Shown here: piece after piece, positions 1-55,937 of the stretch
Layout: each line of letters starts with the position of its first letter
Numbering within the stretch: position 1 is the stretch's first letter
Virus record (IMG/VR): IMGVR_UViG_3300046115_000049
Location: 1-55,937 of that record
Strand: one strand, 5' to 3'
Source: a virus
Length of the DNA: 55,937 nt
The notes under the pieces: model-generated
The model's database searches: none
What the model was told of the DNA's origin: nothing
Seen by the model: the letters and a program-made list of their open reading frames with translations, nothing else
Made by a program: the position numbers and the translations under genes

Positions 1-127
1 TAGTAGTGGCCGGATCATACAACGCGGTGTCTTACGCCACAATAGTAGATACGCGTATGGGACTGGGGATATTCGCCCCGTCCACGCCTAGCTCCGGACC
101 CGGACCCGGACCTGTGGAGCCGCCCCC
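1..127. repeat. Terminal direct repeat, identical to 55811-55937 (circular closure or assembly overlap)
   Basis: Read directly: tagtagtggccggatcatac...cctgtggagccgccccc occurs at both ends of the window. The unique genome length is therefore 55810 bp. Confidence 0.95.
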
Positions 128-263
128 GCCCCCACCACCGCCACCCCCGCCTCCGCCCCCGCCTGTCGAGGAGAATCCTGCCGAGGAGCCGCCTGTACCG
201 CCGCCGTCTAAGCCGTCTATTTTCAACGTCCGCGCATGGTTGCGCCGTTGGTTCGGAATCTGA
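1..263 (+). CDS. C-terminal part of the wrap-around CDS that starts at 55000 (beta-propeller-like protein with a poly-proline tract)
   Basis: It is in the same frame as 55000-55937 once position 55811 is equated with position 1. It encodes ...SGPGPGPVE, a run of 15 Pro, then VEENPAEEPPVPPPSKPSIFNVRAWLRRWFGI, with the stop at 261-263. Confidence 0.75.
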   Translation, partial: VVAGSYNAVSYATIVDTRMGLGIFAPSTPSSGPGPGPVEPPPPPPPPPPPPPPPVEENPAEEPPVPPPSKPSIFNVRAWLRRWFGI

Positions 264-269
264 GAGGGG

Positions 270-1586
270 ATGATGACACGTAAACCGATTACCATTGTTG
301 TGGGCGGTCAATACGGCAGTGAGGCCAAGGGGGCGATTGCTGCGTACTTATGCCTAAATGAGTCCGTAGATTACGCCATCCGCACCGGCGCTACTAATGC
401 GGGTCACACCGTCGAGTATCGCGACCGCCGATACGCGATGCAGCAGCTGCCGGTAGGCTGGGTCAATCCTAAGACCGCGCTGGTCATCGGGGCAGGCGCA
501 CTTATTAACCCCGCCATCCTCGTCCGCGAGATCGACAACATCAAGGCGGCTACCGGCGTGGATCCGCGTTCGCGTATCTATATCGACCCTCGCGCCTACA
601 TCCACCGCACTATTCACGCCGCTCGTTCCGCTGAGTCCGGCCGTCATCACGGCATCGGCGCGACCGGCAAGGGCTGTAGTGAGGCGCTGATCGACCGTAT
701 CCGGCTGCGCGGCGGCGAGAATTGGACGGTCGAAGCGGCCATGGTGCGCGGGGGTACCGATGCTGAACCGTTCGCGGGCTGCAACATCGTCGATACCGAA
801 GAGATGCTCAACAACGCGGTAGATAACGGTGACAAGTTGTTACTTGAGGGATGCCAAGGTACGCTACTTGACCTAGTACTTGGTCCCTACCCCTACACTA
901 CTCACAAACAGACCACCCCGGCCCAATGGATGTCGGAAGTAGGGCTGTCTCCGGCGCTCGGGACGGACATAGTGATGGTGCTGCGCACTTTCCCCATTCG
1001 TGTTGCTGGTAATAGCGGCCCCATGGGCGCGGAGATGTCGTGGCCGCAGTTAGCGCGCCGCATTAACGGCTATCGTTCCGCTCACGCTCTTGCTTCTATC
1101 GTGCCCGACGTAGCGATTTCCGGCTTCGAGAACGCTGTACGTGAGGCGGCTAAGAAGTTCGATATGCCGATACGCGGGGATTACGGTCCGAGCGACGGCC
1201 TTGATATGCACGAGTGGAATCCGAACCTGCGTCAGCGCTACCAGCGCCCGCTATCCGAATTGCACCGCGAGGCCTTAAAGTTGTTGCCGGACGGTCTGTT
1301 CGCGTCCCTAATGAACCTATTCGAGATGACCACAGTTACACAGAAGCTGCGCCGCATAGCCAATATCACGCATTACGAGACTAGCACCGCCATTCGTCAG
1401 GTTCGTCCTCATCGCATCGCGGTCACCTTCATGAACTACGTGTTTCCGCACCTATGGCACTCGGTATCGCCGATCACCGATGCCGAATGTACGTGGCTAT
1501 ACGACAATATCGGTTCCATCACCCCGGCACCGATCTTAGCCATCAATCGCGGGCCTGCGATGAAGCATATATTGCCGGTCGCCTAG
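270..1586 (+). CDS. purZ: Adenylosuccinate synthetase family protein (PurA-like), probably PurZ (2-aminoadenine pathway)
   Basis: 438 aa. PurA motifs occur in the expected order: VVGGQYGSEAKG (compare PurA GTQWGDEGKGK), TNAGHT, GIGATGKG, LLEGCQGTLLDLVLGPYPYTT (compare [21 protein letters not shown]) and RTFPIRVAG. The P-loop Asp is replaced by Ser, and the gene sits in a phage next to HD, MazG-like and PolA genes. Confidence 0.7.
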   Translation: MMTRKPITIVVGGQYGSEAKGAIAAYLCLNESVDYAIRTGATNAGHTVEYRDRRYAMQQLPVGWVNPKTALVIGAGALINPAILVREIDNIKAATGVDPRSRIYIDPRAYIHRTIHAARSAESGRHHGIGATGKGCSEALIDRIRLRGGENWTVEAAMVRGGTDAEPFAGCNIVDTEEMLNNAVDNGDKLLLEGCQGTLLDLVLGPYPYTTHKQTTPAQWMSEVGLSPALGTDIVMVLRTFPIRVAGNSGPMGAEMSWPQLARRINGYRSAHALASIVPDVAISGFENAVREAAKKFDMPIRGDYGPSDGLDMHEWNPNLRQRYQRPLSELHREALKLLPDGLFASLMNLFEMTTVTQKLRRIANITHYETSTAIRQVRPHRIAVTFMNYVFPHLWHSVSPITDAECTWLYDNIGSITPAPILAINRGPAMKHILPVA

Positions 1587-1613
1587 GCATCGAGTTACAA
1601 TTGGGCGGCGCGA

Positions 1614-2339
1614 ATGATCATTATAGACGATAGGGCCGGGTCAGATCGGCTAATGCTATATCCGGCACTGTCGGGGGTAGCTGAGTTGTCACGACTAGAA
1701 TTCGGCGACGCCGCGTTCGCGGGTAACGGACCAGATGGGCCGATACTCGTAGGCGTGGAGGTCAAGTCGATCTTCGACCTGATTAGCTCGATGAACACGG
1801 GTAGGTTGCAGGGGACGCAAATTCCCGGCCTGCTTGCGAACTACGACGAAAGCTGGCTCCTCTACTACGGCGCATACCGCCCCGGTACGGACGGACACCT
1901 TGAGGTGCGTCGCCGGGGACAGTGGCGACGGCACCGGCTAGGCACCCGCGACGTGCCGTACGGCTACGTCGAGGCATTCTTGCTGGACCTAGTAGCGGTG
2001 GGCGTCCACGTGAAACGCGTGTACGACGAAGGCGAAGCGGTCGCGTGGTTGATGTGCGCGTATCGGTGGTGGTCGAAGCCGTGGGAGAAGCATCACGGAT
2101 TGCGCGCATTCGATAAGTCAAAGTCGGGGCCATCGCTGCTACCCGATATAGATGATGACGTTAGATTCCGCGCGATGGTAGCGAAGGAGCTACCGGGACT
2201 GGGATTCGAACGAGCGGTCGCCGCTGCGCGACACTTTCCATCGGTAAGCGCCATGGTGAACGCGAGTGTGGAGGACTGGTCGCACGTAAAAGGGGTAGGG
2301 AAGGTGATCGCAAAGGCCGTACACTCGGCCGTAAGGTAG
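1614..2339 (+). CDS. ERCC4/Mus81-type structure-specific nuclease with a C-terminal helix-hairpin-helix
   Basis: 241 aa. It shows the pattern IIIDDR ... GDAAF ... VEVKSIFDLISS..GRL.GQ (a PD-(D/E)XK / ERKxxxD-like core) and a C-terminal VKGVGKVIAKAV HhH motif. Confidence 0.6.
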   Translation: MIIIDDRAGSDRLMLYPALSGVAELSRLEFGDAAFAGNGPDGPILVGVEVKSIFDLISSMNTGRLQGTQIPGLLANYDESWLLYYGAYRPGTDGHLEVRRRGQWRRHRLGTRDVPYGYVEAFLLDLVAVGVHVKRVYDEGEAVAWLMCAYRWWSKPWEKHHGLRAFDKSKSGPSLLPDIDDDVRFRAMVAKELPGLGFERAVAAARHFPSVSAMVNASVEDWSHVKGVGKVIAKAVHSAVR

Positions 2340-2343
2340 CGAT

Positions 2344-2544
2344 GTGAGGTATAGTGATCATTGTCGTAAGTACCAAACAGTGCGACGAAGCAGGTTGCGC
2401 GCAGCGGGGCGATGCACCGGATGTACGGAACTGAACGATCGCCCGAATAAGAGCGAGTGCAGCGGGTGCGCCGAGATACGAAAATTCAAGCTGGCGGCTA
2501 GAGAAATGAGGAACGATGGCGACAGACGACAAGGACAAGGATAG
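2344..2544 (+). CDS. Small basic Cys-rich (zinc-ribbon-like) protein
   Basis: 66 aa with a GTG start. It has paired cysteines (GRCTGC ... CSGC) and is Arg/Lys rich. Its 3' end overlaps the next gene start. Confidence 0.45.
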   Translation: MRYSDHCRKYQTVRRSRLRAAGRCTGCTELNDRPNKSECSGCAEIRKFKLAAREMRNDGDRRQGQG

Positions 2545-3331
2545 AGATAAAGGTAAGACTGGTGCCACTCCCGGGATGCCGGGTGATGAACACGTGTTCG
2601 GGTCAGGCGCGAAGCGATCAGAGGTGATGCCATTCTACTCGGCTATCCCAGTGGTGTCGCTCCGGCGAGTAGCGCTTCGCGCAACTGGTGCTCCAAAAGG
2701 CGGTGCACCCCTATTGGCCGAGGGGTTCAAATACGAAGGAGGTAGTCGCGGGTACGGGTACGGAAATTGGCGACGTGGCCTACCCATGGAAGACACCTTG
2801 AACCACATATACAACCATCTCGGCAAGTGGCGTACTGCCATCGAGTCGGGTAAGCCGCCCAACGATGATGATCTCGCCGCGATCGCTTGGGGCGTGCTGA
2901 TGCCGCTGATGACGTTCGAGCGCGACTATGCTGACCAGTATGCTATGCGCAATTCGCTACTGGGCGCGGGGAAGACGGCCGACGTCATCGATGCGGAGAT
3001 GCAGGAAAGATGGGGAGCTAAGCTACTAATTCACCCGCTGGCACCCGAGAAGCGGATGGGCACCGAGGGCGCGGCACTGAAAGCGGAAGACGAGCAGTGC
3101 GCGCCTCGGCTATCTGATATCGTCCCGGTTCGTCCGCTTGACTGGTGTGGGTGCACACGTACTGAGCGAGACAGGAACCGCGCTAGTATTCCCGCCAATC
3201 GTCGCATCGTGGAACAGGACGCCGGGGGCAATCTTCGCACTGCTGCTACGAACTGTGAAGACTGCATCGGGACAGGCAGGCTGTACCTCAAGCCGCCGGT
3301 TAGTGGAGGAGATGATGAACGACAACACTAG
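2516..3331 (+). CDS. Hypothetical protein with a DUF5664-like / dATP-dGTP diphosphohydrolase N-terminal-type domain
   Basis: 271 aa with SD gaggaa. The block GSGAKRSEVMPFY..IPVVSLRRVA..GYGYGNWRRGLP..LNHIYNHL..ESGKPP.DDDLAAIAWGVLM resembles the phage domain pattern K..L.P...L..VA....KY...NW..G......RH......ESG..HL. This pattern is recalled from memory and was not searched. The C-terminus is Cys-rich. Confidence 0.4.
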   Translation: MATDDKDKDRDKGKTGATPGMPGDEHVFGSGAKRSEVMPFYSAIPVVSLRRVALRATGAPKGGAPLLAEGFKYEGGSRGYGYGNWRRGLPMEDTLNHIYNHLGKWRTAIESGKPPNDDDLAAIAWGVLMPLMTFERDYADQYAMRNSLLGAGKTADVIDAEMQERWGAKLLIHPLAPEKRMGTEGAALKAEDEQCAPRLSDIVPVRPLDWCGCTRTERDRNRASIPANRRIVEQDAGGNLRTAATNCEDCIGTGRLYLKPPVSGGDDERQH

Positions 3332-3638
3332 AGACGATGATGCCTACTGGCCGATAAATGCGATACCGGATCCCGAGCGACAGGAAGGCGAGACGCATGC
3401 CGAATCGCCGGATCTCGAAGTGATGATGGAACTAACCAAGATGCTCCAGCTGACCTGTACGACTCAGCCTGTGGAGATTAGTCGCGCTACCCAATGCGCG
3501 GCACTCGCGGTAGCGTTGTTCCAGCAGGTCAATGGTCGCATGCCGAATGACCTGAACCACCTCGTCAGCATTATCTCCACGCTGACCGCTACGTCTATCG
3601 AGTTAGGCGACATCAGGCCCGACGATGCCCCCGAGTAA
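3312..3638 (+). CDS. Hypothetical acidic protein
   Basis: ATG at 3312 is preceded by ggagga. It is the in-frame part of ORF 3138-3638 that does not overlap the upstream gene. 108 aa. Confidence 0.5.
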   Translation: MMNDNTRDDDAYWPINAIPDPERQEGETHAESPDLEVMMELTKMLQLTCTTQPVEISRATQCAALAVALFQQVNGRMPNDLNHLVSIISTLTATSIELGDIRPDDAPE

Positions 3639-3888
3639 CATCGCCGTATTCCGCGACGAGAACGGACACGGACTCATGTTCGTAGTTCACGGTGGGCACC
3701 CCTCTTATGGGCCGTGGGTATGTTGCGCGTGTCACTCCGTCATCCGTGCTCTAGACGAGGTACGGATACATGTGGTCAAAATGCGCCCAGTGCACAATAA
3801 GACGTGGTGCAACGTCGTGAGTAGCAGTGATGTGGAGTTCCTGCTAGATATAGGGATTGTGGCGGAGATGCCATGGCCGAAATCGTAG
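3625..3888 (+). CDS. Hypothetical protein
   Basis: 87-aa ORF that overlaps both neighbours by a few codons (operon-style packing). Confidence 0.45.
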   Translation: MPPSNIAVFRDENGHGLMFVVHGGHPSYGPWVCCACHSVIRALDEVRIHVVKMRPVHNKTWCNVVSSSDVEFLLDIGIVAEMPWPKS

Positions 3889-6533
3889 TACTCGGGCGCG
3901 GTCGCGTACCTAACGACGTCGTGATCCTCGGCGAGGGTCCCGGCGAGAGCGAGGCACGTCGAGGGCAACCGTTCGTAGGTCGTGCCGGTAGTGAACTAGA
4001 TAATTATCTCGCGATTGCGGGTGGGGCTTCGTCGCGCTCGTACTACGTTACTAACATCAACAAGACATACGTGGAGGGTAATCCCGACCCTACCCCCGCG
4101 CTAATAGAACGGTGGACCCCCCACCTCCTCGACGAATTGAAGCGTGTAAACCCTCGTTTCATTATCGCCGCTGGCCTCCACGCCACCCGGTGGCTCCTTG
4201 GGGACTGGACTACCATGGAGCTTGTGCACGGAATTCCTCACCGCAGTGACCGCGTACCGGGCGCGGTCGTACTCCCGTGCCACCATCCCGCAGCAGGCTT
4301 CTACGATGACGAGGCACGGGCGCTGTGTATGTACGACTTCCGCGTTGCCGTAGCGGCGATAAAGGGCAAGATGAAGAATCTTGCTCCCCCGGTAGATGAG
4401 TTTGAGGGGCAGGAAGAGTATTACGACGTCACCGGGCTGCAGACCGTCCACGTGCTACGCGAGGCGCGTAAGTCGGGGCTTACAGTCATCTCGCTCGACA
4501 CGGAAGGAATCCCGGGCGAGGAGTGGTCCATCCAGTTCTCGCTCGTTCCCGGCACCGGGTATGTGCTCCGCTGCCAGCACGTCGATTTCGTCGCTGGTAT
4601 CAACGCGATCGTCCAGTTTTGTCACTACCCCGAAGTCGTAGTGGTGATGCAGAACTCCATGTACGATCTGGAGATGTGTCGCGGCATGGGTGCGGACCTG
4701 TTCGACGTCCGCCTATATGATACCCGCTATTCGGCTTACGCGATGAGGCTCGAGCCGCAAGCGTTGAAGCCACTTCTCTATCGCTGGTGCGGCATGAGGC
4801 AGGCGTCGTACGAGGATACGGTCGGGCCAGCCGGGCTAGCTAAACAGCTCGACTATCTCGACCGCGTGGCCATGATGGAGTGGCCTGTACCCGAAATGCG
4901 GATCGAGTACAAGAATGACGGGACGTTCCATCCTTACACGCCTCAACCAGTTACGAAGAGGGCGCTGGCCATACTTAACGACTACTACTCCGGGAAATTG
5001 GACAAGGACGGCGATCGTACTGACCCGCTTGCGCGTTGGAAGAAGGTGGACACGATACAGCGCCGCATGGTCGAGGCGATGATAGGGCGGATGCCGATAG
5101 GGACGTTGGCTGATATTCCCCTGAAGGAGGCTATTCACTATGCCGCCCGCGACGCTGATGGTACTCTGCGGTTATATTACCGCCAGCTTGGCGCTAACAA
5201 GGCCCAAGGACTCGTATCCCTAGTACAGGATGGTAATGGCGTACTTCCTGTGTTCGAGGAGATGCAGTCTACTGGGATGCGCCCTAAACGCGACTACTGC
5301 GTCGCTAAACAGGAGGAGATGACCGTCTACATGAACAAGGTCGGCGCCCGCATCTCCGTAAAGTACTACGGTGGGCAGCCGTTCAACCCCAACTCGCCCG
5401 ATAAGGTCGCAGCCTTGATGAGGCGCAGGGGACTGGTGGGCGAGAAGCGCAGCAAGATTACCAGGAAGATGTCTACCGGTAAGAAGTCGATAGAGCACTT
5501 GCGCTACTCCGACGACGCGATGAAGGACGTCATCGACTGGCGTGAGCACCAGAAGATGCGGGATTCGTTCTACGGGCCAATCGTGGAGCGGATAGATGAC
5601 GCGGTTGCGGCGGGGGCGAACCCGGCTACGTTCCGCATCCGCACCAAGATTAACCCCTACAAGGTCGTCAGTCGCCGAATCAGCAGCAGTGATCCTAACC
5701 TTACCGCCATCCCCGTCCGCAATGAGCTAGGAACGGAAGTGCGTGACGGGTTCGAGGCGGAGGAGGGATGTGAACTCGGCTCGTGGGACCTGAGTCAAAT
5801 CGAGATGCGCTACATGGCGCACGTCTCGCGCGATCCTCTACTTGTTAAGTTCTTCGGCGATCCTAAACTAGACGTCCACTGCGAGACTGCCGCTCGCATA
5901 TTCGGGCTCAAGATTAACGATAAGGCCGATAATAAAGCGGAGCGATACGCCAATATCGACGAGATGGAGCACCGCTACCCGTCTAAACGCGCAGGATTCG
6001 GCATCATCACGAACATACAGGGGATGGGACTACTTGACCAGTTACGTATGTTCGGCTGCAAGGGCTGGACCGAAGATCGCTGCGACGAGCTTATTGATAA
6101 CTGGCTCGGTGTATACAAAGGCGTCAAGGTGTTCATGGACGAATCGAAGCGCGAGGCGCAGCAGTTCGGGGTGATACGGGATGCATGGGGTATGCCGCGC
6201 TATCTCCCCGGTGTGTGGTCCCCGGATGCCAAGGTCCGCGCCGAAGCCGAGAGGGCAGCGTCGTCCATGAGGATTCAGGGCGGCGCACAGGGTATGATCC
6301 AGAAGTCGATGATCTGGCTCAAGCCGTACGTCCGCGCCATGCAACAAGCCGGACTTCGCGTACGCTGGGTGCTGCAGATCCACGACGAGATCATCATGGA
6401 GTTTCAAGAGGACCTGTGGGATACGATCAACCCACTCATCATTGAGGGTCTTACCGAGCACAGTCTCAAGCTTATCGTCCCTGTTAAGGCGTCGGGTTCG
6501 CACGCCAAGACGTGGGGTAAATTGAAAGGATAA
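3873..6533 (+). CDS. polA: Family-A DNA polymerase with a 3'-5' exonuclease and an N-terminal uracil-DNA-glycosylase-like (family 4 type) domain
   Basis: 886 aa. UDG-like motifs: GEGPGESEARRGQPFVGRAGSEL and HHPAA. Exonuclease motifs: ISLDTEG, NSMYDLEM, YAARDAD. Pol A motifs: DLSQIEMRYMAH (A), RYPSKRAGFGIITNIQG (B), LQIHDEII (C). Confidence 0.85.
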   Translation: MAEIVVLGRGRVPNDVVILGEGPGESEARRGQPFVGRAGSELDNYLAIAGGASSRSYYVTNINKTYVEGNPDPTPALIERWTPHLLDELKRVNPRFIIAAGLHATRWLLGDWTTMELVHGIPHRSDRVPGAVVLPCHHPAAGFYDDEARALCMYDFRVAVAAIKGKMKNLAPPVDEFEGQEEYYDVTGLQTVHVLREARKSGLTVISLDTEGIPGEEWSIQFSLVPGTGYVLRCQHVDFVAGINAIVQFCHYPEVVVVMQNSMYDLEMCRGMGADLFDVRLYDTRYSAYAMRLEPQALKPLLYRWCGMRQASYEDTVGPAGLAKQLDYLDRVAMMEWPVPEMRIEYKNDGTFHPYTPQPVTKRALAILNDYYSGKLDKDGDRTDPLARWKKVDTIQRRMVEAMIGRMPIGTLADIPLKEAIHYAARDADGTLRLYYRQLGANKAQGLVSLVQDGNGVLPVFEEMQSTGMRPKRDYCVAKQEEMTVYMNKVGARISVKYYGGQPFNPNSPDKVAALMRRRGLVGEKRSKITRKMSTGKKSIEHLRYSDDAMKDVIDWREHQKMRDSFYGPIVERIDDAVAAGANPATFRIRTKINPYKVVSRRISSSDPNLTAIPVRNELGTEVRDGFEAEEGCELGSWDLSQIEMRYMAHVSRDPLLVKFFGDPKLDVHCETAARIFGLKINDKADNKAERYANIDEMEHRYPSKRAGFGIITNIQGMGLLDQLRMFGCKGWTEDRCDELIDNWLGVYKGVKVFMDESKREAQQFGVIRDAWGMPRYLPGVWSPDAKVRAEAERAASSMRIQGGAQGMIQKSMIWLKPYVRAMQQAGLRVRWVLQIHDEIIMEFQEDLWDTINPLIIEGLTEHSLKLIVPVKASGSHAKTWGKLKG

Positions 6534-6538
6534 CCGCG

Positions 6539-7345
6539 ATGTGGCCATTCGAACGACGACGTACTAAACCGATGGGATCGGCCGAGTGGTGGAAGGCCCC
6601 CGGGGAAGAGGCAGCTAGAACCATGCCTCCTATTATCAATAAGGAAGTAGATGAACGTATAGCCGACATGGACACCGCGCCGTTACGATTTAAGCTTCGC
6701 GAAATGGAGCAGGACGGCACTCTCAAGGACGGCGTACTACGCATGAAGCCACCGCCTCAGTACTTTCCCGGCACTATCAGCGACCCGGGTCCCGTACCCG
6801 AGGTACCACGCGGGGTACATGTAGCCGGGTTAGACGCGTTAATTCGTTTAGGTCGTAACATCGACAAACCGGATACAGACACAGTTAAGGTCCGCATTCC
6901 GCCGCGCTTCAATGATATGGAGGACCCCCTTAGGTGCATCAAGGAACTCAACAAGGAGTTCGCCGATACGTTTAAATCTGCTCCCCCTGTGCGCGAGGTG
7001 AATCTAGGCCAGCCGCCTCCGCCGCCACTCCATTCGCTTTCGACCGTTCACGCCGAACTCGCTAACATCATCGTCGTCCTAACCGACCTTAAAGGAGATA
7101 CCGCCGATGTCACCGCAGCCCTTGAAGAAATCCGTCAAGCCTTCACCATCTTCGCCGACTTCCGCGAAGTCATCACCCGTGCATGGGGTCGTGAAATCGA
7201 CTTCCGCGCAGCCGAGCGCCAAGTCCGAGCGCGCCGTCGCAAAGGCAAAGGCGGATCGCGACCGCGAGTACGAGTCAAAGTCCGTCCCCGTAGAAGAGTT
7301 TCCCGAACTCGTCGAAGCCGGAATCCCCGAACTCGCCGTCCGTAG
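6539..7345 (+). CDS. Hypothetical protein; the 3' end is uncertain because coding signal switches frame near 7200
   Basis: ATG lies 9 nt after aaagga. Codon third positions look coding up to about 7215. After that the frame becomes CGA/AGA rich (RARRRKGKGGSRPRVRV...), while the frame of ORF 7107-7613 becomes coding-like. Confidence 0.5.
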   Translation: MWPFERRRTKPMGSAEWWKAPGEEAARTMPPIINKEVDERIADMDTAPLRFKLREMEQDGTLKDGVLRMKPPPQYFPGTISDPGPVPEVPRGVHVAGLDALIRLGRNIDKPDTDTVKVRIPPRFNDMEDPLRCIKELNKEFADTFKSAPPVREVNLGQPPPPPLHSLSTVHAELANIIVVLTDLKGDTADVTAALEEIRQAFTIFADFREVITRAWGREIDFRAAERQVRARRRKGKGGSRPRVRVKVRPRRRVSRTRRSRNPRTRRP

Positions 7346-7613
7346 TCGCGAACTCGCCGTCATCATCGCTGAGGCAGAGGAGGAGCGCAAGGCCATCAAT
7401 GCTGAGATTAAGTCCGCCATGATCGAGGCGGGTGCCGAGTCGATCAAGTCGGAAGAGGATGACTGGTGTGCCGTTCGCGCAGAGGGGCACGGACCAGCTA
7501 AGATTAGTCCGGAGCTGCTCCTCAAGAACGGCGTCTCGATGAAGGTGATCGAGCGCTCGACCGAGCCGGGCGGCACATACGAGTACGTTCAGGTCCGCAA
7601 GTTAACGAGTTAA
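7107..7613 (+). CDS. Hypothetical coiled-coil protein; the start is uncertain (ATG 7107, or GTG 7179 / 7191)
   Basis: The C-terminal two-thirds (KSERAVAKAKADRDREYESK...ELAVIIAEAEEERKAINAEIKSAMIEAG...) have good coding character. The N-terminal part overlaps ORF 6539-7345. Confidence 0.55.
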   Translation: MSPQPLKKSVKPSPSSPTSAKSSPVHGVVKSTSAQPSAKSERAVAKAKADRDREYESKSVPVEEFPELVEAGIPELAVRSRELAVIIAEAEEERKAINAEIKSAMIEAGAESIKSEEDDWCAVRAEGHGPAKISPELLLKNGVSMKVIERSTEPGGTYEYVQVRKLTS

Positions 7614-7624
7614 CCGAGGATACC

Positions 7625-8281
7625 ATGGCTGATACTTCCGATCCCCTCATCTCCTGTACCAGCGGCATGGACGACAATGCCGCCTCTCGTATGAACGATA
7701 CCTTGGCGCTCTCGCACGTGCCGCGATGGTGCATCGTTCCTCACTTTCGCCCGCAATCCGTGGCGGACCACACCTTCCGCGTTCTCGTCATCGTGCGGGA
7801 GCTAGCTCATATGGTCGGAGTGCCACTCACGATGGACGATTTCTTGGCTATCCTCACTCACGATAGTGCTGAGTCCAAGTCCGGCGACATTTCTTCCCCG
7901 TTCAAGCGGGCGCTGCTCCGGTCAGACAGGGATACGTCCGTCGCCGGTGCCATCACGACCGCCGAGCTGGAGGCGTGTGACTGGTTAAATTACGAGCCCG
8001 TCATGGAGTACGCGTCTACCGGTCCTGTCCCTCGTGCGGGGGACGTGTTTAAAGCCGCCGATCTTATCGAGGCGTATACCTTCATCTCTACCTACGGCGT
8101 CGGCCGTCATGCCGCGTTCGTCGCAGATAACATGATGACCAACGCCATCATGGAAATTCATCCGCCTACATTACAGACGGCGGCGCTCACGGCCATTCGT
8201 AACATCAATAGTGATAGGGGGCGGCTATGGGACGGGCAAGTAGTGGCGCGTGTCACGACGGGTCGAGGGCGACGCAGCTAG
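7625..8281 (+). CDS. HD-domain phosphohydrolase (YfbR / 5'-deoxynucleotidase-like); candidate DatZ-type dATPase
   Basis: 218 aa. HD-superfamily ligands are present in HVPRW...SVADHTFRV and ILTHDSAESKSGDISSP. Confidence 0.65.
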   Translation: MADTSDPLISCTSGMDDNAASRMNDTLALSHVPRWCIVPHFRPQSVADHTFRVLVIVRELAHMVGVPLTMDDFLAILTHDSAESKSGDISSPFKRALLRSDRDTSVAGAITTAELEACDWLNYEPVMEYASTGPVPRAGDVFKAADLIEAYTFISTYGVGRHAAFVADNMMTNAIMEIHPPTLQTAALTAIRNINSDRGRLWDGQVVARVTTGRGRRS

Positions 8282-8283
8282 CC

Positions 8284-8535
8284 ATGTCGGGGCGCGCTAT
8301 CGCGGTAGTAGAGCGAATCTGGCGCGGAGACTACGAAGCCTCATGCAGCAGGGGACATAAGTGGTACGTTAGTGGGCCGGAAGTGGCGGATAAACGATCA
8401 CTGCGAAGCGGCATTGTTCACTACTATATGTTCGAATGCCCAGAGTGTAGAAGGTTACAAGAGGAGTTCGAACGACAGCAACGTGAGCGCTGGGACGACC
8501 CCGACTACCTGCGGGTACCGGGGTCGTCCGAGTAG
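8284..8535 (+). CDS. Small zinc-ribbon-like protein
   Basis: ATG at 8284 falls immediately after the HD gene stop. 83 aa with C..GH...CPEC. It is the last gene of the + arm. Confidence 0.45.
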   Translation: MSGRAIAVVERIWRGDYEASCSRGHKWYVSGPEVADKRSLRSGIVHYYMFECPECRRLQEEFERQQRERWDDPDYLRVPGSSE

Positions 8536-8538
8536 CGG

Positions 8539-9126
8539 TTACAGGAATTCGAGCGCCCGGCTCACCCAGCCGTTAAGATTCTCAAGGTTCGTAGTTGCGT
8601 TCGTCTCGCGGAATTTAGCGACATCCGCATCCCGCAGCGCCACCTTAATATAGAAGCTGACCCGCATCTTGGCCACCAATTTGTAGACCGTCTTGGTGAG
8701 CCCGCTGTTCGACTCCATCCGTTCGCGCAGCGCCCGATGCGTCTCTGCGCCGTAGTGACCGTCCACTAATACTTTGTCCGCTCCCATCGTCCGCAGCACT
8801 GACTGTATGGCCTTAGTCGGGTCGTCCGGTCCAGATGTCGTAGCCCAGTCGAACATGAGCACGAACAGGTCCTCATTCAGCTGGCGTACCGGCATTATAG
8901 GTCCGGCTATCGAGTCGGTCAGGAATTCGTGTGCCTGCTTCTCGGTCAGCTTCGGGAAGTCGATCGGCGTAATCGGTGACCGTCCGCGAGTTCGCGCCCA
9001 CGCCGCGTAGTTCGAGAACGTGATTCCGCCCTTGGTAAGTCCACCGTCATCTGCTGGCCGATTCGTGACTTCGGGCCAGCCCTCGCGATGCAAAATATCG
9101 ACAATGATGGAGTCGAGCGCAATCAT
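8539..9126 (-). CDS. Endolysin, glycoside hydrolase family 108-like muramidase with a PG_binding_3-like C-terminus
   Basis: The motif HREGWPEVTNRPADDGGLTKGGIT matches the GH108 EGG...D.GG.T..GI pattern, and VLVDGHYGAETHRAL resembles the peptidoglycan-binding repeat. ATG at 9126 lies 2 nt after the upstream stop. Confidence 0.7.
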   Translation of the reverse strand: MIALDSIIVDILHREGWPEVTNRPADDGGLTKGGITFSNYAAWARTRGRSPITPIDFPKLTEKQAHEFLTDSIAGPIMPVRQLNEDLFVLMFDWATTSGPDDPTKAIQSVLRTMGADKVLVDGHYGAETHRALRERMESNSGLTKTVYKLVAKMRVSFYIKVALRDADVAKFRETNATTNLENLNGWVSRALEFL

Positions 9127-9128
9127 GG

Positions 9129-9743
9129 CTACGACGCCTTGAATAAGACGGTGAACGCGATATTCCAATCGTCGGTAGCGGCGGAGAAGGCACTACCGTT
9201 AGGGTGAGTGATGGTAATAAACGTGCCGCTCGCAGCTACCTGACAGACACCATCGATGGTGAGCGCGGTAGTGGATGTCTGGCCGACTAGGCACGCGTCG
9301 GCGACGGCCTCCTGCGCGGTGAGGGAATTGGGCAACGTGATACGTAGCTCATTGGGTGGACCAGCGGTAGTCGTATTGTTGAGTTTAACCGTCCAGTACA
9401 GCGTATCGCCGACCATGCGGTACGAGTCGGTTGCCACGTCGCCCGAGGCGACTGTCCACGAGCCGGTATCCGCGGTGAAATTACCCGCCACGAATGCACG
9501 AGTCTGCGTCGCCCCCATCGCGAATCCGCGACTACGCTCCGAAATCGTGGATGACGACGCGATCAGACCAGACCTGATGCCGCCAGTGCACGTCGACGAG
9601 GTAACTGCGCACCCTACCTTTAGTGATTCCGAGCTGGTGGAGATGGTATTGACGGTCGAGAATACGCCCGGTCGCTGCTGCGCGAACAGCACAGCGACAG
9701 CGGCGAATACGAACACGATAGCGAGTAGCGTCGTCTTACGCAT
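9129..9743 (-). CDS. Predicted secreted protein (Sec signal peptide), beta-rich
   Basis: The N-terminus is MRKTTLLAIVFVFAAVAVLFA|QQ. The rest is Thr/Ser/Gly rich. The gene lies between the tail fibre and the endolysin. Confidence 0.55.
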   Translation of the reverse strand: MRKTTLLAIVFVFAAVAVLFAQQRPGVFSTVNTISTSSESLKVGCAVTSSTCTGGIRSGLIASSSTISERSRGFAMGATQTRAFVAGNFTADTGSWTVASGDVATDSYRMVGDTLYWTVKLNNTTTAGPPNELRITLPNSLTAQEAVADACLVGQTSTTALTIDGVCQVAASGTFITITHPNGSAFSAATDDWNIAFTVLFKAS

Positions 9744-9761
9744 CGATAAGCCCCTTTCGAA

Positions 9762-10463
9762 CTAGCTAACCTTGATGATCTTGAAGTTCCACAGGTACGC
9801 AGCCCCTGCCGCTACGCCTACCCGCGTCTTGATACCAAACCGGACCGGTGAACCGCCTGATCCGAGCGCGGCGGGAGCGAATGCGGCGGACTGCGCAAGT
9901 ACGCCAACCGTCGAGCTCGACGAGATCTCCGCGATGGAGCCAGCTGGGTTGCCATCGAGATTGACCAGTTTGCCTAGCCCCACCAGTGGTCCAGCGCCAT
10001 CCAGCATGACCATGCCCTCGATAATGTACGTACCGGTAGGCAGATCGTCCGGGTCGATGGACCAGATACCCGTACCGGCGTGGCAATCGGTATACGTACC
10101 CCCGGCCGTATACGACGCGGAAGTAACCGGAGACTCGGGGGAGCCGCCGAAGCTGAAGAATTCGCCCAGCCCTTGAGCGCCCATGAAGTTGCTGGCCGGG
10201 ATGTCATCCTGCGTGCGCACTAGTGTATCATCTGAACGGCGAAGGGTATACTTGTACGAGTTTCCGTCCGCCAAGTACACTACGCAACGTCCAGCGGCGT
10301 CAAGTATGATAGGGTTGGCATTCGGGGTAGAAAGGGCAACATCCGAATGCGTGGTTTTGGGAGTCGTGGTGCCGGGGACGTAGGTGTATAGCTTGCCGCC
10401 CGCGAGGATGGAACCATCATCGTCAAGAAACGTAAGCCATGGGACAGGGGAGAGAGTTGACAT
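9762..10463 (-). CDS. Tail fibre / tail spike N-terminal-type protein
   Basis: The N-terminus is PWLTFLDDDGSILAGGKLYTYVPGTTTPKTTHSD...NPIILDAAGR.VVYL, the widespread podovirus fibre N-terminal pattern (F.D..G.PL.GG.LYTY.AGTTTP...NP..LD..G). Confidence 0.65.
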   Translation of the reverse strand: MSTLSPVPWLTFLDDDGSILAGGKLYTYVPGTTTPKTTHSDVALSTPNANPIILDAAGRCVVYLADGNSYKYTLRRSDDTLVRTQDDIPASNFMGAQGLGEFFSFGGSPESPVTSASYTAGGTYTDCHAGTGIWSIDPDDLPTGTYIIEGMVMLDGAGPLVGLGKLVNLDGNPAGSIAEISSSSTVGVLAQSAAFAPAALGSGGSPVRFGIKTRVGVAAGAAYLWNFKIIKVS

Positions 10464-10466
10464 CGC

Positions 10467-13349
10467 CTATTTACCTTTGCCCTTCTTGGTCACTACATTC
10501 AATGGTGCGCCCCACGGTGTCTTCAGCTTAGTGCCGGGCATCACCGCATAGGCAGGAGACTGATGATCGAAGCCGGGACCGATATAGCGCACCGCGCCCA
10601 CTCTAATTTTCTTGATAAGATCGGTTCCTAGTATAGGTAAATCGTGTTGATCCATGATCTCGTTGCGTAGCTCATACCCATCGAAGTCCCCTGATTCCAA
10701 CTTATCGAGCAGGCCGCGCACCTCACGTTGCCGCTCAATGCCTACCTTGCTGTGTGGGTTCTTGATGATCCGCTCAAACTCTGCACGAATAGCGTCGGCG
10801 TATTTCTTGGGGACCTTGGTTCCTCCCCCTGTCAAGTCCAGCACATCTACCCCCGAGATTAGTACCGGGGTAACGTTGGCGCCGGGTTTATTCCCTGCCC
10901 ATGCGCTAGCCGGAACCGCATCTTCTGCGAAATGAACGGCACCCGGCAAAAAACTAGAGGTTCCTCCGGGATAAATATTCCCCACTATCTCAACAGGGGC
11001 ACCGTGATAAGCGCGCTTACCGGCCAACTCGGTCGCGGCGGACTTGTGAAGCGTTGGCTTATTCCCAAGATCCAATTGATCCTTCGTCGATACAGGCTCC
11101 AGAATCGACTGGTCCAGCACATGCGTACTCCATCTACCCCAAGTCTTCCTGCGAACTAGTTTGTATCCCGCTCGCTTTAGGTGCAGCATCTCGCGGTGCC
11201 GTAACCCCGGTAAGACTTCTAATAACGTGTCGTAACTGATGCCCCCCTTAACTTTACGCAATCCTTCGTCAACTCCTACATTGCGCACCGCCGCATTAAT
11301 ATCCGAGATTATAGAATTGACTGCTTTCCTAGCCGTATTAGCGGCGTCCATCAAGGTAGCCGACACCCCGCCTACCTCGTCGGTTATACCTTGCAGCGGT
11401 CCAGATTCTACAGCTGCGATAATCTTCTTGGCGTCCTCCACACTAACAACTGCGTTCCGCACATCTGTAGTGTACTCTTTGGTTGAGTCATGGTAGTGCT
11501 TGTGCGTCTCTCTGGTGACTTCCTCACGGATAATAAGTGTCTCACCGGGAGCGGCATCCTTAACGTGGTACTTGTGAACATACCGCTGCCCCCGTGATTC
11601 GCTCATTAGTACACTTGTGTGGACATCCAGTTCATTGAAATCACCCTTATTGATAGGGGCATTGGGATCGATGCTCTCACTGACACTGTACATCGTAATC
11701 GGGTCCTTGACCCGCCGCTTGGTCCCCTTGGTAGGCGGGAGGGCCGCGTTACCCGACCGGATAGTGGTGCTTGATTCCACCTCTATAGGTACGAATTTAC
11801 GCGCTGCGTAATCGAACGTTGTTGTATTACCCCTAATACTATCCTCCGCACTTCTCCCTGTTGTAATGATGACTTTTTCACCGCCCGGTCCTCTACCGGT
11901 GATCGTGACTCGCGGAGTCATGAAGGCCACTCCCTTAGAGCCCTTAAGTTTTTCCACTTTTGCTACTACATTGGTAAGCGCATCCCCTGTGGCCTTGGTG
12001 TACTCTTTAGCGGTAGCGCGGATCAGCCCCTCCATATCACCGGCTCTCGCACTATCCATAGTGTACGCCGGTAAGCTAATCTCTCTAATCCGTGAATCAG
12101 TACTAGTCTTGGTGTACGCATTAGACCAACGAGGATTAGGATAATACGCCGTTTCTACCTTAGCGCTTACGCCTTCAGCTAATAGCTTCTCCGCTTTGGC
12201 TGTAGTCTCAGTGGCCCCGAATGTGCGCGCCTTGCCTGGGTCTGATACCCACGACGAGTGCGCCCCAAGGTACTTACCGGTTTCCTCGTTCTTAAAGATG
12301 TATCCGGTCGTGGCCGGGCGCACCTTATCGTGCCCCTCAGCATACAACGACCGTGACAACCCGCGTCTCCATCCTTCGCGCACACGAGTACTAGCTGTTG
12401 TAGTAGAACTGCCTAGTGGATTAGCGGCAGCGCTAGCCGCTGTTAGCTCCTTCCACCCTACCGCCTTGGCTAACGTGGCGTTAGCCTTTACTAGGCTCGC
12501 CTTTGCCGCTTCTAGCGGGACAACCGTACCTACCGTAGTAGCACCCGTCGTAGCGGCCGTTGCTACCGCCGTCTCCGCCGACTTGATCGCCTTCGTCAGC
12601 CGTGCCACCAATTTCGCTACCGCTCGTGCCTCCTGCGCGTTGGTCCACTTTACTACTCCAGTGATAATAGGAGCAATGGGAGCCATCGGCGGTGCTACCG
12701 CTGCTATCGCTGCGGGTAGCTCCATCGCTAATACGGCCTTCACTGCAGTAGGGGCGGTGGCAGCAGTCTGAATAAATTTGCGTCGCGTCATTTCACCTAG
12801 CGGTCCGCCCGCCTTGTCGCCCAATTCGGTAGCGGCAGACGCGGCGTGGGCGGATTCCGGCATCGCGACTCGCTTGACGGCCTCCTCAGCTGGTTTAAAC
12901 AACTTGGAGAAGAACCCGCGACGCGATTCCAGATCCGTAGCGGCGGTGCGCTTAATCTCGGCCTTGACTACATCGGCTGGAATGATGACATCGCCAGCCT
13001 TGTTGACATACGCACCGCGCGGCGCATCCGGGGGCAGTGCGCCGCCCTCGTTCTTAGCGCGACCCGGGTTCTCCCCGCCGACCAATCGGGATAGCGTGGA
13101 CTGTGGCGGACGAGGAGTTGGTAGATCGAACTCGCGGGGCGGATCGATCTTGCGCTCCGCCGTCGCTACTACTGGCTCTATGTTCGACGGCTCTTCCCAG
13201 TCAGTCCAGTCAATCGTTACCGACTTGTCCTTGCGCATGTCGGTGACTTGGATACCTGCTGCCTTTAGCCGCTCCAGCGGATTGTATTCGGAGGGTGAGT
13301 CTACTGCACGACTAACGGCGGGGTAGGCGCGTTCGTCTAGCACGTCCAC
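10467..13349 (-). CDS. Large virion-associated (ejection / polyvalent-type) protein with a possible ART-like C-terminal domain
   Basis: 960 aa, GTG start after gagga. Size and position fit podovirus internal/ejection proteins. The C-terminal block AYHGAP...LPGAVHFAED...ASAWAG...VTPVLISGVDVLDLTGGG resembles the YHG..hF...A..YA...V..lDl pattern of polyvalent-protein ADP-ribosyltransferase-like domains (recalled, not searched). Confidence 0.45.
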   Translation of the reverse strand: MDVLDERAYPAVSRAVDSPSEYNPLERLKAAGIQVTDMRKDKSVTIDWTDWEEPSNIEPVVATAERKIDPPREFDLPTPRPPQSTLSRLVGGENPGRAKNEGGALPPDAPRGAYVNKAGDVIIPADVVKAEIKRTAATDLESRRGFFSKLFKPAEEAVKRVAMPESAHAASAATELGDKAGGPLGEMTRRKFIQTAATAPTAVKAVLAMELPAAIAAVAPPMAPIAPIITGVVKWTNAQEARAVAKLVARLTKAIKSAETAVATAATTGATTVGTVVPLEAAKASLVKANATLAKAVGWKELTAASAAANPLGSSTTTASTRVREGWRRGLSRSLYAEGHDKVRPATTGYIFKNEETGKYLGAHSSWVSDPGKARTFGATETTAKAEKLLAEGVSAKVETAYYPNPRWSNAYTKTSTDSRIREISLPAYTMDSARAGDMEGLIRATAKEYTKATGDALTNVVAKVEKLKGSKGVAFMTPRVTITGRGPGGEKVIITTGRSAEDSIRGNTTTFDYAARKFVPIEVESSTTIRSGNAALPPTKGTKRRVKDPITMYSVSESIDPNAPINKGDFNELDVHTSVLMSESRGQRYVHKYHVKDAAPGETLIIREEVTRETHKHYHDSTKEYTTDVRNAVVSVEDAKKIIAAVESGPLQGITDEVGGVSATLMDAANTARKAVNSIISDINAAVRNVGVDEGLRKVKGGISYDTLLEVLPGLRHREMLHLKRAGYKLVRRKTWGRWSTHVLDQSILEPVSTKDQLDLGNKPTLHKSAATELAGKRAYHGAPVEIVGNIYPGGTSSFLPGAVHFAEDAVPASAWAGNKPGANVTPVLISGVDVLDLTGGGTKVPKKYADAIRAEFERIIKNPHSKVGIERQREVRGLLDKLESGDFDGYELRNEIMDQHDLPILGTDLIKKIRVGAVRYIGPGFDHQSPAYAVMPGTKLKTPWGAPLNVVTKKGKGK

Positions 13350-13456
13350 GCTGCCGTCCTCACGGATAAGAACAACAGTATCGCGTTTGCCAGCTGGAGT
13401 GCGCTGTATCGGTTGGGTTGTTTCTCCGCCAGCGGCCCCCTCGGGCTCGGTGGCGG

Positions 13457-15775
13457 CTACCGTTTTGGGAGTTCGACCTTACTCCCATCTGGCTTGATAA
13501 TACGGATACCTCTTGCGTCCGCGCCCATGTACTCACGAGCGCGCTTCATCGCGGCGTTCATGTCGTCGAACGTACCAACTACGCGGGTCGGGGATACAGC
13601 GAAGTCGATTTCTACGCCGAACTTACCTGTCGTCTTGCCGGATTTCGCGGTCAGCTGATCGGCGGCGGTCGCCTTCTTACCGCTACCCGACAATCCTTCC
13701 ACCAACCCGCCGCTAAACGTATCCGTCAGTTGTGATCCTACCACACTGACCTTATATCCATTGCCCTCCAACGCCTCAACCGCCGATTTCACGTCACGAA
13801 TACTGGCGTCTGACAGAATGCCGCTTACCTCACGACCATCCGCCGCCTTGAAGTGCAGGTCCGGTCCGAACTCGGTAACGCCCTCACCTACCTGAATCTG
13901 TACACTCTTGGGTCGAGTCTTCTCCCTGCCGGTGTTGATAGCGTCGTCCGGACTAACGTAGGTAATATTCGTCTTGCCGGGTCCCGGTACGCTACCCGCC
14001 TCGTTGTCGCTTCGCCGGATTCGCGCCGCTGCCGCTCTTACCGCCTCTTTCATCTCCTTCGTTACGTTCATACCCAATGTCTTCGAGATTCGCGACAGTT
14101 CGAATTCCGCCAGCGCCCCCTTATTGCGACGCAGTGCGTCGGCCATCCTCGCGAGTGCGCGAGACACCCCCACCTGCGAGGTTACCCCGGATGTAGCCGC
14201 AGCGTCAATAATCGGGAGAAGCACTACTCCAGCTATAGCCCCGGGCACGCCACCGTACGCTCCACCAGCGATGCCTCCAGCAATCGCCTCCACAGTGCGG
14301 CGTCCGGTAGCGGGTTGCACAGTTCGTGCCTCCTCAGCCGCGTCCATTACCGACTGCGCTGACCGGTACAGGTGGTATCTCGTATTGGCAGGTTTCAGAC
14401 TCGGGTGAACGCTGACTACCGCGTCTCGCAGCGCCTGTTCCGCCGCCGCCCATCCGTGTCCCTCACCGCGCAACGCGAGGTAGTCCGCAGCGGTCTGCGG
14501 CGTATAAACCTTCTTAGCGCCATCGCCCCACGCCATCGCCAAGTTACGGGCATCGACGGGATTCATGCGGTCGCCCTGATGGGTGATCTCGGCAAGCGCC
14601 GTATTCAGTGCCTTTATCCTCTCCGTCCGCATGGCTGGGGTGATGGTGACTTCCATCTCCTTCGCGAACGGTGCCTTCTCGCCCGTCTTTCCGGCAGGTA
14701 AGTCTACCACCCCCTCGTATTGCGCCTTAGGCTGCAGCCTCGCGATTTCCGCCTTGATCGCCGCCCTGATTGGCGCGAGCGGAATAGAGTTAGCTGGGGT
14801 GGCGGGAATCTCCTCGTACGCGCGGTTCAACTCCGTAACCGCCTCTTCGGCCTTGATGGTCACCTTCTCGTGTAACTGGGCACGGCTGGTCGCACCGAGA
14901 TCCGGATCGCGGAGTAGCGCGGGCGCGTCCTTCTTCGCCATGCGGCCGAACATGACCTTATCCTTGCCGGTAGTCGGGGCCATTACCTTCGCCATGCCCG
15001 TATTCGCCACACGGTCCATCGCGTTGGCGACCTTGGGGATGGCCGCAGCGCCCTTATGAACCGCGCCCACCGCGCTAGATGGCGATACCGACGTGGCGAG
15101 AAGTCCAACCGCTTCTCCTAGTCCCCCCGCCACGTCCCCCGATACGATCTTCTCCGCCGCTGCCGCTGCCGGGGGTCCAACCAACGGTGTTAGCGCTGCT
15201 GCTGCGTGCCCCGCCGCCCGCATTATTCCCGCATTCCGTCCCATCGACCCTTCCGGCTGCAGCATCGCTTCCTTATACAACCGCTGCGCCGTCGTCATCT
15301 CCCCTACCTGTGCCGCCCCCATTCGCACGGCCAGCTTAGTGCTCATTCGTGTTGCTGCCATTCCGGGCGTCCACAGATCCTTCATCCCCTCCGCGAACAA
15401 GTCCTTCATCAGGGGGATCGGGTTCATCGAGTTCACGATACCGCCGAGGAATCGCTTGATCGGTCCGGCCTGCTCCTCGGGCAGGTCGAGATCAATGTCG
15501 ATGTCCAGCGACGAGAGTGGGTCGTCCGGACCGGCTACCCCCGCCGTTCCCGCGCCTTGAGGGCGACCCGCACCGCTGCCGCCCCCACCTGCACCGGGAC
15601 CCGGGCCTCCCGTGCGTCCTCCCGGAATTGGGGTAACGCCGCTGGGGCCAGCGGGACCGGGAGCCGGTGGTACCTGCGAGGTGGGGGCGGTAGGGGCCTT
15701 AGGTGCGAATATCGGTCGCCCATTCGCGTCGTAACCTAGGAACTGACCCGGATCTTGAGAAGTGTCAATCGCCAC
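13457..15775 (-). CDS. Internal virion / ejection protein (Gly/Pro-rich N-terminus, Ala-rich hydrophobic core region)
   Basis: 772-aa ORF within the run of large genes downstream of the head-completion genes. No enzymatic motif was recognised. Confidence 0.5.
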   Translation of the reverse strand: MAIDTSQDPGQFLGYDANGRPIFAPKAPTAPTSQVPPAPGPAGPSGVTPIPGGRTGGPGPGAGGGGSGAGRPQGAGTAGVAGPDDPLSSLDIDIDLDLPEEQAGPIKRFLGGIVNSMNPIPLMKDLFAEGMKDLWTPGMAATRMSTKLAVRMGAAQVGEMTTAQRLYKEAMLQPEGSMGRNAGIMRAAGHAAAALTPLVGPPAAAAAEKIVSGDVAGGLGEAVGLLATSVSPSSAVGAVHKGAAAIPKVANAMDRVANTGMAKVMAPTTGKDKVMFGRMAKKDAPALLRDPDLGATSRAQLHEKVTIKAEEAVTELNRAYEEIPATPANSIPLAPIRAAIKAEIARLQPKAQYEGVVDLPAGKTGEKAPFAKEMEVTITPAMRTERIKALNTALAEITHQGDRMNPVDARNLAMAWGDGAKKVYTPQTAADYLALRGEGHGWAAAEQALRDAVVSVHPSLKPANTRYHLYRSAQSVMDAAEEARTVQPATGRRTVEAIAGGIAGGAYGGVPGAIAGVVLLPIIDAAATSGVTSQVGVSRALARMADALRRNKGALAEFELSRISKTLGMNVTKEMKEAVRAAAARIRRSDNEAGSVPGPGKTNITYVSPDDAINTGREKTRPKSVQIQVGEGVTEFGPDLHFKAADGREVSGILSDASIRDVKSAVEALEGNGYKVSVVGSQLTDTFSGGLVEGLSGSGKKATAADQLTAKSGKTTGKFGVEIDFAVSPTRVVGTFDDMNAAMKRAREYMGADARGIRIIKPDGSKVELPKR

Positions 15776-15778
15776 GCG

Positions 15779-17440
15779 TTACTCCTGTACTCCTGCGGGA
15801 ACCCAACGACCGACGGTAGCGTCCCATTTCATACGACCACGGGGAGAGTTCCAGATCTGGGTCTTATCGGCTGGGGGAGTCGCCTCGATAGTCGGGCCGA
15901 TGGTGACGTTGCCGCCCGTACCGGTAGCTCCGCTATCCGGAGCGAACGTAGACGGGGTTTCGGTGATGCGGGCACGGATGGCGTTGATCTGCTGCTGGGT
16001 AGACTCTTTACGGTTGCGGGCATCACGAAGAAGAATTCGCGCAACCGAGTATACCTGCCGCAGCGTGTAATCCGACTTGAGAATCTGCTCGATCTCATTA
16101 CGGCCGGTATCGGTAAGCTGGCCAACGAGACGCGGGTTCTGAATGATGCGGGCGAACTCAGGAATGATGACGCTGCGAGCGGCGTTGACCGCCGCCTGTT
16201 CGGGGCTACCCAATAGATTCACATCAATAGCCCGAAGCGGACGATTGATGAGTGGGGAACCGGCATCAATCATTTTCTTGGCCGCGCCGAGATAGACGTT
16301 GAGATTCTTCTCGGCGGTCTGCTCGAACGCGGTGATGGCATCTAGCATCTTCTGCATTTCACCGAGCGCGAGGTTGTTGGCGCGGAATGCGGCCTGCTGA
16401 TCGGCGAGATTAAGATTGGCGTACGCATCACTGGCGCGGTTGATGATCTGCGCCTTCATCTTCTTGGCGCCCTCACCGTACCCTAGCGCCGGTAGTACCC
16501 CTGTTCGCGCGAACTGATTCGCCATCATGTCGATCGATGCTTGAGTAAGATTGGTAGCGTCGAGTTCGCTCTTTTCCTCTTTAGCCTGCCGCGACCACTC
16601 CTGTGACTCGTTTGTTCGCTGCGCCTGCGTCATGCCCAGCAACCGCGCCTTCTCGACCGCCCCTCTAGAGAAGGCGGGGTCGAACTTATCAATGATGGAC
16701 TTACGAATGCCGGTTGGGACACCGGTCATGGCGACTTCAAAGATCTGGAATCCCTGCTTCCAATCCTCTTCATTCGTGGCCAGCGACATGTACTCGCTCA
16801 TATCGGTGGTCCACTTACTGACCAGCTCTGGTACCTTTGTTTCCCAATCTTGTGCGTCCTTCGCCGCGTTGCGCGTCCATTCGATAGTCTGGCCGATACG
16901 CTCGAATACAGCCTTCTGAGCGGCCATCTGTTCAGTAGCAGTACGTCCGGCTGACACTAGTTGGGTCATGACGTCACGATCGAACGTAGGTCCCATCATA
17001 GAGGAGTACTTCTCACCGACCAGATCCTTGATCTGAGGTTGTACTCTAGCAAACGCGGTGTCGGGGTCCGGAGAGTCGAGGACCGACTGAGCAAGCTGGG
17101 AGGCTAGGGACAATCTAGACTTGTTGGCTTCAAGAGTAGACTTGTACTCGTCGGCCATCCCCTTCTTCCATGTGTACAGCCGCGTCTGGAAGTCCGCTGC
17201 TGCATTCCCTCGCCCCAGCGAGTAGAGATCGTACAGCACGGCATCGTAGTCGATATCCGTGCCGTTCTGCTTGGCCATCGCCGCGTGACGTTTGAGGGCG
17301 GCACCGATGATGGCGTCGTCCTTCATCTTCTCGTCGCGCTCACGAGTCTGAGATTCGACCTCGCGGATACGGGTCATGCCCGCTTTCATATTCATCAGGT
17401 CGCCGACGAGCGCGAGTGGATTCTGCTGCTGCTCTGGCAT
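15779..17440 (-). CDS. Internal virion / ejection protein (helical, coiled-coil rich)
   Basis: 553-aa ORF, tightly packed with its neighbours. Confidence 0.5.
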   Translation of the reverse strand: MPEQQQNPLALVGDLMNMKAGMTRIREVESQTRERDEKMKDDAIIGAALKRHAAMAKQNGTDIDYDAVLYDLYSLGRGNAAADFQTRLYTWKKGMADEYKSTLEANKSRLSLASQLAQSVLDSPDPDTAFARVQPQIKDLVGEKYSSMMGPTFDRDVMTQLVSAGRTATEQMAAQKAVFERIGQTIEWTRNAAKDAQDWETKVPELVSKWTTDMSEYMSLATNEEDWKQGFQIFEVAMTGVPTGIRKSIIDKFDPAFSRGAVEKARLLGMTQAQRTNESQEWSRQAKEEKSELDATNLTQASIDMMANQFARTGVLPALGYGEGAKKMKAQIINRASDAYANLNLADQQAAFRANNLALGEMQKMLDAITAFEQTAEKNLNVYLGAAKKMIDAGSPLINRPLRAIDVNLLGSPEQAAVNAARSVIIPEFARIIQNPRLVGQLTDTGRNEIEQILKSDYTLRQVYSVARILLRDARNRKESTQQQINAIRARITETPSTFAPDSGATGTGGNVTIGPTIEATPPADKTQIWNSPRGRMKWDATVGRWVPAGVQE

Positions 17441-17451
17441 GGATTATCCGC

Positions 17452-18423
17452 CTAGCTAGGAACACCAAACAATGTCGGGTCAACGTACGGGAGTCCGGGA
17501 GGCTGACCGCCGGGGCCGAGAATGTTGCTAGCCAGCGGAATCGTTCCCCACTGACTGCCTGCGTTGCCGAACATGTTGCCCCACAACGTCCCTTGTGCTA
17601 CCTGACTACCGGCGGTAGAGCGACCGCTATTTAGCCACAAGTCGCTCATCGTGCCGTGAGTCGCAGAGCCGAGTTGGTCTAGGTTACCGAGCGCGTTCGA
17701 CCCTACCCCCATCAGTGCCAGCAGCCGCGCGAACTGGTCATTCTGGTTAGAACGGAACGAGGCCTCGTCCATCGCGTACGCCTGCGTCCCCATCTGCCAG
17801 TCCATACCAGCGGAGCGGAAGATGTTTTCGGCATCAGCGAGATACGCGTTGAACTCGCGATCGCGATCGTCGATGTAGGTACGGTACTCGCGATCAAAGA
17901 CCTTTGAGTACTCGGACGAGGCGTAGTCCTGCGCGTAGTCCTCGAACGCCTTAGCGACGTCGCCGCCGCGAATGCCTTGTGCACTCGCCCGATTCTGTAA
18001 GGTATCGAGTCCTTGCTCCAACCGGAACTTGTAGCCCGGATCGTTCGTCTCACTCAGCACCGGTGCCTCGAAATCGGCGAACGTGAATGGGGCGATATGG
18101 GGCGCATGGTACACCGGGGCCTCGCGATCCCACGGCGTCATCAGTGATCCCATCGTATAGTCGAATTGACCACCCGGTAAGTCGGGTTGCACACCTTGAC
18201 CGGGGATAGGGTTACCGAAGTACGCCCGATTCCTTTCAACCGGTAACCCGTACATGTCATTGTCGGACATGCCACCATTGGGAATAACTCCCGGCATCCG
18301 ACGAGGCCCACCGGGACCGGCGTCGTATGGGTTATCCCCTACCGTGGACGGCGCGTACATACGACGAATGCTCGTCGCGTTGTCGTCGCGGTAGTCCAGC
18401 ATAGAGTCAACGTCGTACGCCAT
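17452..18423 (-). CDS. Virion internal protein
   Basis: Start chosen at ATG 18423 (MAYDVDSMLDY...), which overlaps the upstream stop by 1 nt (TAATG). 323 aa. The block DPGYKFRLEQGLDTLQNRASAQGIRGGDVAKAFEDYAQDYASSEY resembles blocks seen in podovirus internal proteins. Confidence 0.5.
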   Translation of the reverse strand: MAYDVDSMLDYRDDNATSIRRMYAPSTVGDNPYDAGPGGPRRMPGVIPNGGMSDNDMYGLPVERNRAYFGNPIPGQGVQPDLPGGQFDYTMGSLMTPWDREAPVYHAPHIAPFTFADFEAPVLSETNDPGYKFRLEQGLDTLQNRASAQGIRGGDVAKAFEDYAQDYASSEYSKVFDREYRTYIDDRDREFNAYLADAENIFRSAGMDWQMGTQAYAMDEASFRSNQNDQFARLLALMGVGSNALGNLDQLGSATHGTMSDLWLNSGRSTAGSQVAQGTLWGNMFGNAGSQWGTIPLASNILGPGGQPPGLPYVDPTLFGVPS

Positions 18424-18785
18424 TAGTTCACCCGTCCGTACAGCGCCCGGTTGCCCCCACTCATGAACCGAGGTACTGCCATTCCGGGACCTTGCTGCAT
18501 CGACGGCATCGGCGGCGGTCCCCCTTGTGGCATCATACCGGGCGGAAGCATCAGTCGTCCCATCAACGATGCCGCGCCTTGGCCTAAGTTGATGTACGGC
18601 GAATATGCCTCTCGCTGTTGGCCCCAAAGCTGTTGCTGCAGCGACATGGCTCGGTTGATCGCGGCCTGTTGCGACTTGTTCGCGTTACTGGCCGCACGTG
18701 ATTGCATTGCGGACGACGCTACCGACCCAGCGGTACTCGCCGCTGCCAACCCGACTAACGCCATCGTAGTGCCGATCATGACCAC
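18423..18785 (-). CDS. Small membrane-anchored virion/ejection-module protein
   Basis: 120 aa with the N-terminal hydrophobic helix MVMIGTTMALVGLAAASTAGSVA and a Gln/Pro/Met-rich tail. Confidence 0.45.
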   Translation of the reverse strand: MVMIGTTMALVGLAAASTAGSVASSAMQSRAASNANKSQQAAINRAMSLQQQLWGQQREAYSPYINLGQGAASLMGRLMLPPGMMPQGGPPPMPSMQQGPGMAVPRFMSGGNRALYGRVN

Positions 18786-19222
18786 AACTCCTTCTTGTAG
18801 GAGACTTCTACCTTCTTATACTTGAGAGCCGAATACAGCTTCTCGATGTCATCGGTCGGCGCTATCATAAACAATGTCCTAGCGCCGCGCTCGGTAGCCC
18901 ACGCCTCCCCCACCTTTAGTAGTCTCAAACCCGTCATCCCTCGGAATGCCGGGTCCACCCACCAGAATATCTCTCCGCACACCGTATGGCCCGAGACAGG
19001 GTGGACGTATGTGCGCAATCCTAACACACCGACCATACGCCCGTCTAGTTCTGCCACGAAGACGACGCTATCGCTACCACCGATGAGGGCAGACATGCTG
19101 TTAACCAATGCCATCTCGTCGAACTCGATCAAGGAGTTGTATGGCGGCGATGATAGAAACCGCGTTACCATCCCGACGGCTGAGGCGACATCAGTAGGGA
19201 CGGCTTCACGGATAGTCGTCAT
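18776..19222 (-). CDS. GNAT-family N-acetyltransferase
   Basis: 148 aa. It has an acetyl-CoA-binding-type block, GEIFWWVDPAFRGMTGLRLLKVGEAWATERGA, with typical GNAT length and layout. It overlaps both neighbours. Confidence 0.6.
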   Translation of the reverse strand: MTTIREAVPTDVASAVGMVTRFLSSPPYNSLIEFDEMALVNSMSALIGGSDSVVFVAELDGRMVGVLGLRTYVHPVSGHTVCGEIFWWVDPAFRGMTGLRLLKVGEAWATERGARTLFMIAPTDDIEKLYSALKYKKVEVSYKKELWS

Positions 19223-19704
19223 CGGATGGACTCTACTACTGCGATGAACGTATATTGCATCGTCGTCTCCCCACTGGACGCGTAGGTAATTTCGTAGTCA
19301 ATCGTCGTCCCCTCGTCGATCTCGACTACGAGTGCCGCCTGACCGAGTGTGGTCGTAGTGTTGCCGGTCAACGCCGTCGCTACTATAGATTGCGCGACCC
19401 CCCCGTGTGTAAAATGGATTGTAACAGTTAGCGATGACGACGTGGTAGCCGCCCGCGTCACTCGGGCGAAGTAATTGATGCGGTAGGTCCCGGCCGCAAG
19501 AGGAGACGGAAGCGCGAAGGGTGTCTGCGCGATCGTCGCGGACTGATCTTCGAGTTCCGCTTCTCCGAGCAGTAATGGTATGTGTCGTTCTGCTAACCCT
19601 CGTAGCCACTGTTCCCATTCCTTCAACACCTCACCCGTCCCGAAATTCGGCTTGACAGCCGCAATCGGAATACGACTGGGGATGGGTTGGTACTGATGTG
19701 ACAT
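19219..19704 (-). CDS. Beta-rich structural protein (tail needle/plug position in a P22-type order)
   Basis: 161-aa ORF immediately downstream of the gp10-like gene. No motif was recognised. Confidence 0.4.
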   Translation of the reverse strand: MSHQYQPIPSRIPIAAVKPNFGTGEVLKEWEQWLRGLAERHIPLLLGEAELEDQSATIAQTPFALPSPLAAGTYRINYFARVTRAATTSSSLTVTIHFTHGGVAQSIVATALTGNTTTTLGQAALVVEIDEGTTIDYEITYASSGETTMQYTFIAVVESIR

Positions 19705-21149
19705 TATGACACCCGTAGATATGCGTTAATGATATGCCACGGGACTGGATCACTCATGGCGATCTCGAATACGCGGCGATCGGATTGGCCGAGTTTGTTG
19801 AACTCTACGCGCGTTTTCCACTTTCCTATTGCCCCGGACGAGCGGGTATGTTCGTTACCCCACGTAACGGCACCGTTATTCGACATCCGCATCATCACGA
19901 GTGGATTCGAGCCCTGTCCACTCTCCAGCCCTCGTCCTACGGCCATGTCGATACCCAGCTGGTGATAGCGAATGCGTCGTCCGGCAGCGGCGACGTGGGG
20001 AAAGCGCCGCACCCTGCGTATTTCGGCATCCGCCACGTCAGAGTGATGCTGCATTCCTACCGCATAGATGTTACCTCCATGTAGATCACAGAACAAGTGC
20101 TTGTCGAAGGCGAACGCGTGATGCGTGAATCGCCACGCTCGCTCGCGCGTGTTATTCGCATCCCAATACATGCGCTCATGCCACATTCCCGTAGACCGAT
20201 CGAGTGTCCACGTCGCGTCGGCGTCCGGGAAGGTAAGAACGTAATGCTCATGTCCGTCCATCTCATGAACGGTGCCGATCGCGTCGTCAATCGTGGCACC
20301 GGCGCGGACGTAATCCTGTATCGCCGCCTCCACGGCGTGGTTACTTACTCGGGCGGGAGCGTATTGGGTAGCCTGCATAACTACGCCGCCACCCTTATCT
20401 CCTTTAGCTAGCCAGATGACGCCGGTGCCGAATTCGGCTATCGATGCGCGAGCGGCGATGCCCTCAGTGTGGTACGCGCCTTGAATCGGCAAGAATGGGA
20501 ACGGGTGCGCCCCCGCATTGTACCATACTTCATACGACTTGGTGCCTAGCAGCCAGATTTCACGATGAATGACCACCATTGCGACCCACTTGTCTGACCC
20601 GATAGCGCGAACGCGAAATTGGGTAGGGTCCCACGTAGTGCCATCGGCGTAAGCGCTAATCTTCAATTCGCTATTCTCGGTCAGCACGAGGAAGAATCCG
20701 TCGAGGTACGCTCCCGCTATCGCTGAGTCTATATCGGCAATTCGGGTGAACGTATTGGCAACGAGATCGAACAGGTACGCCGAGCCCCCCGACGTGACGA
20801 GAAGCTCTTGTCCGATTTCGCCACTAGAGCTGATGGTGACAGGATGGTTATTAACGTCGACGGGTCCGTAATCGACGAGGATTCCGGCGGAGGTGAACTC
20901 ATAGAAGATTCCTCCAATAACCGTGAAGCCTCTACCATCTTGATGAAATATACCGCGCCCATGAGAGTTCGAGGACGTTGCGAACGTAGTAGCGCCCGGA
21001 GTCGGCACCAATGATAGTTGGTTCTTACCATTAGGGACCTCAACTATTTCAGGAAACAGATTTACGCAGCGCTCAGCATCGGCGACGCCGAAGCGGGTTT
21101 TGTAAGTCGGACCAACGAAGCCGGGGAACGGGATGGCGCCTTTAACCAT
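19704..21149 (-). CDS. P22 gp10-like packaged-DNA stabilisation / tail hub protein
   Basis: 481 aa. It shows the patterns CVNLFPE....GKNQLSLVPTPG...GRG...DGRGFTVIGGIFYEF and SAYADGTTWDP.QF..A.GSD....V..HREIWLLGTKSYEVWYNAG, as in gp10-type beta-propeller proteins. Confidence 0.55.
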   Translation of the reverse strand: MVKGAIPFPGFVGPTYKTRFGVADAERCVNLFPEIVEVPNGKNQLSLVPTPGATTFATSSNSHGRGIFHQDGRGFTVIGGIFYEFTSAGILVDYGPVDVNNHPVTISSSGEIGQELLVTSGGSAYLFDLVANTFTRIADIDSAIAGAYLDGFFLVLTENSELKISAYADGTTWDPTQFRVRAIGSDKWVAMVVIHREIWLLGTKSYEVWYNAGAHPFPFLPIQGAYHTEGIAARASIAEFGTGVIWLAKGDKGGGVVMQATQYAPARVSNHAVEAAIQDYVRAGATIDDAIGTVHEMDGHEHYVLTFPDADATWTLDRSTGMWHERMYWDANNTRERAWRFTHHAFAFDKHLFCDLHGGNIYAVGMQHHSDVADAEIRRVRRFPHVAAAGRRIRYHQLGIDMAVGRGLESGQGSNPLVMMRMSNNGAVTWGNEHTRSSGAIGKWKTRVEFNKLGQSDRRVFEIAMSDPVPWHIINAYLRVS

Positions 21150-21865
21150 TAGTGTCCGGTCCGGTAATCGAATCCGCTACCGCCAGTGCGGCGGTTGCCG
21201 CGAGTAATGGCGGTATCGACCGGCACAACCTCGGGAATGATGTTCTGGATCATGATGTCGGCCTTCGAATCCTCGGCCTGTTTGATCAAGCGCTGCGAAG
21301 GCTCGATCTCATAGCCGGGGGCTAGCTCGACGGCGAGATTCGTGCGAATCGCCCGAGCGTAACCGGGCGGGAAGGCGTATAAGGTCGTCGGGGTAGTGAA
21401 CTGGGACAACACCAGCGGACAATACAGGATAAGGTTGACGCTAACACTCGGCACCGGGTACAGATACAGATTGCTGAGCGGGTTGGCACGATCGTTATAC
21501 AGCAGGTGTGGAATGGACGACTGCGTTGCCTTCAACGGTACTCGCTGCCATTCAGCCACGTCATCCGTCACATACAGCGGGGTCTCGTGCCCTTCGTGCA
21601 CGATGCTGGCTTTATTCATGAACACAGGGCGAGCACGATTAAAGTTGCCGCCCACACCGATGGTGCGGGTGGACGCGCCGCCTGTCCACGTCAGCGGTAC
21701 TCGTTCGGTCGTGTAGACGATGAGACGGTCGATGGCCCAGGCGTCAATCATATCATTGAGATCGGCGAACCCATCGGCTAGGTCTTCCGCCTCAAGCGTC
21801 TCACCGGCGGCGACAACGCCAATGGACTTGAGCGCCCGAGTTATGAACGATTGAGCGTGAGGCAT
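21149..21865 (-). CDS. P22 gp4-like head-completion / tail adaptor protein
   Basis: The N-terminus FITRALKSIGVVAAGETLEAEDLADGFADLNDMIDAW matches the gp4-type pattern (AL..LGV....L..E......L..M...W). It sits directly upstream of the gp10-like gene. Confidence 0.55.
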   Translation of the reverse strand: MPHAQSFITRALKSIGVVAAGETLEAEDLADGFADLNDMIDAWAIDRLIVYTTERVPLTWTGGASTRTIGVGGNFNRARPVFMNKASIVHEGHETPLYVTDDVAEWQRVPLKATQSSIPHLLYNDRANPLSNLYLYPVPSVSVNLILYCPLVLSQFTTPTTLYAFPPGYARAIRTNLAVELAPGYEIEPSQRLIKQAEDSKADIMIQNIIPEVVPVDTAITRGNRRTGGSGFDYRTGH

Positions 21866-21877
21866 CGACCGTCTCCT

Positions 21878-22234
21878 TTACTTGTCCAGCTGCTTCTGCA
21901 GCTTGGTGACCTGCTTGATCAGCTCGGACCGCGCCCTGTCGGACGCTTCGAGTTCCTCGGATAGCGACGTAACCTTCGTGGTAGCGACGGACAGCGCCTC
22001 TTCGAGTTCGTCGATTCGGGCAAGAGCGGCAGCATCAGCCCCGTCACCGCTAGCCGATGTTGACGATGCGACCGGCTCGCAGTCATCCGGTGACTCGACC
22101 CAGCCGTCGCGAATTGCTGCCGCCAGCGCCTCCATCGTCTTCACTACCTGATTCTCGACGCCCGATGCCGTCCGCTTGAACAGGTACTTCGGGAGGTGAT
22201 CCTTCACCTCGTCTTCCTTCTTCTTAGTAGTCAT
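21878..22234 (-). CDS. Hypothetical coiled-coil protein
   Basis: 118-aa acidic protein with a C-terminal heptad-like region. Confidence 0.4.
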   Translation of the reverse strand: MTTKKKEDEVKDHLPKYLFKRTASGVENQVVKTMEALAAAIRDGWVESPDDCEPVASSTSASGDGADAAALARIDELEEALSVATTKVTSLSEELEASDRARSELIKQVTKLQKQLDK

Positions 22235-22239
22235 ACGGC

Positions 22240-22578
22240 TTACCTGCCCCCTTCTTCTTTGCCTTTTTCTTTTTCTTTGCCATCGATCACCGCCTTTGAT
22301 TTCTTGCCGGTGCGCGCATCGAGCTTCTCGCCCGGGTTTGCCTTAGCGTAGAGCGATTCGAGTGCCTTGATTGCTGCTTCGTACACGACGCCGACGTCCG
22401 CTACTTCTCCTTTGACGAAGCGTGACTGGAGGAGCTGGGCCTCGCCAAGCTGCTTATTACAGTGACCAAGTTCATCCAGCTTCTGTCCCAGTAGCGCCTT
22501 GTAATCCACGGTCGTCTGTGCGGACAAGGCCACGAACATCAGTGCTGTCGTTACTACCGTCGCTACTCTGTGCCTCAT
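22240..22578 (-). CDS. Small secreted protein (Sec signal peptide); possibly a spanin-like lysis component
   Basis: ATG at 22578 gives MRHRVATVVTTALMFVALSA|QTT. The C-terminus is Lys/Glu rich. Confidence 0.45.
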   Translation of the reverse strand: MRHRVATVVTTALMFVALSAQTTVDYKALLGQKLDELGHCNKQLGEAQLLQSRFVKGEVADVGVVYEAAIKALESLYAKANPGEKLDARTGKKSKAVIDGKEKEKGKEEGGR

Positions 22579-22626
22579 TTCTGCCCCTATAGAGGATACC
22601 ACACTATGACTACTACGGCAAGACGC

Positions 22627-22974
22627 CTACGTCGTACGATTCTTGTTCCCGTCATCTACCGGGTACGAGATCTGGGGAATGTGGTCGGTTGGGGTTGAAG
22701 CCGGGGCGAACGTCCCCTCCTTCGCGATCAGATCCTTCACGCCCTCATACGTCCAGCCCGGAGGGAGCGCCAGCGATGTGTTAACGAGGCGTCGATCCTT
22801 CACCTTGTTCCACGCAATCCACGCAGTGCCCCCTACCGCCAGTGTGATGCCAGTAACCAGCTGCGGCACTTGATCCTCTTTTAAAACACCTTCCTGAATC
22901 AAATACCCGATGACTCCCCCGAGAGCCAGCCGTACCAAGCCTCCAATGATTGAGATCCAGATCGTCGGCATCAC
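22627..22974 (-). CDS. Two-TMD membrane protein, holin candidate
   Basis: 115 aa with two hydrophobic helices (IWISIIGGLVRLALGGVIGYLI and LVTGITLAVGGTAWIAW) and a charged tail. Confidence 0.45.
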   Translation of the reverse strand: MMPTIWISIIGGLVRLALGGVIGYLIQEGVLKEDQVPQLVTGITLAVGGTAWIAWNKVKDRRLVNTSLALPPGWTYEGVKDLIAKEGTFAPASTPTDHIPQISYPVDDGNKNRTT

Positions 22975-22983
22975 TCACTCCTT

Positions 22984-23202
22984 CTATTTAGGTACGTGCG
23001 TCCAGCAGGCATCGACCGGCTGCGTACCAGCCCGGATGCAGGCTCGGACCTGACCTTCCGAAATCTCACCAACTTGCACTTTAATCGCCTGAATCTCAAA
23101 GAAGTAGGTATAGGTCATCACACCGGCAAGTACAAGTGCGACAACAGCCCACAGGCCATCTTTAGACCAGACCTGCTCCAAGATCCGTACGTACCAAGGC
23201 AT
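22984..23202 (-). CDS. Single-TMD small membrane protein (holin/antiholin candidate)
   Basis: 72 aa with the helix GLWAVVALVLAGVMTYTYFF. Confidence 0.4.
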   Translation of the reverse strand: MPWYVRILEQVWSKDGLWAVVALVLAGVMTYTYFFEIQAIKVQVGEISEGQVRACIRAGTQPVDACWTHVPK

Positions 23203-23597
23203 CAGCGTACGTAGCGCAATCTCCCGGAGGCGATGTCCTCACAGGTCTTGCGCGATCGGTCGGCCGTTTCGTTTCCAGAGATGCAGGCTTCTAGCATCAG
23301 GTTCACCGAGAGCAATTCGCGCTCCTCCGCCCGTTTCGCCCGTACGTCCGCCTCTACCGCCAAGACTTCCAGTCGCTCCATCCGTTTCGCCGCCACTTGG
23401 TCGCTTTCCACGTGCGCCAGATGCGCCTTTTCTGCACGGAGATCCGCTCCGATGTAGGCTGAGAGCCACTGGAATCCAGCGAAGAACGTCGCGAGGATGA
23501 ACACGTTCTTCCACCCACCTAGCGCCTTCGTGAGTTTACCGAATGACTCCAGTTCTTTCCCGAAAGCTGTAGCAAACACCGCCCAGATAGGCATCAT
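23202..23597 (-). CDS. Membrane protein with a coiled-coil domain (i-spanin-like candidate)
   Basis: 131 aa with hydrophobic segments (MMPIWAVFATAF, VFILATFFAGFQWL) followed by a charged helical region. Confidence 0.4.
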   Translation of the reverse strand: MMPIWAVFATAFGKELESFGKLTKALGGWKNVFILATFFAGFQWLSAYIGADLRAEKAHLAHVESDQVAAKRMERLEVLAVEADVRAKRAEERELLSVNLMLEACISGNETADRSRKTCEDIASGRLRYVR

Positions 23598-25220
23598 CTA
23601 CCTCTTTGCAGCCCCAAACGTACGATCCAAGAACGGTACCGGTGCCGACGCTGCAGGAATGTTTGCGCGCGGGATGCGGACGAAGTATGCGTCCATGCGA
23701 TCTGTCCCGCCGTTCGTCATCACTAGCAGCCAGCGCCCGTCGCTAGACATCGGCGGCTTCGGTGCGCCATAGTAGGGAGCCGTCTCGTCGCCACCCTTAC
23801 CGGCCGCGTCGAAGTCCGTCATCGACGGCCCGACCACTAGCCACTGTGCCGCACCCCAGAACCCACACACTAGCTCGCGCTCGATCGTCCAGTCGTTATC
23901 TGGCGCCGGAGACGTGGTTAACGTGCAGGCGATCTGTTGATTGAACGGCAACACGGCCGTGTCCTGCGCCGTGAGCATCGTTGGCTGGACGAAGCTGTTC
24001 GAGCCGAACTCCACGTTGTGATAGACGGACGGCGGCGCGGTGCCCATCGCCGGCATCGACAGGAATTGGTTATGTCGCAGATCTTGCCCGAGCGAGCTGT
24101 GATTATCTTCCGCGACGTAGCCCTGCCACACCGGGCTCAAGTGGCCTGGCGCACCGTCCTGGTCGCACCAGATCGTCGTCGTATCGAGGGTGAAGTCGCG
24201 GACGTACATGTCCGCGCCGTGCGCGCCAGGGTTCGTCGGATGCGACTCGCACTCTACGGCTTGATTGATCCATGTGCCGAAACGCCCATCAGGCGTGATG
24301 CCCGAGTCGCCGCCACCCATGCCGAAGTACGTTGTTGTGTTCGCCGTGGACCAATCGTCGATGAACGCATTGCAGATGAACCCGTCGTCCGGGTCGAGCA
24401 CGTAGAACGTCGCGACGATCTTCCCCGCAGACGCGGTGTAGCCGTTATTGGCGATGTAGAACGACCAGACGTTCGCATTCGCAATCGAGGCCGCGGTCAC
24501 GCCGCAATTCGTCGCCACGAGATCGCGAAAGGTCGAGTTCTGAATGTCGAGCAGCAGCTCGCAGTCGCCTGCGTCGGTTGAGTCGAGCGGCAGGTTAGCC
24601 GTGGCCGCGTTGCAACGACGAATCTCGCTGTCTACCGTGATGTACAGGATGTCGGCCTCGGTCGGGGACACCATCCAGTTATCCGTGCGGCTGTTGACCC
24701 CGGCCAGCCGATCACCCGTACCGAACAACCGCGTCTTGGTCCGCACGGCTGGCTGCTGCGAGAAGTCCACGCAGACCTTGAACGCGCCCGAGTACGCCAG
24801 CACGATGACCGCGCACACCGGCGTGCCGGGGTCCGCGTCCTGCTGCCGTCCGCGCGAGAAGAACTGCGCCTTATTGCTGTACCACGCCTGCCGTACGCAG
24901 TCATCGACCGTGCCTTCAAGGTCCGGGTCAATCGTCCCGTCAACGCAGTCGTTCGCGTCCGTCAGGCGGTACCATAGCGTCCCGTATGGACTGCCCATCG
25001 TGAACGCGCCATGCGTGGCCGGAACACCCATCGTCGCCCAATCGAAGGCGTCCTGATCGCGCTTCGCGCCGGGCGAGGCCACCGTGAACACGATACCGCC
25101 CGTGCTGTCGGACAGCTGCTCGCCACCAGCATTGATGACAATGCCGATCCGGATCTGTGCCGCTACAGGTGACGACAGCACCAAGATTAGCGCCGCGATC
25201 ATCAACCTAAAAATTCGCAT
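23598..25220 (-). CDS. Predicted secreted beta-propeller-like protein (possible polysaccharide-degrading enzyme)
   Basis: 540 aa. The signal peptide is MRIFRLMIAALILVLSSPVAA|QI. The C-terminal SSDGRWLLVMTNGGTDRMDAYFVRIP is a TolB/propeller-type blade motif. Confidence 0.5.
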   Translation of the reverse strand: MRIFRLMIAALILVLSSPVAAQIRIGIVINAGGEQLSDSTGGIVFTVASPGAKRDQDAFDWATMGVPATHGAFTMGSPYGTLWYRLTDANDCVDGTIDPDLEGTVDDCVRQAWYSNKAQFFSRGRQQDADPGTPVCAVIVLAYSGAFKVCVDFSQQPAVRTKTRLFGTGDRLAGVNSRTDNWMVSPTEADILYITVDSEIRRCNAATANLPLDSTDAGDCELLLDIQNSTFRDLVATNCGVTAASIANANVWSFYIANNGYTASAGKIVATFYVLDPDDGFICNAFIDDWSTANTTTYFGMGGGDSGITPDGRFGTWINQAVECESHPTNPGAHGADMYVRDFTLDTTTIWCDQDGAPGHLSPVWQGYVAEDNHSSLGQDLRHNQFLSMPAMGTAPPSVYHNVEFGSNSFVQPTMLTAQDTAVLPFNQQIACTLTTSPAPDNDWTIERELVCGFWGAAQWLVVGPSMTDFDAAGKGGDETAPYYGAPKPPMSSDGRWLLVMTNGGTDRMDAYFVRIPRANIPAASAPVPFLDRTFGAAKR

Positions 25221-26041
25221 TACCAGCTCCTCCAGCCAGTCCGTTGTGCGGGTCTACCTACCTTGATATTACCATTGGGCAGTCGCGTAACGCTAGGCAG
25301 CAGGTACGACCACCCGCCGCCGCGAAGCGGAAAATTGGGCACGATGCCCGGGACGAACGACGCCCCGCTGCCATCCTCACTGATCGCCCACCCTATGTCG
25401 AATGCCGCCTGCGTCCCGGAGAATGTCCACGTGAAATTGTATGACTCCGCACCGGTCGCGCGCCGATGCGCACAATTTACGTATACCGTGCCATCGTTGC
25501 CATTCATGTTGGTTTCAGATGTCGCACCGCTAGACGTAACAGTAGAGACGGCGGTAGCGGCAAGACACCCGATCATCAACGCTGGACCCGTCGAGGTAAT
25601 CGTCACACCGGTATATGGAGCACCGGTAGCGGACCCGTTGGAAGATCCGGTCGGTGTGTGCTGAATACAGGGTGACGCGACGATACCGGAGAAGATCGGC
25701 GCAACTAGCACCGATGCCGTGCCGCCGGGATCGTCAATCGTATGTAGCGTCGAACCGCCAGCGGCGCGGCACAATATCCAGCCGTTAACGCTGCTGCCGA
25801 GCGCCTGCACGGAGTTAATCGCCGAGTAGGTATTCCCGGAGGATGAAGGCGTACCATCCGACTGGATACCCAGTTTTACCACGAACAACATGACCGTCTC
25901 GTCCGCGTTCGGGCTGTTCGTGATTTCGTAGTCGTCCGGATCACCGGTGACCGGCGTCGGCGCAGACACGAAGGCGTACGCGGCGAGTAGCACCGCAGTA
26001 GCCGACATGCACAACAATAGCGATAATACGAATTTCTTCAT
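25220..26041 (-). CDS. Predicted secreted protein, paralog of 26038-26679
   Basis: The start ATG at 26041 overlaps the upstream stop (ATGA). The signal peptide is MKKFVLSLLLCMSATAVLLAAYA|F. It shares a C-terminal PGIVPNFPLRG motif with its neighbour (PGIIPNFIWRG). Confidence 0.5.
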   Translation of the reverse strand: MKKFVLSLLLCMSATAVLLAAYAFVSAPTPVTGDPDDYEITNSPNADETVMLFVVKLGIQSDGTPSSSGNTYSAINSVQALGSSVNGWILCRAAGGSTLHTIDDPGGTASVLVAPIFSGIVASPCIQHTPTGSSNGSATGAPYTGVTITSTGPALMIGCLAATAVSTVTSSGATSETNMNGNDGTVYVNCAHRRATGAESYNFTWTFSGTQAAFDIGWAISEDGSGASFVPGIVPNFPLRGGGWSYLLPSVTRLPNGNIKVGRPAQRTGWRSW

Positions 26042-26679
26042 CGCTGCGCTCTCCGCACTTGACGCATATTCGGCAACTGGAACCCGAATACCGGCTTGCT
26101 TCCTCGCCAAATAAAATTAGGGATGATACCCGGCGATGATACACTATACTCGACCGCCATGCGCGTGAAATCCACCGCCAGTGTGTTAGTCGCGTCAGTA
26201 GACCAGATGACCCCACTAAATGTTCCTGAATTGATCATCGCTGCCGTGATCGCCGCGCTCCACAAGTCCGCGATTCCACCATTAGAGGATACTACCTTTG
26301 TTGTCCCATTAACTGTAACCGCCGACTTGGCCGACCCGATTAGCGTGGGCGTCGTATTCGAAGCAAGTTGTGGAATGTAGTTCGAGTTACCCGTACCCGT
26401 CTCACTCGCTTCGATGTCGAATGTTACACCGCCAACCGTCGCCCCAGCCGGTATAGAGAAGGAGAAGTTGCACACTAGGTAGTCGGACGGCACTACTACC
26501 GTCGCATCGGTCGCGTTATCGGACGCAGCGTTAGTAGGATTCGTCCATGCGGTCTGCGCGGCACGGTCGACGTTAGCACAGGTAGTCGGAAATACATTAC
26601 CCGTACTGGTCGCCAGTAATACGGCGGTCGCCAGTAGCAATGCTAACACGACTACGGCCCCTTTGTGCTTAAACGCCAT
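26038..26679 (-). CDS. Predicted secreted or membrane-anchored protein
   Basis: 213 aa. The N-terminus is MAFKHKGAVVVLALLLATAVLLATSTG. The C-terminal motif is PGIIPNFIWRG. Confidence 0.5.
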   Translation of the reverse strand: MAFKHKGAVVVLALLLATAVLLATSTGNVFPTTCANVDRAAQTAWTNPTNAASDNATDATVVVPSDYLVCNFSFSIPAGATVGGVTFDIEASETGTGNSNYIPQLASNTTPTLIGSAKSAVTVNGTTKVVSSNGGIADLWSAAITAAMINSGTFSGVIWSTDATNTLAVDFTRMAVEYSVSSPGIIPNFIWRGSKPVFGFQLPNMRQVRRAQR

Positions 26680-26684
26680 GTCAT

Positions 26685-29042
26685 CTACTTAATGGTGCGA
26701 TAGCGCCACGAGAGCGCGATAAGGTCAGCATCCACATTGATCGTGTCAGAGCCATCAGCGGGTTCGTGATATAGCCTCACATACCACTGCTGATTAGCCG
26801 AACACGTAACTAGTGGCTTATCCGCCGTAGCCTCAACTGTCAATGTTGCGTCGTTCAGATCCTGCACCGCATTCTCGGCCGCATCGGTCACTGAGCTCGG
26901 CGACGTGCTATATGCGGTGGGAATTTGTGCGCTGTTACCAGCGCATATGCCCTGCACCTTCCACAGCACGTTACCGCTGGTAGCGTTCGCCTTCCATCGG
27001 AGCAGGAACTCGACTGCCTTAGTAAGGTCGATGTCAGGCGGCAAGGGGACCGTAAGTTGTACCTCCTGCGTACCCGAGTCGGCGAAACGGACGATAGGCT
27101 GGACGACGGTGGTACCGGTGAACGTCGCGGTAGCTGCACCGGAAGTGTTAGTATTGAAGCCGAGACTCGACGTACCGTTCTGCGTAGCGGCGGGGGTAAA
27201 GATGGAAATGATAGGAATGGTGATCGTGTTGCCGGATGCCTCAGCATCGATCGTCTTCTCGGTCAAGGTGGCGGTATTCGACGAAGTTAGGGCAAGTACC
27301 CCTTCAATCGTCATCTGCCCTGCTGCCGATCGCGCGAGCGTGGTGTCCGTGTTATTCAGTTCAATCGTGGGAATGGTCTGCGCCCCGACGAACGTCTGTG
27401 CCGCGTCAATCCGGGCCAGTGAGAACGCCGCATCCGGTACGGTCCACGTTCGCGCGGCCGTGGGGCCGGTCACGGTGATGATCTGCGGGATGATCGGAAT
27501 CGACGTGTTTGAGTCGGGCGCGGTCCACACGCGGATGTTCGCCGTAGTCAGCCCGTCTACCTCGATCCGCACTTCCTTAGTGTTATCTCCAGAACCCTCG
27601 ACTAGCGACGTCGTGTCGGTGAACGGTGCCGCTGCCGCAGAGGCCGACAGCGTACCGCCCGAGAAGGACAGCCCGCTACCGATTATCGCGGCCTTGATCA
27701 AGTCGTCGGCGTTGTCGAAGTAGAGTAGTTCGATCACCGACCCGCCAGCCGGGGTAAATGATGGCAGCGCGTTACCCCCGAACGTCGTCCCAGCCGGTAG
27801 AGCTACCGTGTGGCTACTGATGTCGAACGACGCGGGAATCGTAATGGTCGGGTTGCCCGAGCAGTTGCCGTTCGAGACTTCGATCTTGCTAGCCGTCCCG
27901 GTTACGGTGCGCGCGGCTAGATCGCCCGAAGTGGTCGTCACCCCGAGACAGCCCGTGGAGAGCGAACCTAGCGCGAATTCGGCCGACAGCGACCCATTCG
28001 CTGTCTTGGTAATGTACGTCGCATCGGTTGGCGCTCCTGCACCACCCGCACCGAGTGCCACGTTCGCGCCATTGATCCGCGCCGTCATCTCGTTGGCCGT
28101 CGAGTCGTACCATATATCCCCGTTGGTGGGCGTGCTGGGGTCACCCGCTAACGATCCGATGTTCAACCCCGCCACCGTAGCGCCGGGGTTGAACGTAACG
28201 CGGATGTTGTCCTCGAAACTTACCGTCCCTGTGAGCGACAGCAGGTTAACCACGGGGCTATCGATATTCGGAGCCGTCTCCCGTACCGCGCCACCCGCTC
28301 CAGTAGCGGCGGAACCAAACAACGTGTCCACCATCGCCGCTACGGTCACATCATCGAGTACCGTGCGTGCGACTGCGGTAATGGTCGCTGTCTCGGGGAC
28401 ACCGGTCGAGGCGGTAATGCGGCCGATGAACTGATCCTGCGCTAGATCGGCCAACATCGCCAGCGTGACCCCGGCCGTCGCGATCTGTACGTCGTTGGCG
28501 TTAACCGTGATTCCTGCACCAGCAATAACGTTGAGCGTCACCGTACCCGTGGTGCCGCCTCCCGTCATGCCCGCACCAGCAGTTACGCCCTCGATGTCGC
28601 CAACGCCTCCGCCGCCTCCACCGGGGGGATTCGCCCCCATTGCCGCGCCACGCGTGACTGTGACGATAGCCGTGCCCGACGTCCACGCAGTAGCGCGGAG
28701 ACGGACGCGGAGGATGCCGACGTTTGACCGGTAGTACTGGCCGGTAGCGGTAATAGTCGTAGTGGCGGCGTCGTCCACCAACCCGTACAACTGCGTTTCC
28801 ACCCACGTCACACCGTCGCTGGTAGTCTCGATGGTCAGCGTACCGGTGAACGTTCCGCCTACCTGAACAGTGAATGAGGGTGTGTTGTTGTTGCCTAGGA
28901 CGAACGACGCGCACGTTGGTGCAGCCGTGTTCTCGACGCAGGTCCCGCCTGATACCGTGTTAATCGGCTTGGTGTCGATCACCTGAGCCGAAACGGTAAC
29001 CGGCACCGCTAGCGCCAGCAGGAGCACTAAAAGTCGCTTCAT
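26685..29042 (-). CDS. Large fibre-like protein with a Sec signal peptide
   Basis: ATG at 29042 lies 5 nt after aaggaga. The signal peptide is MKRLLVLLLALAVPVTVSA|QV. 785 aa, Thr/Ala/Gly-rich beta repeats, a GGGGGG hinge and a GDIWYDSTANEM fibre-like motif. Confidence 0.6.
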   Translation of the reverse strand: MKRLLVLLLALAVPVTVSAQVIDTKPINTVSGGTCVENTAAPTCASFVLGNNNTPSFTVQVGGTFTGTLTIETTSDGVTWVETQLYGLVDDAATTTITATGQYYRSNVGILRVRLRATAWTSGTAIVTVTRGAAMGANPPGGGGGGVGDIEGVTAGAGMTGGGTTGTVTLNVIAGAGITVNANDVQIATAGVTLAMLADLAQDQFIGRITASTGVPETATITAVARTVLDDVTVAAMVDTLFGSAATGAGGAVRETAPNIDSPVVNLLSLTGTVSFEDNIRVTFNPGATVAGLNIGSLAGDPSTPTNGDIWYDSTANEMTARINGANVALGAGGAGAPTDATYITKTANGSLSAEFALGSLSTGCLGVTTTSGDLAARTVTGTASKIEVSNGNCSGNPTITIPASFDISSHTVALPAGTTFGGNALPSFTPAGGSVIELLYFDNADDLIKAAIIGSGLSFSGGTLSASAAAAPFTDTTSLVEGSGDNTKEVRIEVDGLTTANIRVWTAPDSNTSIPIIPQIITVTGPTAARTWTVPDAAFSLARIDAAQTFVGAQTIPTIELNNTDTTLARSAAGQMTIEGVLALTSSNTATLTEKTIDAEASGNTITIPIISIFTPAATQNGTSSLGFNTNTSGAATATFTGTTVVQPIVRFADSGTQEVQLTVPLPPDIDLTKAVEFLLRWKANATSGNVLWKVQGICAGNSAQIPTAYSTSPSSVTDAAENAVQDLNDATLTVEATADKPLVTCSANQQWYVRLYHEPADGSDTINVDADLIALSWRYRTIK

Positions 29043-29103
29043 ATTGTCTCCTTGGATAGGGATGTGGACCGGAACACGATGTCCCGGCCCATCCCCTAGC
29101 GCC

Positions 29104-29874
29104 TTAGCTGAGGGTGCAGTTACGCGCCGAGACGATGTACCAGTTGCCGCCCGATGCGCGGACGGAAATCTGGTTACCGATCGCGGCAGTGAACGTGCAA
29201 AGGTCAGTGGCGGTCGAACCGGCATTGAAGCCGATGGTGGTCGCCGTGACCGTGTGTGCCTGTGCGGTGATGGCCGAGATGTCCAGCACCATGCCATCCT
29301 GCGCGGATGTCGGAGCCGCTAGCGTCATCGCAATCGCACCGCCCGACCCGAGCAAGTGCAGCCCGGGCATGACGGTGATTGCGCCCGACGCGGTGTAGGT
29401 CTGGGTCGGCCCCGGCAGCGGTGCCGAGAATCCGTTCAGCCTCCAACGGTTGACGCCCGCTGTCGTGCCCTTGCAATCGTATACGCTGCCAAACGCTGTT
29501 ACCGCAGGCAGCGCGACGAATGCAGTGGCCGTACACGGGCCGGGTGAAAGATCGGCGGGCAGGAAGTAATTCGCGGGTCCCGCGAACACCACCGCCCCCG
29601 ATGCGTGCAACCCGGCTCGAGATCCGTTCACGCCACGAGAGACGGTAATCGTCGTCCCCGAGACGGACTGGATCTGGAACATCTCCCCGTCCACGACGGC
29701 GAAGTAACCCGCCACGAACCCGGTCGCGGATGCGACCCTGAACGTGTTGGCACCTGTCGATGTGACTGCAGCTGCAAGCGTCGTCTGCGTGGTCGTGGAC
29801 TGCGTGCTCACCGGCACCGACATAGCGATGAGGGCAAGGAGAGCGATCGCGAAACGGGTAAAGATCTTCTTCAA
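29104..29874 (-). CDS. Predicted secreted protein with a phage fibre/decoration-type N-domain
   Basis: TTG start after gggggaga. The N-terminus is (M)KKIFTRFAIALLALIAMSVPVST|QS. It is followed by VASATGFVAGYFAVVDGEMFQIQSVSGTTITVSRGVNGSRAGLHASGAVV, matching the common phage E.m.v.sv.g.tltV.RG..gt.a..H motif. Confidence 0.55.
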   Translation of the reverse strand: MKKIFTRFAIALLALIAMSVPVSTQSTTTQTTLAAAVTSTGANTFRVASATGFVAGYFAVVDGEMFQIQSVSGTTITVSRGVNGSRAGLHASGAVVFAGPANYFLPADLSPGPCTATAFVALPAVTAFGSVYDCKGTTAGVNRWRLNGFSAPLPGPTQTYTASGAITVMPGLHLLGSGGAIAMTLAAPTSAQDGMVLDISAITAQAHTVTATTIGFNAGSTATDLCTFTAAIGNQISVRASGGNWYIVSARNCTLS

Positions 29875-29884
29875 TGTCTCCCCC

Positions 29885-31087
29885 CTACGCCGCCACGCGG
29901 CAAATGAGCTCGGGCCGGAGGAGACGGATTCCGTAGAATACGTCCAACCGACACGGCATGTTGTTTGTGTTGATGTCGTACTGGCGAATCATACGAATCG
30001 CGAGTCCCGACTGCTTGGACGACGCACGCCCGGCCATGTCGACGCCGCCCGGGAGCGGGAGATCGACAGAGGCGAACGCGATGGCGTCCGGGTGAAGTGC
30101 GAGACCCTGACGAGACACAGCACCGGTTGCGCCGAGCACGGTGATCGGCGCGTTGTCAGCCGGTGAGCCGCTGACGGTCTTCTGCTGCGGAACGATGACG
30201 ATCGACGGCGAGATCTTGATCGTCATAGCGCCAGCGGTGTCACTGATCAACTCGCGAACCACGAATCGCTGGAGCTGCTCCGTGTTCTCGCGGGACTGCA
30301 TGTTGATCTTGTACACGCCTGCCAAGGTGAATACATCGCCCTTGTTGAGAGTCGACGCACCCGAGCTCCATCCGTCCGTGATCAGTTCGTTGCCGATCTG
30401 GTTTGCGCCATTGACGAGCGGTGTACCAGCGTACACACCGTACGTGTGAGTCTTCAGGTTCTGACTCGTGTACCACGTGAAGCCAGCCGCCCTAGTGATA
30501 CGACCCTTGACGTACTGCTTCGAGATCTGTTCAGCATCCTCGGTCAGGCCGCGCAGACCGTTGACGATCTTTGCACCCATGTAGGGGGAGATGAACATAC
30601 CCCGACTGTCATCATCGGGAGCGGAGTTGTCATCGAGCGCAACGCCCGCCATGAGATACGTTTCCAGATCCGTGATGGGCGTGCCGGGAGTGCCGACGTG
30701 CTCATACACCTGATCGTAGATGGCCGCGATGTCCGAGTCGATCTTGTTGGCGATAGCGGCGACGGCAGGTGAAATGAATCGCTTGCTGAAGTCGTCGATC
30801 GACAGCACGAGATCGGCCTGCGAAAAGACGAGATCGACGCCAAACGGCACATCGATCGCGACAGACACCAACTCTTCCTGCGCATCCTCAGGCGAAAGAC
30901 CCCAACCCGAACGGCCGATGTAACGCGGCGGTTTGCGAACGTTGACTACCGCACCAGCCTTGGCCCCCTCGACCGCGAACTCCTTCGAGTATGCGCGGTT
31001 GGTGTGGCGGAGAAGAACGAGCTTGTTCTCCAGCACCTTGAGGGCTTCGCGCGTGATGATGGTAGATGTTAGAAGCGTGTTTGCCAT
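29885..31087 (-). CDS. Major capsid protein, P22-type coat (HK97 fold)
   Basis: 400 aa. The N-terminus is TREALKVLENKLVLLRHTNRAYSKEF and the C-terminus is RLDVFYGIRLLRPELICRV, both typical of P22-coat-family proteins. It sits directly after the scaffold gene. Confidence 0.8.
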   Translation of the reverse strand: MANTLLTSTIITREALKVLENKLVLLRHTNRAYSKEFAVEGAKAGAVVNVRKPPRYIGRSGWGLSPEDAQEELVSVAIDVPFGVDLVFSQADLVLSIDDFSKRFISPAVAAIANKIDSDIAAIYDQVYEHVGTPGTPITDLETYLMAGVALDDNSAPDDDSRGMFISPYMGAKIVNGLRGLTEDAEQISKQYVKGRITRAAGFTWYTSQNLKTHTYGVYAGTPLVNGANQIGNELITDGWSSGASTLNKGDVFTLAGVYKINMQSRENTEQLQRFVVRELISDTAGAMTIKISPSIVIVPQQKTVSGSPADNAPITVLGATGAVSRQGLALHPDAIAFASVDLPLPGGVDMAGRASSKQSGLAIRMIRQYDINTNNMPCRLDVFYGIRLLRPELICRVAA

Positions 31088-31098
31088 TCTCTACCTAT

Positions 31099-32091
31099 CT
31101 ATCTACCGCCCCCGGCATCCCTCCAAGCATTGTACTCCTCTTGAGTCATGCTGTCGGGATCCTTGACAGTGGCGGCTGCGTTGCCCCCTCCACCCAGCGG
31201 CGCAATTGGAGGTGGAGGTGGTGTGGTGATTGCGGGAACGCCAGCGGGGCGCGGTGCTGGCGGCGGATTTCCCCCCGCCGGAGGTACAGCTGGAGCGTTC
31301 CCGTTGCCGTCGGCCGGAGCCGCTGGCGTGGACAGACGTGCTTGCAGGATACCAATTTCGACAAGAGCGGCGACGGGCGGCAGAGCGGCGATGCGCTTCA
31401 TCTCGTCCATGTTCTTCGCCAGATGGTATAGAATCGTCGGACCCATCTCCGAAGTAACGAGGTGTTGCTGCACTTCCGGCCCAACCGAAATACCGCTTTC
31501 CATGATGACGTTGGCTAGCTGGTCGAAATCCGGGTGAGATTCGCGGAACTTGTTGATACGAGAGATGTGAGAGTTGACGACGGTCGCCTGCTCGGTCGCG
31601 CGCCTGTCAGCCTCCGTCTTGGCGGTTACGGAAGTGATGGCGTGCTGGACATTGTGGGCGACTAGCCGGGAGGTGTAACCGTTGTACGCCTCCGCCCATT
31701 CCTGCGCAGTTTCGAAATCGTCAAGCTTGGGTGCTGCTTCAGCGAACGCGGGAGCGCCGGGAGCGGCGGCAGGAGTAGGAGTAGGACGACGAACGATTTC
31801 CGCCTCCAGCTCCTTGACCTTCGCTTCAGCCGCAGCGGCACGGGTATCAGACTGCGCTCGCTCGTATCGCATCCGTGCGATGCGCCGTTCGACGCGATCC
31901 TGTTCGCGCTCGCTTTCAGGTGGCGTAGTCGTGCCATCGGCGGGCGGTGGCGTGTCAGCAGGCGGCGTTATCGCGGGCGGAGTTACCGGTGGAACGGTTG
32001 GTGCATCAGGTTGGAGGTCGGCTATCGCCTCCGCCACCTGTTCGGGGGTGTCAGTCGTTGATGCGACGGAGATTTCGTCGGGCATCGGCAT
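31099..32091 (-). CDS. Scaffolding protein
   Basis: Its position is between portal and coat. It is helical and acidic with Pro/Ala-rich linkers. The start is set at ATG 32091 or 32085 after aaaggtg; the longer ORF-track start at 32184 has no SD. Confidence 0.6.
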   Translation of the reverse strand: MPMPDEISVASTTDTPEQVAEAIADLQPDAPTVPPVTPPAITPPADTPPPADGTTTPPESEREQDRVERRIARMRYERAQSDTRAAAAEAKVKELEAEIVRRPTPTPAAAPGAPAFAEAAPKLDDFETAQEWAEAYNGYTSRLVAHNVQHAITSVTAKTEADRRATEQATVVNSHISRINKFRESHPDFDQLANVIMESGISVGPEVQQHLVTSEMGPTILYHLAKNMDEMKRIAALPPVAALVEIGILQARLSTPAAPADGNGNAPAVPPAGGNPPPAPRPAGVPAITTPPPPPIAPLGGGGNAAATVKDPDSMTQEEYNAWRDAGGGR

Positions 32092-32108
32092 CACCTTTGA
32101 CTTATCTG

Positions 32109-32142
32109 GCTGAAGAGTATAACATGCTGAAGAGTATAACAT
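32109..32142. repeat. Perfect tandem duplication of a 17-bp unit (GCTGAAGAGTATAACAT x2) in the portal-scaffold intergenic region
   Basis: Read directly. On the minus strand each unit carries TATACT. The upstream unit lies 18 nt downstream of TAGACA (32162-32157), giving a sigma70-like promoter for the scaffold/coat genes. Confidence 0.8.
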
Positions 32143-32198
32143 GGACCAGACCAGCCTGTCTAGTACATGTCCGTCGGGCACCATGCTCGACGAGTCGC

Positions 32199-34481
32199 CT
32201 ATTGCATAGTCGGAGCCACATCTGCGGGAGCGGGAGGCGCGGCCTCGGGACCCGGAGGTGCGATACCGGGAGGCGGTACAGGTGGTGCGGCCTCCTCAAC
32301 AGGCGGCGTAGCCAGCGCCTCCAGCATCGCCTGCGCCCGGTCGATCTCGGCTTGAGTGAGCTGAATGGCGCGATCTGCATTGATCTTGGCCTCCGTCTGC
32401 ATTAGCCTGACCAGATTCTCCATTGCCGCGATCCGGATCTTCGCCTCCATCTCGGCCTTCTTGATGCGCTCATTCGATGCAGCCTTGACCGCATCCGTAT
32501 CAACGGCCTTCTGTAGTTCTTGATACGCGTTCTGCATCTTCTGAATCATCGCGGCGACCTGTGGCGGCAGCGGACCCGGGTCGAGGATGTGTGGCGGTAC
32601 CATCGAGCGCAGCCGCTCAGCAACCTTGGGCGCATCCGGCCAATCCATGTTCTGGACGAGCAGGTCAGCGATGAGAGGCGCGGCGTCCGGGTACATACGG
32701 ATCAGCTGTAGCATCGACTCGACCGCCTCTTGGCGCTTGGTGCCCGGGTTAGAGCGTGCGCTGACCGACACGTCGTAGCGGCCAACCGAAATATCGTATA
32801 CTCCCTCGATACCCGCCTTAAGAAGCACATCCTTCTTGTCGGGCGCGACTGGACCGATGGCGATTCGTCGTTCGCTTCCCGTCTCCCCGAGCACACGAAG
32901 AATACGGGATGGGGTGTAAATCTTAGGGATCAGATCGATGACGATACGGCCAGCGAGGCGAACCGAGCGGGCCAGATTGTCCGAGTAATTCGACGTGCCC
33001 AGTTCGGCCTGCTTCTGCAGCGCCAATACCTGTCTTCCCGATGTCTCCGGCCCGGCTTGACCTAGCGACGGGTTGTACATCCCCATCGCATTCTTCAGGG
33101 AGGTGTCGGATAGCTGGAACGCGGCGACGACAGCGCTGATATCGGGCGCGAATGGTTGTCGAGCGGGGATGGGCGCGAGCTGACCGCCCACCGTAACATG
33201 AGCGACTTCGAGAAACGGGAAGTTGCGCAGGTGCGCCTGATTCCACTTAGTCTCGTGTCCCTTGAATTGACCGGCGTAGCCGATATACGGGGCACGCGGG
33301 GAGATCGCAATTAGCTCCGTGAGCGCCGACATCCAGAATGAGATCATACGGGCCGGGTCACGTGCATCTCGGACCATGCCGCGAAGATTGCGCTTGCCAT
33401 CGATGTAGGCTTCGTCACCGATTACAGGGACAATCGGGATATAGCTACCCGGCCAGACACGGCCTTCAGTGTTGTTCTCGCGACCATTGTTACCCTCGAG
33501 AATCTGGAAGCCGGTGATCTTGGCCCACTTGACCGTTACGTGCTCGATGATACGGCGGTTCGTCTCTTTGTAGGTAGCGGGAAACGGCTTAGGGACGTCC
33601 TTCGCGGGCATCGAGTGACGAACAACGATGCCGTCCGCGCCTACAAATTCTACCTCGACAAACTCCTCCTTCTCGATCTCTTTGTACCAATACTCAGCAA
33701 TGCGAATAGTTTGAGTGTCACCGCCTCCCCAGCCACACGTGGCATCGTACGCGCCCTCGAAAATGCGGGAGTTGGTGATAGCGGCCTTACCGAAATCATT
33801 CTCGAAACGGTCAACAGGCACGTCCTCAACTATGAACTTGAAATGACCATCCTGCCCCTCCGGCTGCACGTGATCCGGGTCCTCGTAGACGGAGAACGCA
33901 TTCGGGATACGGCGCAGAACGATGACCTGATCGAAGCCATCATCAGCCGCGTACTCAGTGAGAATGCGAAAATATCCGCGCCCCATCGTAAGCTGCTGCT
34001 CACACGCCGTCGAATACGCTACGTCGGCGTCCGACCCGCGCTCGATGGTACGAACCATATCGCGAAGGACGTCGGCGATGCTCATGGAAGCGCGATTGTT
34101 AGCTGGGTCAACCGCGATGGATGGACGAGAGGCGCGTTGACCGTTGGCGATCTGGCGAATGTATTGAGGGATATGGTTGACGGTGAGACAAGGACGGCCG
34201 TCGGCTTGGCGATTATCGCGCGATGCCTTGTCCCAGTGGTCGGATTGCTCGAAGCGACGATCCTCCATCATCTCGGCGCGTAGATCGGACTCCGCATCGA
34301 TGACGGACTGGAAGCGCTTGATGGCCTTATCAAGGAACGCGCGTACCTTGGCGGCGTTGGTCGCCGTCTCGCGCAGTTCCTTGTTGGTAGACGTGCCCTC
34401 AGCCGTCTCAACGGTGATAGTGTCGGTTGACGGATGGGGGTCTTCGATAGTCGGAGGACGACGGCGGTTACGTGGGGCCAT
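32199..34481 (-). CDS. Portal protein (P22-portal-like)
   Basis: 760 aa. The block DHWDKASRDNRQADGRPCLTVNHIPQYIRQIANGQRASRPSIAV.P...ADVLRDMVRTIERGSDADVAYSTA...GRGYFRILTEY follows the P22-type portal pattern. It lies between the terminase and scaffold genes. Confidence 0.8.
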   Translation of the reverse strand: MAPRNRRRPPTIEDPHPSTDTITVETAEGTSTNKELRETATNAAKVRAFLDKAIKRFQSVIDAESDLRAEMMEDRRFEQSDHWDKASRDNRQADGRPCLTVNHIPQYIRQIANGQRASRPSIAVDPANNRASMSIADVLRDMVRTIERGSDADVAYSTACEQQLTMGRGYFRILTEYAADDGFDQVIVLRRIPNAFSVYEDPDHVQPEGQDGHFKFIVEDVPVDRFENDFGKAAITNSRIFEGAYDATCGWGGGDTQTIRIAEYWYKEIEKEEFVEVEFVGADGIVVRHSMPAKDVPKPFPATYKETNRRIIEHVTVKWAKITGFQILEGNNGRENNTEGRVWPGSYIPIVPVIGDEAYIDGKRNLRGMVRDARDPARMISFWMSALTELIAISPRAPYIGYAGQFKGHETKWNQAHLRNFPFLEVAHVTVGGQLAPIPARQPFAPDISAVVAAFQLSDTSLKNAMGMYNPSLGQAGPETSGRQVLALQKQAELGTSNYSDNLARSVRLAGRIVIDLIPKIYTPSRILRVLGETGSERRIAIGPVAPDKKDVLLKAGIEGVYDISVGRYDVSVSARSNPGTKRQEAVESMLQLIRMYPDAAPLIADLLVQNMDWPDAPKVAERLRSMVPPHILDPGPLPPQVAAMIQKMQNAYQELQKAVDTDAVKAASNERIKKAEMEAKIRIAAMENLVRLMQTEAKINADRAIQLTQAEIDRAQAMLEALATPPVEEAAPPVPPPGIAPPGPEAAPPAPADVAPTMQ

Positions 34482-34484
34482 CAG

Positions 34485-34847
34485 CTAGTCGCCTTTCCAG
34501 TACAGAATGCGATGAGGGTGAAACTTCTTGCCCATAGTAACCTGGGCCTTGAGGATGTTGTAGATGCGCGCAAAGTCCTCGATCTTCATCTGGTGACGCG
34601 CTAGCTGGTACCTGCACACGCGAATAAATTCGTCTCGACCGGGCGTGACGTGTTCGCGTAGCTCAGCTAGTGTGTTGTTCTTCGATAGTAAGGCTGCAAG
34701 GACGAGCGACCAGCGGCGGCGATCAGCGACATCACCGGGATCCTTGTCGAGCATCGGATCGCGGCGAGCGAAGACGGTAAGACCCGGCCCTTTGTCTCCC
34801 GGTCTGCGAATATCGAATGCGTCGTCCGACATTGCCTTACTTGTCAT
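34485..34847 (-). CDS. Hypothetical protein
   Basis: 120-aa ORF between the terminase and portal genes. Confidence 0.4.
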   Translation of the reverse strand: MTSKAMSDDAFDIRRPGDKGPGLTVFARRDPMLDKDPGDVADRRRWSLVLAALLSKNNTLAELREHVTPGRDEFIRVCRYQLARHQMKIEDFARIYNILKAQVTMGKKFHPHRILYWKGD

Positions 34848-35082
34848 TCTTGCCGAGCTTCTTCGAGATGAAGTCGATTACCTCATCGATGGTAGCGAAT
34901 GCGAGCCTCGTCGGCACAACGTATCCCGAAGAGTCGCTCATGTCGTGATGGCACGTGCCGATGTAACCACCGTTGTCGGCTGGCTCGATCTCGATGCGGG
35001 TAATCGCGCCCGGCTTACCCTTCTTTTTTCCGGATGCGGTCGTTCCACCTCCGGGCATTGGCGTCGCGTAGTCGGCTGACAT
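34837..35082 (-). CDS. Hypothetical protein
   Basis: 81-aa ORF downstream of terL. Confidence 0.4.
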   Translation of the reverse strand: MSADYATPMPGGGTTASGKKKGKPGAITRIEIEPADNGGYIGTCHHDMSDSSGYVVPTRLAFATIDEVIDFISKKLGKNDK

Positions 35083-35100
35083 AACGTGTCTCCTATCCGT

Positions 35101-36669
35101 TTACCCCATCCACCCTGTGGACGACGGTCGCTGCCCCGCGTATGGACCAGATGATACACTAATCTCGGGTTTTCGCGCAAGCCACTCGATCCCGGCCGCT
35201 ATCATATATCGCATCGCGTCCATCAAGTGATCATTCTTCTTAACCACGCGTCCCTTGGAATCACGTCGATACATGCGATATTCACTGAAGAAGTTGCGCA
35301 GAGTCTTGCGGACACGAATGCGCTGGCCAGTAATGAGGGTCCACACCTCGAATATGCCCGCCTCTACGCCGTTAGGAGCGAAATCGAGCTCCAGACCCAG
35401 AGACGTATATAGCTCCATTAACTGCTTGCCGTCGGCCTGCGAGCGTCCATTGGCGGCGGGGTCGATACGCCCGGGTATCCACGCGCCAGCTGCCTTGATA
35501 CCAGTTGCGTGAACAGACGGCTCGGCATGCGAACCGTAATGCTCGTGATACAGATGCCACGTCGCTGTGTCCGGGTCATACGCCCCCCAGATTGCAGCAG
35601 TCCAGTTCCATCCGACATCAAGGCCATACCCTCGCGGCCAGTGCGGCGGGATCTCGAACACATCCTCCTTGACCTCCTCCTCAGATACGGGGTAGATAAT
35701 ACCGGCACCCAGCGCAGGTATACCTCGCGTACGCGCGTTACGCTGATATTCAGGGATGGACGAAATCATCTGCTGTCGTGCCTGCTCCGATAGGTGCGGA
35801 ACTTCGTCCCATGCAATTATGGTAACGGACTTATTGCGCAGCTCTAAGGGAGTGGCCTTCTTCTCAGCTGGGTCGACGACCGCATCAGGCAGTACAGGGT
35901 CATCCTCGTCGTTCAGGCTACCTAGAATCGCTTGGTCGGCGGGAACACGGTCGCCACGACCTACATTCGTGACGACGACCGCTTGCTTCAACCACGCGTC
36001 CACGAAAGGGGTCAATCCCTCAATCGGCGTGAACGTGACCATGAGGATACCTTCACACGTAAGCGTACGCATTAGACATTCGGTATATATATCCTCAGGA
36101 CATTCCTCATCCAGCCAGATGAGGTGCTTCGCCGTTCCTTGAAACGCCTCGCGGCGCTGATCGTAAGACTTGAACTGGATGGTCGAGGTGCCGCTCGTGA
36201 TATGCGTTACATAGATCGACTCAACAGCGTGAGGTATCGAATTCTTCGCGGGCGCGTGCTTGATCAGGTGCGCGGGTATAAATCCTGTCTTAGGAGCGGA
36301 CGGTATCTGACCATACAGCGCCAACTGCTGAATGTCGCGAGTAGTTGTAGCCGTATCTCCGGCGGTCCACGCGTCGATGGGGTGGTTGAACTTCCGTCCC
36401 TCCCACCATGGTGGGTAGATACCTGTCATATGGGCCGAAGTTTCGTAGGCCGCATCATCGGTCTTGCCGACGCGATTGCCCCCGATAAGTAGGCGCTCCG
36501 GGAATGTCAATCCCAGTCGGAAGTACTCCACCGCACCTAGGTATAGGTCGCGGCGAAGCGGGCCGTCATCCAAGAAGTACCGGGCGGACTTGTAGTTAAG
36601 GCGCCTAGCTAGTTCCGCCTCAAGGACGGAAACGTCATTAATGATAGCTACACGGTCCTTAAGGTTCAT
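35101..36669 (-). CDS. terL: Terminase large subunit
   Basis: 522 aa. Walker A is LIGGNRVGKTD, Walker B is HLIWLDEECPEDIY, and TGIYPPWWEGRKF is the terminase N-domain pattern. The C-terminal half is nuclease-like. Confidence 0.85.
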   Translation of the reverse strand: MNLKDRVAIINDVSVLEAELARRLNYKSARYFLDDGPLRRDLYLGAVEYFRLGLTFPERLLIGGNRVGKTDDAAYETSAHMTGIYPPWWEGRKFNHPIDAWTAGDTATTTRDIQQLALYGQIPSAPKTGFIPAHLIKHAPAKNSIPHAVESIYVTHITSGTSTIQFKSYDQRREAFQGTAKHLIWLDEECPEDIYTECLMRTLTCEGILMVTFTPIEGLTPFVDAWLKQAVVVTNVGRGDRVPADQAILGSLNDEDDPVLPDAVVDPAEKKATPLELRNKSVTIIAWDEVPHLSEQARQQMISSIPEYQRNARTRGIPALGAGIIYPVSEEEVKEDVFEIPPHWPRGYGLDVGWNWTAAIWGAYDPDTATWHLYHEHYGSHAEPSVHATGIKAAGAWIPGRIDPAANGRSQADGKQLMELYTSLGLELDFAPNGVEAGIFEVWTLITGQRIRVRKTLRNFFSEYRMYRRDSKGRVVKKNDHLMDAMRYMIAAGIEWLARKPEISVSSGPYAGQRPSSTGWMG

Positions 36670-37286
36670 TACTCTACCTTCACCGCAATCGCCTCGATCG
36701 CGAGAGGTTTAGTAACTGCGACGCGATTGGCCAAGGCCGCAATGCGGTCCTTGAGTTCGTCATCACTAAGCTTAGCGGCTTCCTCGGGGGTGATGGAGAC
36801 GAGCGCACCTAGAACCTCCTGTTTAGTGGGGGCATCTAAGCCCAGTAGACGGCTGCGTCGTTCCATCACCCTCAAGACTGTTGCGACCGATGCTACGTCA
36901 CCCTTGACGGCGAATTTCCATAAACCGGCCATCATTTCGTCGCACCGCTGCAGCTCCATTTCGCGCACCGAAGTAACATCTTCAGCTGTCTGCTCGCGAA
37001 GAGCCATGAGTTCAGCCATGATGTACTCGTATGCCGTAGTTACGGACACCTTCAGGGCTGCGCCTATCTGCCGATAAGACTGGCCCTGCTTGCGCAATTC
37101 GAAGGCAATGGCGCGAGCCTCGGTAAGGCGAGCTTGCTCGGACTTAGGGACGCCGCTGCGCTTATCCTTGCGTTTACGAATTTGATGGCGCGGGCGCACG
37201 GGCGGAACGAGCGCCAACGTAGCGGCCGTCTTCTTGCCCGGCCTAGAGGAGCTGGAGTTGCCCACGCGTCCTCCGTCCCTGCACAT
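36669..37286 (-). CDS. terS: Terminase small subunit (HTH-containing); start uncertain (ATG 37286 or GTG 37265)
   Basis: The HTH is QGQSYRQIGAALKVSVTTAYEYI, followed by a helical oligomerisation-like region. Its stop overlaps the terL start. Confidence 0.65.
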   Translation of the reverse strand: MCRDGGRVGNSSSSRPGKKTAATLALVPPVRPRHQIRKRKDKRSGVPKSEQARLTEARAIAFELRKQGQSYRQIGAALKVSVTTAYEYIMAELMALREQTAEDVTSVREMELQRCDEMMAGLWKFAVKGDVASVATVLRVMERRSRLLGLDAPTKQEVLGALVSITPEEAAKLSDDELKDRIAALANRVAVTKPLAIEAIAVKVE

Positions 37287-37524
37287 GGTATGTAGGTTGA
37301 TCTAGAATGTAGCCGTATAGGCCGTCGAGCGTTACATCCGCCGCGATAGCGATACGGTAAGCTACGTGAAGAGATGCGCCCTTGCGACCCTGTAGGACTC
37401 GTGATACGTGCTGTGGGGATAGCCCCGCCTTACGCGCAATCCGGCGATACTGGCCCCCAGCTAGCGCAACGTTAGGGTCGCGCCCTCGACGCCGCACGAA
37501 CTGACGAGCTAATCTAGATTTCAT
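37243..37524 (-). CDS. XRE/Cro-type helix-turn-helix transcriptional regulator
   Basis: The HTH is QYRRIARKAGLSPQHVSRVLQGRKGASLHVAYRIA. ATG 37524 is preferred over GTG 37542 because a promoter-like element lies immediately upstream. Confidence 0.6.
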   Translation of the reverse strand: MKSRLARQFVRRRGRDPNVALAGGQYRRIARKAGLSPQHVSRVLQGRKGASLHVAYRIAIAADVTLDGLYGYILDQPTYHVQGRRTRGQLQLL

Positions 37525-37739
37525 AGCCCAGCAGCGTACCACAATGAGGGGGTGTCCGTCAAGCTACGTATCTTCGAGGCACCTCTGTGCGCATCCTGGC
37601 GCCAAGGTTCGTTCGCCCATTCGAGATTATCCTAATTCCCGTAATGTCGGACGCTGCGCGTCCCACATTACATAAGTGTAAGGGCGATAACACTTATCGG
37701 TGGTTCCCCCCATACCCCCTTCCCGCCGCAGGCGGATCT

Positions 37740-37769
37740 ATTGTAACACGGGGGTGGTCGGCCTGTCAA
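37740..37769 (-). promoter_or_regulatory. Near-consensus sigma70-type leftward promoter (TTGACA-N18-TACAAT)
   Basis: The minus strand reads cctaTTGACAggccgaccacccccgtgtTACAATaga. It points towards the HTH/terminase arm. Confidence 0.55.
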
Positions 37770-37811
37770 TAGGTATGATTAATGCACCCGCGTAACCGAT
37801 ATCGTCATTGC

Positions 37812-37840
37812 GTGATGCAGGCGCGAAGCGCCTGCATCAC
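37812..37840. promoter_or_regulatory. Perfect 13-bp stem / 3-nt loop hairpin (gtgatgcaggcgc-gaa-gcgcctgcatcac)
   Basis: Read directly. It lies in the divergent control region next to an AT-rich stretch with GGTATA/TATACC inverted repeats. There is no U-tract on either side. Confidence 0.7.
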
Positions 37841-38131
37841 TTATTAAGATCGTATGATAATGTGGGCTTGCGTTGCGATAAAGTGAAAGAATGTGCGTTT
37901 GGCGGGTTATATATGGGGAGGTGGTATATGGACTATATACCCGGGGGGTATCCCTAGGTATAGGTCGGTCATTGTTTTTGCTAAGGGGGACTATCCATCG
38001 CGAGGACCGACCGCCGAATACCCAGATCTAGGAATGCGGCGAATGCAAGCCTCGTGCCCGCGATGGTTGGCACGCGTCTTGTTCGCCTCGATGGTGCGCC
38101 TTGCGCTTTCAAGATTCGTGCCAAGATCGGT

Positions 38132-38147
38132 TGGCATCACTCTTGCA
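38132..38147 (+). promoter_or_regulatory. Sigma54-type -24/-12 element (TGGCATcactcTTGCA)
   Basis: It has GG-N10-GC spacing with TGGCA and TTGCA flanks. The -24 half overlaps the palindrome TGCCAA-N6-TTGGCA (38119-38136). Confidence 0.45.
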
Positions 38148-38175
38148 GGGTTGGCCTTCGTGCGCCGGGGACTGC

Positions 38176-38191
38176 TGGCATCAGGCTTGCA
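38176..38191 (+). promoter_or_regulatory. Sigma54-type -24/-12 element (TGGCATcaggcTTGCA)
   Basis: A second copy 44 bp downstream. The two copies agree at 17 of 19 positions (tggcatcaNNcttgcagg). Confidence 0.45.
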
Positions 38192-38313
38192 GGCTGGCGT
38201 GGCGAATCGGCGCGACCCTGCAACCCTCGTGCCGCTCGTTTGTCTGCAATGCTCGTGCCGTGCGTTTTGCCCCTTTGGTCTTTGCCCTCGCTTTGCCCCT
38301 TGCCGGTCGCTCG

Positions 38314-38334
38314 GGTATGTCAGCCGCTTGACAC
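38314..38334. repeat. 21-bp direct repeat copy 1 (GGTATGTCAGCCGCTTGACAC) containing the dyad TGTCA-N6-TGACA
   Basis: Read directly. An identical copy lies exactly 100 bp downstream. Confidence 0.9.
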
Positions 38335-38413
38335 TGCGTGGCCGCTCGGCCACAGCGAAGCGACAGGCGAAAATCCCGCAAGGACGGGCATCGGCCGCTG
38401 GCACGAGCCTTGA

Positions 38414-38434
38414 GGTATGTCAGCCGCTTGACAC
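38414..38434. repeat. 21-bp direct repeat copy 2 (GGTATGTCAGCCGCTTGACAC)
   Basis: Identical to 38314-38334. Each copy is followed 64-75 bp later by GCCGCTGGCACG(A/G)GCC. Confidence 0.9.
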
Positions 38435-38473
38435 CCCCCTTCGGCGCAGGCCCGGACGACGGGATCGCGCCGC

Positions 38474-38489
38474 TGGCACGGGCCATGCA
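38474..38489 (+). promoter_or_regulatory. Sigma54-type -24/-12 element (TGGCACgggccATGCA) about 83 nt upstream of the first rightward gene
   Basis: It has GG-N10-GC spacing and a TGGCACG -24 box. Weaker copies with GT or GA at -12 lie at 38068-38083 and 38399-38414. Confidence 0.4.
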
Positions 38490-38571
38490 TTCTTGATCGG
38501 TGCCCCCGGCGCTGCGGCGCTCGGGGGTCCGGTCCGGATTCCCCGGATCGGTTCCTGATTGGTGGTCCCTG

Positions 38572-38904
38572 ATGACCTCGATTCCCGCGTCCGCTCTCCC
38601 GAAGCTGCCCGCTCTCCCGCGTCTCCCGCGCAAGCAGAAGGATCCGCGCCCGTGCGCGTGTGGCTGCGGCGCGCCCACCCGATCGACGTGGTTCCCCGGG
38701 CACGACGCGATCGCCCACGCTTGGGCGCTGCGCGTCGTCCGTGGCGCCAAGGGCGCGGACGGCAAGCCGATCACCGCTGCTCCTGCCCCGCTGACCGCCT
38801 GCGTGGCGAGGATCGCCGCGAAGATGCGCGAGGCGGCGAAGTCCGCCGCGCCGAAGTCCGCCCCTGTCGCGCCCGCGCCCGCGCCGGTCGCCAAGGTCGG
38901 CTGA
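38572..38904 (+). CDS. CxCGCG/PGHDA zinc-knuckle protein with Pro/Lys/Ala-rich tails (paralog 1)
   Basis: ATG at 38572 begins MTSIPASALPKLPALPRLPRKQKDPRPCACGCGAPTRSTWFPGHDAIAHAWALRVVRG, followed by an AAPKSAPVAPAPAPVAK tail. Confidence 0.6.
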   Translation: MTSIPASALPKLPALPRLPRKQKDPRPCACGCGAPTRSTWFPGHDAIAHAWALRVVRGAKGADGKPITAAPAPLTACVARIAAKMREAAKSAAPKSAPVAPAPAPVAKVG

Positions 38905-39149
38905 TCGCTCCGCCTCCCGGCCGGGATTGCCGCCCCCGGATCCCGGCCGGGTTCGCCTCTCGGGGGCTCCGTCGGCGGATGTGTGTCCGCCCTGATGAGG
39001 CCGACGAGGCCGAAACGGGACGAGGACTGCTCGACTGCCCGGGGCCGACAGATGAGCATAGAGGGACCGGGCACGCGACTATTCGCGCGGTTTCGGCCGA
39101 TGGCGGATGACCATCGACGAGCGACGAGCGACGAGGCGAGAGGAGAACG

Positions 39150-39209
39150 CGGAGCGTCAGACGTGCTGCGAGGCTTGCGGCCGAACACGCGGCCGTGCTC
39201 CGATTTTTT
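39150..39209 (+). terminator. Putative intrinsic terminator (compound GC hairpin followed by T6)
   Basis: The outer stem is cggagc/gctccg (39150-55 with 39197-202). The inner stem is cggccg/cggccg (39178-83 with 39190-95). TTTTTT follows at 39204-39209. Confidence 0.35.
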
Positions 39210-39280
39210 GCGCGCTTCCGGGCGCGGTGCCCGTCGAGACGCGCGGCTGGTGGGCGGCAGACGAGGAGGGAGACGTGGGT

Positions 39281-39598
39281 ATGCCACACGTTGGAGACGA
39301 TTCGATGACTGACATCACCATACTGTCCCATTCGAACGAGAAGATGGGCACGTTCGTGGCCGTGTACGCGGGCCACTTGACGCTGGATGACGCACTTGCC
39401 GCGTGGGGCGTCAAGAGACGAGCCGGGGTGGCGTATGAAGACGGCGAGTACTTGGACATCGCCACGCGCGCCGACAACTACACGGAGGCGGAGTGGGAGA
39501 GCGAGCTGACCTGCGCGATGCTTAACGGTCAGCCGCGATATGCGTTCGCTGTCTATGTGATTCACACGCAGATGGGGACGCCGGAGGAGGTAGCGTGA
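39281..39598 (+). CDS. Hypothetical protein
   Basis: ATG lies after gaggaggga. 105 aa. Only the part downstream of the T-run looks coding, so the ORF-track start at 39107 is rejected. Confidence 0.5.
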   Translation: MPHVGDDSMTDITILSHSNEKMGTFVAVYAGHLTLDDALAAWGVKRRAGVAYEDGEYLDIATRADNYTEAEWESELTCAMLNGQPRYAFAVYVIHTQMGTPEEVA

Positions 39599-39741
39599 TC
39601 GCACTAATCTTGGCAGGCGCAGGCGCGGTGGCGGCGGTCGTGTTCGCACGTCGCCACGCGGGGCTCGAATGGCACGAGATCAAGCACCTGACGTACATCG
39701 GCGTACTCGGGGCGACGATCCTCGTGCTGCTCATACTGTAG
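39595..39741 (+). CDS. 48-aa two-helix membrane peptide (not in the ORF track)
   Basis: The GTG start overlaps the upstream stop (GTGA), and ggaggagg lies 6 nt upstream. It encodes VIALILAGAGAVAAVVFARRHAGLEWHEIKHLTYIGVLGATILVLLIL. Confidence 0.5.
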   Translation: MIALILAGAGAVAAVVFARRHAGLEWHEIKHLTYIGVLGATILVLLIL

Positions 39742-39762
39742 ACCGGAAGGGGAGATACGACG

Positions 39763-40422
39763 ATGGCAGCAGTGATCTACGTGTCCATGAAGGACGAGAA
39801 GCGGACGCCGCCATTCGTGGTGGTGTTCGACGACCCGCGACAGGCGCGACACTGGAGGAGAGCGGCGGAGGCGCTGGACGAGCACGGCGCGTTCGAGTTC
39901 GACGAGCGTAGGTCGTCTTCGCCGCACACGGTGCTGGACTTCATCAAGGAGCAGCAGCAATGGCGTACCACTACAGCGACCCGGGCAAGGAAGACAACCC
40001 GTACGCACTACCGGACATCGAGGTATTCGAGGTGGTCGACGCCACACCATACGACGAATGTCCGGCGTGCCAGAGCGAGGAGACGGAGCGCGGTGTGTGG
40101 AAGCCGAACCACGACGACCATTGCCGCAAGCACACGGGTTGGTACTGGTGGATGTGCTCACCCGGCTACATGCCGAATGGGGAGGCGGATGGCCCCTTTT
40201 CATCTGAAGAGGCGGCGCTGGGAGCGGCGAGGGCGGACGCGGAATAGAACACGTTCGCCGTTTCACCGCGCTTTCGCTTGTGGCGGGGAATGCGCCCGTG
40301 GTTTAATCTGGGCGTGCCCCCCGCTCCGTCGCTCCGTCTCACGCGCGCTCGGGGGGCGCGCACGCGCGATTGAATTCGTGGAATGCTCGAGATTCGGAGG
40401 TGCAGAGTGCGAATGCGAATAG
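39763..40422 (+). CDS. Hypothetical protein; only the first ~66 codons look coding and the rest overlaps the next gene and a promoter
   Basis: MAAVIYVSMKDEKRTPPFVVVFDDPRQARHWRRAAEALDEHGAFEFDE... looks genuine. Beyond ~39960 the frame becomes Arg/Thr rich, and no stop occurs until 40422. Confidence 0.4.
   Translation: MAAVIYVSMKDEKRTPPFVVVFDDPRQARHWRRAAEALDEHGAFEFDERRSSSPHTVLDFIKEQQQWRTTTATRARKTTRTHYRTSRYSRWSTPHHTTNVRRARARRRSAVCGSRTTTTIAASTRVGTGGCAHPATCRMGRRMAPFHLKRRRWERRGRTRNRTRSPFHRAFACGGECARGLIWACPPLRRSVSRALGGRARAIEFVECSRFGGAECECE
39960..40247 (+). CDS. Hypothetical protein with a GWYWW.C.PG...GPF motif
   Basis: ATG lies 9 nt after aaggag. 95 aa. It contains ECPACQ...HTGWYWWMCSPGYMPNGEADGPFSSEEAALGAA. 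Confidence 0.6.
   Translation: MAYHYSDPGKEDNPYALPDIEVFEVVDATPYDECPACQSEETERGVWKPNHDDHCRKHTGWYWWMCSPGYMPNGEADGPFSSEEAALGAARADAE
40278..40307 (+). promoter_or_regulatory. Sigma70-type promoter with extended -10 (TTGTGG-N18-TTTAAT, TGg immediately upstream of the -10)
   Basis: gcTTGTGGcggggAATGCgcCCGTGGTTTAATctgg shares the AATGC..CCGTGGTTTAAT block with the element at 42566-42595. Confidence 0.5.
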
Positions 40423-40637
40423 CGGAAGCATGGAACCACTGCGAGAGGATCGCGGAGATGCACGCAGTAGGCGCGGCTGCTGATGCCGGGTTCGATGGCG
40501 GTGAATTCAGCGGTCCCGCACACCTGAGGGCAGAATCGCGACAGCTCGACACGACGGCGCGGGAGTACGGATTCCGCGACTACGAGGCGCTTAGGGACAG
40601 GGCGATCGATCTCGGCATCGTGAGATACGACTCATGA
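40407..40637 (+). CDS. Hypothetical protein
   Basis: GTG at 40407 lies 6 nt after ggagg. ATG 40383 has no SD. About 76 aa. Confidence 0.45.
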   Translation: MRMRIAEAWNHCERIAEMHAVGAAADAGFDGGEFSGPAHLRAESRQLDTTAREYGFRDYEALRDRAIDLGIVRYDS

Positions 40638-40798
40638 GGGCCGGGCATCGCACGACGTGCTCGGCCTGCGGGCTGTGCCGCGGCCGCGGGCGTGGCGATG
40701 CGCGCTCCATCGTCATCATCGCGCACGGCCTGCGCACGAAGTGGTTTCGACTCGCGAAGGCGGCGGACGATCCGGTCCGCCTTGAGACCGGGACGTAG
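40634..40798 (+). CDS. 54-aa Cys-rich basic peptide (not in the ORF track)
   Basis: ATGA start/stop overlap with the upstream gene. It encodes MRAGHRTTCSACGLCRGRGRGDARSIVIIAHGLRTKWFRLAKAADDPVRLETGT. Confidence 0.35.
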   Translation: MRAGHRTTCSACGLCRGRGRGDARSIVIIAHGLRTKWFRLAKAADDPVRLETGT

Positions 40799-40810
40799 GA
40801 GGAGCGAGCC

Positions 40811-41125
40811 ATGGCAAAGCCGAAGATTTATGTGTTCTGCAACCAGAAGGGCTGCGACGGGCGCGGCGACTGGCACAACGGCATCGCGATTGCCGAGGAC
40901 GGAACCGGGCTGGCCGGTCACGTGAGTTCAAACCATTACTTTCTGCGCTCCGATCTCGGTGACGGACAACTCGGCTACGACGGATTCCGGCGCGAGGAGT
41001 ATGGGAAGCACTACCCGGACGGCTACGAGGTGATGTTTCTGGAGGGCGACGAGATCACGCGAGTCGTGAGCGCGTTGCCGAAGCCGCTGGAGGTGTCTGA
41101 CGGCAAGCCCGTGGAGGCCAAGTGA
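40811..41125 (+). CDS. Hypothetical protein
   Basis: ATG lies after aggagg. 104 aa with good coding character. Confidence 0.55.
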   Translation: MAKPKIYVFCNQKGCDGRGDWHNGIAIAEDGTGLAGHVSSNHYFLRSDLGDGQLGYDGFRREEYGKHYPDGYEVMFLEGDEITRVVSALPKPLEVSDGKPVEAK

Positions 41126-41258
41126 TCACCATCGAGCGCGGCAACACGTTCCAACTGAACCGCACCGGCACGCAGCTCGTCTGCGGGTACGGAGGATATC
41201 CGCAACGGTGATATCCCGGCTGAGTTCCGGATCGATGATATTTACATCTCGGAGGCAC

Positions 41259-41498
41259 ATGAGCCGGAAGATCAAGACCATCATCGTTAATGGGGTGACG
41301 CTGCCGTCTCTCCCGCCGATGCGGGCGCGGTTGCCGCTGGACCCGGGGCGATGGAAGCAGGCTACTAAGCTGGAGACGCGCAAGCACGACGCGGCGTGGG
41401 TCGGGCGATGCGGGAAGTGTGGACAGGTGAAGGCGGCGACACTACTGGTGCCGCCCGTCAAGCCGGGGGACGGGTGGAAGTGCAAGAATGGGTGCTAA
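41259..41498 (+). CDS. Small zinc-ribbon protein
   Basis: ATG lies after cggagg. 79 aa with CGKCG...WKCKNGC. Confidence 0.5.
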   Translation: MSRKIKTIIVNGVTLPSLPPMRARLPLDPGRWKQATKLETRKHDAAWVGRCGKCGQVKAATLLVPPVKPGDGWKCKNGC

Positions 41499-41508
41499 GG
41501 AGGGCGAC

Positions 41509-41724
41509 ATGGACGTAGCAATGATTGCAGAGGCAATCGAAGCGGCGCGGGTGCGCAAGATCGATACCATGAATCGTGCACAGTTGGTCACGGCGATCAA
41601 CGGCGCACGCGCGACGAGGGGGCAGGGACCGCAGACGTACTGGGTCCTGAGCGAAACGCAGCTGCGGACGATGCTGGCGCGGATGACGCGACCCGCGCAG
41701 AAGGCGGAGGAGGTGCGGGTGTGA
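41509..41724 (+). CDS. Hypothetical protein
   Basis: ATG lies after aaggaggg. 71 aa. Confidence 0.5.
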   Translation: MDVAMIAEAIEAARVRKIDTMNRAQLVTAINGARATRGQGPQTYWVLSETQLRTMLARMTRPAQKAEEVRV

Positions 41725-42038
41725 CGATCCAAGTGTGGACCTTCTATCGCATCGACTGGGACCTGCTACGCGACGATCAGGACAGCGCTAGCACCATCGC
41801 ACCCGGCCTATACTGGACGTCGCGGGAGGCAGTCATCGAGGCGGTCATCGAGGAGTTGAAGGAGGAGTACGAGGAGTACGACGAGGCCGCAAAGGACGAT
41901 CCCGCATGGGCGGAGCAGGTCGGGCCGTTCGGGGTCGAGTTCGTGCACGAGAAGACGCCCGGAATCATCAACGTCCGAGCGCCGTGGCTGACAGAGGACG
42001 ACGAGATCGTGGTCTACAAGATGGAGGTGGCGAAGTGA
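41721..42038 (+). CDS. Hypothetical acidic protein
   Basis: The GTG start overlaps the upstream stop. 105 aa. Confidence 0.5.
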   Translation: MTIQVWTFYRIDWDLLRDDQDSASTIAPGLYWTSREAVIEAVIEELKEEYEEYDEAAKDDPAWAEQVGPFGVEFVHEKTPGIINVRAPWLTEDDEIVVYKMEVAK

Positions 42039-42211
42039 CGACTATCTATCACGTGGTCATGGCGGACGGCACGACGACGTTCCTGTCGCACGCCGATATG
42101 GTGAACTTCGTGCGCGACATGGACCCAGTGATCTACGTGCTGTGCCGATCGGAAGTCGGTCCGGCGGAATACGAAATGCTGACACGGCTCGCTAGCCGAT
42201 TCGACGAGTAA
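42035..42211 (+). CDS. Hypothetical protein (58 aa)
   Basis: The GTG start overlaps the upstream stop (GTGA). It is the in-frame tail of ORF 41906-42211. Confidence 0.45.
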   Translation: MTTIYHVVMADGTTTFLSHADMVNFVRDMDPVIYVLCRSEVGPAEYEMLTRLASRFDE

Positions 42212-42267
42212 GGCGCAAGACAGGCGCGGCTACCGCGCTTGAACCGAATCGTACTGAGGTGCTAATC

Positions 42268-42468
42268 ATGGAATCCCGAATCATCAGTTTCGCCCGCGAG
42301 AAGGAAACCAAGAACGCCGTCCGCTTCCAGGAGGTGCCCGAGGAGGGTCAGCCGGAGGCGATCGGCTCCCTCTACATCAAGAAGTGGGTGGTCGGAGACG
42401 CGCAGACCCTGACCATCGAGATCTCGGGCGACGCCCCGAAGAGCGGCAGCGGCAAGCCGAAGAAGTAG
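42268..42468 (+). CDS. Hypothetical small protein
   Basis: ATG lies 6 nt after tgaggtg. It encodes MESRIISFAREKETKNAVRFQEV...LYIKKWVVGDAQTLTIEI. Confidence 0.55.
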   Translation: MESRIISFAREKETKNAVRFQEVPEEGQPEAIGSLYIKKWVVGDAQTLTIEISGDAPKSGSGKPKK

Positions 42469-42565
42469 CGACGTCAGGCGACGCGACAGGTACGGCTGGT
42501 GGGTGCGATGTGCTCCACCGGCCTCGACCTGTCGGGAGAGGCGACATGTGGACCTATGCAGGGGC

Positions 42566-42595
42566 TTGCAAGCGCCAATGCAGCCGTGGTTTAAT
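42566..42595 (+). promoter_or_regulatory. Sigma70-type promoter with extended -10 (TTGCAA-N18-TTTAAT)
   Basis: gcTTGCAAgcgccAATGCagCCGTGGTTTAATtgcc has the same architecture as 40278-40307. Confidence 0.5.
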
Positions 42596-42695
42596 TGCCC
42601 CGTTGATTGCGGCAGCGGTGCCCGTCCGACACCGCCTGTCCGATGCTCGAAGCGTGGATTCGGACATCGTTAACCGAACCGACCGAGGTGATACC

Positions 42696-43154
42696 ATGAA
42701 GATCAAGACGCAACCCACCGCCATTCCCGCTGCCGATCCCGTCGTCCCGGCAGAGGTTGTTGACACCGTTCGCCCGTCCGCCGAGACGGATCGCAAGCTG
42801 GCGAACTTCGCTCACCGCAAGACGCAGCTCGAAAAGGCGGGTGCGCGAGCCAAGTCGGCGAAGTCGACCGCCGTGTACCCGCCCACTCGCGCGATCAAGC
42901 GCGATGCTGCTTCGACCCACGGCCTCCCGGCGCTCCCGAAGCTCCCCAAGGCTGCTCGGAAGCCGAAGCCGCCCAAGCCGTGTGAGTGCGGCTGTGGCGG
43001 ACAGACGCGCGGCGGTCGCTTCCTTCCGGGACATGATGCCCGTCTCCACGCTTGGGCGCTTCGGGTCGAGCGGGGGCACATGAAGGCGAACGAGGTTCCT
43101 GCCCCGCATACCGCTGCGGTGGCGGCGTATCTCAAGACGCGGAAGGCCAAGTAA
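42696..43154 (+). CDS. CxCGCG/PGHDA zinc-knuckle protein (paralog 2)
   Basis: ATG at 42696 lies after gaggtg. It contains ...HGLPALPKLPKAARKPKPPKPCECGCGGQTRGGRFLPGHDARLHAWALRVERG. Confidence 0.6.
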   Translation: MKIKTQPTAIPAADPVVPAEVVDTVRPSAETDRKLANFAHRKTQLEKAGARAKSAKSTAVYPPTRAIKRDAASTHGLPALPKLPKAARKPKPPKPCECGCGGQTRGGRFLPGHDARLHAWALRVERGHMKANEVPAPHTAAVAAYLKTRKAK

Positions 43155-43171
43155 GTTAGGTCGAGGGCGTC

Positions 43172-43855
43172 ATGCACTGCGCAACGTATCTCGAACAAGC
43201 ACTGAACTACGCGCAGCGACGGCATATCATCGCCGTCGCTGCGCGTAAGCTGCGCTACGCGATTAGGCGTAGACCGTTCGACGCCATCGCGTGCATCGGC
43301 ACCTCGGGGTTACTTATCGCCCCGAGTGTTGCGGACCGGTTGAAAGTGAACTTGGTGGTAGTCCGTAAGGAGAAAGACGCAGGCTGGCAGAACCACAGTG
43401 ATTATCACGTGGAGGGGCCGGTACTCGTCAATCGATTCGTGTTCCTTGATGATCAGGTGTCGAGCGGACGAACATTGACACGCGTTCTGAAGAAAGTACG
43501 CGTCACGTATGGTGCGTGCGCGCAATTCTATGGGGCGTATTGCTACAATTCGCTCTATGGGAAGTTACATCGGCCGACCGTCGTTCGAACGTGGCTAAAT
43601 TCGTTGCGCTCGGTTGACATTGCTAAAGATGGCTACATCAGCATCAACGAGTATGATGTTGAGTGGCCTGAATCGCAAGCCCCGAGTGGGCACGTTGAGC
43701 CTATTGACAGCCGGGCACCGTCTGTGGTCCAATCGGGCGAAGGTGCGGACCGCATTCCGGCTGCGATCGTGGACCCATTGACTGGGATAGCGGAACGACT
43801 AATGCCGGAATACAGGTTCGAGATGGTGGACTGCTGGGGACCGCCACTGGAGTAA
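43172..43855 (+). CDS. Type I phosphoribosyltransferase-fold protein (APRT-like core) with a ~90-aa C-terminal extension
   Basis: The PRPP-binding-type motif is RFVFLDDQVSSGRTL. Upstream is FDAIACIGTSGLLIAPSVADRLKVNLVVVRKE (compare the APRT G..G..fg..lA..L.....iRK pattern). Confidence 0.55.
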   Translation: MHCATYLEQALNYAQRRHIIAVAARKLRYAIRRRPFDAIACIGTSGLLIAPSVADRLKVNLVVVRKEKDAGWQNHSDYHVEGPVLVNRFVFLDDQVSSGRTLTRVLKKVRVTYGACAQFYGAYCYNSLYGKLHRPTVVRTWLNSLRSVDIAKDGYISINEYDVEWPESQAPSGHVEPIDSRAPSVVQSGEGADRIPAAIVDPLTGIAERLMPEYRFEMVDCWGPPLE

Positions 43856-43873
43856 GCGAGGAGGGTCGCTAAA

Positions 43874-44833
43874 ATGGCAGCATCACAGGCGCAAACACGG
43901 AAGTCCAGAACGTCGCCGTATTCGCGTTCAGCTCCACCGCCCATGCCCCCGAAAGCGGCATCGGTGGCAGCGGCGCGGGTACGGGCGAAACTCAATAAGG
44001 TCGCCGCGATTGATCGGTTCCTGACCCCGCCCCTACGATCCAAGGTGATGGTCGTGTCCGATCGGGTGGAGCGAATGCCGTACGCGCCGATCGAGGAGGG
44101 GCGGATCGTCAATTGGGATGGACGCGTGTGGTTCGTAGGGCTGGTTAACGCCTCGCGTGCGCGACTAGACCCGGTGATGGCGAATCGCGTCGTTCAGGCC
44201 GATCCAGTGAGCGGCCGTACGTTCCTGTCATACGGATCGTCGGTCAACATCTGTCCCACTTCCACGCTGGAGGACGCAGAACTCGAAGAGTTAGACGAGC
44301 TTGCTCTCAACCGTCTGGTCCGGTTGCAGGAGCAGCACGAATCCGAGCAGACCAGACGAATGTCGGGCGTAACCCGACGAGAGCGAACCCTCGAATTCAA
44401 CGAGGAAGAAGAAGGAGAAGAGAACATGGAGTCAGCGGCACGAACGACACCGCGTAAGGGGGCAACCAATGCGGTTCCCCTCCCCGTGGCGACGCAGACG
44501 AAGACGGACAAGTCCCGGGCGCAGCGCGTCCGCGAACTCGCAGCGGCGAAGGCGGGAACGACCAAGGCGAAGGCGGCGAAGTCGAAGGGTCCGGCCGAGC
44601 GCGACAAGGAGTGCAAGTGTGGCTGCGGCGAAGCGACATCGAAATACTTCGTCCCCGGTCACGATGCGCGCTTCAAGGGCTGGATGCTCAAGATCGAGCG
44701 CGGCACGGCGAAGCGCGAGGAGCTGCTCGCCGCCGAGGTGATCGCCCAATACAAGTGGGTGAAGCGCGGCGAGGGCATGGTCACCACGACCAACTACAAG
44801 GGCGAGTCCCATCAGGGCTACGCCGCGAAGTAG
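43874..44833 (+). CDS. Hypothetical protein with a C-terminal CxCGCG/PGHDA zinc knuckle (paralog 3)
   Basis: 319 aa. It has an acidic middle region, a Lys/Ala-rich stretch, then DKECKCGCGEATSKYFVPGHDARFKGWMLKIERG. Confidence 0.6.
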   Translation: MAASQAQTRKSRTSPYSRSAPPPMPPKAASVAAARVRAKLNKVAAIDRFLTPPLRSKVMVVSDRVERMPYAPIEEGRIVNWDGRVWFVGLVNASRARLDPVMANRVVQADPVSGRTFLSYGSSVNICPTSTLEDAELEELDELALNRLVRLQEQHESEQTRRMSGVTRRERTLEFNEEEEGEENMESAARTTPRKGATNAVPLPVATQTKTDKSRAQRVRELAAAKAGTTKAKAAKSKGPAERDKECKCGCGEATSKYFVPGHDARFKGWMLKIERGTAKREELLAAEVIAQYKWVKRGEGMVTTTNYKGESHQGYAAK

Positions 44834-44985
44834 TCGAATGCGACGGTCGGCGCACACCTAGTAGGGCTCGACCTGCGACTGAGGGGAAGTCTCGCAGGAC
44901 CAGACGCCGGGCTGGTGTAGGGTGAAATTCCCAACGATTCTAGTGGGCACGGAACCACGAGTAACCCGGAGTGATTAGGTGGACC

Positions 44986-45189
44986 ATGCTTGAAGAGCCT
45001 AGACCTTACCTCGTCGACGCCGCCAAACAGCTAGAGTCGGCGGCACGACGGTTGCGCCGTATCGGACTGGGCGGTGAATATACGCCGGTAGCGATACGTA
45101 TGATGCGTGAAGCGATCTCGCTAATCGACGCGGCCGAAGCCCGAATTAGGGGTGCCGCTGACGAAATGGTGGCGCGGACGCGGCCTTGA
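44986..45189 (+). CDS. Hypothetical helical protein
   Basis: ATG lies 4 nt after aggtgg. 67 aa. Confidence 0.45.
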   Translation: MLEEPRPYLVDAAKQLESAARRLRRIGLGGEYTPVAIRMMREAISLIDAAEARIRGAADEMVARTRP

Positions 45190-45338
45190 CGCGGGCGAGG
45201 ACGTGACTGGGAGGCGGGGGTGAGGCGGACCGGGCGGTCGCGTCGTCTACGCGGTCCCGGCCGCGTTCAGGAGCGGGTTATCCCGGGCGGACCGGGCGAT
45301 GGATCGGGCGGACTGGGGCCGAACGTGGGTAGGAGGAT

Positions 45339-45452
45339 ATGATGCCAGTAGCAGTAAGCGTGCAGGCGTGCATCGCGTGGGTGATGGTCGGTCTGTGCGT
45401 TGGACTAGGGTGGGCGGTCGCGCACTGGTTGATGAGCAAGGTGTTAAAGTAG
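45339..45452 (+). CDS. 37-aa single-helix membrane peptide (not in the ORF track)
   Basis: ATG lies directly after gtaggaggat. It encodes MMPVAVSVQACIAWVMVGLCVGLGWAVAHWLMSKVLK. Confidence 0.45.
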   Translation: MMPVAVSVQACIAWVMVGLCVGLGWAVAHWLMSKVLK

Positions 45453-45656
45453 AAGGAGCTTGAGAAGGGCCGGACTCAGCGAAACGCGCTGTACCAACCT
45501 GCGTCAATCCCGGCCGTCCACCCCGGGACCCTCCGAGGATGGAGGCGCGAGACGCGGGTCCGGCCCCCTGAATTATGGTAACGGAGAACGACCGACCGAA
45601 CCGAGATGACGAATGGCGATGGATAGGCAAGCGATCTTCAACAGGAGGGTAACACG

Positions 45657-45956
45657 ATGGACGCAAGAGTGATACGCACGTATGGCCCGATCGAACTGCG
45701 CAGGAAGGCGGAGGGTACACAGGACATCCCGATGCCGCGAGACGCGATCATCCTCGATCTGGCGGGGGACTATGATAGAGAGGCGATGGTAGGTATCGCC
45801 GCCATCGTAGACCCGGAGAAGCCACTGGCTATGCGAAGATTCCGCGTATGTAAAGAGGACGCGGCGATACCGCGTTACCCCGGCCGCTACATCGGCAACG
45901 TATACGGACGAGCGTTCGTGTTCGAAGTCGAAGTGCCGACCGTGATGAAGGACTAG
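45657..45956 (+). CDS. Hypothetical protein
   Basis: ATG lies after caggaggg. 99 aa. Confidence 0.55.
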   Translation: MDARVIRTYGPIELRRKAEGTQDIPMPRDAIILDLAGDYDREAMVGIAAIVDPEKPLAMRRFRVCKEDAAIPRYPGRYIGNVYGRAFVFEVEVPTVMKD

Positions 45957-45959
45957 GCC

Positions 45960-46286
45960 GTGTGCATCGAGTGCGCCCACGTCGTCCTCGCCGTCGCTGC
46001 CGCCGCGTCGTCCCCGATAAGTCGGGCACGTCTCGGCGGTCGCCTCAGCGGTCGCCTCAGCGGTATTCGGCGATTTCTGCCTCCTGCGCGGAGCGGGCGA
46101 GACTTGCTCGGCCGCACGTTCGATATCACCGGCCGTAAGCACTTCGCCGTCGCTATTACCGGTCCGACGCGAATGCACACGGTTACGCTCAAACCCAAGT
46201 ATCCTGTTAGCAACGCTGACCGCCTGACCGTGCGGATAGGTCTGTTCTATTCGGCGCTAGACGCCGGACTTATCGAGGAGGTGTGA
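45960..46286 (+). CDS. Hypothetical protein (weak call)
   Basis: GTG lies 9 nt after aagga, and the stop abuts the next start. It contains a tandem 12-bp repeat (ggtcgcctcagc x2). The antisense ORF 45573-46178 competes with it. Confidence 0.3.
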   Translation: MCIECAHVVLAVAAAASSPISRARLGGRLSGRLSGIRRFLPPARSGRDLLGRTFDITGRKHFAVAITGPTRMHTVTLKPKYPVSNADRLTVRIGLFYSALDAGLIEEV

Positions 46287-46287
46287 C

Positions 46288-46758
46288 ATGCGACCATCCA
46301 AGGCCGACATCATTCACAATAAGATCAGCCGCGTGGCGAATGCTGCCGCTGAGATCCAGACCGAATTGAAGCGCATGGTTACGGCGCTGAACGACGAGGT
46401 ATCTAGGCAGCGCGTACAGATCGTGGCTGCGGAGATGGACAGGAAGGCGATGCTCGAGCGCATCCGCGACCTAGAAGCCGTGATGCGCGGAAGCTGGAAG
46501 ACGCGACTACGATGGCTCGTACTAGGGGCACCGATCCCGGTGATCGTTGTACCGACGCCCACGCTCAAGGGGATACCCGCAACAAAGCCGACTCTGGTGC
46601 CCGGTCCGAAGATGGCATCATCGTCAACACCGACCCGAACCGAGGTGACAAATGACCATAAGGAAGCTACTCACAAAGCTGCGCAAGCAGCGCGACCAAC
46701 TGGATGCGACGATCGTCGTGCTGATGCCGTACGTCGAGACGCTAGAGACGGCAGCTAA
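46288..46758 (+). CDS. Hypothetical coiled-coil protein with a hydrophobic segment; its 3' end overlaps the next gene
   Basis: ATG lies after gaggagg. 156 aa. Confidence 0.5.
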   Translation: MRPSKADIIHNKISRVANAAAEIQTELKRMVTALNDEVSRQRVQIVAAEMDRKAMLERIRDLEAVMRGSWKTRLRWLVLGAPIPVIVVPTPTLKGIPATKPTLVPGPKMASSSTPTRTEVTNDHKEATHKAAQAARPTGCDDRRADAVRRDARDGS

Positions 46759-46921
46759 GATCGTCAAGCGCGTCAAGGCGACGAAGGCGACGAAGGCGCA
46801 GTCGAAGTCCATCAAGCGCATTAAGCCCGGTCGTCGTCACTGGACGCATACGCCCGAGGGGAAGGAGCGCCTAGCTACCAATGCACGCAAACAGTGGGCT
46901 GGTAGAAAGAGGACCACATGA
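46652..46921 (+). CDS. Hypothetical basic protein
   Basis: ATG lies after gaggtg. 89 aa, Lys rich. Confidence 0.5.
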   Translation: MTIRKLLTKLRKQRDQLDATIVVLMPYVETLETAAKIVKRVKATKATKAQSKSIKRIKPGRRHWTHTPEGKERLATNARKQWAGRKRTT

Positions 46922-47160
46922 GCCGCCCTCATTCGCCACGTCGCCGCCGGTCGCCCGGAAAACGCACGATCCGGCGGCAGCGGCCAATCCCGGGGGGGCG
47001 CGACCCTCTTTTCTCGTGTGTCATGCCGGTCATCCGCGACGCGGTTCAAGCCGAGGCTGACAGGTACGGCGTAACTCGGTCATTCGTGACAGCAGTACGA
47101 ATGGCGGAATCATTCGGCATCGACATCGAGCACTACATTGCGAAGAAGAGGGACCGATGA
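46918..47160 (+). CDS. Hypothetical protein, possibly ribbon-helix-helix-like in the C-terminal half
   Basis: ATGA overlap with the upstream stop. The C-terminal half is VIRDAVQAEADRYGVTRSFVTAVRMAESFGI. Confidence 0.4.
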   Translation: MSRPHSPRRRRSPGKRTIRRQRPIPGGRDPLFSCVMPVIRDAVQAEADRYGVTRSFVTAVRMAESFGIDIEHYIAKKRDR

Positions 47161-47378
47161 GCAACTGGCGTGTAGCTAAGGGTGGCGCCCTACTCAACCT
47201 AGACGCAGTTGCTGTGATATTTCCGCAGCACGACGACAAGCGCGGGGATCTGGGTGAGTGGGTGATCGTATTCAACATGTGCGATGGTGACCAGATAGCC
47301 GAGAGGTACGACACCGAGGCGGAGCGGGACAAGAAGATGGCCGAAATGCGCCGTAATCTGCAGCCATCATTACCGTGA
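47157..47378 (+). CDS. Hypothetical protein
   Basis: ATGA overlap. 73 aa. Confidence 0.45.
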   Translation: MSNWRVAKGGALLNLDAVAVIFPQHDDKRGDLGEWVIVFNMCDGDQIAERYDTEAERDKKMAEMRRNLQPSLP

Positions 47379-49048
47379 TCACCCCGGCCGACTTGGAATT
47401 ACCTGATAAGTTCTCGGCCTACCGGAAGGGGCAGGGCGAGGCGGTAATCGACATCGCCGCAAGCGACAAGCGATTCACGCTCGTCTCTGCCCCAACCGGG
47501 TCGGGTAAGTCGATTACGTACGTGTCGGTTGCGCGAATACTGGGGGGCCGCACACTAATTGTGACCGGAACCAAGGGACTACAAGGTCAGCTGTTGGCCG
47601 ACTTCGCGCCTATCGGCATGAACGATATTCGCGGCATGAACAACTACAAGTGTATCGCGCTCGACCAAGGCGGTATGTTTTGGGGTAAGAACATGGGATC
47701 CCCGGGTACGATGTGCAACGACGCCCCCTGTCGGTCGGGGGTGGAATGTGATCACCGCGAAGGCGGCGGGTGCTTGTACTACGATGCACTGAAGGTGGCG
47801 AGGAAAGCCAAACTCGTAGTTACGAACTACCGATACTGGATGACGATGAACCGATACTCGGAGCCCGACTCACTGGGGCGGTTCGACCTGCTCATACTGG
47901 ATGAGGCGCACTCGGCTCCAGATGAATTGGCGGACTTCTGTAGCGTGCGGCTGGAAGAGGATGAGGTGCGTAGACTGATAAGTACGACGTTACCGCCGGT
48001 AGACGAGGGGGTGGACTCGTGGGTAGACTGGGCGAAACTGGCGCTGCGAGAATGCCGCATACGGCGATCGCAGGTCGAAGTAGCCATGCCGAAGACCGAC
48101 TACAAACGCGCACGCCTACTCAAGCGTTACACCGATCTCGAAAATAGTCTCGTCGTACTCGCCGCCGCGCATCAATGGCGACGAAGTGAGCCATCGATCC
48201 CCACGGTACGGATGCCGGGGATGCAGACCGACTGGGTGGCCGAAAAGACGCACAACGGGGTCGCATTCTCACCGGTATGGGCGCATCCGTACGCCGAGAG
48301 CTACTTGTTCAACAATATACAGAGAGTAGTACTGACCAGCGCGACGTTGCAACCGGCCGTAGGACGGTACTTGGGAATCGACTCGACGAAGAGCGAATTC
48401 AAGGAGTACGCATCGACATTCCTACCTACTAGACGTCCGCTGATTCACGTACCCACGACTAATGTGGATCGCCGCATGACGGACGGACAGGTGCGCGTGT
48501 GGATGAACCGAATAGACGCTATCATCACCGGGCGACCGAATTGGAAGGGAATAATCCACACCCGCAGCTATGAGCGGGCGCAGCATATCTACGCCACAAG
48601 TCGCCACCGTGGTATCATGATCGCGCACGGCCGCAGCAACGCACGTGAGGTAGTGGCGCGGTTCAAGGCGGCGAAGGCACCGTGCGTACTCGTATCGCCG
48701 GTCATGGAGGAAGGGTACGACTTCCCGTATGACGAATGCAGATACCAGATAATCGTGAAGGTACCGTTTGTGGACACGCGGTCGCTGATAACGCAGGCAC
48801 GAGCGGCAAGCGACAAGGGATACTTGAACTACTTAACGGCGCTGAGCCTGATTCAGATGGTCGGACGCGGGATGCGCGCGGAGGACGACTCATGCGAGAC
48901 GTTCATAATCGACGATCACTGGGACTGGTTTAGACCGGCAGCGGACAAGATGGGACTGTGGCCGCGATGGTTTAAGGCGTCGTTCAAGCGGCACCCGGGT
49001 GTGCCGAAAGCGATGATGGAGCGCGAGAACGCAGGAGGCGCGAACTAG
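47375..49048 (+). CDS. DinG/XPD(Rad3)-like superfamily-2 DNA helicase with a Cys-rich (Fe-S-type) insert
   Basis: 557 aa. Walker A is VSAPTGSGKS and the DEAH box is LILDEAHS. Five Cys lie between them (YKC..TMC..APC..VEC..GGC). The C-terminal SPVMEEGYDFPYDECRYQIIVKVPF is a helicase C_2-type block. Confidence 0.75.
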   Translation: MITPADLELPDKFSAYRKGQGEAVIDIAASDKRFTLVSAPTGSGKSITYVSVARILGGRTLIVTGTKGLQGQLLADFAPIGMNDIRGMNNYKCIALDQGGMFWGKNMGSPGTMCNDAPCRSGVECDHREGGGCLYYDALKVARKAKLVVTNYRYWMTMNRYSEPDSLGRFDLLILDEAHSAPDELADFCSVRLEEDEVRRLISTTLPPVDEGVDSWVDWAKLALRECRIRRSQVEVAMPKTDYKRARLLKRYTDLENSLVVLAAAHQWRRSEPSIPTVRMPGMQTDWVAEKTHNGVAFSPVWAHPYAESYLFNNIQRVVLTSATLQPAVGRYLGIDSTKSEFKEYASTFLPTRRPLIHVPTTNVDRRMTDGQVRVWMNRIDAIITGRPNWKGIIHTRSYERAQHIYATSRHRGIMIAHGRSNAREVVARFKAAKAPCVLVSPVMEEGYDFPYDECRYQIIVKVPFVDTRSLITQARAASDKGYLNYLTALSLIQMVGRGMRAEDDSCETFIIDDHWDWFRPAADKMGLWPRWFKASFKRHPGVPKAMMERENAGGAN

Positions 49049-49106
49049 TGGCTGACCAGAAATCTACCGCGGCTGTGTGATTTCTTGAACAAGTCAGAGG
49101 TGTAAA

Positions 49107-49319
49107 GTGCCAAAGAGCGATCCTGAGCCGGTGACGGCCGTGTGGGTGCGAACGGCAGGCCCTAAGGACAGCGGCTACATTGAGACGCTGGCTGAGATCG
49201 ACGGCGCATGGCGTCTCATCGCCCGTGACTATCTCGGGCCGCGCGATAACGAGATCGGGCACATCATCGAAGGCCGTTCATTCCGTGGTGCTCCGGCTGA
49301 TCCGCTTGAGGCGCGCTGA
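49107..49319 (+). CDS. Hypothetical protein
   Basis: GTG lies after agaggtg. 70 aa. Confidence 0.45.
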   Translation: MPKSDPEPVTAVWVRTAGPKDSGYIETLAEIDGAWRLIARDYLGPRDNEIGHIIEGRSFRGAPADPLEAR

Positions 49320-49323
49320 CGCC

Positions 49324-49500
49324 GTGGAGGAAAGCCGCAATGACGCGTGGACTCACCCAACCGAGCAGGAGGCAATCGCCCGTGCTCGTGAGATTATCGA
49401 ATCGGAGGAGCGTGATACGGTCATCGTTGTCCGCATCATTGCTGTGGTGCGGCGCAGGCCAATCCCGGTCAAGGAAGTCATCACTGTGGAAAAAGTCTAA
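49324..49500 (+). CDS. Hypothetical protein (start uncertain)
   Basis: This is the in-frame GTG just after the upstream stop. Only this part of ORF 49180-49500 avoids overlap. Confidence 0.35.
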   Translation: MEESRNDAWTHPTEQEAIARAREIIESEERDTVIVVRIIAVVRRRPIPVKEVITVEKV

Positions 49501-49504
49501 TAGC

Positions 49505-49762
49505 ATGACGACCCCTAACACGATCAGCGCTCGTGCTGACCTAGCCGAGCATCGTCGCGGCGATACACATCATCAGTACTCAGGTGCGCGTATCAATGAT
49601 GAGGCATTCGATGTCCGCGCTGCGATTCGTTCGATGCGCGACGATGTTTATGATCCCGCGCCCGAAGCTGTGAAATCGTGGGTATTGCGGCTAATTCAGG
49701 CATGTGGTCTAATCGCCCGGCGCTGGTGGCTCGAATCGCGGGGCACGATGCGCGAGCGCTGA
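49505..49762 (+). CDS. Hypothetical protein
   Basis: ATG at 49505. It is the in-frame tail of ORF 49340-49762. 85 aa. Confidence 0.45.
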   Translation: MTTPNTISARADLAEHRRGDTHHQYSGARINDEAFDVRAAIRSMRDDVYDPAPEAVKSWVLRLIQACGLIARRWWLESRGTMRER

Positions 49763-49795
49763 TTCGGCGCAACTGAACCGAACCGGGGGTGGTGA

Positions 49796-50119
49796 GTGCG
49801 GGTTGACAGACGCGGGTTCCTATCCACAATAGTCGCGGCAACGGTGGTCACACCGCTTGCCCGATTCATACCCGCGCACATGCGGTACCGCCCGCCACCC
49901 TCCATCCCCTACCCCGTTTCCGGCATGAGTCTCCGCTTAGTGCGGGACTACGACATCGCCGCCGCTTCTCACGTTACCCGTATCGACATCTTCTACGGTA
50001 CTTCACTGCTTCGCCCCGAATTCGCATGTCGCGTTGTTCAGGGCGATCGTCAGGCGTTCCTCGGGCGACTCCGCGCCTACGTCCGAGATTTCACGTCGTC
50101 ACTCGATAGGCGCAATTAG
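49796..50119 (+). CDS. Mini-protein with a twin-arginine (Tat) signal-like N-terminus and a coat-protein C-terminus-like segment
   Basis: GTG start. The N-terminus is VRVDRRGFLSTIVAATVV. The segment SGMSLRLVRDYDIAAASHVTRIDIFYGTSLLRPEFACRVV aligns with the coat C-terminus SGLAIRMIRQYDINTNNMPCRLDVFYGIRLLRPELICRVA at roughly half identical positions. Confidence 0.55.
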   Translation: MRVDRRGFLSTIVAATVVTPLARFIPAHMRYRPPPSIPYPVSGMSLRLVRDYDIAAASHVTRIDIFYGTSLLRPEFACRVVQGDRQAFLGRLRAYVRDFTSSLDRRN

Positions 50120-50132
50120 GAGCACTACGCGT

Positions 50133-51077
50133 ATGGCACCAGTACAGACCCGAGGCAAGGCAGCCCCCGCGAAGGCATCCGGACCCGTCAACGCTGTCAG
50201 CATGAATCCCGATGACATGCTGCAGGGCGGACTAATGGATGACTTCGACGGGACCATCACCAAGGCTCGTTTCGTTCCGTGGGACTACAACGGCAGCATC
50301 GATCATCACATCCTCGCTGTCGCCGTGGAGATCACTCCTGACGAGGGTCAGGGCGATCCGTTCACCCAGCATTACTCGGCAGGCGATCTCGAGCACTTCG
50401 CACCATCGGTCGACGGCGTAGATCCCGTCGATCTGGAGTCATGGGATCCGAAGAAGGATGCCATCGACGCGGTAGAGGGCGAGTACGCCGTCCGTACCGG
50501 CCGCAAGGAGCAGATGAACAACAACACAAACTGGGCATCGTTCATCTCAGCTGGGCTGGATGCCGGGTTCGACAAGGCCGCTCTCTCCGCATCGGTGGCG
50601 TGCTTCGAAGATACGCACGGTCACTTCAACCGCGTACCGCAGAAGAAGCGGTCGGGGCTCGTGACGCAGGCGGCGGCAGATGGTCAGAAGGCGCGGTCCA
50701 ACGACATCCTCGTCCTGACCGAGATCAGCGAAGCAGCGAAGGGCGCGAAGAGCGCGAAGGGTAAGCCGAATGGCGCGGCCGGTCGCCCAGCGGCGGCGTC
50801 ACCGAAGGTCGGGGCGAAAGCGGCACCAGCAGCGGCGGCAGCGGGCGGCGATCTCGATGAGACGCTTTTCGCTCTCATCGCGGCGGCGATGACCGAGGCG
50901 GAGGGCGAACTTCCGAAGGCGAAGCTTGGCGCGATCGCGCTCAAGGGACTGACGGGCAAGGAGAAGGCGCTTGGCCTCAAGCGGGTACAGGACCCGGAAT
51001 TCCTGAACTCGGGCGGCGAGGACGGGACGCAGTGGATGTACGATGAGGAGAATGCGACGCTCCTAGCGGCGGAGTAG
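50133..51077 (+). CDS. Hypothetical protein (Lys/Ala-rich linker, acidic C-terminal tail; an SSB-like role is possible but unproven)
   Basis: ATG lies after aggagc. 314 aa. It ends ...QWMYDEENATLLAAE. Confidence 0.5.
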   Translation: MAPVQTRGKAAPAKASGPVNAVSMNPDDMLQGGLMDDFDGTITKARFVPWDYNGSIDHHILAVAVEITPDEGQGDPFTQHYSAGDLEHFAPSVDGVDPVDLESWDPKKDAIDAVEGEYAVRTGRKEQMNNNTNWASFISAGLDAGFDKAALSASVACFEDTHGHFNRVPQKKRSGLVTQAAADGQKARSNDILVLTEISEAAKGAKSAKGKPNGAAGRPAAASPKVGAKAAPAAAAAGGDLDETLFALIAAAMTEAEGELPKAKLGAIALKGLTGKEKALGLKRVQDPEFLNSGGEDGTQWMYDEENATLLAAE

Positions 51078-51203
51078 CCGAATCTAGAATTACCGATCCT
51101 GCAAGCGTCCTACATCCCAGTGGCGCTAAGAACCGTCGGTATGCGCAACCCGACTCTGGGAGCAGGCCAGAGTCGGAATTTACTGAACCGAACCGAGGAC
51201 CAT

Positions 51204-51470
51204 ATGGTGGGAGACAATTACGACCGGGGGCTACGACGCACGCATTTCAATTTCGATGAGACTACACGGCTTAGGTTGTTACCATCCAGCTGGCCTACGC
51301 GAGAAGAACTGGCGTACCTGAATTTCGGCTCCGTGGTGGCGACGGGGAGAGCGATACTGAATACGGCACCGTGCGTGCGGTCACTCGGGGACGCAAGCCG
51401 CGAACCGATGCAGCATGGGGATACGGGGTTCATACCTAGAGGGCACGAGGATAGTGATGGACGCAAATAG
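51204..51470 (+). CDS. Hypothetical protein
   Basis: ATG lies 7 nt after the CTGAACCGAACCGAGG motif. 88 aa. Confidence 0.4.
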   Translation: MVGDNYDRGLRRTHFNFDETTRLRLLPSSWPTREELAYLNFGSVVATGRAILNTAPCVRSLGDASREPMQHGDTGFIPRGHEDSDGRK

Positions 51471-51801
51471 ACGCGGGTTCCTCAAGGCACTAACAGCGAC
51501 GGCGGTCGCGATGACGGTGGACCCGGAGCGGCTGCTGTGGGTACCGGGGGCGAAGACCATATTCCTGCCACCCGTTAAGCCTGTATCAATAGTAGTAATA
51601 CAGGAAGGGGGCTTGTTCACTCCGGTTACGTTTCTCCCGGGGATCGTCATCCAGCTTAAGGCCATCGCGGGTCACTGGTACATCATAACTGATAAGGCGG
51701 CAAACGGTAAAATAGGCCTAGAGTCTATTCACGCCCCCGGGAAACTAGAAATATCGTCATCTCAGATGGGCAGGTTCGAGCGCGCCGGGAGGGCGTGGTA
51801 A
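51457..51801 (+). CDS. Mini-protein with a consensus Tat signal (RRGFLK)
   Basis: It begins MDANRRGFLKALTATAVAMTV, followed by DPERLLWVPGAKTIFLPP. 114 aa. Confidence 0.55.
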   Translation: MDANRRGFLKALTATAVAMTVDPERLLWVPGAKTIFLPPVKPVSIVVIQEGGLFTPVTFLPGIVIQLKAIAGHWYIITDKAANGKIGLESIHAPGKLEISSSQMGRFERAGRAW

Positions 51802-52041
51802 GTGGACCGCCGCAGGTTCCTAGGTGCGCTGGCGACGTTCGCGGTCGGCGCGGCACTGGACCCGGAGCTACTGGTCTGGAAGCCGGGTGCGAAGACGATA
51901 TTCCTACCATCAATAGTTGCGTTTTCTCAGTCCGACATGGATAAGGCTATCGCAGCAGTAGTAAAGGCACTAGCCGACGCTATCGATAGGGATATATACA
52001 GGCATTGGGCGTTGGCCGCAGCGGGGCAACGATGGAACTAG
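51802..52041 (+). CDS. Mini-protein with a Tat signal-like N-terminus, paralog of 51457-51801
   Basis: GTG falls directly after the upstream stop. It begins VDRRRFLGALATFAVGAAL, followed by DPELLVWKPGAKTIFLPS. 79 aa. Confidence 0.55.
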   Translation: MDRRRFLGALATFAVGAALDPELLVWKPGAKTIFLPSIVAFSQSDMDKAIAAVVKALADAIDRDIYRHWALAAAGQRWN

Positions 52042-52787
52042 TCCGCCAAGGAATTCACGAACTTCTTCCCATGAACCGGACTGGGGATGAGAATCGCCAT
52101 ATCTCCACCATCATACGGTCGTTGTGCTTGAAACTCGGCCACTTCGAGGACGAGGATAGTTCCTCGATGACCGACGATGCCAAGTCGGTACGTCAGACGC
52201 GATGGGAACTAGGGTCGGCATTCGAAGAGGCCGTCCGTCACGGGCTGGCCCGTCGCTATTCGCAGGACGAGCCCGACAAGTACATGGTCATCGGCGAACT
52301 TGAAGACGATGGACTTATTGGCTCACCAGATTTAGCCGACCTGACCGAACCGGCCGTTCACGAGATCAAGCTTACGTGGATGTCGAACCGGCGTGGCCCG
52401 GAGGACGAGAAGTTCTGGAAATATCTAGTCCAATTGAAGGCGTACGTGCGCATGTTCAAGCAGTCTCGCGTAGGGTATCTGCACGTGTGCTTCCTCAACG
52501 GAGATTACTCGTACCGCGGCGGCAATAGCGGTCCCGACTACCGTGTGTGGCGAGCCGAGTTTACGCAACAGGAGTTAGATGAGAATTGGCGCATGCTGCA
52601 AATCGAGGGGCGGCAGCTGCGAGAAGAGGCGAAACGTGGGAGTGATACGGCGAAGATGGAACAGCGAAATTCGTCACATGGACGCAGTAAGAATGCTGGC
52701 GTCTCTACCGGCATCATCGGTCGGCGCGGTGGTATCCGACCCGCCCTTCTTCGTGGGAATACGGCGGGACGAAGGCGGGGTAGGTAG
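52032..52787 (+). CDS. PD-(D/E)XK nuclease (YqaJ / lambda-exonuclease / Cas4-like fold)
   Basis: The motifs are GSPDLADL ... HEIKLTW ... QLKAYV (D...ExK...QxxxY). The 3' end overlaps the methyltransferase gene. Confidence 0.55.
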   Translation: MELVRQGIHELLPMNRTGDENRHISTIIRSLCLKLGHFEDEDSSSMTDDAKSVRQTRWELGSAFEEAVRHGLARRYSQDEPDKYMVIGELEDDGLIGSPDLADLTEPAVHEIKLTWMSNRRGPEDEKFWKYLVQLKAYVRMFKQSRVGYLHVCFLNGDYSYRGGNSGPDYRVWRAEFTQQELDENWRMLQIEGRQLREEAKRGSDTAKMEQRNSSHGRSKNAGVSTGIIGRRGGIRPALLRGNTAGRRRGR

Positions 52788-53424
52788 GGACCCATGGGCG
52801 CTAAAGGTAGGAGCGAATGGGGGTGGCGGGGTAATGGCGATGGCCGACTGGTACAGGCCGATAGCCGCGCAGGTCGCGCGGGTATTGCGTCCCGGTGGAG
52901 CGAGTATCGTCATGGGCGGGTCGCATTCGACAGCGGCGTGGGAGGTAGCAGTAGGGCGGTCGGGGCTACCGTGGATGGCCGAACTGACGGTACTGTGGAA
53001 CATGGGCAAGCCTCGCGTTCGCAATTTCGGGTCATTATCCATGCCGATTAAGTGGCATATCAAGCCGGGCGCGCGGCATACGTTCAACTCGGGCAGCGTT
53101 CGCTCGATCTACTCGAATGTGATCGTCGCTACCAAGGTTCCGGTGCACGACCGCGTTCATATCGCACAGAAACCCGTCGAGCTAACGAATTTTCTAATAA
53201 GTCTATTGACGGAGCGAGACGATCTGATCGTGGACCCGTTCTGTGGGAGCGGCTCGACCCTCGTCAGCGCAGCCATATGCGGGCGACCGTGGCTCGGATG
53301 TGACACAGATAAGACGCAGTGCGATATAGCCGCGACTCGCACGATGCGGCACGAATTGGAGGAAGCGGAATTGCGGCCGCTGCATCTGTGGGTAAACGGG
53401 CGACTACAGGAGGTATCGGCATGA
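52636..53424 (+). CDS. DNA methyltransferase, beta-class amino-MTase (N6-adenine or N4-cytosine); start uncertain (52579-52642)
   Basis: Motif IV (VVSDPPFF) precedes motif I (VDPFCGSGSTLV). The N-terminus EIRHMDAVRMLASLPASSV is typical of the family. Confidence 0.75.
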   Translation: MGVIRRRWNSEIRHMDAVRMLASLPASSVGAVVSDPPFFVGIRRDEGGVGRDPWALKVGANGGGGVMAMADWYRPIAAQVARVLRPGGASIVMGGSHSTAAWEVAVGRSGLPWMAELTVLWNMGKPRVRNFGSLSMPIKWHIKPGARHTFNSGSVRSIYSNVIVATKVPVHDRVHIAQKPVELTNFLISLLTERDDLIVDPFCGSGSTLVSAAICGRPWLGCDTDKTQCDIAATRTMRHELEEAELRPLHLWVNGRLQEVSA

Positions 53425-53642
53425 GTAGTAAGTATATCCGCATCGTCGTGACCGTGTGGGACGGCCCTAACGCCACATGGGCGGAAGGATTAATTCTACG
53501 CGCCGAACTACCCAATTTGACGATGAGTGAGATGGTGAAGCGCGAGGTAGTACCGGCGTTCGCGACGGCGCTGGAGGTATCGAGGCTAGACTACAAGAGG
53601 CGAGAACGACTAACCGAACCGACGGGCGGAGGCACCGAATGA
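53421..53642 (+). CDS. Hypothetical protein
   Basis: ATGA overlap, with ggaggt upstream. 73 aa. Confidence 0.5.
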   Translation: MSSKYIRIVVTVWDGPNATWAEGLILRAELPNLTMSEMVKREVVPAFATALEVSRLDYKRRERLTEPTGGGTE

Positions 53643-53863
53643 GTAGACTTCAAGGCAGAGTAGAGCGGAAGCTGGAATCATACGGCTTCATACGGGATGA
53701 GCGCGGTGTATGCCGCTTCTTCATCCCCTCGGGCATCGAGTCCCCGGAACACGTATTCGACGATTTCGTCGAGGGGACTAGAGTAGACCTGATTCCGATC
53801 GAGGGCCATAAAGGGCCACGGGCGGACAAAATTCGCATGGTCGCAGCGCCGGGTGAGGAGTAA
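53639..53863 (+). CDS. Cold-shock-domain (CspA/S1-like OB fold) nucleic-acid-binding protein
   Basis: GRVERKLESYGFIRDERGVCRFFIPSGIES...FVEGTRVDLIPIEGHKGPRADKIRMV parallels CspA G.V.WF...KGFGFI....G.DVFVH.S.I......L.EGQ.V.F......KGP.A..V. Confidence 0.6.
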   Translation: MSRLQGRVERKLESYGFIRDERGVCRFFIPSGIESPEHVFDDFVEGTRVDLIPIEGHKGPRADKIRMVAAPGEE

Positions 53864-53865
53864 CG

Positions 53866-54675
53866 ATGGCGATCATACGAAGAGGCGTTGTAGCGCGGCC
53901 CACGGTAAGTAGGTCATCTAACGGGTGGGAGGATGCCCCTACCGAGATTACTCGCCGCGTCGTGTTCATGGACATCTACGGCGATACGGGAACCGGGCGA
54001 ACGTCTCTCGCTCTCACCGCCCCTGGCCCTATCGGCCTCGCTCATACGGCTGAGAAGATCGACGGTATCGTCCAGAAGTACACCAAGAAGAAGAAGGTGA
54101 TCCGTACCATCAATTTCGGTGGCGCGTATACCGGCACTCCACAGGAGATTGGTGCCAAGGCCGCACCAGTGTGGAACAAGATGTACGCCCTGTGGACGCA
54201 GGCCATGGGTGATTGGGCCAAGTCACTGGTCATGGACACGGCGTACGAGGGCTGGGAGATGATACGGCTGGCGCGGTTCGGGACAGTCAAGCCACAGGGG
54301 CGCGTCGATAACATGTACGGCCCGGTCAATGCGGAGTGGCGATCGCTGTTCAAGCCATTTCGTATGCAAGAGACGACCAACGTTATTACCATCCATACAG
54401 TCAAGGAGGAGTACGTCGAGAAGCCCAGCAAGACTAGAGGGGTTACCGAGTCCGTTCGTACCGGGCGGCTGGTTCACGCCGGGATGAAGGAGATGAGATA
54501 TATGGCGGACGTCGTAGTCCGTATGACCCGCGATCCAGATTACACCGTCGTCGCGACCATCGAGAAGGGCTGGTTCAACCCTGACGTGATGGGTATGGAG
54601 TTTCGTGGCGACGATGTTAATTTCGCCTTCATCATGGCGACGATCACTGACACCAATGAGAAGGAGTGGCGGTAG
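53866..54675 (+). CDS. Sak4-like / AAA_24 RecA-fold ATPase (recombination mediator)
   Basis: Walker A-like is IYGDTGTGRTSLALTAPGP and Walker B-like is SLVMDTAYEGW. Its size and its context next to a nuclease fit the call. Confidence 0.55.
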   Translation: MAIIRRGVVARPTVSRSSNGWEDAPTEITRRVVFMDIYGDTGTGRTSLALTAPGPIGLAHTAEKIDGIVQKYTKKKKVIRTINFGGAYTGTPQEIGAKAAPVWNKMYALWTQAMGDWAKSLVMDTAYEGWEMIRLARFGTVKPQGRVDNMYGPVNAEWRSLFKPFRMQETTNVITIHTVKEEYVEKPSKTRGVTESVRTGRLVHAGMKEMRYMADVVVRMTRDPDYTVVATIEKGWFNPDVMGMEFRGDDVNFAFIMATITDTNEKEWR

Positions 54676-54677
54676 CG

Positions 54678-55022
54678 ATGTTGTATGTTACCAGAGATGA
54701 GCTATTGGCGGTATTTAATCCCGCTATATTCGCCAATGACTTAGTAATGCACGACGTATGGAGATGTATCGAGAATTCGCTATCGGCGCACCCTCGCGGC
54801 GTGCCCACCGACCCTCTACGACAGGCGGCGCTGGTCGCGGAGGAGGCAGGGGAAGTAGTGAAAGCGGCGCTCGATGCTACCCGTGGAAATTTACAGAATT
54901 GGCAGGAAGAAGGTGCACTGGGGGACATGGAAGAGGAGTTAGCTCAGTGCGCGGCCATGGCAATCCTAGTATTAGTCGCTATTCAGTGCAGGAGGCAACA
55001 TGGAACGACTACAGATTCCTAA
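54678..55022 (+). CDS. MazG-like all-alpha NTP pyrophosphohydrolase; candidate MazZ
   Basis: ATG lies after aaggag. LVAEEAGEVVKAAL ... MEEELAQCAAMAILVL parallels the MazG EE.GE ... EE.gDvl..L..la pattern, with Gln in place of the final Asp. Confidence 0.5.
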   Translation: MLYVTRDELLAVFNPAIFANDLVMHDVWRCIENSLSAHPRGVPTDPLRQAALVAEEAGEVVKAALDATRGNLQNWQEEGALGDMEEELAQCAAMAILVLVAIQCRRQHGTTTDS

Positions 55023-55937
55023 CGGCATCAACATTACGCTGTCGCCTGACGGCAGGTATGCGTCAGTCGGCAACGATCGTTCACAGCTCGTGGAGCTGGC
55101 GTACGATTCGACCGATATTCGCGTGATCGAGCACCGCGTCATCGGTGAATCCGCTCCCTCTCCTGTCCAATCGTATTTCGGTCAGTGGCTCGACAATCGG
55201 AAACTGGTATTCTATCAGGATGGCTATGACGGTATCCCCGGTAGACGCCGATTCCGCGTTTACGATACGATTACCGCTGGAGTTAGTGACCTGATGGTAG
55301 CGCCGGGAGTCGATCTACTCGCCGTCCGTGACAATCAGGTATTTGAGACGCACGTCGGTATGTATCGCCATGTAACATGTGAGAGATGGCAATTCTGGTG
55401 CAACCACGCGAACAATGTGCTGCACGCGCGGAGCCCAACCGGCGTAGACTATATGAAAGCGGTTACCGAGCAGCCGGGAATGGTAGATGGAATCCGTCAT
55501 CTCATCGCTGCCCCAGGCGGCAATGCGCTGTTCTTCGACGGCTACCATATCCAAGTGTGGCACCCGCAGACCGGCCTGAACAGGTCGGTGTCGATCGTCA
55601 CTCGCAGTGACCGATACCCGTGGGGCGAGGGGCTCGGATGGTGCTGGCGGCGACCCGCTGATGGGACCGCATGGCTGGCCACGTGGGTGACGGACCAGCC
55701 GTGGGGACGAACGTTCATACTCATCCGTCCTATGGGCGCGGGGCTGTGCATCTGGCAGGAGTTCGGAGGAGTAGATTGGCTGCACGCCGCGACGATGGAC
55801 CACGACCGGGTAGTAGTGGCCGGATCATACAACGCGGTGTCTTACGCCACAATAGTAGATACGCGTATGGGACTGGGGATATTCGCCCCGTCCACGCCTA
55901 GCTCCGGACCCGGACCCGGACCTGTGGAGCCGCCCCC
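55000..55937 (+). CDS. Wrap-around CDS (357 aa in total; continues as 1-263): beta-propeller-like protein with a 15-Pro tract and an amphipathic C-terminal tail
   Basis: ATG lies 5 nt after aggagg. I translated it by hand with no stop up to the window end, and the frame is continuous with ORF 6-263 after collapsing the 127-nt overlap. The N-terminus is MERLQIPNGINITLSPDGRY. It is absent from the ORF track because it has no stop inside the window. Confidence 0.75.
   Translation, partial: MERLQIPNGINITLSPDGRYASVGNDRSQLVELAYDSTDIRVIEHRVIGESAPSPVQSYFGQWLDNRKLVFYQDGYDGIPGRRRFRVYDTITAGVSDLMVAPGVDLLAVRDNQVFETHVGMYRHVTCERWQFWCNHANNVLHARSPTGVDYMKAVTEQPGMVDGIRHLIAAPGGNALFFDGYHIQVWHPQTGLNRSVSIVTRSDRYPWGEGLGWCWRRPADGTAWLATWVTDQPWGRTFILIRPMGAGLCIWQEFGGVDWLHAATMDHDRVVVAGSYNAVSYATIVDTRMGLGIFAPSTPSSGPGPGPVEPP
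55811..55937. repeat. Terminal direct repeat (second copy of nt 1-127)
   Basis: Identical sequence read at both window ends. Confidence 0.95.

What the first reader, a model, noticed from the sequence alone, without database searches (positions are those of the whole stretch)
270..8281. Candidate 2-aminoadenine (Z-base) DNA gene set: PurZ-like, HD (DatZ-like), MazG-like and family-A polymerase
Seen in the sequence:
- The PurA-family enzyme (270-1586) keeps the PurA motifs, but its P-loop reads GSEAKG where PurA has GDEGKG.
- An HD phosphohydrolase of the YfbR type lies at 7625-8281.
- A MazG-like protein lies at 54678-55022. On the circular map it is only one gene upstream of the PurA-like gene.
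- A DUF5664-like / diphosphohydrolase-N-type protein lies at 2516-3331.
- A family-A polymerase lies at 3873-6533.

Established knowledge: phages such as cyanophage S-2L, Vibrio phage PhiVC8 and Acinetobacter phage SH-Ab 15497 replace A by 2-aminoadenine. They use PurZ (a PurA homolog acting on dGMP), MazZ (MazG-type (d)GTP diphosphohydrolase), DatZ (HD dATPase) and, in some cases, a PolA-type DpoZ.

Inference: this phage probably makes ZTGC DNA.

What would be new: the P22-type podovirus-like, high-GC background, and the extra genes embedded in the cluster. These are the ERCC4 nuclease, the poly-Pro propeller protein, the UDG-like fusion and a PRTase elsewhere.
Basis: partly seen in the sequence, partly recalled or inferred. 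Interest (0 to 1): 0.8.

Follow-up and report, generated by a model that had tools for sequence, protein, structure and literature searches.

The report
Probable Z-DNA phage, new enzyme variants
This complete 55.8-kb phage genome carries a gene set that most likely replaces adenine by 2-aminoadenine (Z) in its DNA, a known trick, but does so with a previously undescribed long form of the key enzyme PurZ and with a different kind of DNA polymerase from the ones known in such phages.

Summary
In detail: all five ORFs are at the stated coordinates. The window is a circular assembly, so the MazG-like gene is one gene upstream of the PurA-like gene.

- **HD protein:** a DatZ. All 13 residues reported as critical in S-2L DatZ are kept, including W20 and I22.
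- **PurA-like protein:** has Ser for PurA's catalytic Asp. It matches seven PurZ discriminator residues, including the ATP-type F-x-N-Y pocket. It falls with PurZ/PurZ0, outside P. horikoshii and E. coli PurA.
- **A new form of PurZ:** it belongs to a large uncultured clade of ~430-aa proteins with an ~85-residue helical insertion. It scores below NCBI's PurZ cut-off and is absent from cultured phages.
- **MazG-like protein:** only a generic MazG-superfamily member, not MazZ-1, MazZ-2 or DUF550.
- **DUF5664-like protein:** homology is real, and in one relative it is fused to the MazG-like domain.
- **Polymerase:** not a DpoZ. It is a UDG-exo-PolA with Thr at motif B position B4 throughout the lineage.

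PurZ-long, ERCC4, UDG-PolA and DatZ are syntenic in every relative with enough flanking DNA.

Verdict: a probable Z-genome phage and a new variant of a known kind. No chemical evidence exists.

The parts
270..1586 (+). Long-form PurZ-like succino-amino-deoxyadenylate synthase (438 aa). Key features are P-loop G16-S17-E18-A-K20-G21, NAGHT 43-47, TTVT 354-357, F387-M-N389-Y390 and G428-P429. A helical insertion spans about residues 258-347.
   Evidence: Family matches: Pfam PF00709 and PHROG 1211. PDB sequence hits are P. horikoshii PurA, PurZ0 7vf6 and PurZ 6fm1/7odx.
Model: AF2 pLDDT 92, pTM 0.91. Foldseek ranks the same proteins highest.
Motifs.
Tree.
NCBIfam: PurZ model 205 bits, below the cut-off of 300.
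7625..8281 (+). DatZ-type HD dATP triphosphohydrolase (218 aa).
   Evidence: Best PDB hit is S-2L DatZ 6zpa, E 5e-11. PHROG 7076 'dATP triphosphohydrolase' scores 1e-15. It is 30-31% identical to the three validated DatZ proteins. R19, W20, I22, Q29, A32, H34, H66, D67, G74, P79, K81, K116 and D119 (S-2L numbering) are all conserved (residue roles from PMC8065100).
2516..3331 (+). DUF5664-like (dATP/dGTP diphosphohydrolase N-domain family) protein. The conserved domain spans about residues 25-140, followed by a variable Cys-containing tail.
   Evidence: Pfam PF18909 E 4e-5, sub-threshold. Relatives at 51-67% identity carry PF18909 and lie on the same contigs as long PurZ. The conserved motif is GGS.KYGYGNW..GLP.EDT.NH. 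hhalign to the N-domain of the SH-Ab 15497 DUF5664-DUF550 protein gives probability 84%, E 7.5e-6.
54666..55022 (+). Small all-alpha MazG-superfamily-like protein (118 aa; the ATG at 54678 gives 114 aa). It is a candidate dNTP pyrophosphohydrolase.
   Evidence: 100 remote homologs were found. E59, E60, G62, E63 and E91 are invariant. The profile hits B. subtilis YpjD 2gta at E 0.002 and the pyrophosphohydrolase 5ie9 at E 0.006. The AF2 model has pLDDT 90 and three long helices. Foldseek found nothing significant. Orthologs sit directly upstream of PurZ-long in L004, L005, L009 and L010, and are fused to a DUF5664-like domain in L006.
3873..6533 (+). UDG(family 4-like)-3'-5' exonuclease-PolA replicative polymerase (886 aa). 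Motif B reads R-YPS-K-RAG-F-G-II-T, with Thr at position B4.
   Evidence: Domains. PDB best hit is Klenow. No cultured phage covers 80% or more of it. Motifs A, B, C, ExoI and the UDG motifs are compared with N4 and the DpoZ classes.
1614..2339 (+). ERCC4/XPF-type nuclease with a C-terminal (HhH)2 domain, always immediately downstream of PurZ-long.
   Evidence: HHH_2 and HHH_5 match in the window. PF02732 ERCC4 matches the orthologs in L096 and L097. Synteny holds in L004-L007 and L009.
53866..54675 (+). AAA_24 ATPase, the conserved left border of the module.
   Evidence: Pfam PF13479. Conserved upstream in L004-L006, L009, L010, L095 and L096.
55000..55937 (+). First part of a 357-aa ORF that crosses the circular junction and ends at window position 263. 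It has no family match and contains a run of 15 prolines. Its role in the module is unknown.
   Evidence: Junction reconstruction. No Pfam hit. No tblastn match in the related viral loci L004-L010.

Best explanation
The window is the complete, circularly assembled genome (55,810 bp) of an uncultured P22-like phage. Its replication module encodes a pathway to replace dA by 2-aminoadenine (dZ).

Proposed steps:

1. The DUF5664-like protein and/or the small MazG-like protein hydrolyse dGTP (and dATP) to the monophosphates, supplying dGMP. This is inferred from characterised DUF5664 and DUF5664-DUF550 enzymes and from a domain fusion in a relative.
2. The long-form PurZ condenses dGMP with aspartate to give N6-succino-2-amino-dAMP, using ATP rather than GTP. 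This is inferred from Ser17, Thr354, W258 and the F387/N389/Y390 pocket.
3. Host PurB and host kinases convert that product to dZTP, as established for known Z-phages. No phage gene is needed for this step.
4. DatZ destroys dATP while sparing dZTP and dGTP. This rests on conservation of all catalytic residues and of the specificity residues W20 and I22.
5. The UDG-exo-PolA replicates the genome from the dATP-free pool. Whether it prefers dZTP by itself is unknown.

Shown here: gene presence, family relationships, residue conservation and synteny. Inferred: every enzymatic activity, and the presence of Z in virion DNA.
For: PurZ-like enzyme
- Ser replaces PurA Asp13 in 46/46 aligned clade members.
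- The PurZ discriminators S14, P233, W252, T262, F295, N297 and Y298 (PhiVC8 numbering) are matched in 16-17 of 17 long-clade sequences. The residue list comes from PMC8342488 and bioRxiv 10.1101/2025.10.22.683976.
- In the NJ tree, all Ser-type sequences are split from the two PurA outgroups, P. horikoshii and E. coli PurA, in 98/100 bootstraps.
- PHROG 1211 scores 198 bits against 140 bits for Pfam PurA.
- A high-confidence model superposes on PurZ0 and PurZ (TM normalised to target 0.80-0.82).

DatZ
- 13/13 critical residues are conserved. The best PDB hit is DatZ itself.

DUF5664-like and MazG-like proteins
- for DUF5664. The MazG-like/DUF5664-like fusion lies directly upstream of PurZ in L006.

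Conserved module
- The core order PurZ-long, ERCC4, UDG-PolA, DatZ recurs at 39-60% PurZ identity in L004, L006, L007, L009, L095, L096 and L097. L093 and L094 show the same order as far as UDG-PolA, where the fetched loci end.
- The flanking helicase and AAA_24 genes are present wherever the contig extends that far upstream.

Independent support
- UDG and PolA Pfam domains were reported as enriched on experimentally dZ-enriched contigs (bioRxiv 10.1101/2025.10.22.683976).
Against: - There is no chemical evidence; sequence data cannot show Z.
- By sequence, the closest solved structure is a true PurA (P. horikoshii, E 7.5e-42), ahead of PurZ0 (4e-34) and PurZ (7e-31).
- The protein scores 205 bits on NCBIfam PurZ, where validated PurZ and PurZ0 score 325-421 (cut-off 300). 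It scores equally (204 bits) on the archaeal short-PurA model.
- Ser-type short PurA homologs are widespread in bacterial chromosomes without any DatZ, MazZ or DpoZ nearby. Ser-for-Asp alone is therefore not diagnostic.
- The nearest short relatives of the long clade pass the cut-off of the short-PurA equivalog model (L016: 375 bits against 368).
- The MazG-like protein has no specific link to any characterised MazZ type.
- The polymerase is not a DpoZ.
- The function of the 85-aa insertion is unknown.
Confidence: 0.8

Rival explanations
1. The PurA-like gene is an auxiliary metabolic adenylosuccinate synthetase (IMP to AMP) that boosts adenine nucleotide supply. The HD protein is a generic YfbR-type dNMP nucleotidase. 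The phage has ordinary ATGC DNA.
For: The best PDB sequence hit is the genuine PurA of P. horikoshii. The protein scores equally on the archaeal PurA and PurZ NCBIfam models and passes neither. JGI named it adenylosuccinate synthase. The nearest short relatives pass the short-PurA equivalog cut-off and sit in cellular contexts.
Against: The catalytic Asp13, about 99% conserved in PurA (PMC12884076), is Ser in every clade member. The guanine-specifying Asp of the TKLD motif is Asn. T262 and W252 are of the PurZ type. The HD protein keeps DatZ-specific W20, I22, P79, K81 and K116, not just the HD core. A dATP-destroying enzyme next to an AMP-boosting enzyme makes no metabolic sense.
Confidence: 0.07
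2. The module makes dZTP, but substitution is only partial. Alternatively the PurZ-like and DatZ pair acts mainly as a nucleotide-pool weapon, depleting dATP and dGTP against host or competitors. The non-DpoZ polymerase would not enforce Z incorporation.
For: The polymerase is not in either DpoZ clade. No MazZ-1, MazZ-2, DUF550, DutZ or DmtZ was detected. A conserved N6/N4 amino-methyltransferase (52579-53424; also in L093 and L095) would be odd if no A were left.
Against: S-2L reaches complete A-to-Z substitution with a non-selective PrimPol, because DatZ removes dATP (PMC8065100; PMC10201439). All known genomes with purZ also carry datZ or an equivalent, and those tested are Z-substituted. 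The methyltransferase could be N4-C specific or could act on Z.
Confidence: 0.1
3. The long PurZ-like enzyme acts on a different acceptor, such as GMP, XMP or another 6-oxopurine nucleotide. It would produce a different modified purine, and the insertion domain would confer the new specificity.
For: A conserved, confidently folded 85-90-residue insertion sits immediately before the aspartate/substrate loop TTVT. It has its own invariant residues (N266, S329; near-invariant W316 and R321). The clade is as far from PurZ as from archaeal PurA in HMM score. Cellular Ser-type homologs occur in operons of unknown chemistry.
Against: All base-pocket residues known to contact dGMP in PurZ are the same. 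The partner DatZ is specific to the Z pathway. Val245, the equivalent of the S-2L V241 2'-OH gate, is invariant, although it is also present in PurA.
Confidence: 0.03

Closest known systems
PurZ (ATP-dependent succino-amino-deoxyadenylate synthase of PhiVC8, S-2L and SH-Ab 15497; PDB 6FM1, 7ODX)
   Same: Ser in the P-loop, the TTVT aspartate loop, W252 and P233. The ATP-type pocket F-x-N-Y equals PhiVC8 F295/N297/Y298. The partner set is also of the PurZ-phage type: DatZ plus DUF5664 and a MazG-like protein.
   Different: Only about 21% identity in structural alignment. It lacks the PurZ-specific insertion after IRVA (Y244 region). The P-loop is GSEAKG rather than GSTGKG. It carries an extra ~85-aa helical subdomain. 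It scores below the NCBIfam PurZ cut-off.
PurZ0 (Gordonia phage Archimedes, PDB 7VF6; Wayne- and Ghobes-type phages)
   Same: The P-loop GGQ[FY]GSEAKG and the IRVAGNSG motif are nearly identical. It is the best structural superposition among Z enzymes (rmsd 2.9 A, TM normalised to target 0.82).
   Different: PurZ0 keeps the PurA-type Asp in the NTP base motif (SMADQ), which I recall as GTP use from Tong et al. 2023. The window has Asn (TFMNY). PurZ0 phages carry DutZ, DmtZ and Wayne-like DpoZ and lack DatZ (PMC12884076). The window has DatZ and no Dut or NDT.
DatZ (S-2L dATP triphosphohydrolase, PDB 6ZPA)
   Same: All 13 catalytic, phosphate-binding and specificity residues are kept. It is the best and only significant PDB hit.
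   Different: About 30% identity. It has a ~25-residue N-terminal and a ~30-residue C-terminal extension, plus an insertion between K81 and K116.
SH-Ab 15497 DUF5664-DUF550 dATP/dGTP pyrophosphohydrolase, and Arthrobacter phage Wayne DUF5664 (characterised in PMC12884076)
   Same: The DUF5664 domain is homologous (hhalign E 7.5e-6). In relative L006 the DUF5664-like domain is fused to an all-alpha NTP-PPase-like domain, the same architecture logic as in SH-Ab 15497.
   Different: In the window the two domains are separate genes about 3.3 kb apart across the genome junction. The C-terminal partner is not DUF550. Which DUF5664 subgroup (1 or 2) it belongs to was not determined.
DpoZ (PhiVC8-like and Wayne-like Z-selective PolA) and N4-like / other UDG-PolA fusions (PMC10201439)
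   Same: Family A polymerase with 3'-5' exonuclease, encoded next to purZ. Like both DpoZ classes it has lost the canonical Tyr at motif B position B4. Like N4-type and SPO1-type enzymes it has an N-terminal family-4 UDG-like domain.
   Different: B4 is Thr, not Phe. It lacks the DpoZ signature score (108 bits against a cut-off of 500). Unlike N4, the UDG motifs GEGPG and HPAA are retained in most lineage members. No cultured phage has a homolog covering 80% or more.

Membership tests
PurZ group (PurZ + PurZ0; 2-amino-adenylosuccinate synthases) | Ser replaces the catalytic Asp13 of PurA in the P-loop | tested here: met
   GGQYGSEAKG. S17 is invariant in 46/46 clade members. The criterion comes from PMC12884076 (100% Ser in 147 phage sequences, 99% Asp in PurA).
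PurZ group (PurZ + PurZ0; 2-amino-adenylosuccinate synthases) | [quoted passage not shown] | tested here: met
   T354-T-V-T357 is invariant, while E. coli PurA has G-A-T-T.
PurZ group (PurZ + PurZ0; 2-amino-adenylosuccinate synthases) | Phylogenetic placement with PurZ/PurZ0 and outside PurA | tested here: met
   In an NJ tree of 95 sequences, the Ser-type group is separated from the two PurA outgroups, P. horikoshii and E. coli PurA, in 98/100 bootstraps. Limits: only two PurA outgroups, a distance method, and unresolved branching within the Ser-type group.
PurZ group (PurZ + PurZ0; 2-amino-adenylosuccinate synthases) | Scores above the curated NCBIfam NF038379 cut-off (300 bits) | tested here: not met
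   205 bits, aligned only to profile positions 1-262 because the insertion breaks the alignment. Validated PurZ and PurZ0 score 325-421 bits.
PurZ group (PurZ + PurZ0; 2-amino-adenylosuccinate synthases) | Catalyses dGMP + Asp + NTP to dSMP | not testable with these tools
   Requires an enzyme assay.
PurZ sensu stricto (ATP-using) | ATP-type base pocket: aromatic F295, N297/Q308 in place of the guanine-binding Asp, and Y298 | tested here: met
   F387, N389 and Y390 are present in 17/17, 17/17 and 16/17 of the long clade. PurZ0, PurA and the cellular homologs have Asp here. Residue roles come from PMC8342488.
PurZ sensu stricto (ATP-using) | PurZ-specific insertion after the IRVA strand (S-2L A242-W250; PhiVC8 Y244 region) and a GSTGKG P-loop | tested here: not met
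   The window has IRVAGNSGP with no insertion, and GSEAKG, as in PurZ0.
DatZ (dATP-specific HD triphosphohydrolase) | Metal ligands H34, H66, D67, D119; phosphate contacts R19, K81, K116; specificity residues W20, I22, P79; conserved Q29, A32, G74 | tested here: met
   13/13 are identical in the MAFFT alignment with S-2L, PhiVC8 and SH-Ab DatZ. The residue list comes from PMC8065100.
DatZ (dATP-specific HD triphosphohydrolase) | Genomic association with purZ | tested here: met
   DatZ lies about 6 kb downstream of PurZ-long in the window and in L004, L006, L007, L009, L095, L096 and L097.
MazZ (MazZ-1 S-2L type, MazZ-2 PhiVC8 type, or DUF550) | Detectable homology to a characterised MazZ or DUF550 beyond the generic EExxE metal motif | tested here: not met
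   hhalign gives probability 19% (E 0.0012, EExGE region only) to S-2L MazZ, 0.2% to PhiVC8 p26 and 0.1% to the SH-Ab protein. BLASTP E is 0.28.
All-alpha NTP pyrophosphohydrolase (MazG-like) superfamily | Helical protomer with a conserved EExxE...E metal-binding signature and similarity to solved members | tested here: inconclusive
   E59, E60, G62, E63 and E91 are invariant. The profile hits YpjD and 5ie9 at E 0.002-0.006. The model is all-helical, but Foldseek E-values are 0.35 or higher, with MazG, DCTPP1 and HisE proteins only among the weak hits.
DUF5664 / dGTP_diPhyd_N (PF18909) | Match to the Pfam model, or to a characterised member | tested here: met
   The single sequence scores 23.8 bits against 27. 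Close relatives pass in precomputed Pfam. The family profile against the SH-Ab 15497 N-domain gives probability 84%, E 7.5e-6.
DpoZ (Z-selective PolA, either class) | Membership of the PhiVC8-like or Wayne-like cluster, with Phe at motif B position B4 | tested here: not met
   NF038380 scores 108 bits against a cut-off of 500. Identity to PhiVC8 DpoZ is 23%. B4 is Thr.
UDG-PolA fusions (N4-like cluster #17 and unclassified, PMC10201439) | N-terminal family-4 UDG-like domain + 3'-5' exo + PolA in one chain of about 800-900 aa | tested here: met
   Pfam UDG E 5e-18 and NCBIfam UDG_fam4 88 bits, with PolA E 6e-67, in 886 aa. Membership of cluster #17 itself is unlikely: N4 gp39 differs in all the motifs compared.

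The most novel reading that the evidence does not exclude
This lineage would be a third, independently assembled Z-DNA system.

- Its PurZ is a distinct subfamily: a PurZ0-like core with a PurZ-like ATP pocket and a new helical subdomain. The subdomain may bind a partner or regulate the enzyme.
- Its UDG-exo-PolA, with Thr at B4 and UDG catalytic motifs retained, is a third convergently evolved Z-adapted polymerase ('DpoZ-3').
- The glycosylase-like domain may give that polymerase a second editing mode against A or U.

The loss of the B4 tyrosine in all three PurZ-linked PolA lineages (F, F, T) would then be a shared adaptation.
Probability: 0.3. Interest if true: 0.75.

Novelty: new variant of a known kind. 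Interest (0 to 1): 0.6.

Why it matters
Z-genome phages are known, but the known cases fall into two configurations:

- PurZ with DatZ and MazZ or DUF550, replicated by PhiVC8-like DpoZ or PrimPol;
- PurZ0 with DutZ and DmtZ, replicated by Wayne-like DpoZ.

This window represents an abundant, entirely uncultured lineage that mixes these features. At least 120 distinct protein clusters share 48-60% identity with its PurZ, on 40-70 kb phage-size contigs.

Current curated models miss its key enzyme, so such phages are annotated as carrying 'adenylosuccinate synthase'. Surveys of Z-DNA prevalence would undercount them.

The lineage also offers a new polymerase scaffold and a new PurZ architecture. 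Both are of interest for enzymology and for synthetic ZTGC-DNA work. It also gives a third data point on which polymerase features co-evolve with Z.

Tried and rejected
- **Near-identical DNA in cultured phages:** none found.
- **MazG-like protein as a single sequence:** searches of PDB, Pfam and NCBIfam found nothing. The word-indexed homolog search found only the protein itself, so the exhaustive HMMER search was needed.
- **Foldseek of the MazG-like model:** gave no significant match. The monomer is an open helical hairpin that probably needs its oligomer.
- **MazG-like protein against MazZ-2 and DUF550:** the tests were negative.
- **The PurZ insertion:** searched alone against Pfam, with no hit.
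- **The PRTase:** only a marginal match to an OPRT domain (E 0.0024), so its role is left open.
- **Other known Z-pathway genes:** a search for Dut, NDT, MazZ and PrimPol homologs in the window was negative.
- **Source sample:** the look-up for the window's own contig failed.
- **tRNAs:** none found.
- **Host assignment:** the only close hits in genome bins are 2-7 kb contigs in MAGs (L013, L014, L019), which are unreliable for binning.
- **Palindrome depletion as evidence for Z:** considered and rejected. G/C-only 6-mer palindromes are depleted twofold, but this is also what a phage of a high-GC host would show.
- **Ser-for-Asp as sufficient proof of PurZ function:** rejected after finding many cellular Ser-type homologs without Z partners.

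Full report
**1. Observation**

- PurA-family protein, 270-1586: matches Pfam Adenylsucc_synt (E 1.5e-40) and PHROG 1211 '2-aminooxy adenylosuccinate synthetase' (E 5e-58). Its P-loop reads GGQYGSEAKG, against E. coli GTQWGDEGKG.
- 2516-3331: sub-threshold match to PF18909.
- 3873-6533: a UDG-exo-PolA fusion.
- The first and last 127 bases of the window are identical, so the record is a circular assembly of 55,810 bp.
- On the circle, a single 357-aa ORF (55000 to 263) separates the MazG-like gene (54666-55022) from the PurA-like gene.
- The minus-strand block 8.5-37.3 kb encodes a P22-like head and tail module and an endolysin.

**2. The PurA-like enzyme**

It is not a close relative of any known PurZ.

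- tblastn against 50,697 phage records finds only alignments of about 35% identity or less to PurZ/PurZ0, mostly over the first ~260 residues. No record covers 80% or more of the protein.
- Against PDB sequences, the order is P. horikoshii PurA (7.5e-42), PurZ0 7vf6 (4e-34), PhiVC8 PurZ (7e-31) and S-2L PurZ (1.5e-17).
- NCBIfam gives 205 bits on the PurZ model (cut-off 300) and 204 bits on the archaeal short-PurA model (cut-off 368).
- Validated PurZ and PurZ0 score 325-421 bits on the PurZ model.
- In metagenomes it has many full-length relatives. The best 120 listed are 48-60% identical, 407-468 aa long and often on 40-70 kb contigs.

Alignments show that this 'long clade' differs from all short forms by an insertion of about 65-97 residues between the SW..L motif and the aspartate loop. 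An AlphaFold2 model (pLDDT 92, pTM 0.91) folds the insertion as a five-helix subdomain spanning residues 258-347. Foldseek superposes the rest on P. horikoshii PurA, PurZ0 and PurZ (TM normalised to target 0.80-0.89). The insertion matches no Pfam family.

Residue-level tests favour PurZ chemistry.

- Invariant in 46 clade members: S17 in place of PurA Asp13, the NAGH catalytic His, TTVT 354-357, F387, N389, Y390, and G428-P429.
- Seven residues are singled out by the S-2L and PhiVC8 structures and by an experimental dZ-enrichment study: S14, P233, W252, T262, F295, N297 and Y298 (PMC8342488; bioRxiv 10.1101/2025.10.22.683976). All seven are matched in 16-17 of 17 long-clade sequences.
- The motif pattern is mixed. 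The P-loop (GSEAKG) and IRVAGNSGP are of the PurZ0 type. The NTP base pocket (TFMNY) is of the PurZ (ATP) type. PurZ0, PurA and the cellular homologs all keep Asp at that position.
- In an NJ tree of 95 sequences, all Ser-type proteins are split from the two PurA outgroups, P. horikoshii and E. coli PurA (98/100), and the long clade is monophyletic (100/100). Its position inside the Ser-type radiation is unresolved.

**3. DatZ**

- The HD protein's only significant PDB hit is S-2L DatZ (5e-11).
- It is 30-31% identical to the three validated DatZ proteins.
- Czernecki et al. list these residues as critical: metal ligands H34, H66, D67 and D119; phosphate contacts R19, K81 and K116; sugar gate W20; 2-amino excluder I22; base-stacking P79; and conserved Q29, A32 and G74 (PMC8065100). 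All 13 are identical in the window protein.

This is the strongest single argument. A phage that destroys dATP while sparing 2-amino purines needs a substitute for A.

**4. dGMP supply**

- The 2516-3331 protein belongs to a conserved family with the motif GGS.KYGYGNW..GLP.EDT.NH. Many of its members carry PF18909 and sit on the same contigs as long PurZ.
- Its profile matches the DUF5664 domain of the characterised SH-Ab 15497 dATP/dGTP pyrophosphohydrolase (probability 84%, E 7.5e-6).
- A stand-alone DUF5664 from phage Wayne was recently shown to convert dATP, dGTP and dUTP to dNMPs (PMC12884076).
- The 118-aa MazG-like protein is much less certain.
  - It has 100 remote homologs and an invariant EE.GE...E signature.
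  - Its profile hits MazG-like YpjD and 5ie9 only at E 0.002-0.006.
  - There is no specific relation to MazZ-1, MazZ-2 or DUF550, and Foldseek found nothing significant.
- Context supports a role for it all the same. An ortholog lies directly upstream of PurZ-long in L004, L005, L009 and L010.
- In L006 the ortholog is fused to a DUF5664-like domain in one 306-aa protein. This mirrors the DUF5664-DUF550 fusion of SH-Ab 15497.

**5. Polymerase**

It is not a DpoZ.

- It scores 108 bits on the DpoZ model (cut-off 500) against 249 bits on Pol I.
- Its best solved relative is Klenow.
- No cultured phage has a homolog covering 80% or more.
- Exo motif I and pol motifs A and C are intact.

Motif B reads R-x3-K-x3-F-G-x2-T in the window and in all seven lineage relatives examined. 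The canonical Tyr (B4; E. coli Y766) is therefore Thr. N4 gp39 has Tyr, and both DpoZ classes have Phe.

According to PMC10201439, the Phe substitution is shared uniquely by the two DpoZ clusters among the 19 PolA clusters.

Most members of this lineage keep the family-4 UDG motifs GE[GR]PG and HPA[AS], whereas N4 has lost them. The window's UDG domain has no cysteines for an Fe-S cluster (read directly from the sequence).

UDG and PolA domains were reported as associated with experimentally dZ-enriched contigs, with the link described as undefined.

**6. Conservation of the module**

The core order PurZ-long, ERCC4-(HhH)2 nuclease, UDG-PolA, DatZ recurs in:

- the viral contigs L004, L006, L007 and L009;
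- the metagenomic contigs L095, L096 and L097.

L093 and L094 show the same order as far as UDG-PolA, where the fetched loci end before any DatZ position. These relatives share only 39-60% PurZ identity with the window.

Where the contig extends far enough, the order continues upstream through the small MazG-like ORF and AAA_24 to the helicase, and includes a DUF5664-like gene between ERCC4 and UDG-PolA. The window has no Dut, NDT, MazZ-1, MazZ-2, DUF550 or PrimPol homolog.

**7. Caveats**

- Scanning one genome per GTDB species returned 80 loci with Ser-type PurA homologs.
- Most are short forms with the GTP-type Asp.
- In 53 of the 80 loci they sit with a dCTP-deaminase-like gene and/or a ~670-aa RNase_H_2-DUF429-AAA_18 protein. 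No DatZ, MazZ or DpoZ lies within 10 kb.
- The Ser signature alone therefore does not prove Z-DNA synthesis.
- The short proteins closest to the long clade (L015, L016, L017, L020; QFLNY) sit in MAG contigs that look cellular. One of them passes the short-PurA equivalog cut-off.
- The inference rests on the combination of PurZ-type pocket residues, a fully DatZ-like partner and conserved synteny, not on any one feature.
- No tool here can detect Z in DNA.

**8. Verdict**

What is new:

- a large uncultured PurZ subfamily with an inserted helical domain and hybrid PurZ0/PurZ motifs, invisible to the curated PurZ model;
- a third polymerase type linked to purZ, again lacking the B4 tyrosine.

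This is a new variant of a known kind.

Noticed in passing
L030 7959-11858; L042 8019-11164; L060 7961-12113; in all 53 of loci L013-L092: This looks like a widespread cellular three-gene operon. It comprises a ~670-aa RNase_H_2 (PF13482)-DUF429-AAA_18 protein, a short Ser-type (GSEGKG) PurZ0-like synthetase with the GTP-type Asp, and a dCTP-deaminase-like protein (PF22769). It occurs in Proteobacteria, Nitrospira, Dehalococcoidia, Actinobacteria, Cyanobacteria and one Methanosarcinales MAG. No DatZ, MazZ or DpoZ lies nearby. PADLOC gives only weak PDC-S44 hits. It could be a nucleotide-pool or defence-type module, and I did not find it described in the papers I read.
   Followed up: partly
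window 5973-6023 (PolA residues 701-717): Motif B of the polymerase has Thr at position B4 (E. coli Y766) in the window and in 7/7 diverged relatives. N4 has Tyr and both DpoZ classes have Phe. That makes three purZ-linked PolA lineages that have lost this tyrosine.
   Followed up: partly
window 3873-4370 (UDG-like domain): The UDG-like domain keeps the family-4 motifs GEGPG and HHPAAG, unlike N4's degenerate domain. It has no cysteines for the Fe-S cluster typical of family 4. Whether it is an active glycosylase, and on what base, is unknown.
   Followed up: partly
window 1-127 and 55811-55937: There is an exact 127-bp terminal overlap, so the window is a circular assembly and the unique genome is 55,810 bp. 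A 357-aa ORF with a run of 15 prolines crosses the junction (55000 to 263). It has no family match and no counterpart in the related viral loci checked (L004-L010).
   Followed up: yes
window 52579-53424: This ORF is an N6/N4 amino-DNA-methyltransferase (PHROG 67; motif SDPPFF), also conserved in relatives L093 and L095. It is curious in a genome predicted to lack adenine. It could be N4-C specific, could act on Z, or could target host DNA. The ORF overlaps 52005-52787 by 209 nt, so its true start is probably internal.
   Followed up: no
window 43172-43855: A phosphoribosyltransferase-domain protein (PF00156, E 1e-10; PHROG 2068). Its only PDB match is marginal, to the OPRT domain of UMP synthase. 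A role in purine-base salvage (for example of adenine or Z base) is conceivable but untested.
   Followed up: partly
whole window: G/C-only 6-mer palindromes are strongly depleted. GCCGGC occurs once against 27.5 expected, CCGCGG 6 against 39, GGCGCC 9 against 37 and GGGCCC 0 against 5; summed, 150 against 301. A/T-containing palindromes are only mildly depleted (631 against 781). This fits sites that Z cannot protect being removed by selection, but it is equally expected for any phage of a high-GC host.
   Followed up: partly
window 2516-3331: The public (JGI) gene call for this ORF is 181 aa and starts at internal Met91. That would cut the conserved DUF5664-like domain (residues ~25-140) in half, so the longer ORF is the real gene.
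   Followed up: yes
L015 4053-4664; L016 10996-11613; L020 8069-8683: The closest short (337-aa, QFLNY) relatives of the long PurZ clade are followed by a Ham1/ITPase-like gene (PF01725). They lie on MAG contigs assigned to Cyanobacteriota, Gammaproteobacteria and Minisyncoccia. In the Saccharibacteria locus L017 the gene lies next to transketolase. Their function (PurA-like or PurZ-like) is unclear.
   Followed up: partly
L004 186-752; L009 9273-10001; L010 9366-9869: Several relatives carry an extra ORF just upstream of the MazG-like gene, with the motif KN.DYG...DPF.NF...GILVRLSDKLARLRT...D..NYAVL. By eye this resembles DUF1599/DUF5664-type all-alpha nucleotide-binding domains. It was not tested against any family library and is absent from the window at that position.
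   Followed up: no
window 6539-7345 and 7107-7613: These two ORFs overlap by about 240 nt. The first ends in an Arg/Pro-rich tail that looks like an out-of-frame read of the second, so the true gene boundaries (or a frameshift) here are uncertain.
   Followed up: no

Follow-up and report, generated by a model that had tools for sequence, protein, structure and literature searches.

Why would the late operon of a tailed phage carry, between its coat gene and its gp4/gp10-type genes, a run of fibre-like proteins that appear to begin with signal peptides? The window, by which we mean the whole stretch of DNA analysed, is a complete 55.8-kb podophage genome, and the run lies on its minus strand, as do all features described below, within the late virion operon. 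On one side the run is bounded by a P22-type major coat gene (29885–31087; 400 aa; PF11651 on the called gene), whose product is 42–44% identical to the coats of Xanthomonas phage PBR31 and the Manatee Spring phages, and on the other by genes for a gp4-type tail adaptor (21149–21865; 238 aa; PF11650 P22_Tail-4, phrog_12985 at 1e-41 and phrog_637 Ad3) and a gp10-type head-closure/tail hub protein (19704–21149; 481 aa; PF11134 Phage_stabilise and phrog_578 at 7e-83). From the coat stop (29885) to the gp4-like start (21865) we measured 8.0 kb, in line with the approximately 8 kb given in a preliminary description of this DNA. That description took the gap for an insertion; the gap is there, but a synteny check revealed that it is not unique, because the Manatee Spring relatives MW202520 and MW202674 fill the same slot with 5–8 kb of leaderless fibre genes.

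We labelled the five genes of the run A, B, C, D and E, in order from the coat side. Their product lengths (256, 785, 213, 273 and 540 aa, respectively) were reproduced when the Logan copy of the contig was run through an independent gene caller. The five are translationally coupled into the late operon: 10 nt separate the coat stop from the start of A, C and D overlap by ATGA, D and E by TAATG, and the stop of E abuts the start of the next gene, F. No excess of promoters or terminators was found at A–E, the cassette having neither of its own. The SD motifs GGAG, GAGG or AGGA lie upstream of 10 of 27 late genes against a 9.6% background, mostly at the cassette genes and not at those for terminase, portal or coat; the earlier reference to strong SD usage was an overstatement, and neither these data nor our other results point to any particular host.

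Leaders were called with a crude n-h-c/AXA heuristic and not with a SignalP-type predictor. The heuristic was positive for A–E and for two proteins encoded elsewhere, in which signal peptides had likewise been proposed: a 112-aa protein with a coiled coil (22240–22578; ..FVALSA then QT) and a 204-aa protein with four Cys adjoining the endolysin (9129–9743; ..AVAVLFA then QQ), for which family searches gave no match. Beyond these seven, the only late protein flagged was the endolysin, whose N-terminus is weakly hydrophobic. Applied to three related phages, the same heuristic gave 1/35, 0/16 and 0/19 positives, so five leader genes in a row are far beyond chance. Six had been claimed between 23598 and 29874; the run is indeed consecutive, but it numbers five, since F has an internal transmembrane segment (residues 32–50). 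The predicted leaders are MKKIFTRFAIALLALIAMSVPVST for A (nt 29874–29803), MKRLLVLLLALAVPVTVSA for B (nt 29042–28986) and MRIFRLMIAALILVLSSPVAA for E (nt 25220–25158), each with cleavage before Q; MKKFVLSLLLCMSATAVLLAAYA for D (nt 26041–25973), with cleavage before F; and, for C, MAFKHKGAVVVLALLLATAVLLA (nt 26679–26611), a leader or signal anchor that is followed by TSTGNVFP. Gln occupies the +1 position of the predicted site in A, B, E and the 112-aa and 204-aa proteins, which makes up the five sites counted previously and agrees with the published Q-rule for signal-peptide cleavage (Bochtler et al., 2018; PMC5837995).

Are these segments export signals at all? They might instead be membrane tethers, assembly helices or artefacts of gene calling on ordinary cytoplasmic fibres; the cytoplasm is where every characterised tailed-phage fibre is assembled, the leaders rest on a heuristic, and the Thr predicted at −1 in A and the cleavage site of C are atypical. 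We nevertheless find this scarcely credible. SD motifs or overlaps pin down the starts, which are the same in the independent gene caller, and the charge pattern, with a positive n-region and no flanking positive charge past the h-region, predicts an N-in/C-out orientation. In at least five further phage contexts the homologues have n-h-c leaders, mostly ending in A before Q, that are conserved in kind while divergent in sequence; in L006, L007, L011, L012, L013 and L019 all cassette members have one. Mature A, B, C, D and E contain 4, 6, 2, 4 and 12 Cys, every count being even, and Cys accounts for 1.4% of A–E together with the leader-bearing 204-aa protein, against about 0.24% of the other, cytoplasmic virion proteins. 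The latter have 0–3 Cys each and none in the proteins of 323, 553, 772 and 960 aa (the 960-aa protein could be the phage's own spike).

Both the B and the C family include members with and without a leader, and the even-numbered Cys enrichment is confined to the members with one: median Cys in the C family is 4 against 1, and Cys content in the B family 0.90% against 0.37%. The motif x-x-[AGS]-then-Q occurs in 29/38 leader-bearing and 8/81 leaderless members of the two families. Leaderless C homologues begin exactly where the leader of C ends; of 90 homologues (55–69% identity), approximately 70 are leaderless and start directly at M[AP]STGNVFP, and 9–12 carry a leader grafted exactly before the STGNVFP-type start motif. 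The conservation of leaders in homologues, the Cys statistics and these leader-plus/leader-minus pairs make it well supported that A–E are fibre- or depolymerase-like proteins with real Sec signal peptides, as the preliminary description had it, and from the leader and Cys features we infer that the proteins are exported.

By its shaft homology and the Pfam domains of its matches, B (26685–29042) is a mosaic tail-fibre homologue. Its leader is followed by an N-domain of about 115 aa, a Gly6 hinge (GGGGGG), a shaft at approximately residues 140–400 and a C-terminal domain at 590–785, so that the fibre-like protein with a poly-Gly hinge described earlier is recognizable in both hinge and shaft. 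The shaft has 348 homologues, many with tail-fibre Pfam domains (Mtd_N, DUF5907, Peptidase_S74); in its shaft modules, which are found in many tail fibres, and in its mosaic domain swapping, B resembles T7 gp17, P22 gp9 and the PBR31 tailspike. The C-terminal domain is common to 13 proteins, nine of them leader-bearing, and is present in all six B-like proteins examined, P22-like and T7-like alike. The N-domains resemble one another among P22-like phages (55% identity) and, separately, among T7-like ones (49%), but not across the groups, a correlation with virion type drawn from two plus two phages, the T7-like match spanning only 43 residues. In A (29104–29874), the heuristic leader precedes a small beta domain of a kind often seen in tail fibres (residues 24–100; PHROGs 9851, 1101 and 2885, E 3e-7 to 2e-4) and a C-terminal domain of about 150 aa that holds the four Cys; its homologue in L011 (44% identity) has its own leader ending in FA before Q.

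C (26038–26679) consists, after its leader or anchor, of a highly conserved domain of about 165 aa and a basic C-terminal PGIIPNF..RG tail. D (25220–26041), whose start lies in the overlap with the C stop, ends with a PGIVPNF..RG motif and has leader-bearing homologues in L006, L007 and L011 (26–36% identity). The two had been regarded as paralogues, which they are not, their likeness being limited to this C-terminal motif of about 35 residues (E = 3e-4).

For E (23598–25220), an AF2 model (pLDDT 77.7, pTM 0.82) and a Foldseek run gave a seven-bladed beta-propeller, as expected of the propeller-like protein. Pfam had no match for E. The best PDB matches, PL22 oligogalacturonate lyases (Ogl; 3c5m and 3pe7; E 8e-9, TM 0.67 by target), share the fold at a sequence identity of about 10%. 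Ogl is cytoplasmic and binds Mn via a His cluster, whereas E has one near-invariant His (H360) and 12 Cys. Eleven of these Cys are invariant in five homologues of 65–72% identity, the leaders of which are unalignable yet still end in AQ or GQ; D337, H360, D372, N373, E449, R508 and D510 are conserved polar residues. Among 188 more distant relatives, most are cellular, secreted and multidomain, with Big_7, Big_13, fn3 and LamG modules. E is a putative lyase-like enzyme, as judged from the model. The 65–72% conservation, across phages of 58–68% GC, is unusually high for a receptor-binding part and, like the free secreted relatives, also fits a soluble enzyme.

The cassette B–C–D–E is mobile, and in T7-like phages it sits in the gp17 tail-fibre slot. 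In L013 and L019, gp14/15/16-like genes are followed directly by the cassette and then by lysis genes and an integrase; no other fibre gene lies between the gp14/15/16-like and lysis genes (for L019, in a stretch of roughly 20 kb out of a 47-kb contig). This location, the gp17 slot in T7-like phages and the fibre slot in PBR31-group relatives, is that of conventional podophage fibres. Unlike those fibres, every cassette member has a predicted cleavable leader and paired Cys, and the N-terminus of B is a leader plus an uncharacterised beta domain, the known virion-binding domain sitting on a separate leaderless 233-aa protein (9762–10463), a candidate adaptor or short spike. Over residues 4–109 this protein shares 35% identity with the N-terminal part of the PBR31 tailspike, which is the latter's virion-binding domain (PMC10975493), and 36–40% with fibre genes just upstream of the gp4-like gene in MW202520 and MW202674. 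It is the only protein of the window with the group's virion-binding domain and is a stub with little beyond it. Leaderless versions of B and C are located in ordinary fibre clusters. No cassette homologues were found in 50,697 deposited phage genomes.

The cassette suggests that an uncultured phage group folds fibre/depolymerase proteins outside the cytoplasm. We tentatively propose, at somewhat less than even confidence, that these proteins are exported, mature in the periplasm and come into use at lysis by docking on the virion. A–E would be a horizontally mobile late-gene cassette, in which tail-fibre-derived A, B and C are joined by a captured secreted beta-propeller, E. Made late, alongside virion proteins, they would leave the cytoplasm via Sec, lose their leaders to signal peptidase I, in most cases with Gln at the new N-terminus, and fold in the periplasm with disulfide bonds. 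Once the holin/transmembrane proteins and endolysin breach the envelope, a pre-folded complex, in which the conserved C-terminal domain of the B fibre would hold C, D and the lyase-like E, and which would also include A, would meet particles assembled in the cytoplasm. It would dock on the tail via the lineage-specific N-terminal domain of B, possibly via the 233-aa stub spike, and serve as the receptor-binding/depolymerase apparatus; complex formation, the time and site of docking and the enzymatic activity are all parts of what we propose. An unconventional route for fibre attachment had been one of three suggested roles; it is not proven, but gains real support because of the gp17 slot, the match between B N-domains and virion type, and the stub spike.

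We know of no tailed phage in which fibres are added from the periplasm, and the prior is low; if the proposal is correct, extracytoplasmic fibre folding would be new for tailed phages. Late phage proteins in the periplasm before lysis do have precedents in the signal-peptide/SAR endolysins fOg44 Lys44 and P1 Lyz, which are exported by host Sec and used at lysis. These are single muralytic enzymes, whereas the cassette proteins are fibre-like or a propeller, with no muralytic domain. Tail-fibre-like proteins also act outside the cytoplasm as the mosaic adhesive trimer (MAT) fibres of Bdellovibrio, which are adhesins encoded by cellular genes, and as PblA/PblB of Streptococcus mitis phage SM1, adhesins without leaders that reach the surface only via phage lysis; neither forms a cassette of leader-bearing genes within the late operon of a phage, as A–E do.

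At lysis, virion docking seems the most likely deployment, with acting free as the alternative. A–E, exported and folded in the periplasm, might never become virion-bound and be freed at lysis as a glycan-binding fibre and lyase-like enzyme set, which would degrade or mask exopolysaccharide or receptors on debris and matrix and let progeny escape, like a receptor-destroying enzyme. The PL22-lyase-like fold of E with its conserved polar residues, its secreted relatives and its enzyme-like conservation all fit this, and the window phage keeps a leaderless virion-binding-domain protein and, in the 960-aa protein, possibly its own spike. We regard it as possible though somewhat less likely than docking, because it leaves the T7-like L013 and L019 with no visible receptor-binding protein in the fibre slot, and explains neither why B N-domains follow virion type nor why leaderless B and C occur in ordinary fibre clusters.

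Wherever the cassette occurs, holin/transmembrane genes adjoin it. Here these encode F (23202–23597; 131 aa), which, with its transmembrane segment, coiled coil and two Cys, looks like an i-spanin with no signal peptide; a 72-aa single-pass membrane protein with two C-terminal Cys (22984–23202; hydropathy); and a holin of the Pam3 gp28 family (22627–22971; 114 aa; PF23987, 33.1 bits against a cutoff of 27). Homologues accompany the cassette in L007–L010 for F (31% identity) and in L007–L010 (37%) and L011 (32%) for the 112-aa leader protein. A lysis-accessory role, also suggested earlier, would have A–E act from within on an outer layer of the envelope (capsule, S-layer anchor or outer-membrane glycan), completing lysis alongside holin, endolysin and spanin-like F. 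These travelling genes make it possible, as does the putatively enzyme-like E, and no lipoprotein o-spanin is evident near F, so other disruption of the outer layer may be needed. Adjacency is uninformative, however, since lysis cassettes are the usual neighbours of tail-fibre genes; a lysis factor would not be expected to be a 785-aa homologue of trimeric fibres whose shaft can be swapped; and the window's endolysin (8539–9168; GH108 and PG_binding_3; possibly of SAR type) lies 13 kb away. This role is not proven, and we consider it improbable.

Still less probable, and the weakest of the three suggestions, is a superinfection-exclusion or envelope-remodelling arsenal that would occupy or alter the receptors on an infected or lysogenic cell. 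Integrases in L008, L009 and L019 indicate that some phages with the cassette are temperate, and Porphyromonas gingivalis prophages encode Q-rule signal-peptide proteins for which a role in modifying the cell surface has been proposed (Matrishin et al., 2023; PMC10367356). Those proteins likewise have phage-encoded Sec/SPase I leaders exposing Gln, and are thought to exploit host export and the pyroglutamate pathway; they are scattered genes in prophages of a low-GC Bacteroidota host, whereas ours form a contiguous late-operon fibre/enzyme cassette in phages of 58–68% GC, and the likeness drawn here is one of leader type. Against exclusion, A–E are translationally coupled within the late operon and lack a promoter or terminator of their own, no integrase was found among the window ORFs checked, PADLOC gave no match for the cassette genes, the exclusion proteins known so far are lipoproteins or small membrane proteins rather than large and fibre-like, and export to the periplasm only would miss surface receptors; exclusion is not proven. 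Signal-peptide proteins encoded among late or tail genes are also known as lambda lom/bor-type morons, each of which is one small gene that has a promoter and a terminator of its own and is expressed in lysogens. The cassette differs in comprising five coupled large genes, all within the late structural operon, at which promoters and terminators show no excess. The A–B intergenic region (29043–29103) is predicted to fold into a stem-loop, lacking a T-run, of −29.5 kcal/mol (z −2.9), a stability reached by none of 200 shuffles.

The window carries an exact 127 bp direct terminal repeat (1–127 and 55811–55937) and is therefore a complete phage genome of ∼55.8 kb, circular or terminally redundant; the same contig was also found in Logan run SRR35441057 and in one JGI metagenome. 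A single long late operon runs along the minus strand from terminase (35101–36669) through P22-type portal (32199–34481), scaffold and P22-type coat (29885–31087), directly after which come five genes whose products have predicted Sec signal peptides, or leaders: A (256 aa, 29104–29874), B (785 aa, 26685–29042), C (213 aa, 26038–26679), D (273 aa, 25220–26041) and E (540 aa, 23598–25220). There follow F (131 aa, 23202–23597), a 72-aa membrane protein, a Pam3-gp28-family holin (22627–22971), a leader-bearing 112-aa protein (22240–22578), a 118-aa coiled-coil protein, the gp4-type adaptor (21149–21865), the gp10-type hub (19704–21149), ejection-protein-like genes, proteins of 960 and 233 aa, a further leader-bearing protein of 204 aa (9129–9743) and, last, the GH108 endolysin (8539–9168).

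For A–E we use the starts set by an independent gene caller, which are anchored by SD motifs or by stop/start overlaps (ATGA at C/D, TAATG at D/E). Promoter-like sites within the block numbered 6 against 3.8 ± 1.8 expected from shuffling and terminator-like sites 7 against 6.8 ± 2.9, and neither kind flanks the block. This lack of excess, together with the overlapping start and stop codons, places A–E within the late transcript, and a moron or lysogenic-conversion insert was ruled out because flanking promoters and terminators are missing. SD usage, which the preliminary description called strong, turned out to be moderate: SD-like motifs precede 10 of the 27 late genes (8539–36669, minus strand), clustering ahead of cassette and lysis genes (A, B, D, E, F and holin), and none precedes terminase, portal, scaffold or coat. 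This distribution is a hint that the cassette originated in a phage with other translation-initiation signals. Within the block only A and B are separated by a sizeable intergenic gap (61 nt; 29043–29103, minus strand), which folds into a hairpin of −29.5 kcal/mol (z −2.9) without a T-run and may determine how A is expressed relative to B, or how stable the mRNA is.

The plus strand holds a gene set of the Z-genome (2-aminoadenine) type between 270 and 8281. Its members are a PurA-like adenylosuccinate synthetase matching PurZ (270–1586; PF00709 at 1.5e-40), a protein with a dATP/dGTP diphosphohydrolase N-domain matching MazZ (2516–3331), a family-A DNA polymerase with a fused N-terminal UDG-superfamily domain matching DpoZ (3873–6533) and an HD/YfbR-like phosphohydrolase matching DatZ (7625–8281).

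Leaders were scored with a crude, self-written n-h-c/AXA heuristic, not a trained predictor, which asks for a positive n-region and then an uncharged hydrophobic h-region of 8–15 residues within the first ∼30 residues. A–E and the 112-aa and 204-aa proteins scored positive, and 19 of 20 other late proteins negative; the lone exception was the endolysin (GH108 plus PG_binding_3), whose weakly hydrophobic N-terminus, RLIQGVVAMIALDSIIV, is as in SAR endolysins and may be a SAR domain. As controls, the three closest deposited relatives yielded 1 of 35, 0 of 16 and 0 of 19 positives. Given such rare control positives, the run of leader genes is real and non-random, although the six consecutive genes originally described become five: F has an internal transmembrane segment and no leader.

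The c-regions are canonical in B (VSA|Q), E (VAA|Q), D (AYA|F) and the 112-aa (LSA|Q) and 204-aa (LFA|Q) proteins, and less so in A (VST|Q or TQS|T) and C (LLA|T). Neither a lipobox (L-x-[GAS]-C) nor a twin-arginine motif (S/T-R-R-x-F-L-K) was found in the seven leaders. Positive charge lies ahead of the h-region and not behind it, a distribution that predicts an N-in/C-out orientation with the mature part translocated. Downstream starts that would bypass the leaders were discarded, there being no in-frame start with an SD beyond the h-regions. PEP-CTERM or T9SS C-terminal sorting signals in C, D and B were likewise rejected, with no Pfam or NCBIfam support and no terminal transmembrane segment.

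Three further lines of evidence are independent of the heuristic. The first is conservation in kind: leaders of five E homologues (65–72% identity) cannot be aligned with that of E, yet retain an initial K/R, a hydrophobic core and an A/G-Q junction, and in six other contigs no cassette member lacks a leader. The second is Cys content. By the textbook, tailed-phage virions are assembled wholly inside the cytoplasm, and the scarcity of Cys in their proteins accords with this; we counted 0–3 Cys each (∼0.24% overall) in terminase, portal, coat, adaptor and hub and in the proteins of 323, 553, 772 and 960 aa. For mature A–E and the 204-aa protein, in that order, the counts are 4, 6, 2, 4, 12 and 4, all of them even, with an overall frequency of 1.4%; 11 of the Cys in E are invariant. 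Enrichment in even-numbered Cys is said, after work by Dutton and colleagues in 2008, to be a signature of folding by the periplasmic disulfide machinery.

The third line comes from families whose members occur with and without a leader. Among 90 homologues of C (55–69% identity), ∼70 start straight at M[A/P]STGNVFP, and in a minority, as in C itself, a leader is grafted exactly ahead of this motif; median Cys is 4 in leader-bearing and 1 in leaderless members. Leaders are present in 38 (about a third) of the 119 best B homologues listed, and Cys content is 0.90% in these against 0.37% in the leaderless remainder. Conservation in kind, even Cys enrichment and the leader-plus/leader-minus pairs together argue that the leaders are genuine export signals. 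The crude heuristic and the less canonical junctions of A and C notwithstanding, we consider it most improbable that these N-terminal segments are not export signals.

What would be exported resembles tail-fibre material. B is a mosaic tail-fibre homologue whose shaft modules (residues ∼140–400) are common to 348 proteins, many with Mtd_N, DUF5907 or Peptidase_S74 domains, and the conserved module FIGRxTASTGVPETATITAAARTVLDD occurs in such proteins; these established modules bear out the earlier characterization of the 785-aa protein as fibre-like. A domain made up of its last ∼190 residues is present in all six B-like proteins examined (28–77% identity) and, in a wider search, in 13 proteins, 9 of them leader-bearing. 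A small domain of A, a tail-fibre PHROG domain, recurs within large tail-fibre proteins. C consists of a highly conserved ∼165-residue domain. C and D had been taken for paralogues, a relationship we rejected because their common part is a C-terminal motif of ∼35 residues only. No family was found for B, C, D or E in Pfam, PHROGs, NCBIfam or PADLOC, the sole matches of the block being the PHROG domain of A and the holin, and PDB sequence searches with A, B and an E profile gave nothing meaningful.

The AF2 model of E is a seven-bladed β-propeller (pLDDT 77.7, pTM 0.82), in keeping with its first description as propeller-like. The alignment behind it needed distant relatives from a search of 1.84 billion representatives; the 7 close homologues alone gave a pLDDT of 36. 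Foldseek's best PDB matches for the model were the PL22 oligogalacturonate lyases 3c5m and 3pe7 (E-value 8e-9 at best, about 1e-8; TM 0.65–0.67 by target). The fold is alike, but identity in the structural alignment is ∼10%, and by sequence E has no Pfam, PHROG or NCBIfam match and no PDB match that would place it in PL22. The near-invariant polar residues D337, H360, D372, N373, E449, R508 and D510 suggest an active or ligand site. Distant relatives of E are cellular proteins that begin with a leader of their own, in many cases ending AQ, and have Big_7, Big_13, fn3 or LamG modules behind the E-like domain; E thus comes from a natively extracytoplasmic family. In contig L007 the 654-aa call of the E homologue P0004 is probably overextended (7513–7866), and a homologue of the 112-aa leader protein lies in another frame, overlapping the P0004 3′ end. 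Taken together, the facts on A–E support a fibre-derived, glycan-directed late protein set that is predicted to be exported and to fold outside the cytoplasm.

The cassette, by which we mean B-C-D-E preceded by A or another small leader gene, recurs in other phages. In L011, a second P22-like phage (65% GC), it lies in the same slot between the coat and gp4-type genes, a slot that in MW202520 and MW202674, which are among the closest deposited relatives of the window, holds 5–8 kb of ordinary leaderless fibre genes. In the T7-like phages L013/L014 and L019 it takes the gp17 tail-fibre slot, directly after gp14/15/16-like internal virion genes; downstream of it in L019 are lysis genes and an integrase, and the ∼20 kb covered of this 47-kb contig contains no other fibre gene. 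It closes the late region of a temperate phage of 68% GC (L007–L010), preceding homologues of the 112-aa protein and F, a holin-like gene, endolysin and integrase, adjoins a lysozyme gene in the 60-kb phage L012, and is also present in L006. Judged from these positions, the cassette is mobile, and the B gene holds a tail-fibre position: the gp17 slot in L013 and L019, the pre-lysis late end in L007–L010, and the coat-to-gp4 fibre slot that the window shares with MW202520 and MW202674. Neighbouring lysis genes bring to mind a role in lysis from within, and the exported set might instead serve superinfection exclusion. Both fit the data less well, as does non-export; B is a fibre homologue in a fibre position and A–E belong to the late transcript. 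We regard lysis from within as unlikely and superinfection exclusion as very unlikely.

All cassette members stem from uncultured metagenomic phages; no homologue of B, C or E was found by tblastn in 50,697 deposited phage genomes, nor any megablast match between window 19–35 kb and GenBank phages. In the literature searched, signal-peptide tail fibres had no precedent beyond a note on Porphyromonas gingivalis phages, which encode Q-rule leader proteins of unknown function (PMC10367356). L012 has a second run of four leader- or anchor-bearing proteins (517, 218, 138 and 564 aa; 16771–21059), downstream of its lysis cassette. The gp16-like internal virion proteins of L013 (2842–9147) and L019 (920–7267), of ∼2,100 aa and with zero Cys, carry LPD22 and ART-PolyVal (ADP-ribosyltransferase) domains.

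The preference for Gln at +1 noted at the outset was upheld. Gln occupies this position in 5 of the 7 leaders of the window, E homologue leaders end AQ or GQ, and among the best 119 B homologues listed an x-x-[AGS]|Q junction is present in 29 of the 38 leader-bearing proteins and 8 of the 81 leaderless ones. Cassette phages, with 58–68% GC and partial SD use, are atypical of classical Bacteroidota. A|Q junctions look common in Acidobacteriota and Gemmatimonadota too. The coat, portal and GH108 endolysin are similar to proteins of Proteobacteria phages. Scans of genome contigs for a host prophage gave no match with the E profile, and with the B shaft motif two irrelevant MAG matches, one from Bacillota and one from Urbifossiella; in IMG/VR, scanning with E gave no match and with the coat a single distant contig. 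The Q-rule itself is described as specific to Bacteroidetes, Ignavibacterium and certain Chlorobi-like taxa being among the few high-Q exceptions (PMC5837995), and in a Q-rule host the exposed Gln would be cyclized to pyroglutamate, which would protect against aminopeptidases (PMC5837995, PMC10653852).

We envisage that A–E would be exported through Sec, that SPase I cleavage would expose Gln, to be capped as pyroglutamate in a Q-rule host, and that disulfides would form in the periplasm. B would assemble there with C, D and E, candidate interfaces being the motif that C and D share at their C-termini and the C-terminal domain universal among B proteins, and release would come once holin, endolysin and the spanin-like F act. 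In the ending that we prefer, the complex would then dock onto the tail of particles assembled in the cytoplasm. Such two-compartment assembly in widespread uncultured podophages, with Sec-exported, periplasm-folded receptor-binding fibres and an associated depolymerase-like propeller joining particles only after the holin breach, is a reading that we favour tentatively and hold to be possible rather than probable. We know of no tailed phage with two-compartment virion assembly or periplasmic docking. In vitro, completed particles can acquire P22 tailspikes or T4 fibres, and this, with the high local concentrations at lysis, makes docking after membrane breach physically plausible.

The N-terminus of B bears on whether docking occurs. 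No known virion-attachment domain was recognized there; it consists of the leader and an uncharacterized domain that B shares with only three proteins. Between the two P22-like phages the N-domains are 55% identical over ∼300 residues, between the two T7-like phages 49% over 43 residues, and the P22-like domains do not match the T7-like ones. In this small sample the N-domain tracks virion type, as would be expected of a virion-attachment end. The exported set might alternatively act free, as an egress or depolymerase complex that never docks onto virions, which we think a doubtful but serious contender.

The known kind to which these genes belong is the tail-fibre/depolymerase cassette; Sec export and disulfide bonding, both predicted, are what is new, and periplasmic virion docking, if confirmed, would be categorically new. 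A conserved mobile cassette places predicted cleavable export signals and paired Cys on tail-fibre homologues, in some phages in the only fibre slot. This would mean either that some phages finish their particles with periplasm-folded parts or that they ship a dedicated secreted fibre–enzyme complex alongside virions. In both cases the way in which receptor-binding proteins and depolymerases are predicted for metagenomic phages would have to change, as proteins with leaders are commonly set aside as non-structural, and both would offer disulfide-stabilized glycan-binding modules for engineering. The leader-plus/leader-minus pairs of B and C are a ready-made natural experiment that makes the question directly testable.

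The lysis genes of the window are split, 13 kb separating endolysin and holin. F, which has an N-terminal transmembrane segment and a coiled coil, matches the outline of an i-spanin; no lipobox protein lies nearby to act as lipoprotein o-spanin, and the 112-aa candidate partner has a type I leader, not type II. The 233-aa protein (9762–10463, minus strand) is the only one in the window with the tailspike virion-binding domain of the Xanthomonas phage PBR31 group, as assigned to the tailspike N-terminus (PMC10975493); it comprises this domain plus ∼120 residues, is 35% identical to the PBR31 tailspike N-terminus and could be a stub spike or adaptor. PBR31 (L001) itself encodes a leader-bearing, fibre-like protein of 269 aa (24674–25483), annotated as 'putative structural protein' and not discussed in the PBR31 paper. 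It has the leader MKKLIALFSLFCTSAFG|A and 4 Cys in its mature part, and its gene lies between tailspike and holin, a position that parallels that of the 204-aa protein in the window.

Follow-up and report, generated by a model that had tools for sequence, protein, structure and literature searches.

The window analysed here is the whole 55,937-nt stretch of IMG/VR record IMGVR_UViG_3300046115_000049, a contig that is circular via a 127-nt assembly overlap and represents a phage of 55.8 kb with P22-type head genes and a gene kit for 2-aminoadenine (Z-genome) DNA. Its early and late genes are separated by an interval of about 1 kb (37543-38571), and the reading of this interval as a divergent control region in the first-pass annotation was supported. 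The leftward arm starts with a small Cro/CI-type HTH_3 protein (37243..37524, minus strand; Pfam HTH_3, 1.6e-6), which also matched PHROG repressor and HTH families, followed by a TerS-like gene (36669-37286) and TerL (35101-36669). The first early gene (38572..38904, plus strand; ATG at 38572) encodes a small protein of phrog_5477, a widespread family with the motif CxCGCG...TW.PGHD, and the C-terminal part of the 42384-43154 product consists of this domain too. When compared with their homologues in the closest relative (L161), the HTH protein showed 62 % identity, with a nearly identical recognition helix, and the early protein 63 %.

The long ORFs that cross the control region had been suspected to be non-coding, and our results agree: they gave zero matches in the Pfam scan, and the equivalent region of L161 contains neither a conserved ORF nor a called gene. 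No structured RNA was found by Rfam at gathering thresholds in the window or at E ≤1 in two distant phages (L094 and L085), no tRNA was found by ARAGORN, and the control region had no DNA similarity to INPHARED phages. Close TerL relatives above ~53 % identity were found neither in IMG/VR nor in metagenome contigs or GTDB genomes. Likely hosts are Proteobacteria, bacteria that possess rpoN, as distant TerL relatives are located in their genomes. Useful relatives were reached through TerS and early-protein searches followed by contig look-ups, and L161, L186 and L174-176 were informative; P0021, P0027, P0018 and P0003 were dropped, as their contexts are unrelated.

The minor repeats and palindromes of the first-pass annotation were all found. 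The palindrome TGCCAA-N6-TTGGCA spans 38119-38136. The dyad GGTATAT-N5-ATATACC (37923-37941) is contained in an AT-rich patch with GGTATA-type repeats (37905..37965), into which two of the six TATATA hexamers of the whole genome fall, and comparable patches are present in L161, L186, L094/L085 and L007. The three TTTGCCC copies, by motif count, belong to a pyrimidine-rich tract (38262..38305, plus strand), and T/C-rich tracts occupy the same relative place in L161 and L186.

On the minus strand, the left part of the region contains, at 37769-37740, a sigma-70 promoter of consensus type that is conserved and had been missed earlier. It reads TTGACA-18 nt-TACAAT with a TG extension (11/12 matches), lies about 210 nt upstream of the HTH gene and is the only TTGACA-N16-18-TAnnnT in the entire genome; L161 keeps both hexamers and the spacer varies. 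With both hexamers, a spacer within 16-18 nt, conservation and a gene downstream, it is the predicted promoter of the HTH/TerS/TerL arm. The putative 5' leader of this transcript (37525..37733, minus strand) contains a 14-bp hairpin at 37641-37671. At ~37688-37735 the window and L161 have a block with hardly any differences, and blastn aligned the block 37688-37846 at 75 % identity. Upstream of the promoter, a hairpin at 37812..37840 has a GAA loop on a perfect stem of 13 bp (100 % complementary), and a hairpin in L161 agrees with it in the loop and the ends of the stem. Promoter and conserved structured leader would together form the first layer of the control region, expressing the HTH, TerS and TerL genes.

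The right part of the region contains nine near-consensus sigma-54-type sites between 38044 and 38489, five on the plus and four on the minus strand. The plus-strand motifs listed at 38132, 38176 and 38474, and the weaker ones at 38068 and 38399, are all present, but the claim that all motifs lie on the plus strand did not hold. Copies of CTCGTGCC, also listed before, exist but are not mere half-sites: the CTCGTGCC/TTCGTGCC copies at 38044, 38108, 38219 and 38245 are complete minus-strand GGCACG-N4-TTGCA/TTGAA motifs, and the total is therefore nine. Two pairs stand back to back, site 1 (GGGCACGAGGCTTGCA, 38044..38059, minus strand, score 22 on a 23-point consensus scale) with site 2 (TGGCACGCGTCTTGTT, 38068..38083, plus, score 20), and site 3 (TGGCACGAATCTTGAA, 38108..38123, minus, score 20) with site 4 (TGGCATCACTCTTGCA, 38132..38147, plus, score 22). 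In both of these head-to-head pairs the GG-to-GG distance is 11 bp and the start-to-start gap 24 bp. Site 5 (TGGCATCAGGCTTGCA, 38176..38191, plus, score 22) forms a convergent pair and a 23-nt inverted repeat with site 6 (CGGCACGAGGGTTGCA, 38219..38234, minus, score 22), which in turn forms a 26-nt tandem duplication with site 7 (CGGCACGAGCATTGCA, 38245..38260, minus, score 22). Site 8 (TGGCACGAGCCTTGAG, 38399..38414, plus, score 19) has a 30-nt repeat in common with site 9 (TGGCACGGGCCATGCA, 38474..38489, plus, score 22). Sites 4 and 5 had been described as a 19-nt repeat; the spacing of 44 bp was confirmed, and the repeat is 18 nt long with 89 % identity.

The full pattern TGGCAC-N5-TTGCW, with GG at -24, GC at -12 and exact 10-nt spacing, is present in six of the nine sites (score ≥22/23). 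Sites 2, 3 and 8 have TTGT or TTGA in place and hence no C at -12. Orientation towards a gene fits site 9, which ends 83 nt before the ATG at 38572, as the first-pass annotation had estimated; its predicted start at ~38500 would give a 72-nt leader. The remaining eight sites do not fit in a simple way, and four of the nine face the leftward arm, which is already equipped with the sigma-70 promoter. Thus the picture of a tandem set of rightward promoters had to be abandoned, given these four leftward sites and the two back-to-back pairs.

The cluster far exceeds chance. The strict pattern GGCAY-N5-TTGCA has five matches, all in the control region, and zero elsewhere on both strands of the 56-kb window. 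In the genome-wide background scan, all six matches with a score ≥22 were in the control region and none in the rest of the genome. Under a first-order Markov null model of 38000-38571 (3000 trials), these six compare with a mean of 0.008 (maximum of 1 in 3000 trials), and the eight sites with a score ≥20 compare with 0.19 expected. In other phage loci (1.31 Mb), 17 matches scored ≥22, or 0.013 per kb. A sigma-54-like match at 45041, in a second control island (44833-45657), was set aside because it is probably inside a small gene.

Homologues of site 9 with the same position and orientation were found in L161 (TGGCACCGATCTTGCT), L186 (TGGCACGAGTGGTGCA) and L197 (TGGCACGGGGCTTGCA), in each case 55-80 nt upstream of the first rightward gene. 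When the four proximal sites were aligned, CGC..TGGCAC, TGC and a GGT near +1 were common, and the spacer and flanks diverged. The alignment of L094 and L085 likewise kept TGGCAC(G) and TGC with changed spacers. Conservation across related sequences is thus limited to the positions that sigma-54 would contact, a pattern that a genuine sigma-54 early promoter should leave. The -24/-12 reading of the first-pass annotation is therefore strengthened at the proximal site, where only the GG and GC blocks are invariant, and site 9 is the strongest candidate for a functional early promoter that depends on sigma-54. As a second layer, this sigma-54 (RpoN)-type promoter at 38474 would transcribe the first early gene from ~38500.

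The other eight sites follow a different pattern among the relatives. L186, whose early protein is 75 % identical, has its own array of six sites in both orientations with spacers unrelated to those of the window, and with 10 bp between the GG dinucleotides of its back-to-back pair, versus 11 bp in the window. L161 has the proximal site only, no leftward sigma-54 sites and, at the position of the array, another repeat family (CTCAACGT(G/C)AGC); the array is therefore dispensable or replaceable. It is very improbable that the extra sites are functionless recent duplications of the early promoter. The sites do pair up by common flanking sequence and L161 does without extras, but the differences within pairs avoid the consensus positions (they are confined to the spacer in pairs 4/5, 6/7 and 1/6, and pair 8/9 differs at the -12 element too). 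Moreover, the L186 array is independent, arrays recur in dozens of unrelated contigs (see below), and phage genomes rarely retain ~400 bp of useless DNA.

A repeated 21-mer (GGTATGTCAGCCGCTTGACAC) lies between the leftward sites 6 and 7 and site 9, at 38314..38334 and, exactly 100 bp later as had been reported, in an identical copy at 38414..38434 (both plus strand). No further match was found at ≤3 mismatches, with 0 expected, and the dyad TGTCA-N6-TGACA that it contains is unique to 38314 and 38414 in the genome. These dyads are probably regulator sites, either operators or upstream activating sequences. Relative to the predicted start of site 9, the first copy is centred at about -175 and the second at about -75; relative to that of site 7, the first is centred at about -92. 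A regulator bound at the two dyads would thus stand ~75 and ~175 bp upstream of ~38500. The dyads differ between lineages, with TGTCAGCCGCTTGACA in the window, CGTCAGCGCCTTGACG in L161, AACCGCTTGTGGTT in L186 and CCACAAGCCGTTGTGG in L197; L161 retains GTCA-N6-TGAC and the outer bases are changed symmetrically. Because of these differences, an HTH-operator reading suits the dyads better, and the phage's own HTH protein is a more likely regulator than a host enhancer-binding protein. An operator for this protein would be a palindrome of ~14-18 bp near the regulated promoter that changes together with the regulator; the 16-bp dyad is present in two copies, and the HTH protein of L161 is 62 % identical, as given above. 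The earlier proposal of operators for the HTH protein suits the dyads better and does not fit the sigma-54-like motif, which is unchanged even in very different phages. The 21-mers contain TTGACA, and a sigma-70 reading was ruled out as no -10 element follows.

The position of the 21-mers, between a leftward pair (sites 6 and 7) and a rightward pair (sites 8 and 9), could also mean that most or even all of the sites fire as sigma-54 promoters, tandem and divergent, that serve both arms with a host activator bound at the 21-mers. Their centres are ~92 and ~118 bp upstream of the predicted starts of sites 7 and 6 and ~100 and ~75 bp upstream of those of sites 8 and 9, and ~75-118 bp are usual enhancer distances. 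L094 and L085 each have a minus/plus/minus trio of sites, the first of which has palindromes where upstream activating sequences would be expected. We consider this arrangement improbable since the members of the 11-bp back-to-back pairs, like the convergent sites 5 and 6, would interfere with each other, and the predicted start of site 8 (~38425) falls within the second 21-mer. In addition, the leftward arm has its conserved sigma-70 promoter, L161 manages without leftward sigma-54 sites, and a phage regulator fits the variation of the dyads among related phages better than a host activator. GTCA-N6-TGAC has the same outer half-sites as a proposed FleQ box (GTCaNTAAAtTGAC; PMC6120874), but, unlike that box, the dyad has a GC-rich centre, and the FleQ consensus was called unreliable by its own source paper (PMC6120874).

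When IMG/VR was searched with the pattern of the back-to-back pair, 52 stretches were obtained, 33 of which carry arrays of 4-15 sites. The 33 contigs vary from 32 to 68 % in GC. Their arrays sit in ORF-free DNA, often within 4 kb of TerL, and the flanking proteins have none in common, TerL sometimes excepted. Similarly, phmmer (E ≤0.05) found no small regulator common to the window and L094/L085/L007, only TerL. The logo from 203 array sites is TGGCAYR-N3-yTTGCW, which we take to be the sigma-54 consensus. Start-to-start distances in this wider class peak at 18 and 22-23 bp, with a double unit of 40-41 bp. The orientation of the outermost sites has no relation to the flanking genes (11 vs 10 and 9 vs 9), which speaks against arrays serving simply as promoters and also against the all-promoter arrangement considered above. 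Together with the four leftward sites and the back-to-back pairs, this apparently random edge orientation makes it unlikely that most copies are simple promoters. Arrays were not found in the cultured phages StenR_269 (N4-like), EBPR podovirus 1, phiVC8, Kokobel2, phiM5, MWH-Nonnen-W8red 1 and MW202879. In place of an array, phiM5 (a Sinorhizobium phage related to one of the array-bearing contigs) carries repeats of the ATTGCGC type.

Both orientations, dense regular spacing, the 40-41-bp double unit and edges independent of the flanking genes would also be compatible with iterons or another array for a protein other than sigma-54, in which case the likeness would not reflect sigma-54 binding. 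Candidates would be a replication initiator (with an origin beside the AT-rich patch, which lies ~80 bp from site 1), a protein for partition or packaging, or a nucleoid-type protein. The frequent location of arrays ≤4 kb from TerL would fit such readings too. The different repeat family at the same place in L161 is as expected of co-evolving initiator/iteron pairs, and the equivalent region of phiM5 holds yet another repeat. However, phage-encoded specificity should drift, as the dyads do, and here at least 33 contigs across that whole GC range agree in the 12 specified positions, with TerL as the only neighbouring protein family in common; a motif common to phages with unrelated gene sets is unexpected for iterons. 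Nor do iterons predict that four phages have a single, correctly oriented copy 55-80 nt upstream of their first early gene. Genes for an initiator, a ParB-type protein or another candidate were looked for beside the control region and not found, and we know of no other protein with a TGGCAY-N5-TTGCW-type recognition sequence. We therefore regard an iteron-type array as rather unlikely. That the motif stays constant in such diverse phages is more readily explained by a host factor that is universally conserved.

On balance we lean, with some reserve, towards a sigma-54-dependent early promoter at site 9 that is accompanied by an orientation-independent cluster binding sigma-54 holoenzyme. The eight other sites (38044-38414), as the third layer, would most likely bind the host holoenzyme in both orientations. 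They might act as an antenna that concentrates scarce holoenzyme beside the real promoter or as a sink that draws sigma-54 off host promoters, and some copies might fire as additional promoters in both directions. The first-pass annotation had considered titration of an enhancer-binding protein; any titration would concern the sigma-54 holoenzyme instead. The motif content, its statistics, the pattern of conservation and the recurrence in other viral contigs are observed, whereas sigma-54 as the binding partner, the firing of site 9, its start position and the task of the array are inferred. Several observations count against this main reading: the sites are too close for holoenzyme to occupy each of them simultaneously, no activator was found, three of the nine sites have no C at -12, the outermost sites of the wider class ignore the flanking genes, and L161 and phiM5 have other repeats in place of an array. 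For the activator, Sigma54_activat had no Pfam match among the 29 window proteins scanned, and the GAFTGA motif is absent from window ORFs of ≥45 aa and from ORFs near the other arrays.

Sigma-54 promoters are a textbook bacterial system, and the sites resemble bacterial RpoN promoters such as glnAp2/NtrC and pspA/PspF, which have the same TGGCAC(G)-N4/5-TTGCW with exact GG-N10-GC. As in these promoters, site 9 faces a gene, 72 nt away, and has dyads 75-175 bp upstream. Unlike them, the sites are phage-borne, with no activator gene found in the window, and nine of them lie within ~450 bp in both orientations, some 11 bp back to back; bacterial RpoN promoters are single or at most paired, whereas other viral contigs contain up to 15 sites. 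The T7-type early promoters (A1, A2, A3) are likewise host-polymerase sites packed into non-coding DNA before early genes, beside a packaging/structural module. However, A1-A3 are of the sigma-70 type, point in one direction and require no activator, while the phage array is of the sigma-54 type and points in both; by family rule, sigma-54 promoters cannot open DNA without an ATPase. E. coli datA (DnaA) and the plasmid P1 incA iterons (RepA) are protein-titrating DNA loci, and by analogy the phage cluster may hold or withdraw a scarce DNA-binding protein. In contrast to these loci, the target here would be an RNA polymerase holoenzyme, and its titration is something that we infer.

ChIP mapping in Salmonella, E. 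coli and Vibrio has revealed intragenic and antisense sigma-54 sites that are likewise unfit for classical promoter use, and the roles proposed for such non-promoter sites include repression and interference (PMC3844500). Those sites are scattered singles, whereas the phage arrays are dense, regular and intergenic. As whole bacterial genomes contain only ~70 sigma-54 sites (PMC3844500), nine per phage copy could matter once the phage replicates. CtrA boxes in phages of Alphaproteobacteria, as described (PMC9437464), are also sites for a conserved host transcription protein in phage control regions, but for a different factor and as single operator-like sites, not arrays. No described phage that relies on sigma-54 promoters, nor arrays of such sites, was found in the literature searched.

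The recurring arrays suggest that phages engage host RNA polymerase in a manner not described before. More tentatively, alternating arrays of sigma-54 sites could be a widespread, undescribed phage cis-element that captures or sequesters host sigma-54 polymerase. If so, they could feed a sigma-54 early promoter close by, as an antenna, or silence sigma-54-dependent host responses, as a sponge. Binding of holoenzyme by the arrays would mean a new DNA-only route for phages to recruit or disarm the host polymerase, would couple infection to the enhancer-binding signalling of the host, and would provide a simple sequence signature to find such phages and to narrow their hosts.

The arrays here may also be tied to the 2-aminoadenine genome. 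In six IMG/VR contigs the DNA within 10 kb of PurZ holds no array, and phiVC8 and Kokobel2 have none either. MazZ-like genes were found near arrays in four contigs (L209, L215, L210 and L232) versus 0/185 control loci, and we treat the link between arrays and Z-genome genes as a weak lead. Recognition through G/C contacts and ATP-driven opening might tolerate 2-aminoadenine better than sigma-70 recognition of a -10 element. The co-occurrence with the Z-genome kit raises the question of how host polymerase reads promoters in 2-aminoadenine DNA.

When both strands were searched, nine copies of (T)GGCAY-N5-(T/A)TG(C)(A) were found in the region 37543-38571, with the consensus TGGCACGAGCCTTGCA. 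Five are on the plus strand (38068, 38132, 38176, 38399 and 38474) and four on the minus strand (38044, 38108, 38219 and 38245); they are numbered here as sites 1-9 by position. All elements listed in the first-pass annotation are present where it had placed them; the CTCGTGCC copies, which it had taken for half-sites, are complete minus-strand motifs. Sites 1 and 2, and likewise sites 3 and 4, stand back to back with a GG-to-GG gap of 11 bp, sites 6 and 7 form a 26-nt tandem duplication, and sites 8 and 9 have a 30-nt repeat in common. The proposed clustering held against the background of the whole genome, as all five strict matches (GGCAY-N5-TTGCA) fall inside the region. The same is true of all six hits scoring at least 22 on a 23-point consensus scale, for which 0.008 hits per trial are expected under a first-order Markov model of 38000-38571 and 0.013 per kb were observed in 1.31 Mb of other phage DNA. 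With one mismatch allowed, the whole genome holds 11 copies (5.2 expected); this total is unremarkable, and the clustering is the striking feature.

The first 127 nt of the contig are repeated at its end (1-127 = 55811-55937). The repeat is an assembly overlap, so the complete phage contig closes into a circle (or is terminally redundant); its unit length is 55,810 bp. The leftward arm (minus strand, 37524 to 8539) encodes, in order, an HTH_3 protein, a TerS-like protein, TerL, portal, coat, tail genes and an endolysin. The rightward arm (plus strand) runs from about 38572 over the contig junction to 8281 and contains small early genes and genes for a helicase, a methylase, a family A DNA polymerase and nucleotide metabolism. 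Given these gene directions, 37543-38571 is therefore the sole divergence point of both arms. No Rfam families or tRNAs were found within it. The long ORFs predicted across it had been judged non-coding, and indeed they have neither a family match nor a counterpart in the closest relative, L161.

L161, a 10,972-nt Logan contig retrieved with TerS, has the same gene order, with TerL 81 %, coat 80 % and TerS 60-63 % identical; its P22-type portal and coat are homologous to those of the window. Only two blocks of non-coding DNA align between the two phages. One comprises a sigma-70 promoter and a hairpin, the other about 40 nt around site 9. The promoter (37769-37740, minus strand) points leftward, matches 11 of 12 positions (TTGACA, 18 nt, TACAAT, with a TG extension) and is the only match of its kind in the genome; both hexamers are kept in L161 and the spacer differs. 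Over roughly its first 50-60 nt, the inferred transcript leader is almost invariant (window 37688-37735, minus strand; L161 2595-2540), in two phages whose proteins are merely 60-80 % identical, which suggests that the leader may be regulatory, for example an antitermination or regulator-binding site. A hairpin further down the leader differs in sequence between the two. The region also contains a hairpin with a perfect 13-bp stem (37812-37840) and an AT-rich patch with GGTATA-type repeats (37905-37965).

The single sigma-54-type site of L161, TGGCACCGATCTTGCT, points toward the counterpart of the first early gene and lies about 60 nt ahead of that gene. In place of sites 1-7, L161 has another repeat family, CTCAACGT(G/C)AGC, within which the palindrome AAACGTCAGCGCCTTGACGTTT resembles the core of the 21-mer repeated in the window. 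The two 21-mers (38314 and 38414) are identical, unique in the genome and spaced 100 bp. Their dyad shares GTCA-N6-TGAC with a proposed FleQ box (PMC6120874); since the centres differ and the FleQ consensus is itself disputed (PMC6120874), this likeness is only a lead.

Two further relatives have fuller arrays. L186, retrieved with the early protein (75 % identical), has six sigma-54-type sites in both orientations within a 758-nt non-coding stretch, which also includes an AT-rich patch, a T-rich tract and two copies of its own dyad repeat, CCCCAACCGCTTGTGGTTT. Its two perfect sites form a back-to-back pair (GG-to-GG gap 10 bp), and the site proximal to the early gene is gccgcTGGCACGAGTGGTGCA. 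L197 has ten perfect sites and three copies of the dyad CCACAAGCCGTTGTGG; its proximal site lies about 77 nt ahead of a putative GTG start (~1003), itself preceded by an AAGGAGG box. An alignment of the four proximal sites shows nothing invariant other than CGC..TGGCAC, TGC and a GGT close to the inferred start. No sigma-54 sites were found in phages that have the early protein in common with the window but are more remote from it (L169, L174-176 and L187). These have a repeated GGGACCCA(T)T motif (L174 4700-5000, L175 3300-5000, L176 4600-5000, L169 4700-5000, L187 2100-2630) and a conserved GGCAGGTTCGCCCGGCA-like leader ahead of the first early protein gene, in what looks like a different control system with the same architecture.

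IMG/VR was also queried with the back-to-back pair TGCA-N6-GTGCC-N8-11-GGCAC-N6-TGC. Among the 52 matching stretches, 33 have 4-15 sites scoring at least 20 inside 600 bp, mostly in alternating orientation, on contigs of 32 to 68 % GC. The arrays lie in ORF-free DNA, frequently between divergent genes, and TerL is the only protein family encoded within 4 kb of more than four of them (eight loci plus the window). The logo of 203 distinct sites reads T-G-G-C-A-Y-R-n-n-n-y-T-T-G-C-W. Between the starts of neighbouring sites, the commonest distances are 18 bp (tail-to-tail) and 22-23 bp (head-to-head), which together make up a double unit of about 41 bp; in the window, the two head-to-head pairs are 24 bp apart. 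The most regular form (L223 13991-14293; L236 and L191, from the same IMG/VR contig) is a 41-bp unit of two opposed sites in at least seven perfect tandem repeats, reaching the end of the DNA examined. In L224 (7720-7780), extra TGGCAC/GTGCCA half-sites that lack a -12 element stand beside full sites (e.g. GCTGGCACGATTATTAATCGTGCCAGC), which hints that the -24 half may be usable alone.

For L094, L085 and L007, which are distant relatives, even a permissive search revealed no shared protein besides TerL (~41-43 % identical to that of the window). Each has a divergent non-coding region of 700-850 nt with sigma-54-consensus sites (three in L094 and L085, ordered minus, plus, minus; one perfect site in L007), TATAC..GTATA palindromes and GCTTGACA(C) motifs. 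When L094 and L085 were aligned, TGGCAC(G) and TGC were kept at every site and the spacer was rewritten. Directly upstream of the first gene of their terminase arm, a near-identical non-coding block of about 100 nt (L094 3190-3300; L085 2625-2730) may be a structured RNA; it had no Rfam match at E ≤ 1. Sinorhizobium phage phiM5 (43100-43650), which is related to one array-bearing contig, has ATTGCGC-type repeats in place of the sigma-54-type motif, packed into a non-coding stretch by its direct terminal repeat. This suggests that motif arrays may be general at such a position, with the motif varying by lineage.

No enhancer-binding protein was found to be encoded by the phage, either in a Pfam scan of 29 window proteins or in a GAFTGA motif search of window ORFs of at least 45 aa. 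Because of this, and because L161 does without an array and phiM5 has other repeats, binding of the array by a protein other than sigma-54, e.g. an origin or partition protein, is a serious rival explanation. The sigma-54-type motif is nevertheless constant over phages with almost nothing else in common, and the adjacent dyads vary by lineage; on the simplest reading, the motif would serve a universally conserved host factor and the dyads phage-specific regulators. To our knowledge, sigma-54 is the only factor that recognizes TGGCAC-N5-TTGCW.

Unlike the other sites of the array, site 9 (38474) and its homologues appear promoter-like in position, orientation and conservation footprint. The remaining sites are packed too tightly for one holoenzyme apiece and face each other, and across the class, which way the outermost site faces is unrelated to the adjacent gene (11 vs 10; 9 vs 9). 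This combination argues for a two-part model, which we favor: site 9 would be a sigma-54-dependent early promoter, and the other sites a cluster binding holoenzyme regardless of site orientation. The cluster may concentrate scarce holoenzyme beside the promoter or, alternatively, withdraw sigma-54 from the host. Since only ~70 sigma-54 sites are present per whole genome in Salmonella, E. coli and Vibrio (PMC3844500), a replicating phage with nine per copy could exceed that number. Neither a sigma-54-dependent promoter of a phage nor an array of such sites was found described in a literature search; as its coverage was incomplete, this is absence of evidence only.

Judged by homology, the phage carries the gene kit of a 2-aminoadenine (Z) genome: a PurZ-type adenylosuccinate synthetase (270-1586; PDB matches include phiVC8 and S-2L PurZ), a DatZ-type HD protein (7625-8281; sole PDB match S-2L DatZ), a MazZ-like dATP/dGTP diphosphohydrolase domain (2516-3331; Pfam match below the family cutoff) and a family A DNA polymerase with an N-terminal UDG-like domain (3873-6533). 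MazZ-like genes (Pfam dGTP_diPhyd_N) adjoin or lie near arrays in four contigs otherwise unrelated to the window (L209 517-954, L215 1028-1474, L210 23-1015 and L232 ~2107-2322); 185 control loci (1.39 Mb) contained no such gene. No arrays were found in phiVC8 or Kokobel2, nor within 10 kb of PurZ in six IMG/VR contigs; thus, a link between the arrays and Z genomes is unproven.

The phage has two copies of a CxCGCG...TW.PGHD domain (phrog_5477), for which uncultured phages provide many homologues: one makes up the entire first early protein (38572-38904), and the other forms the C-terminus of a protein of 256 aa (42384-43154).
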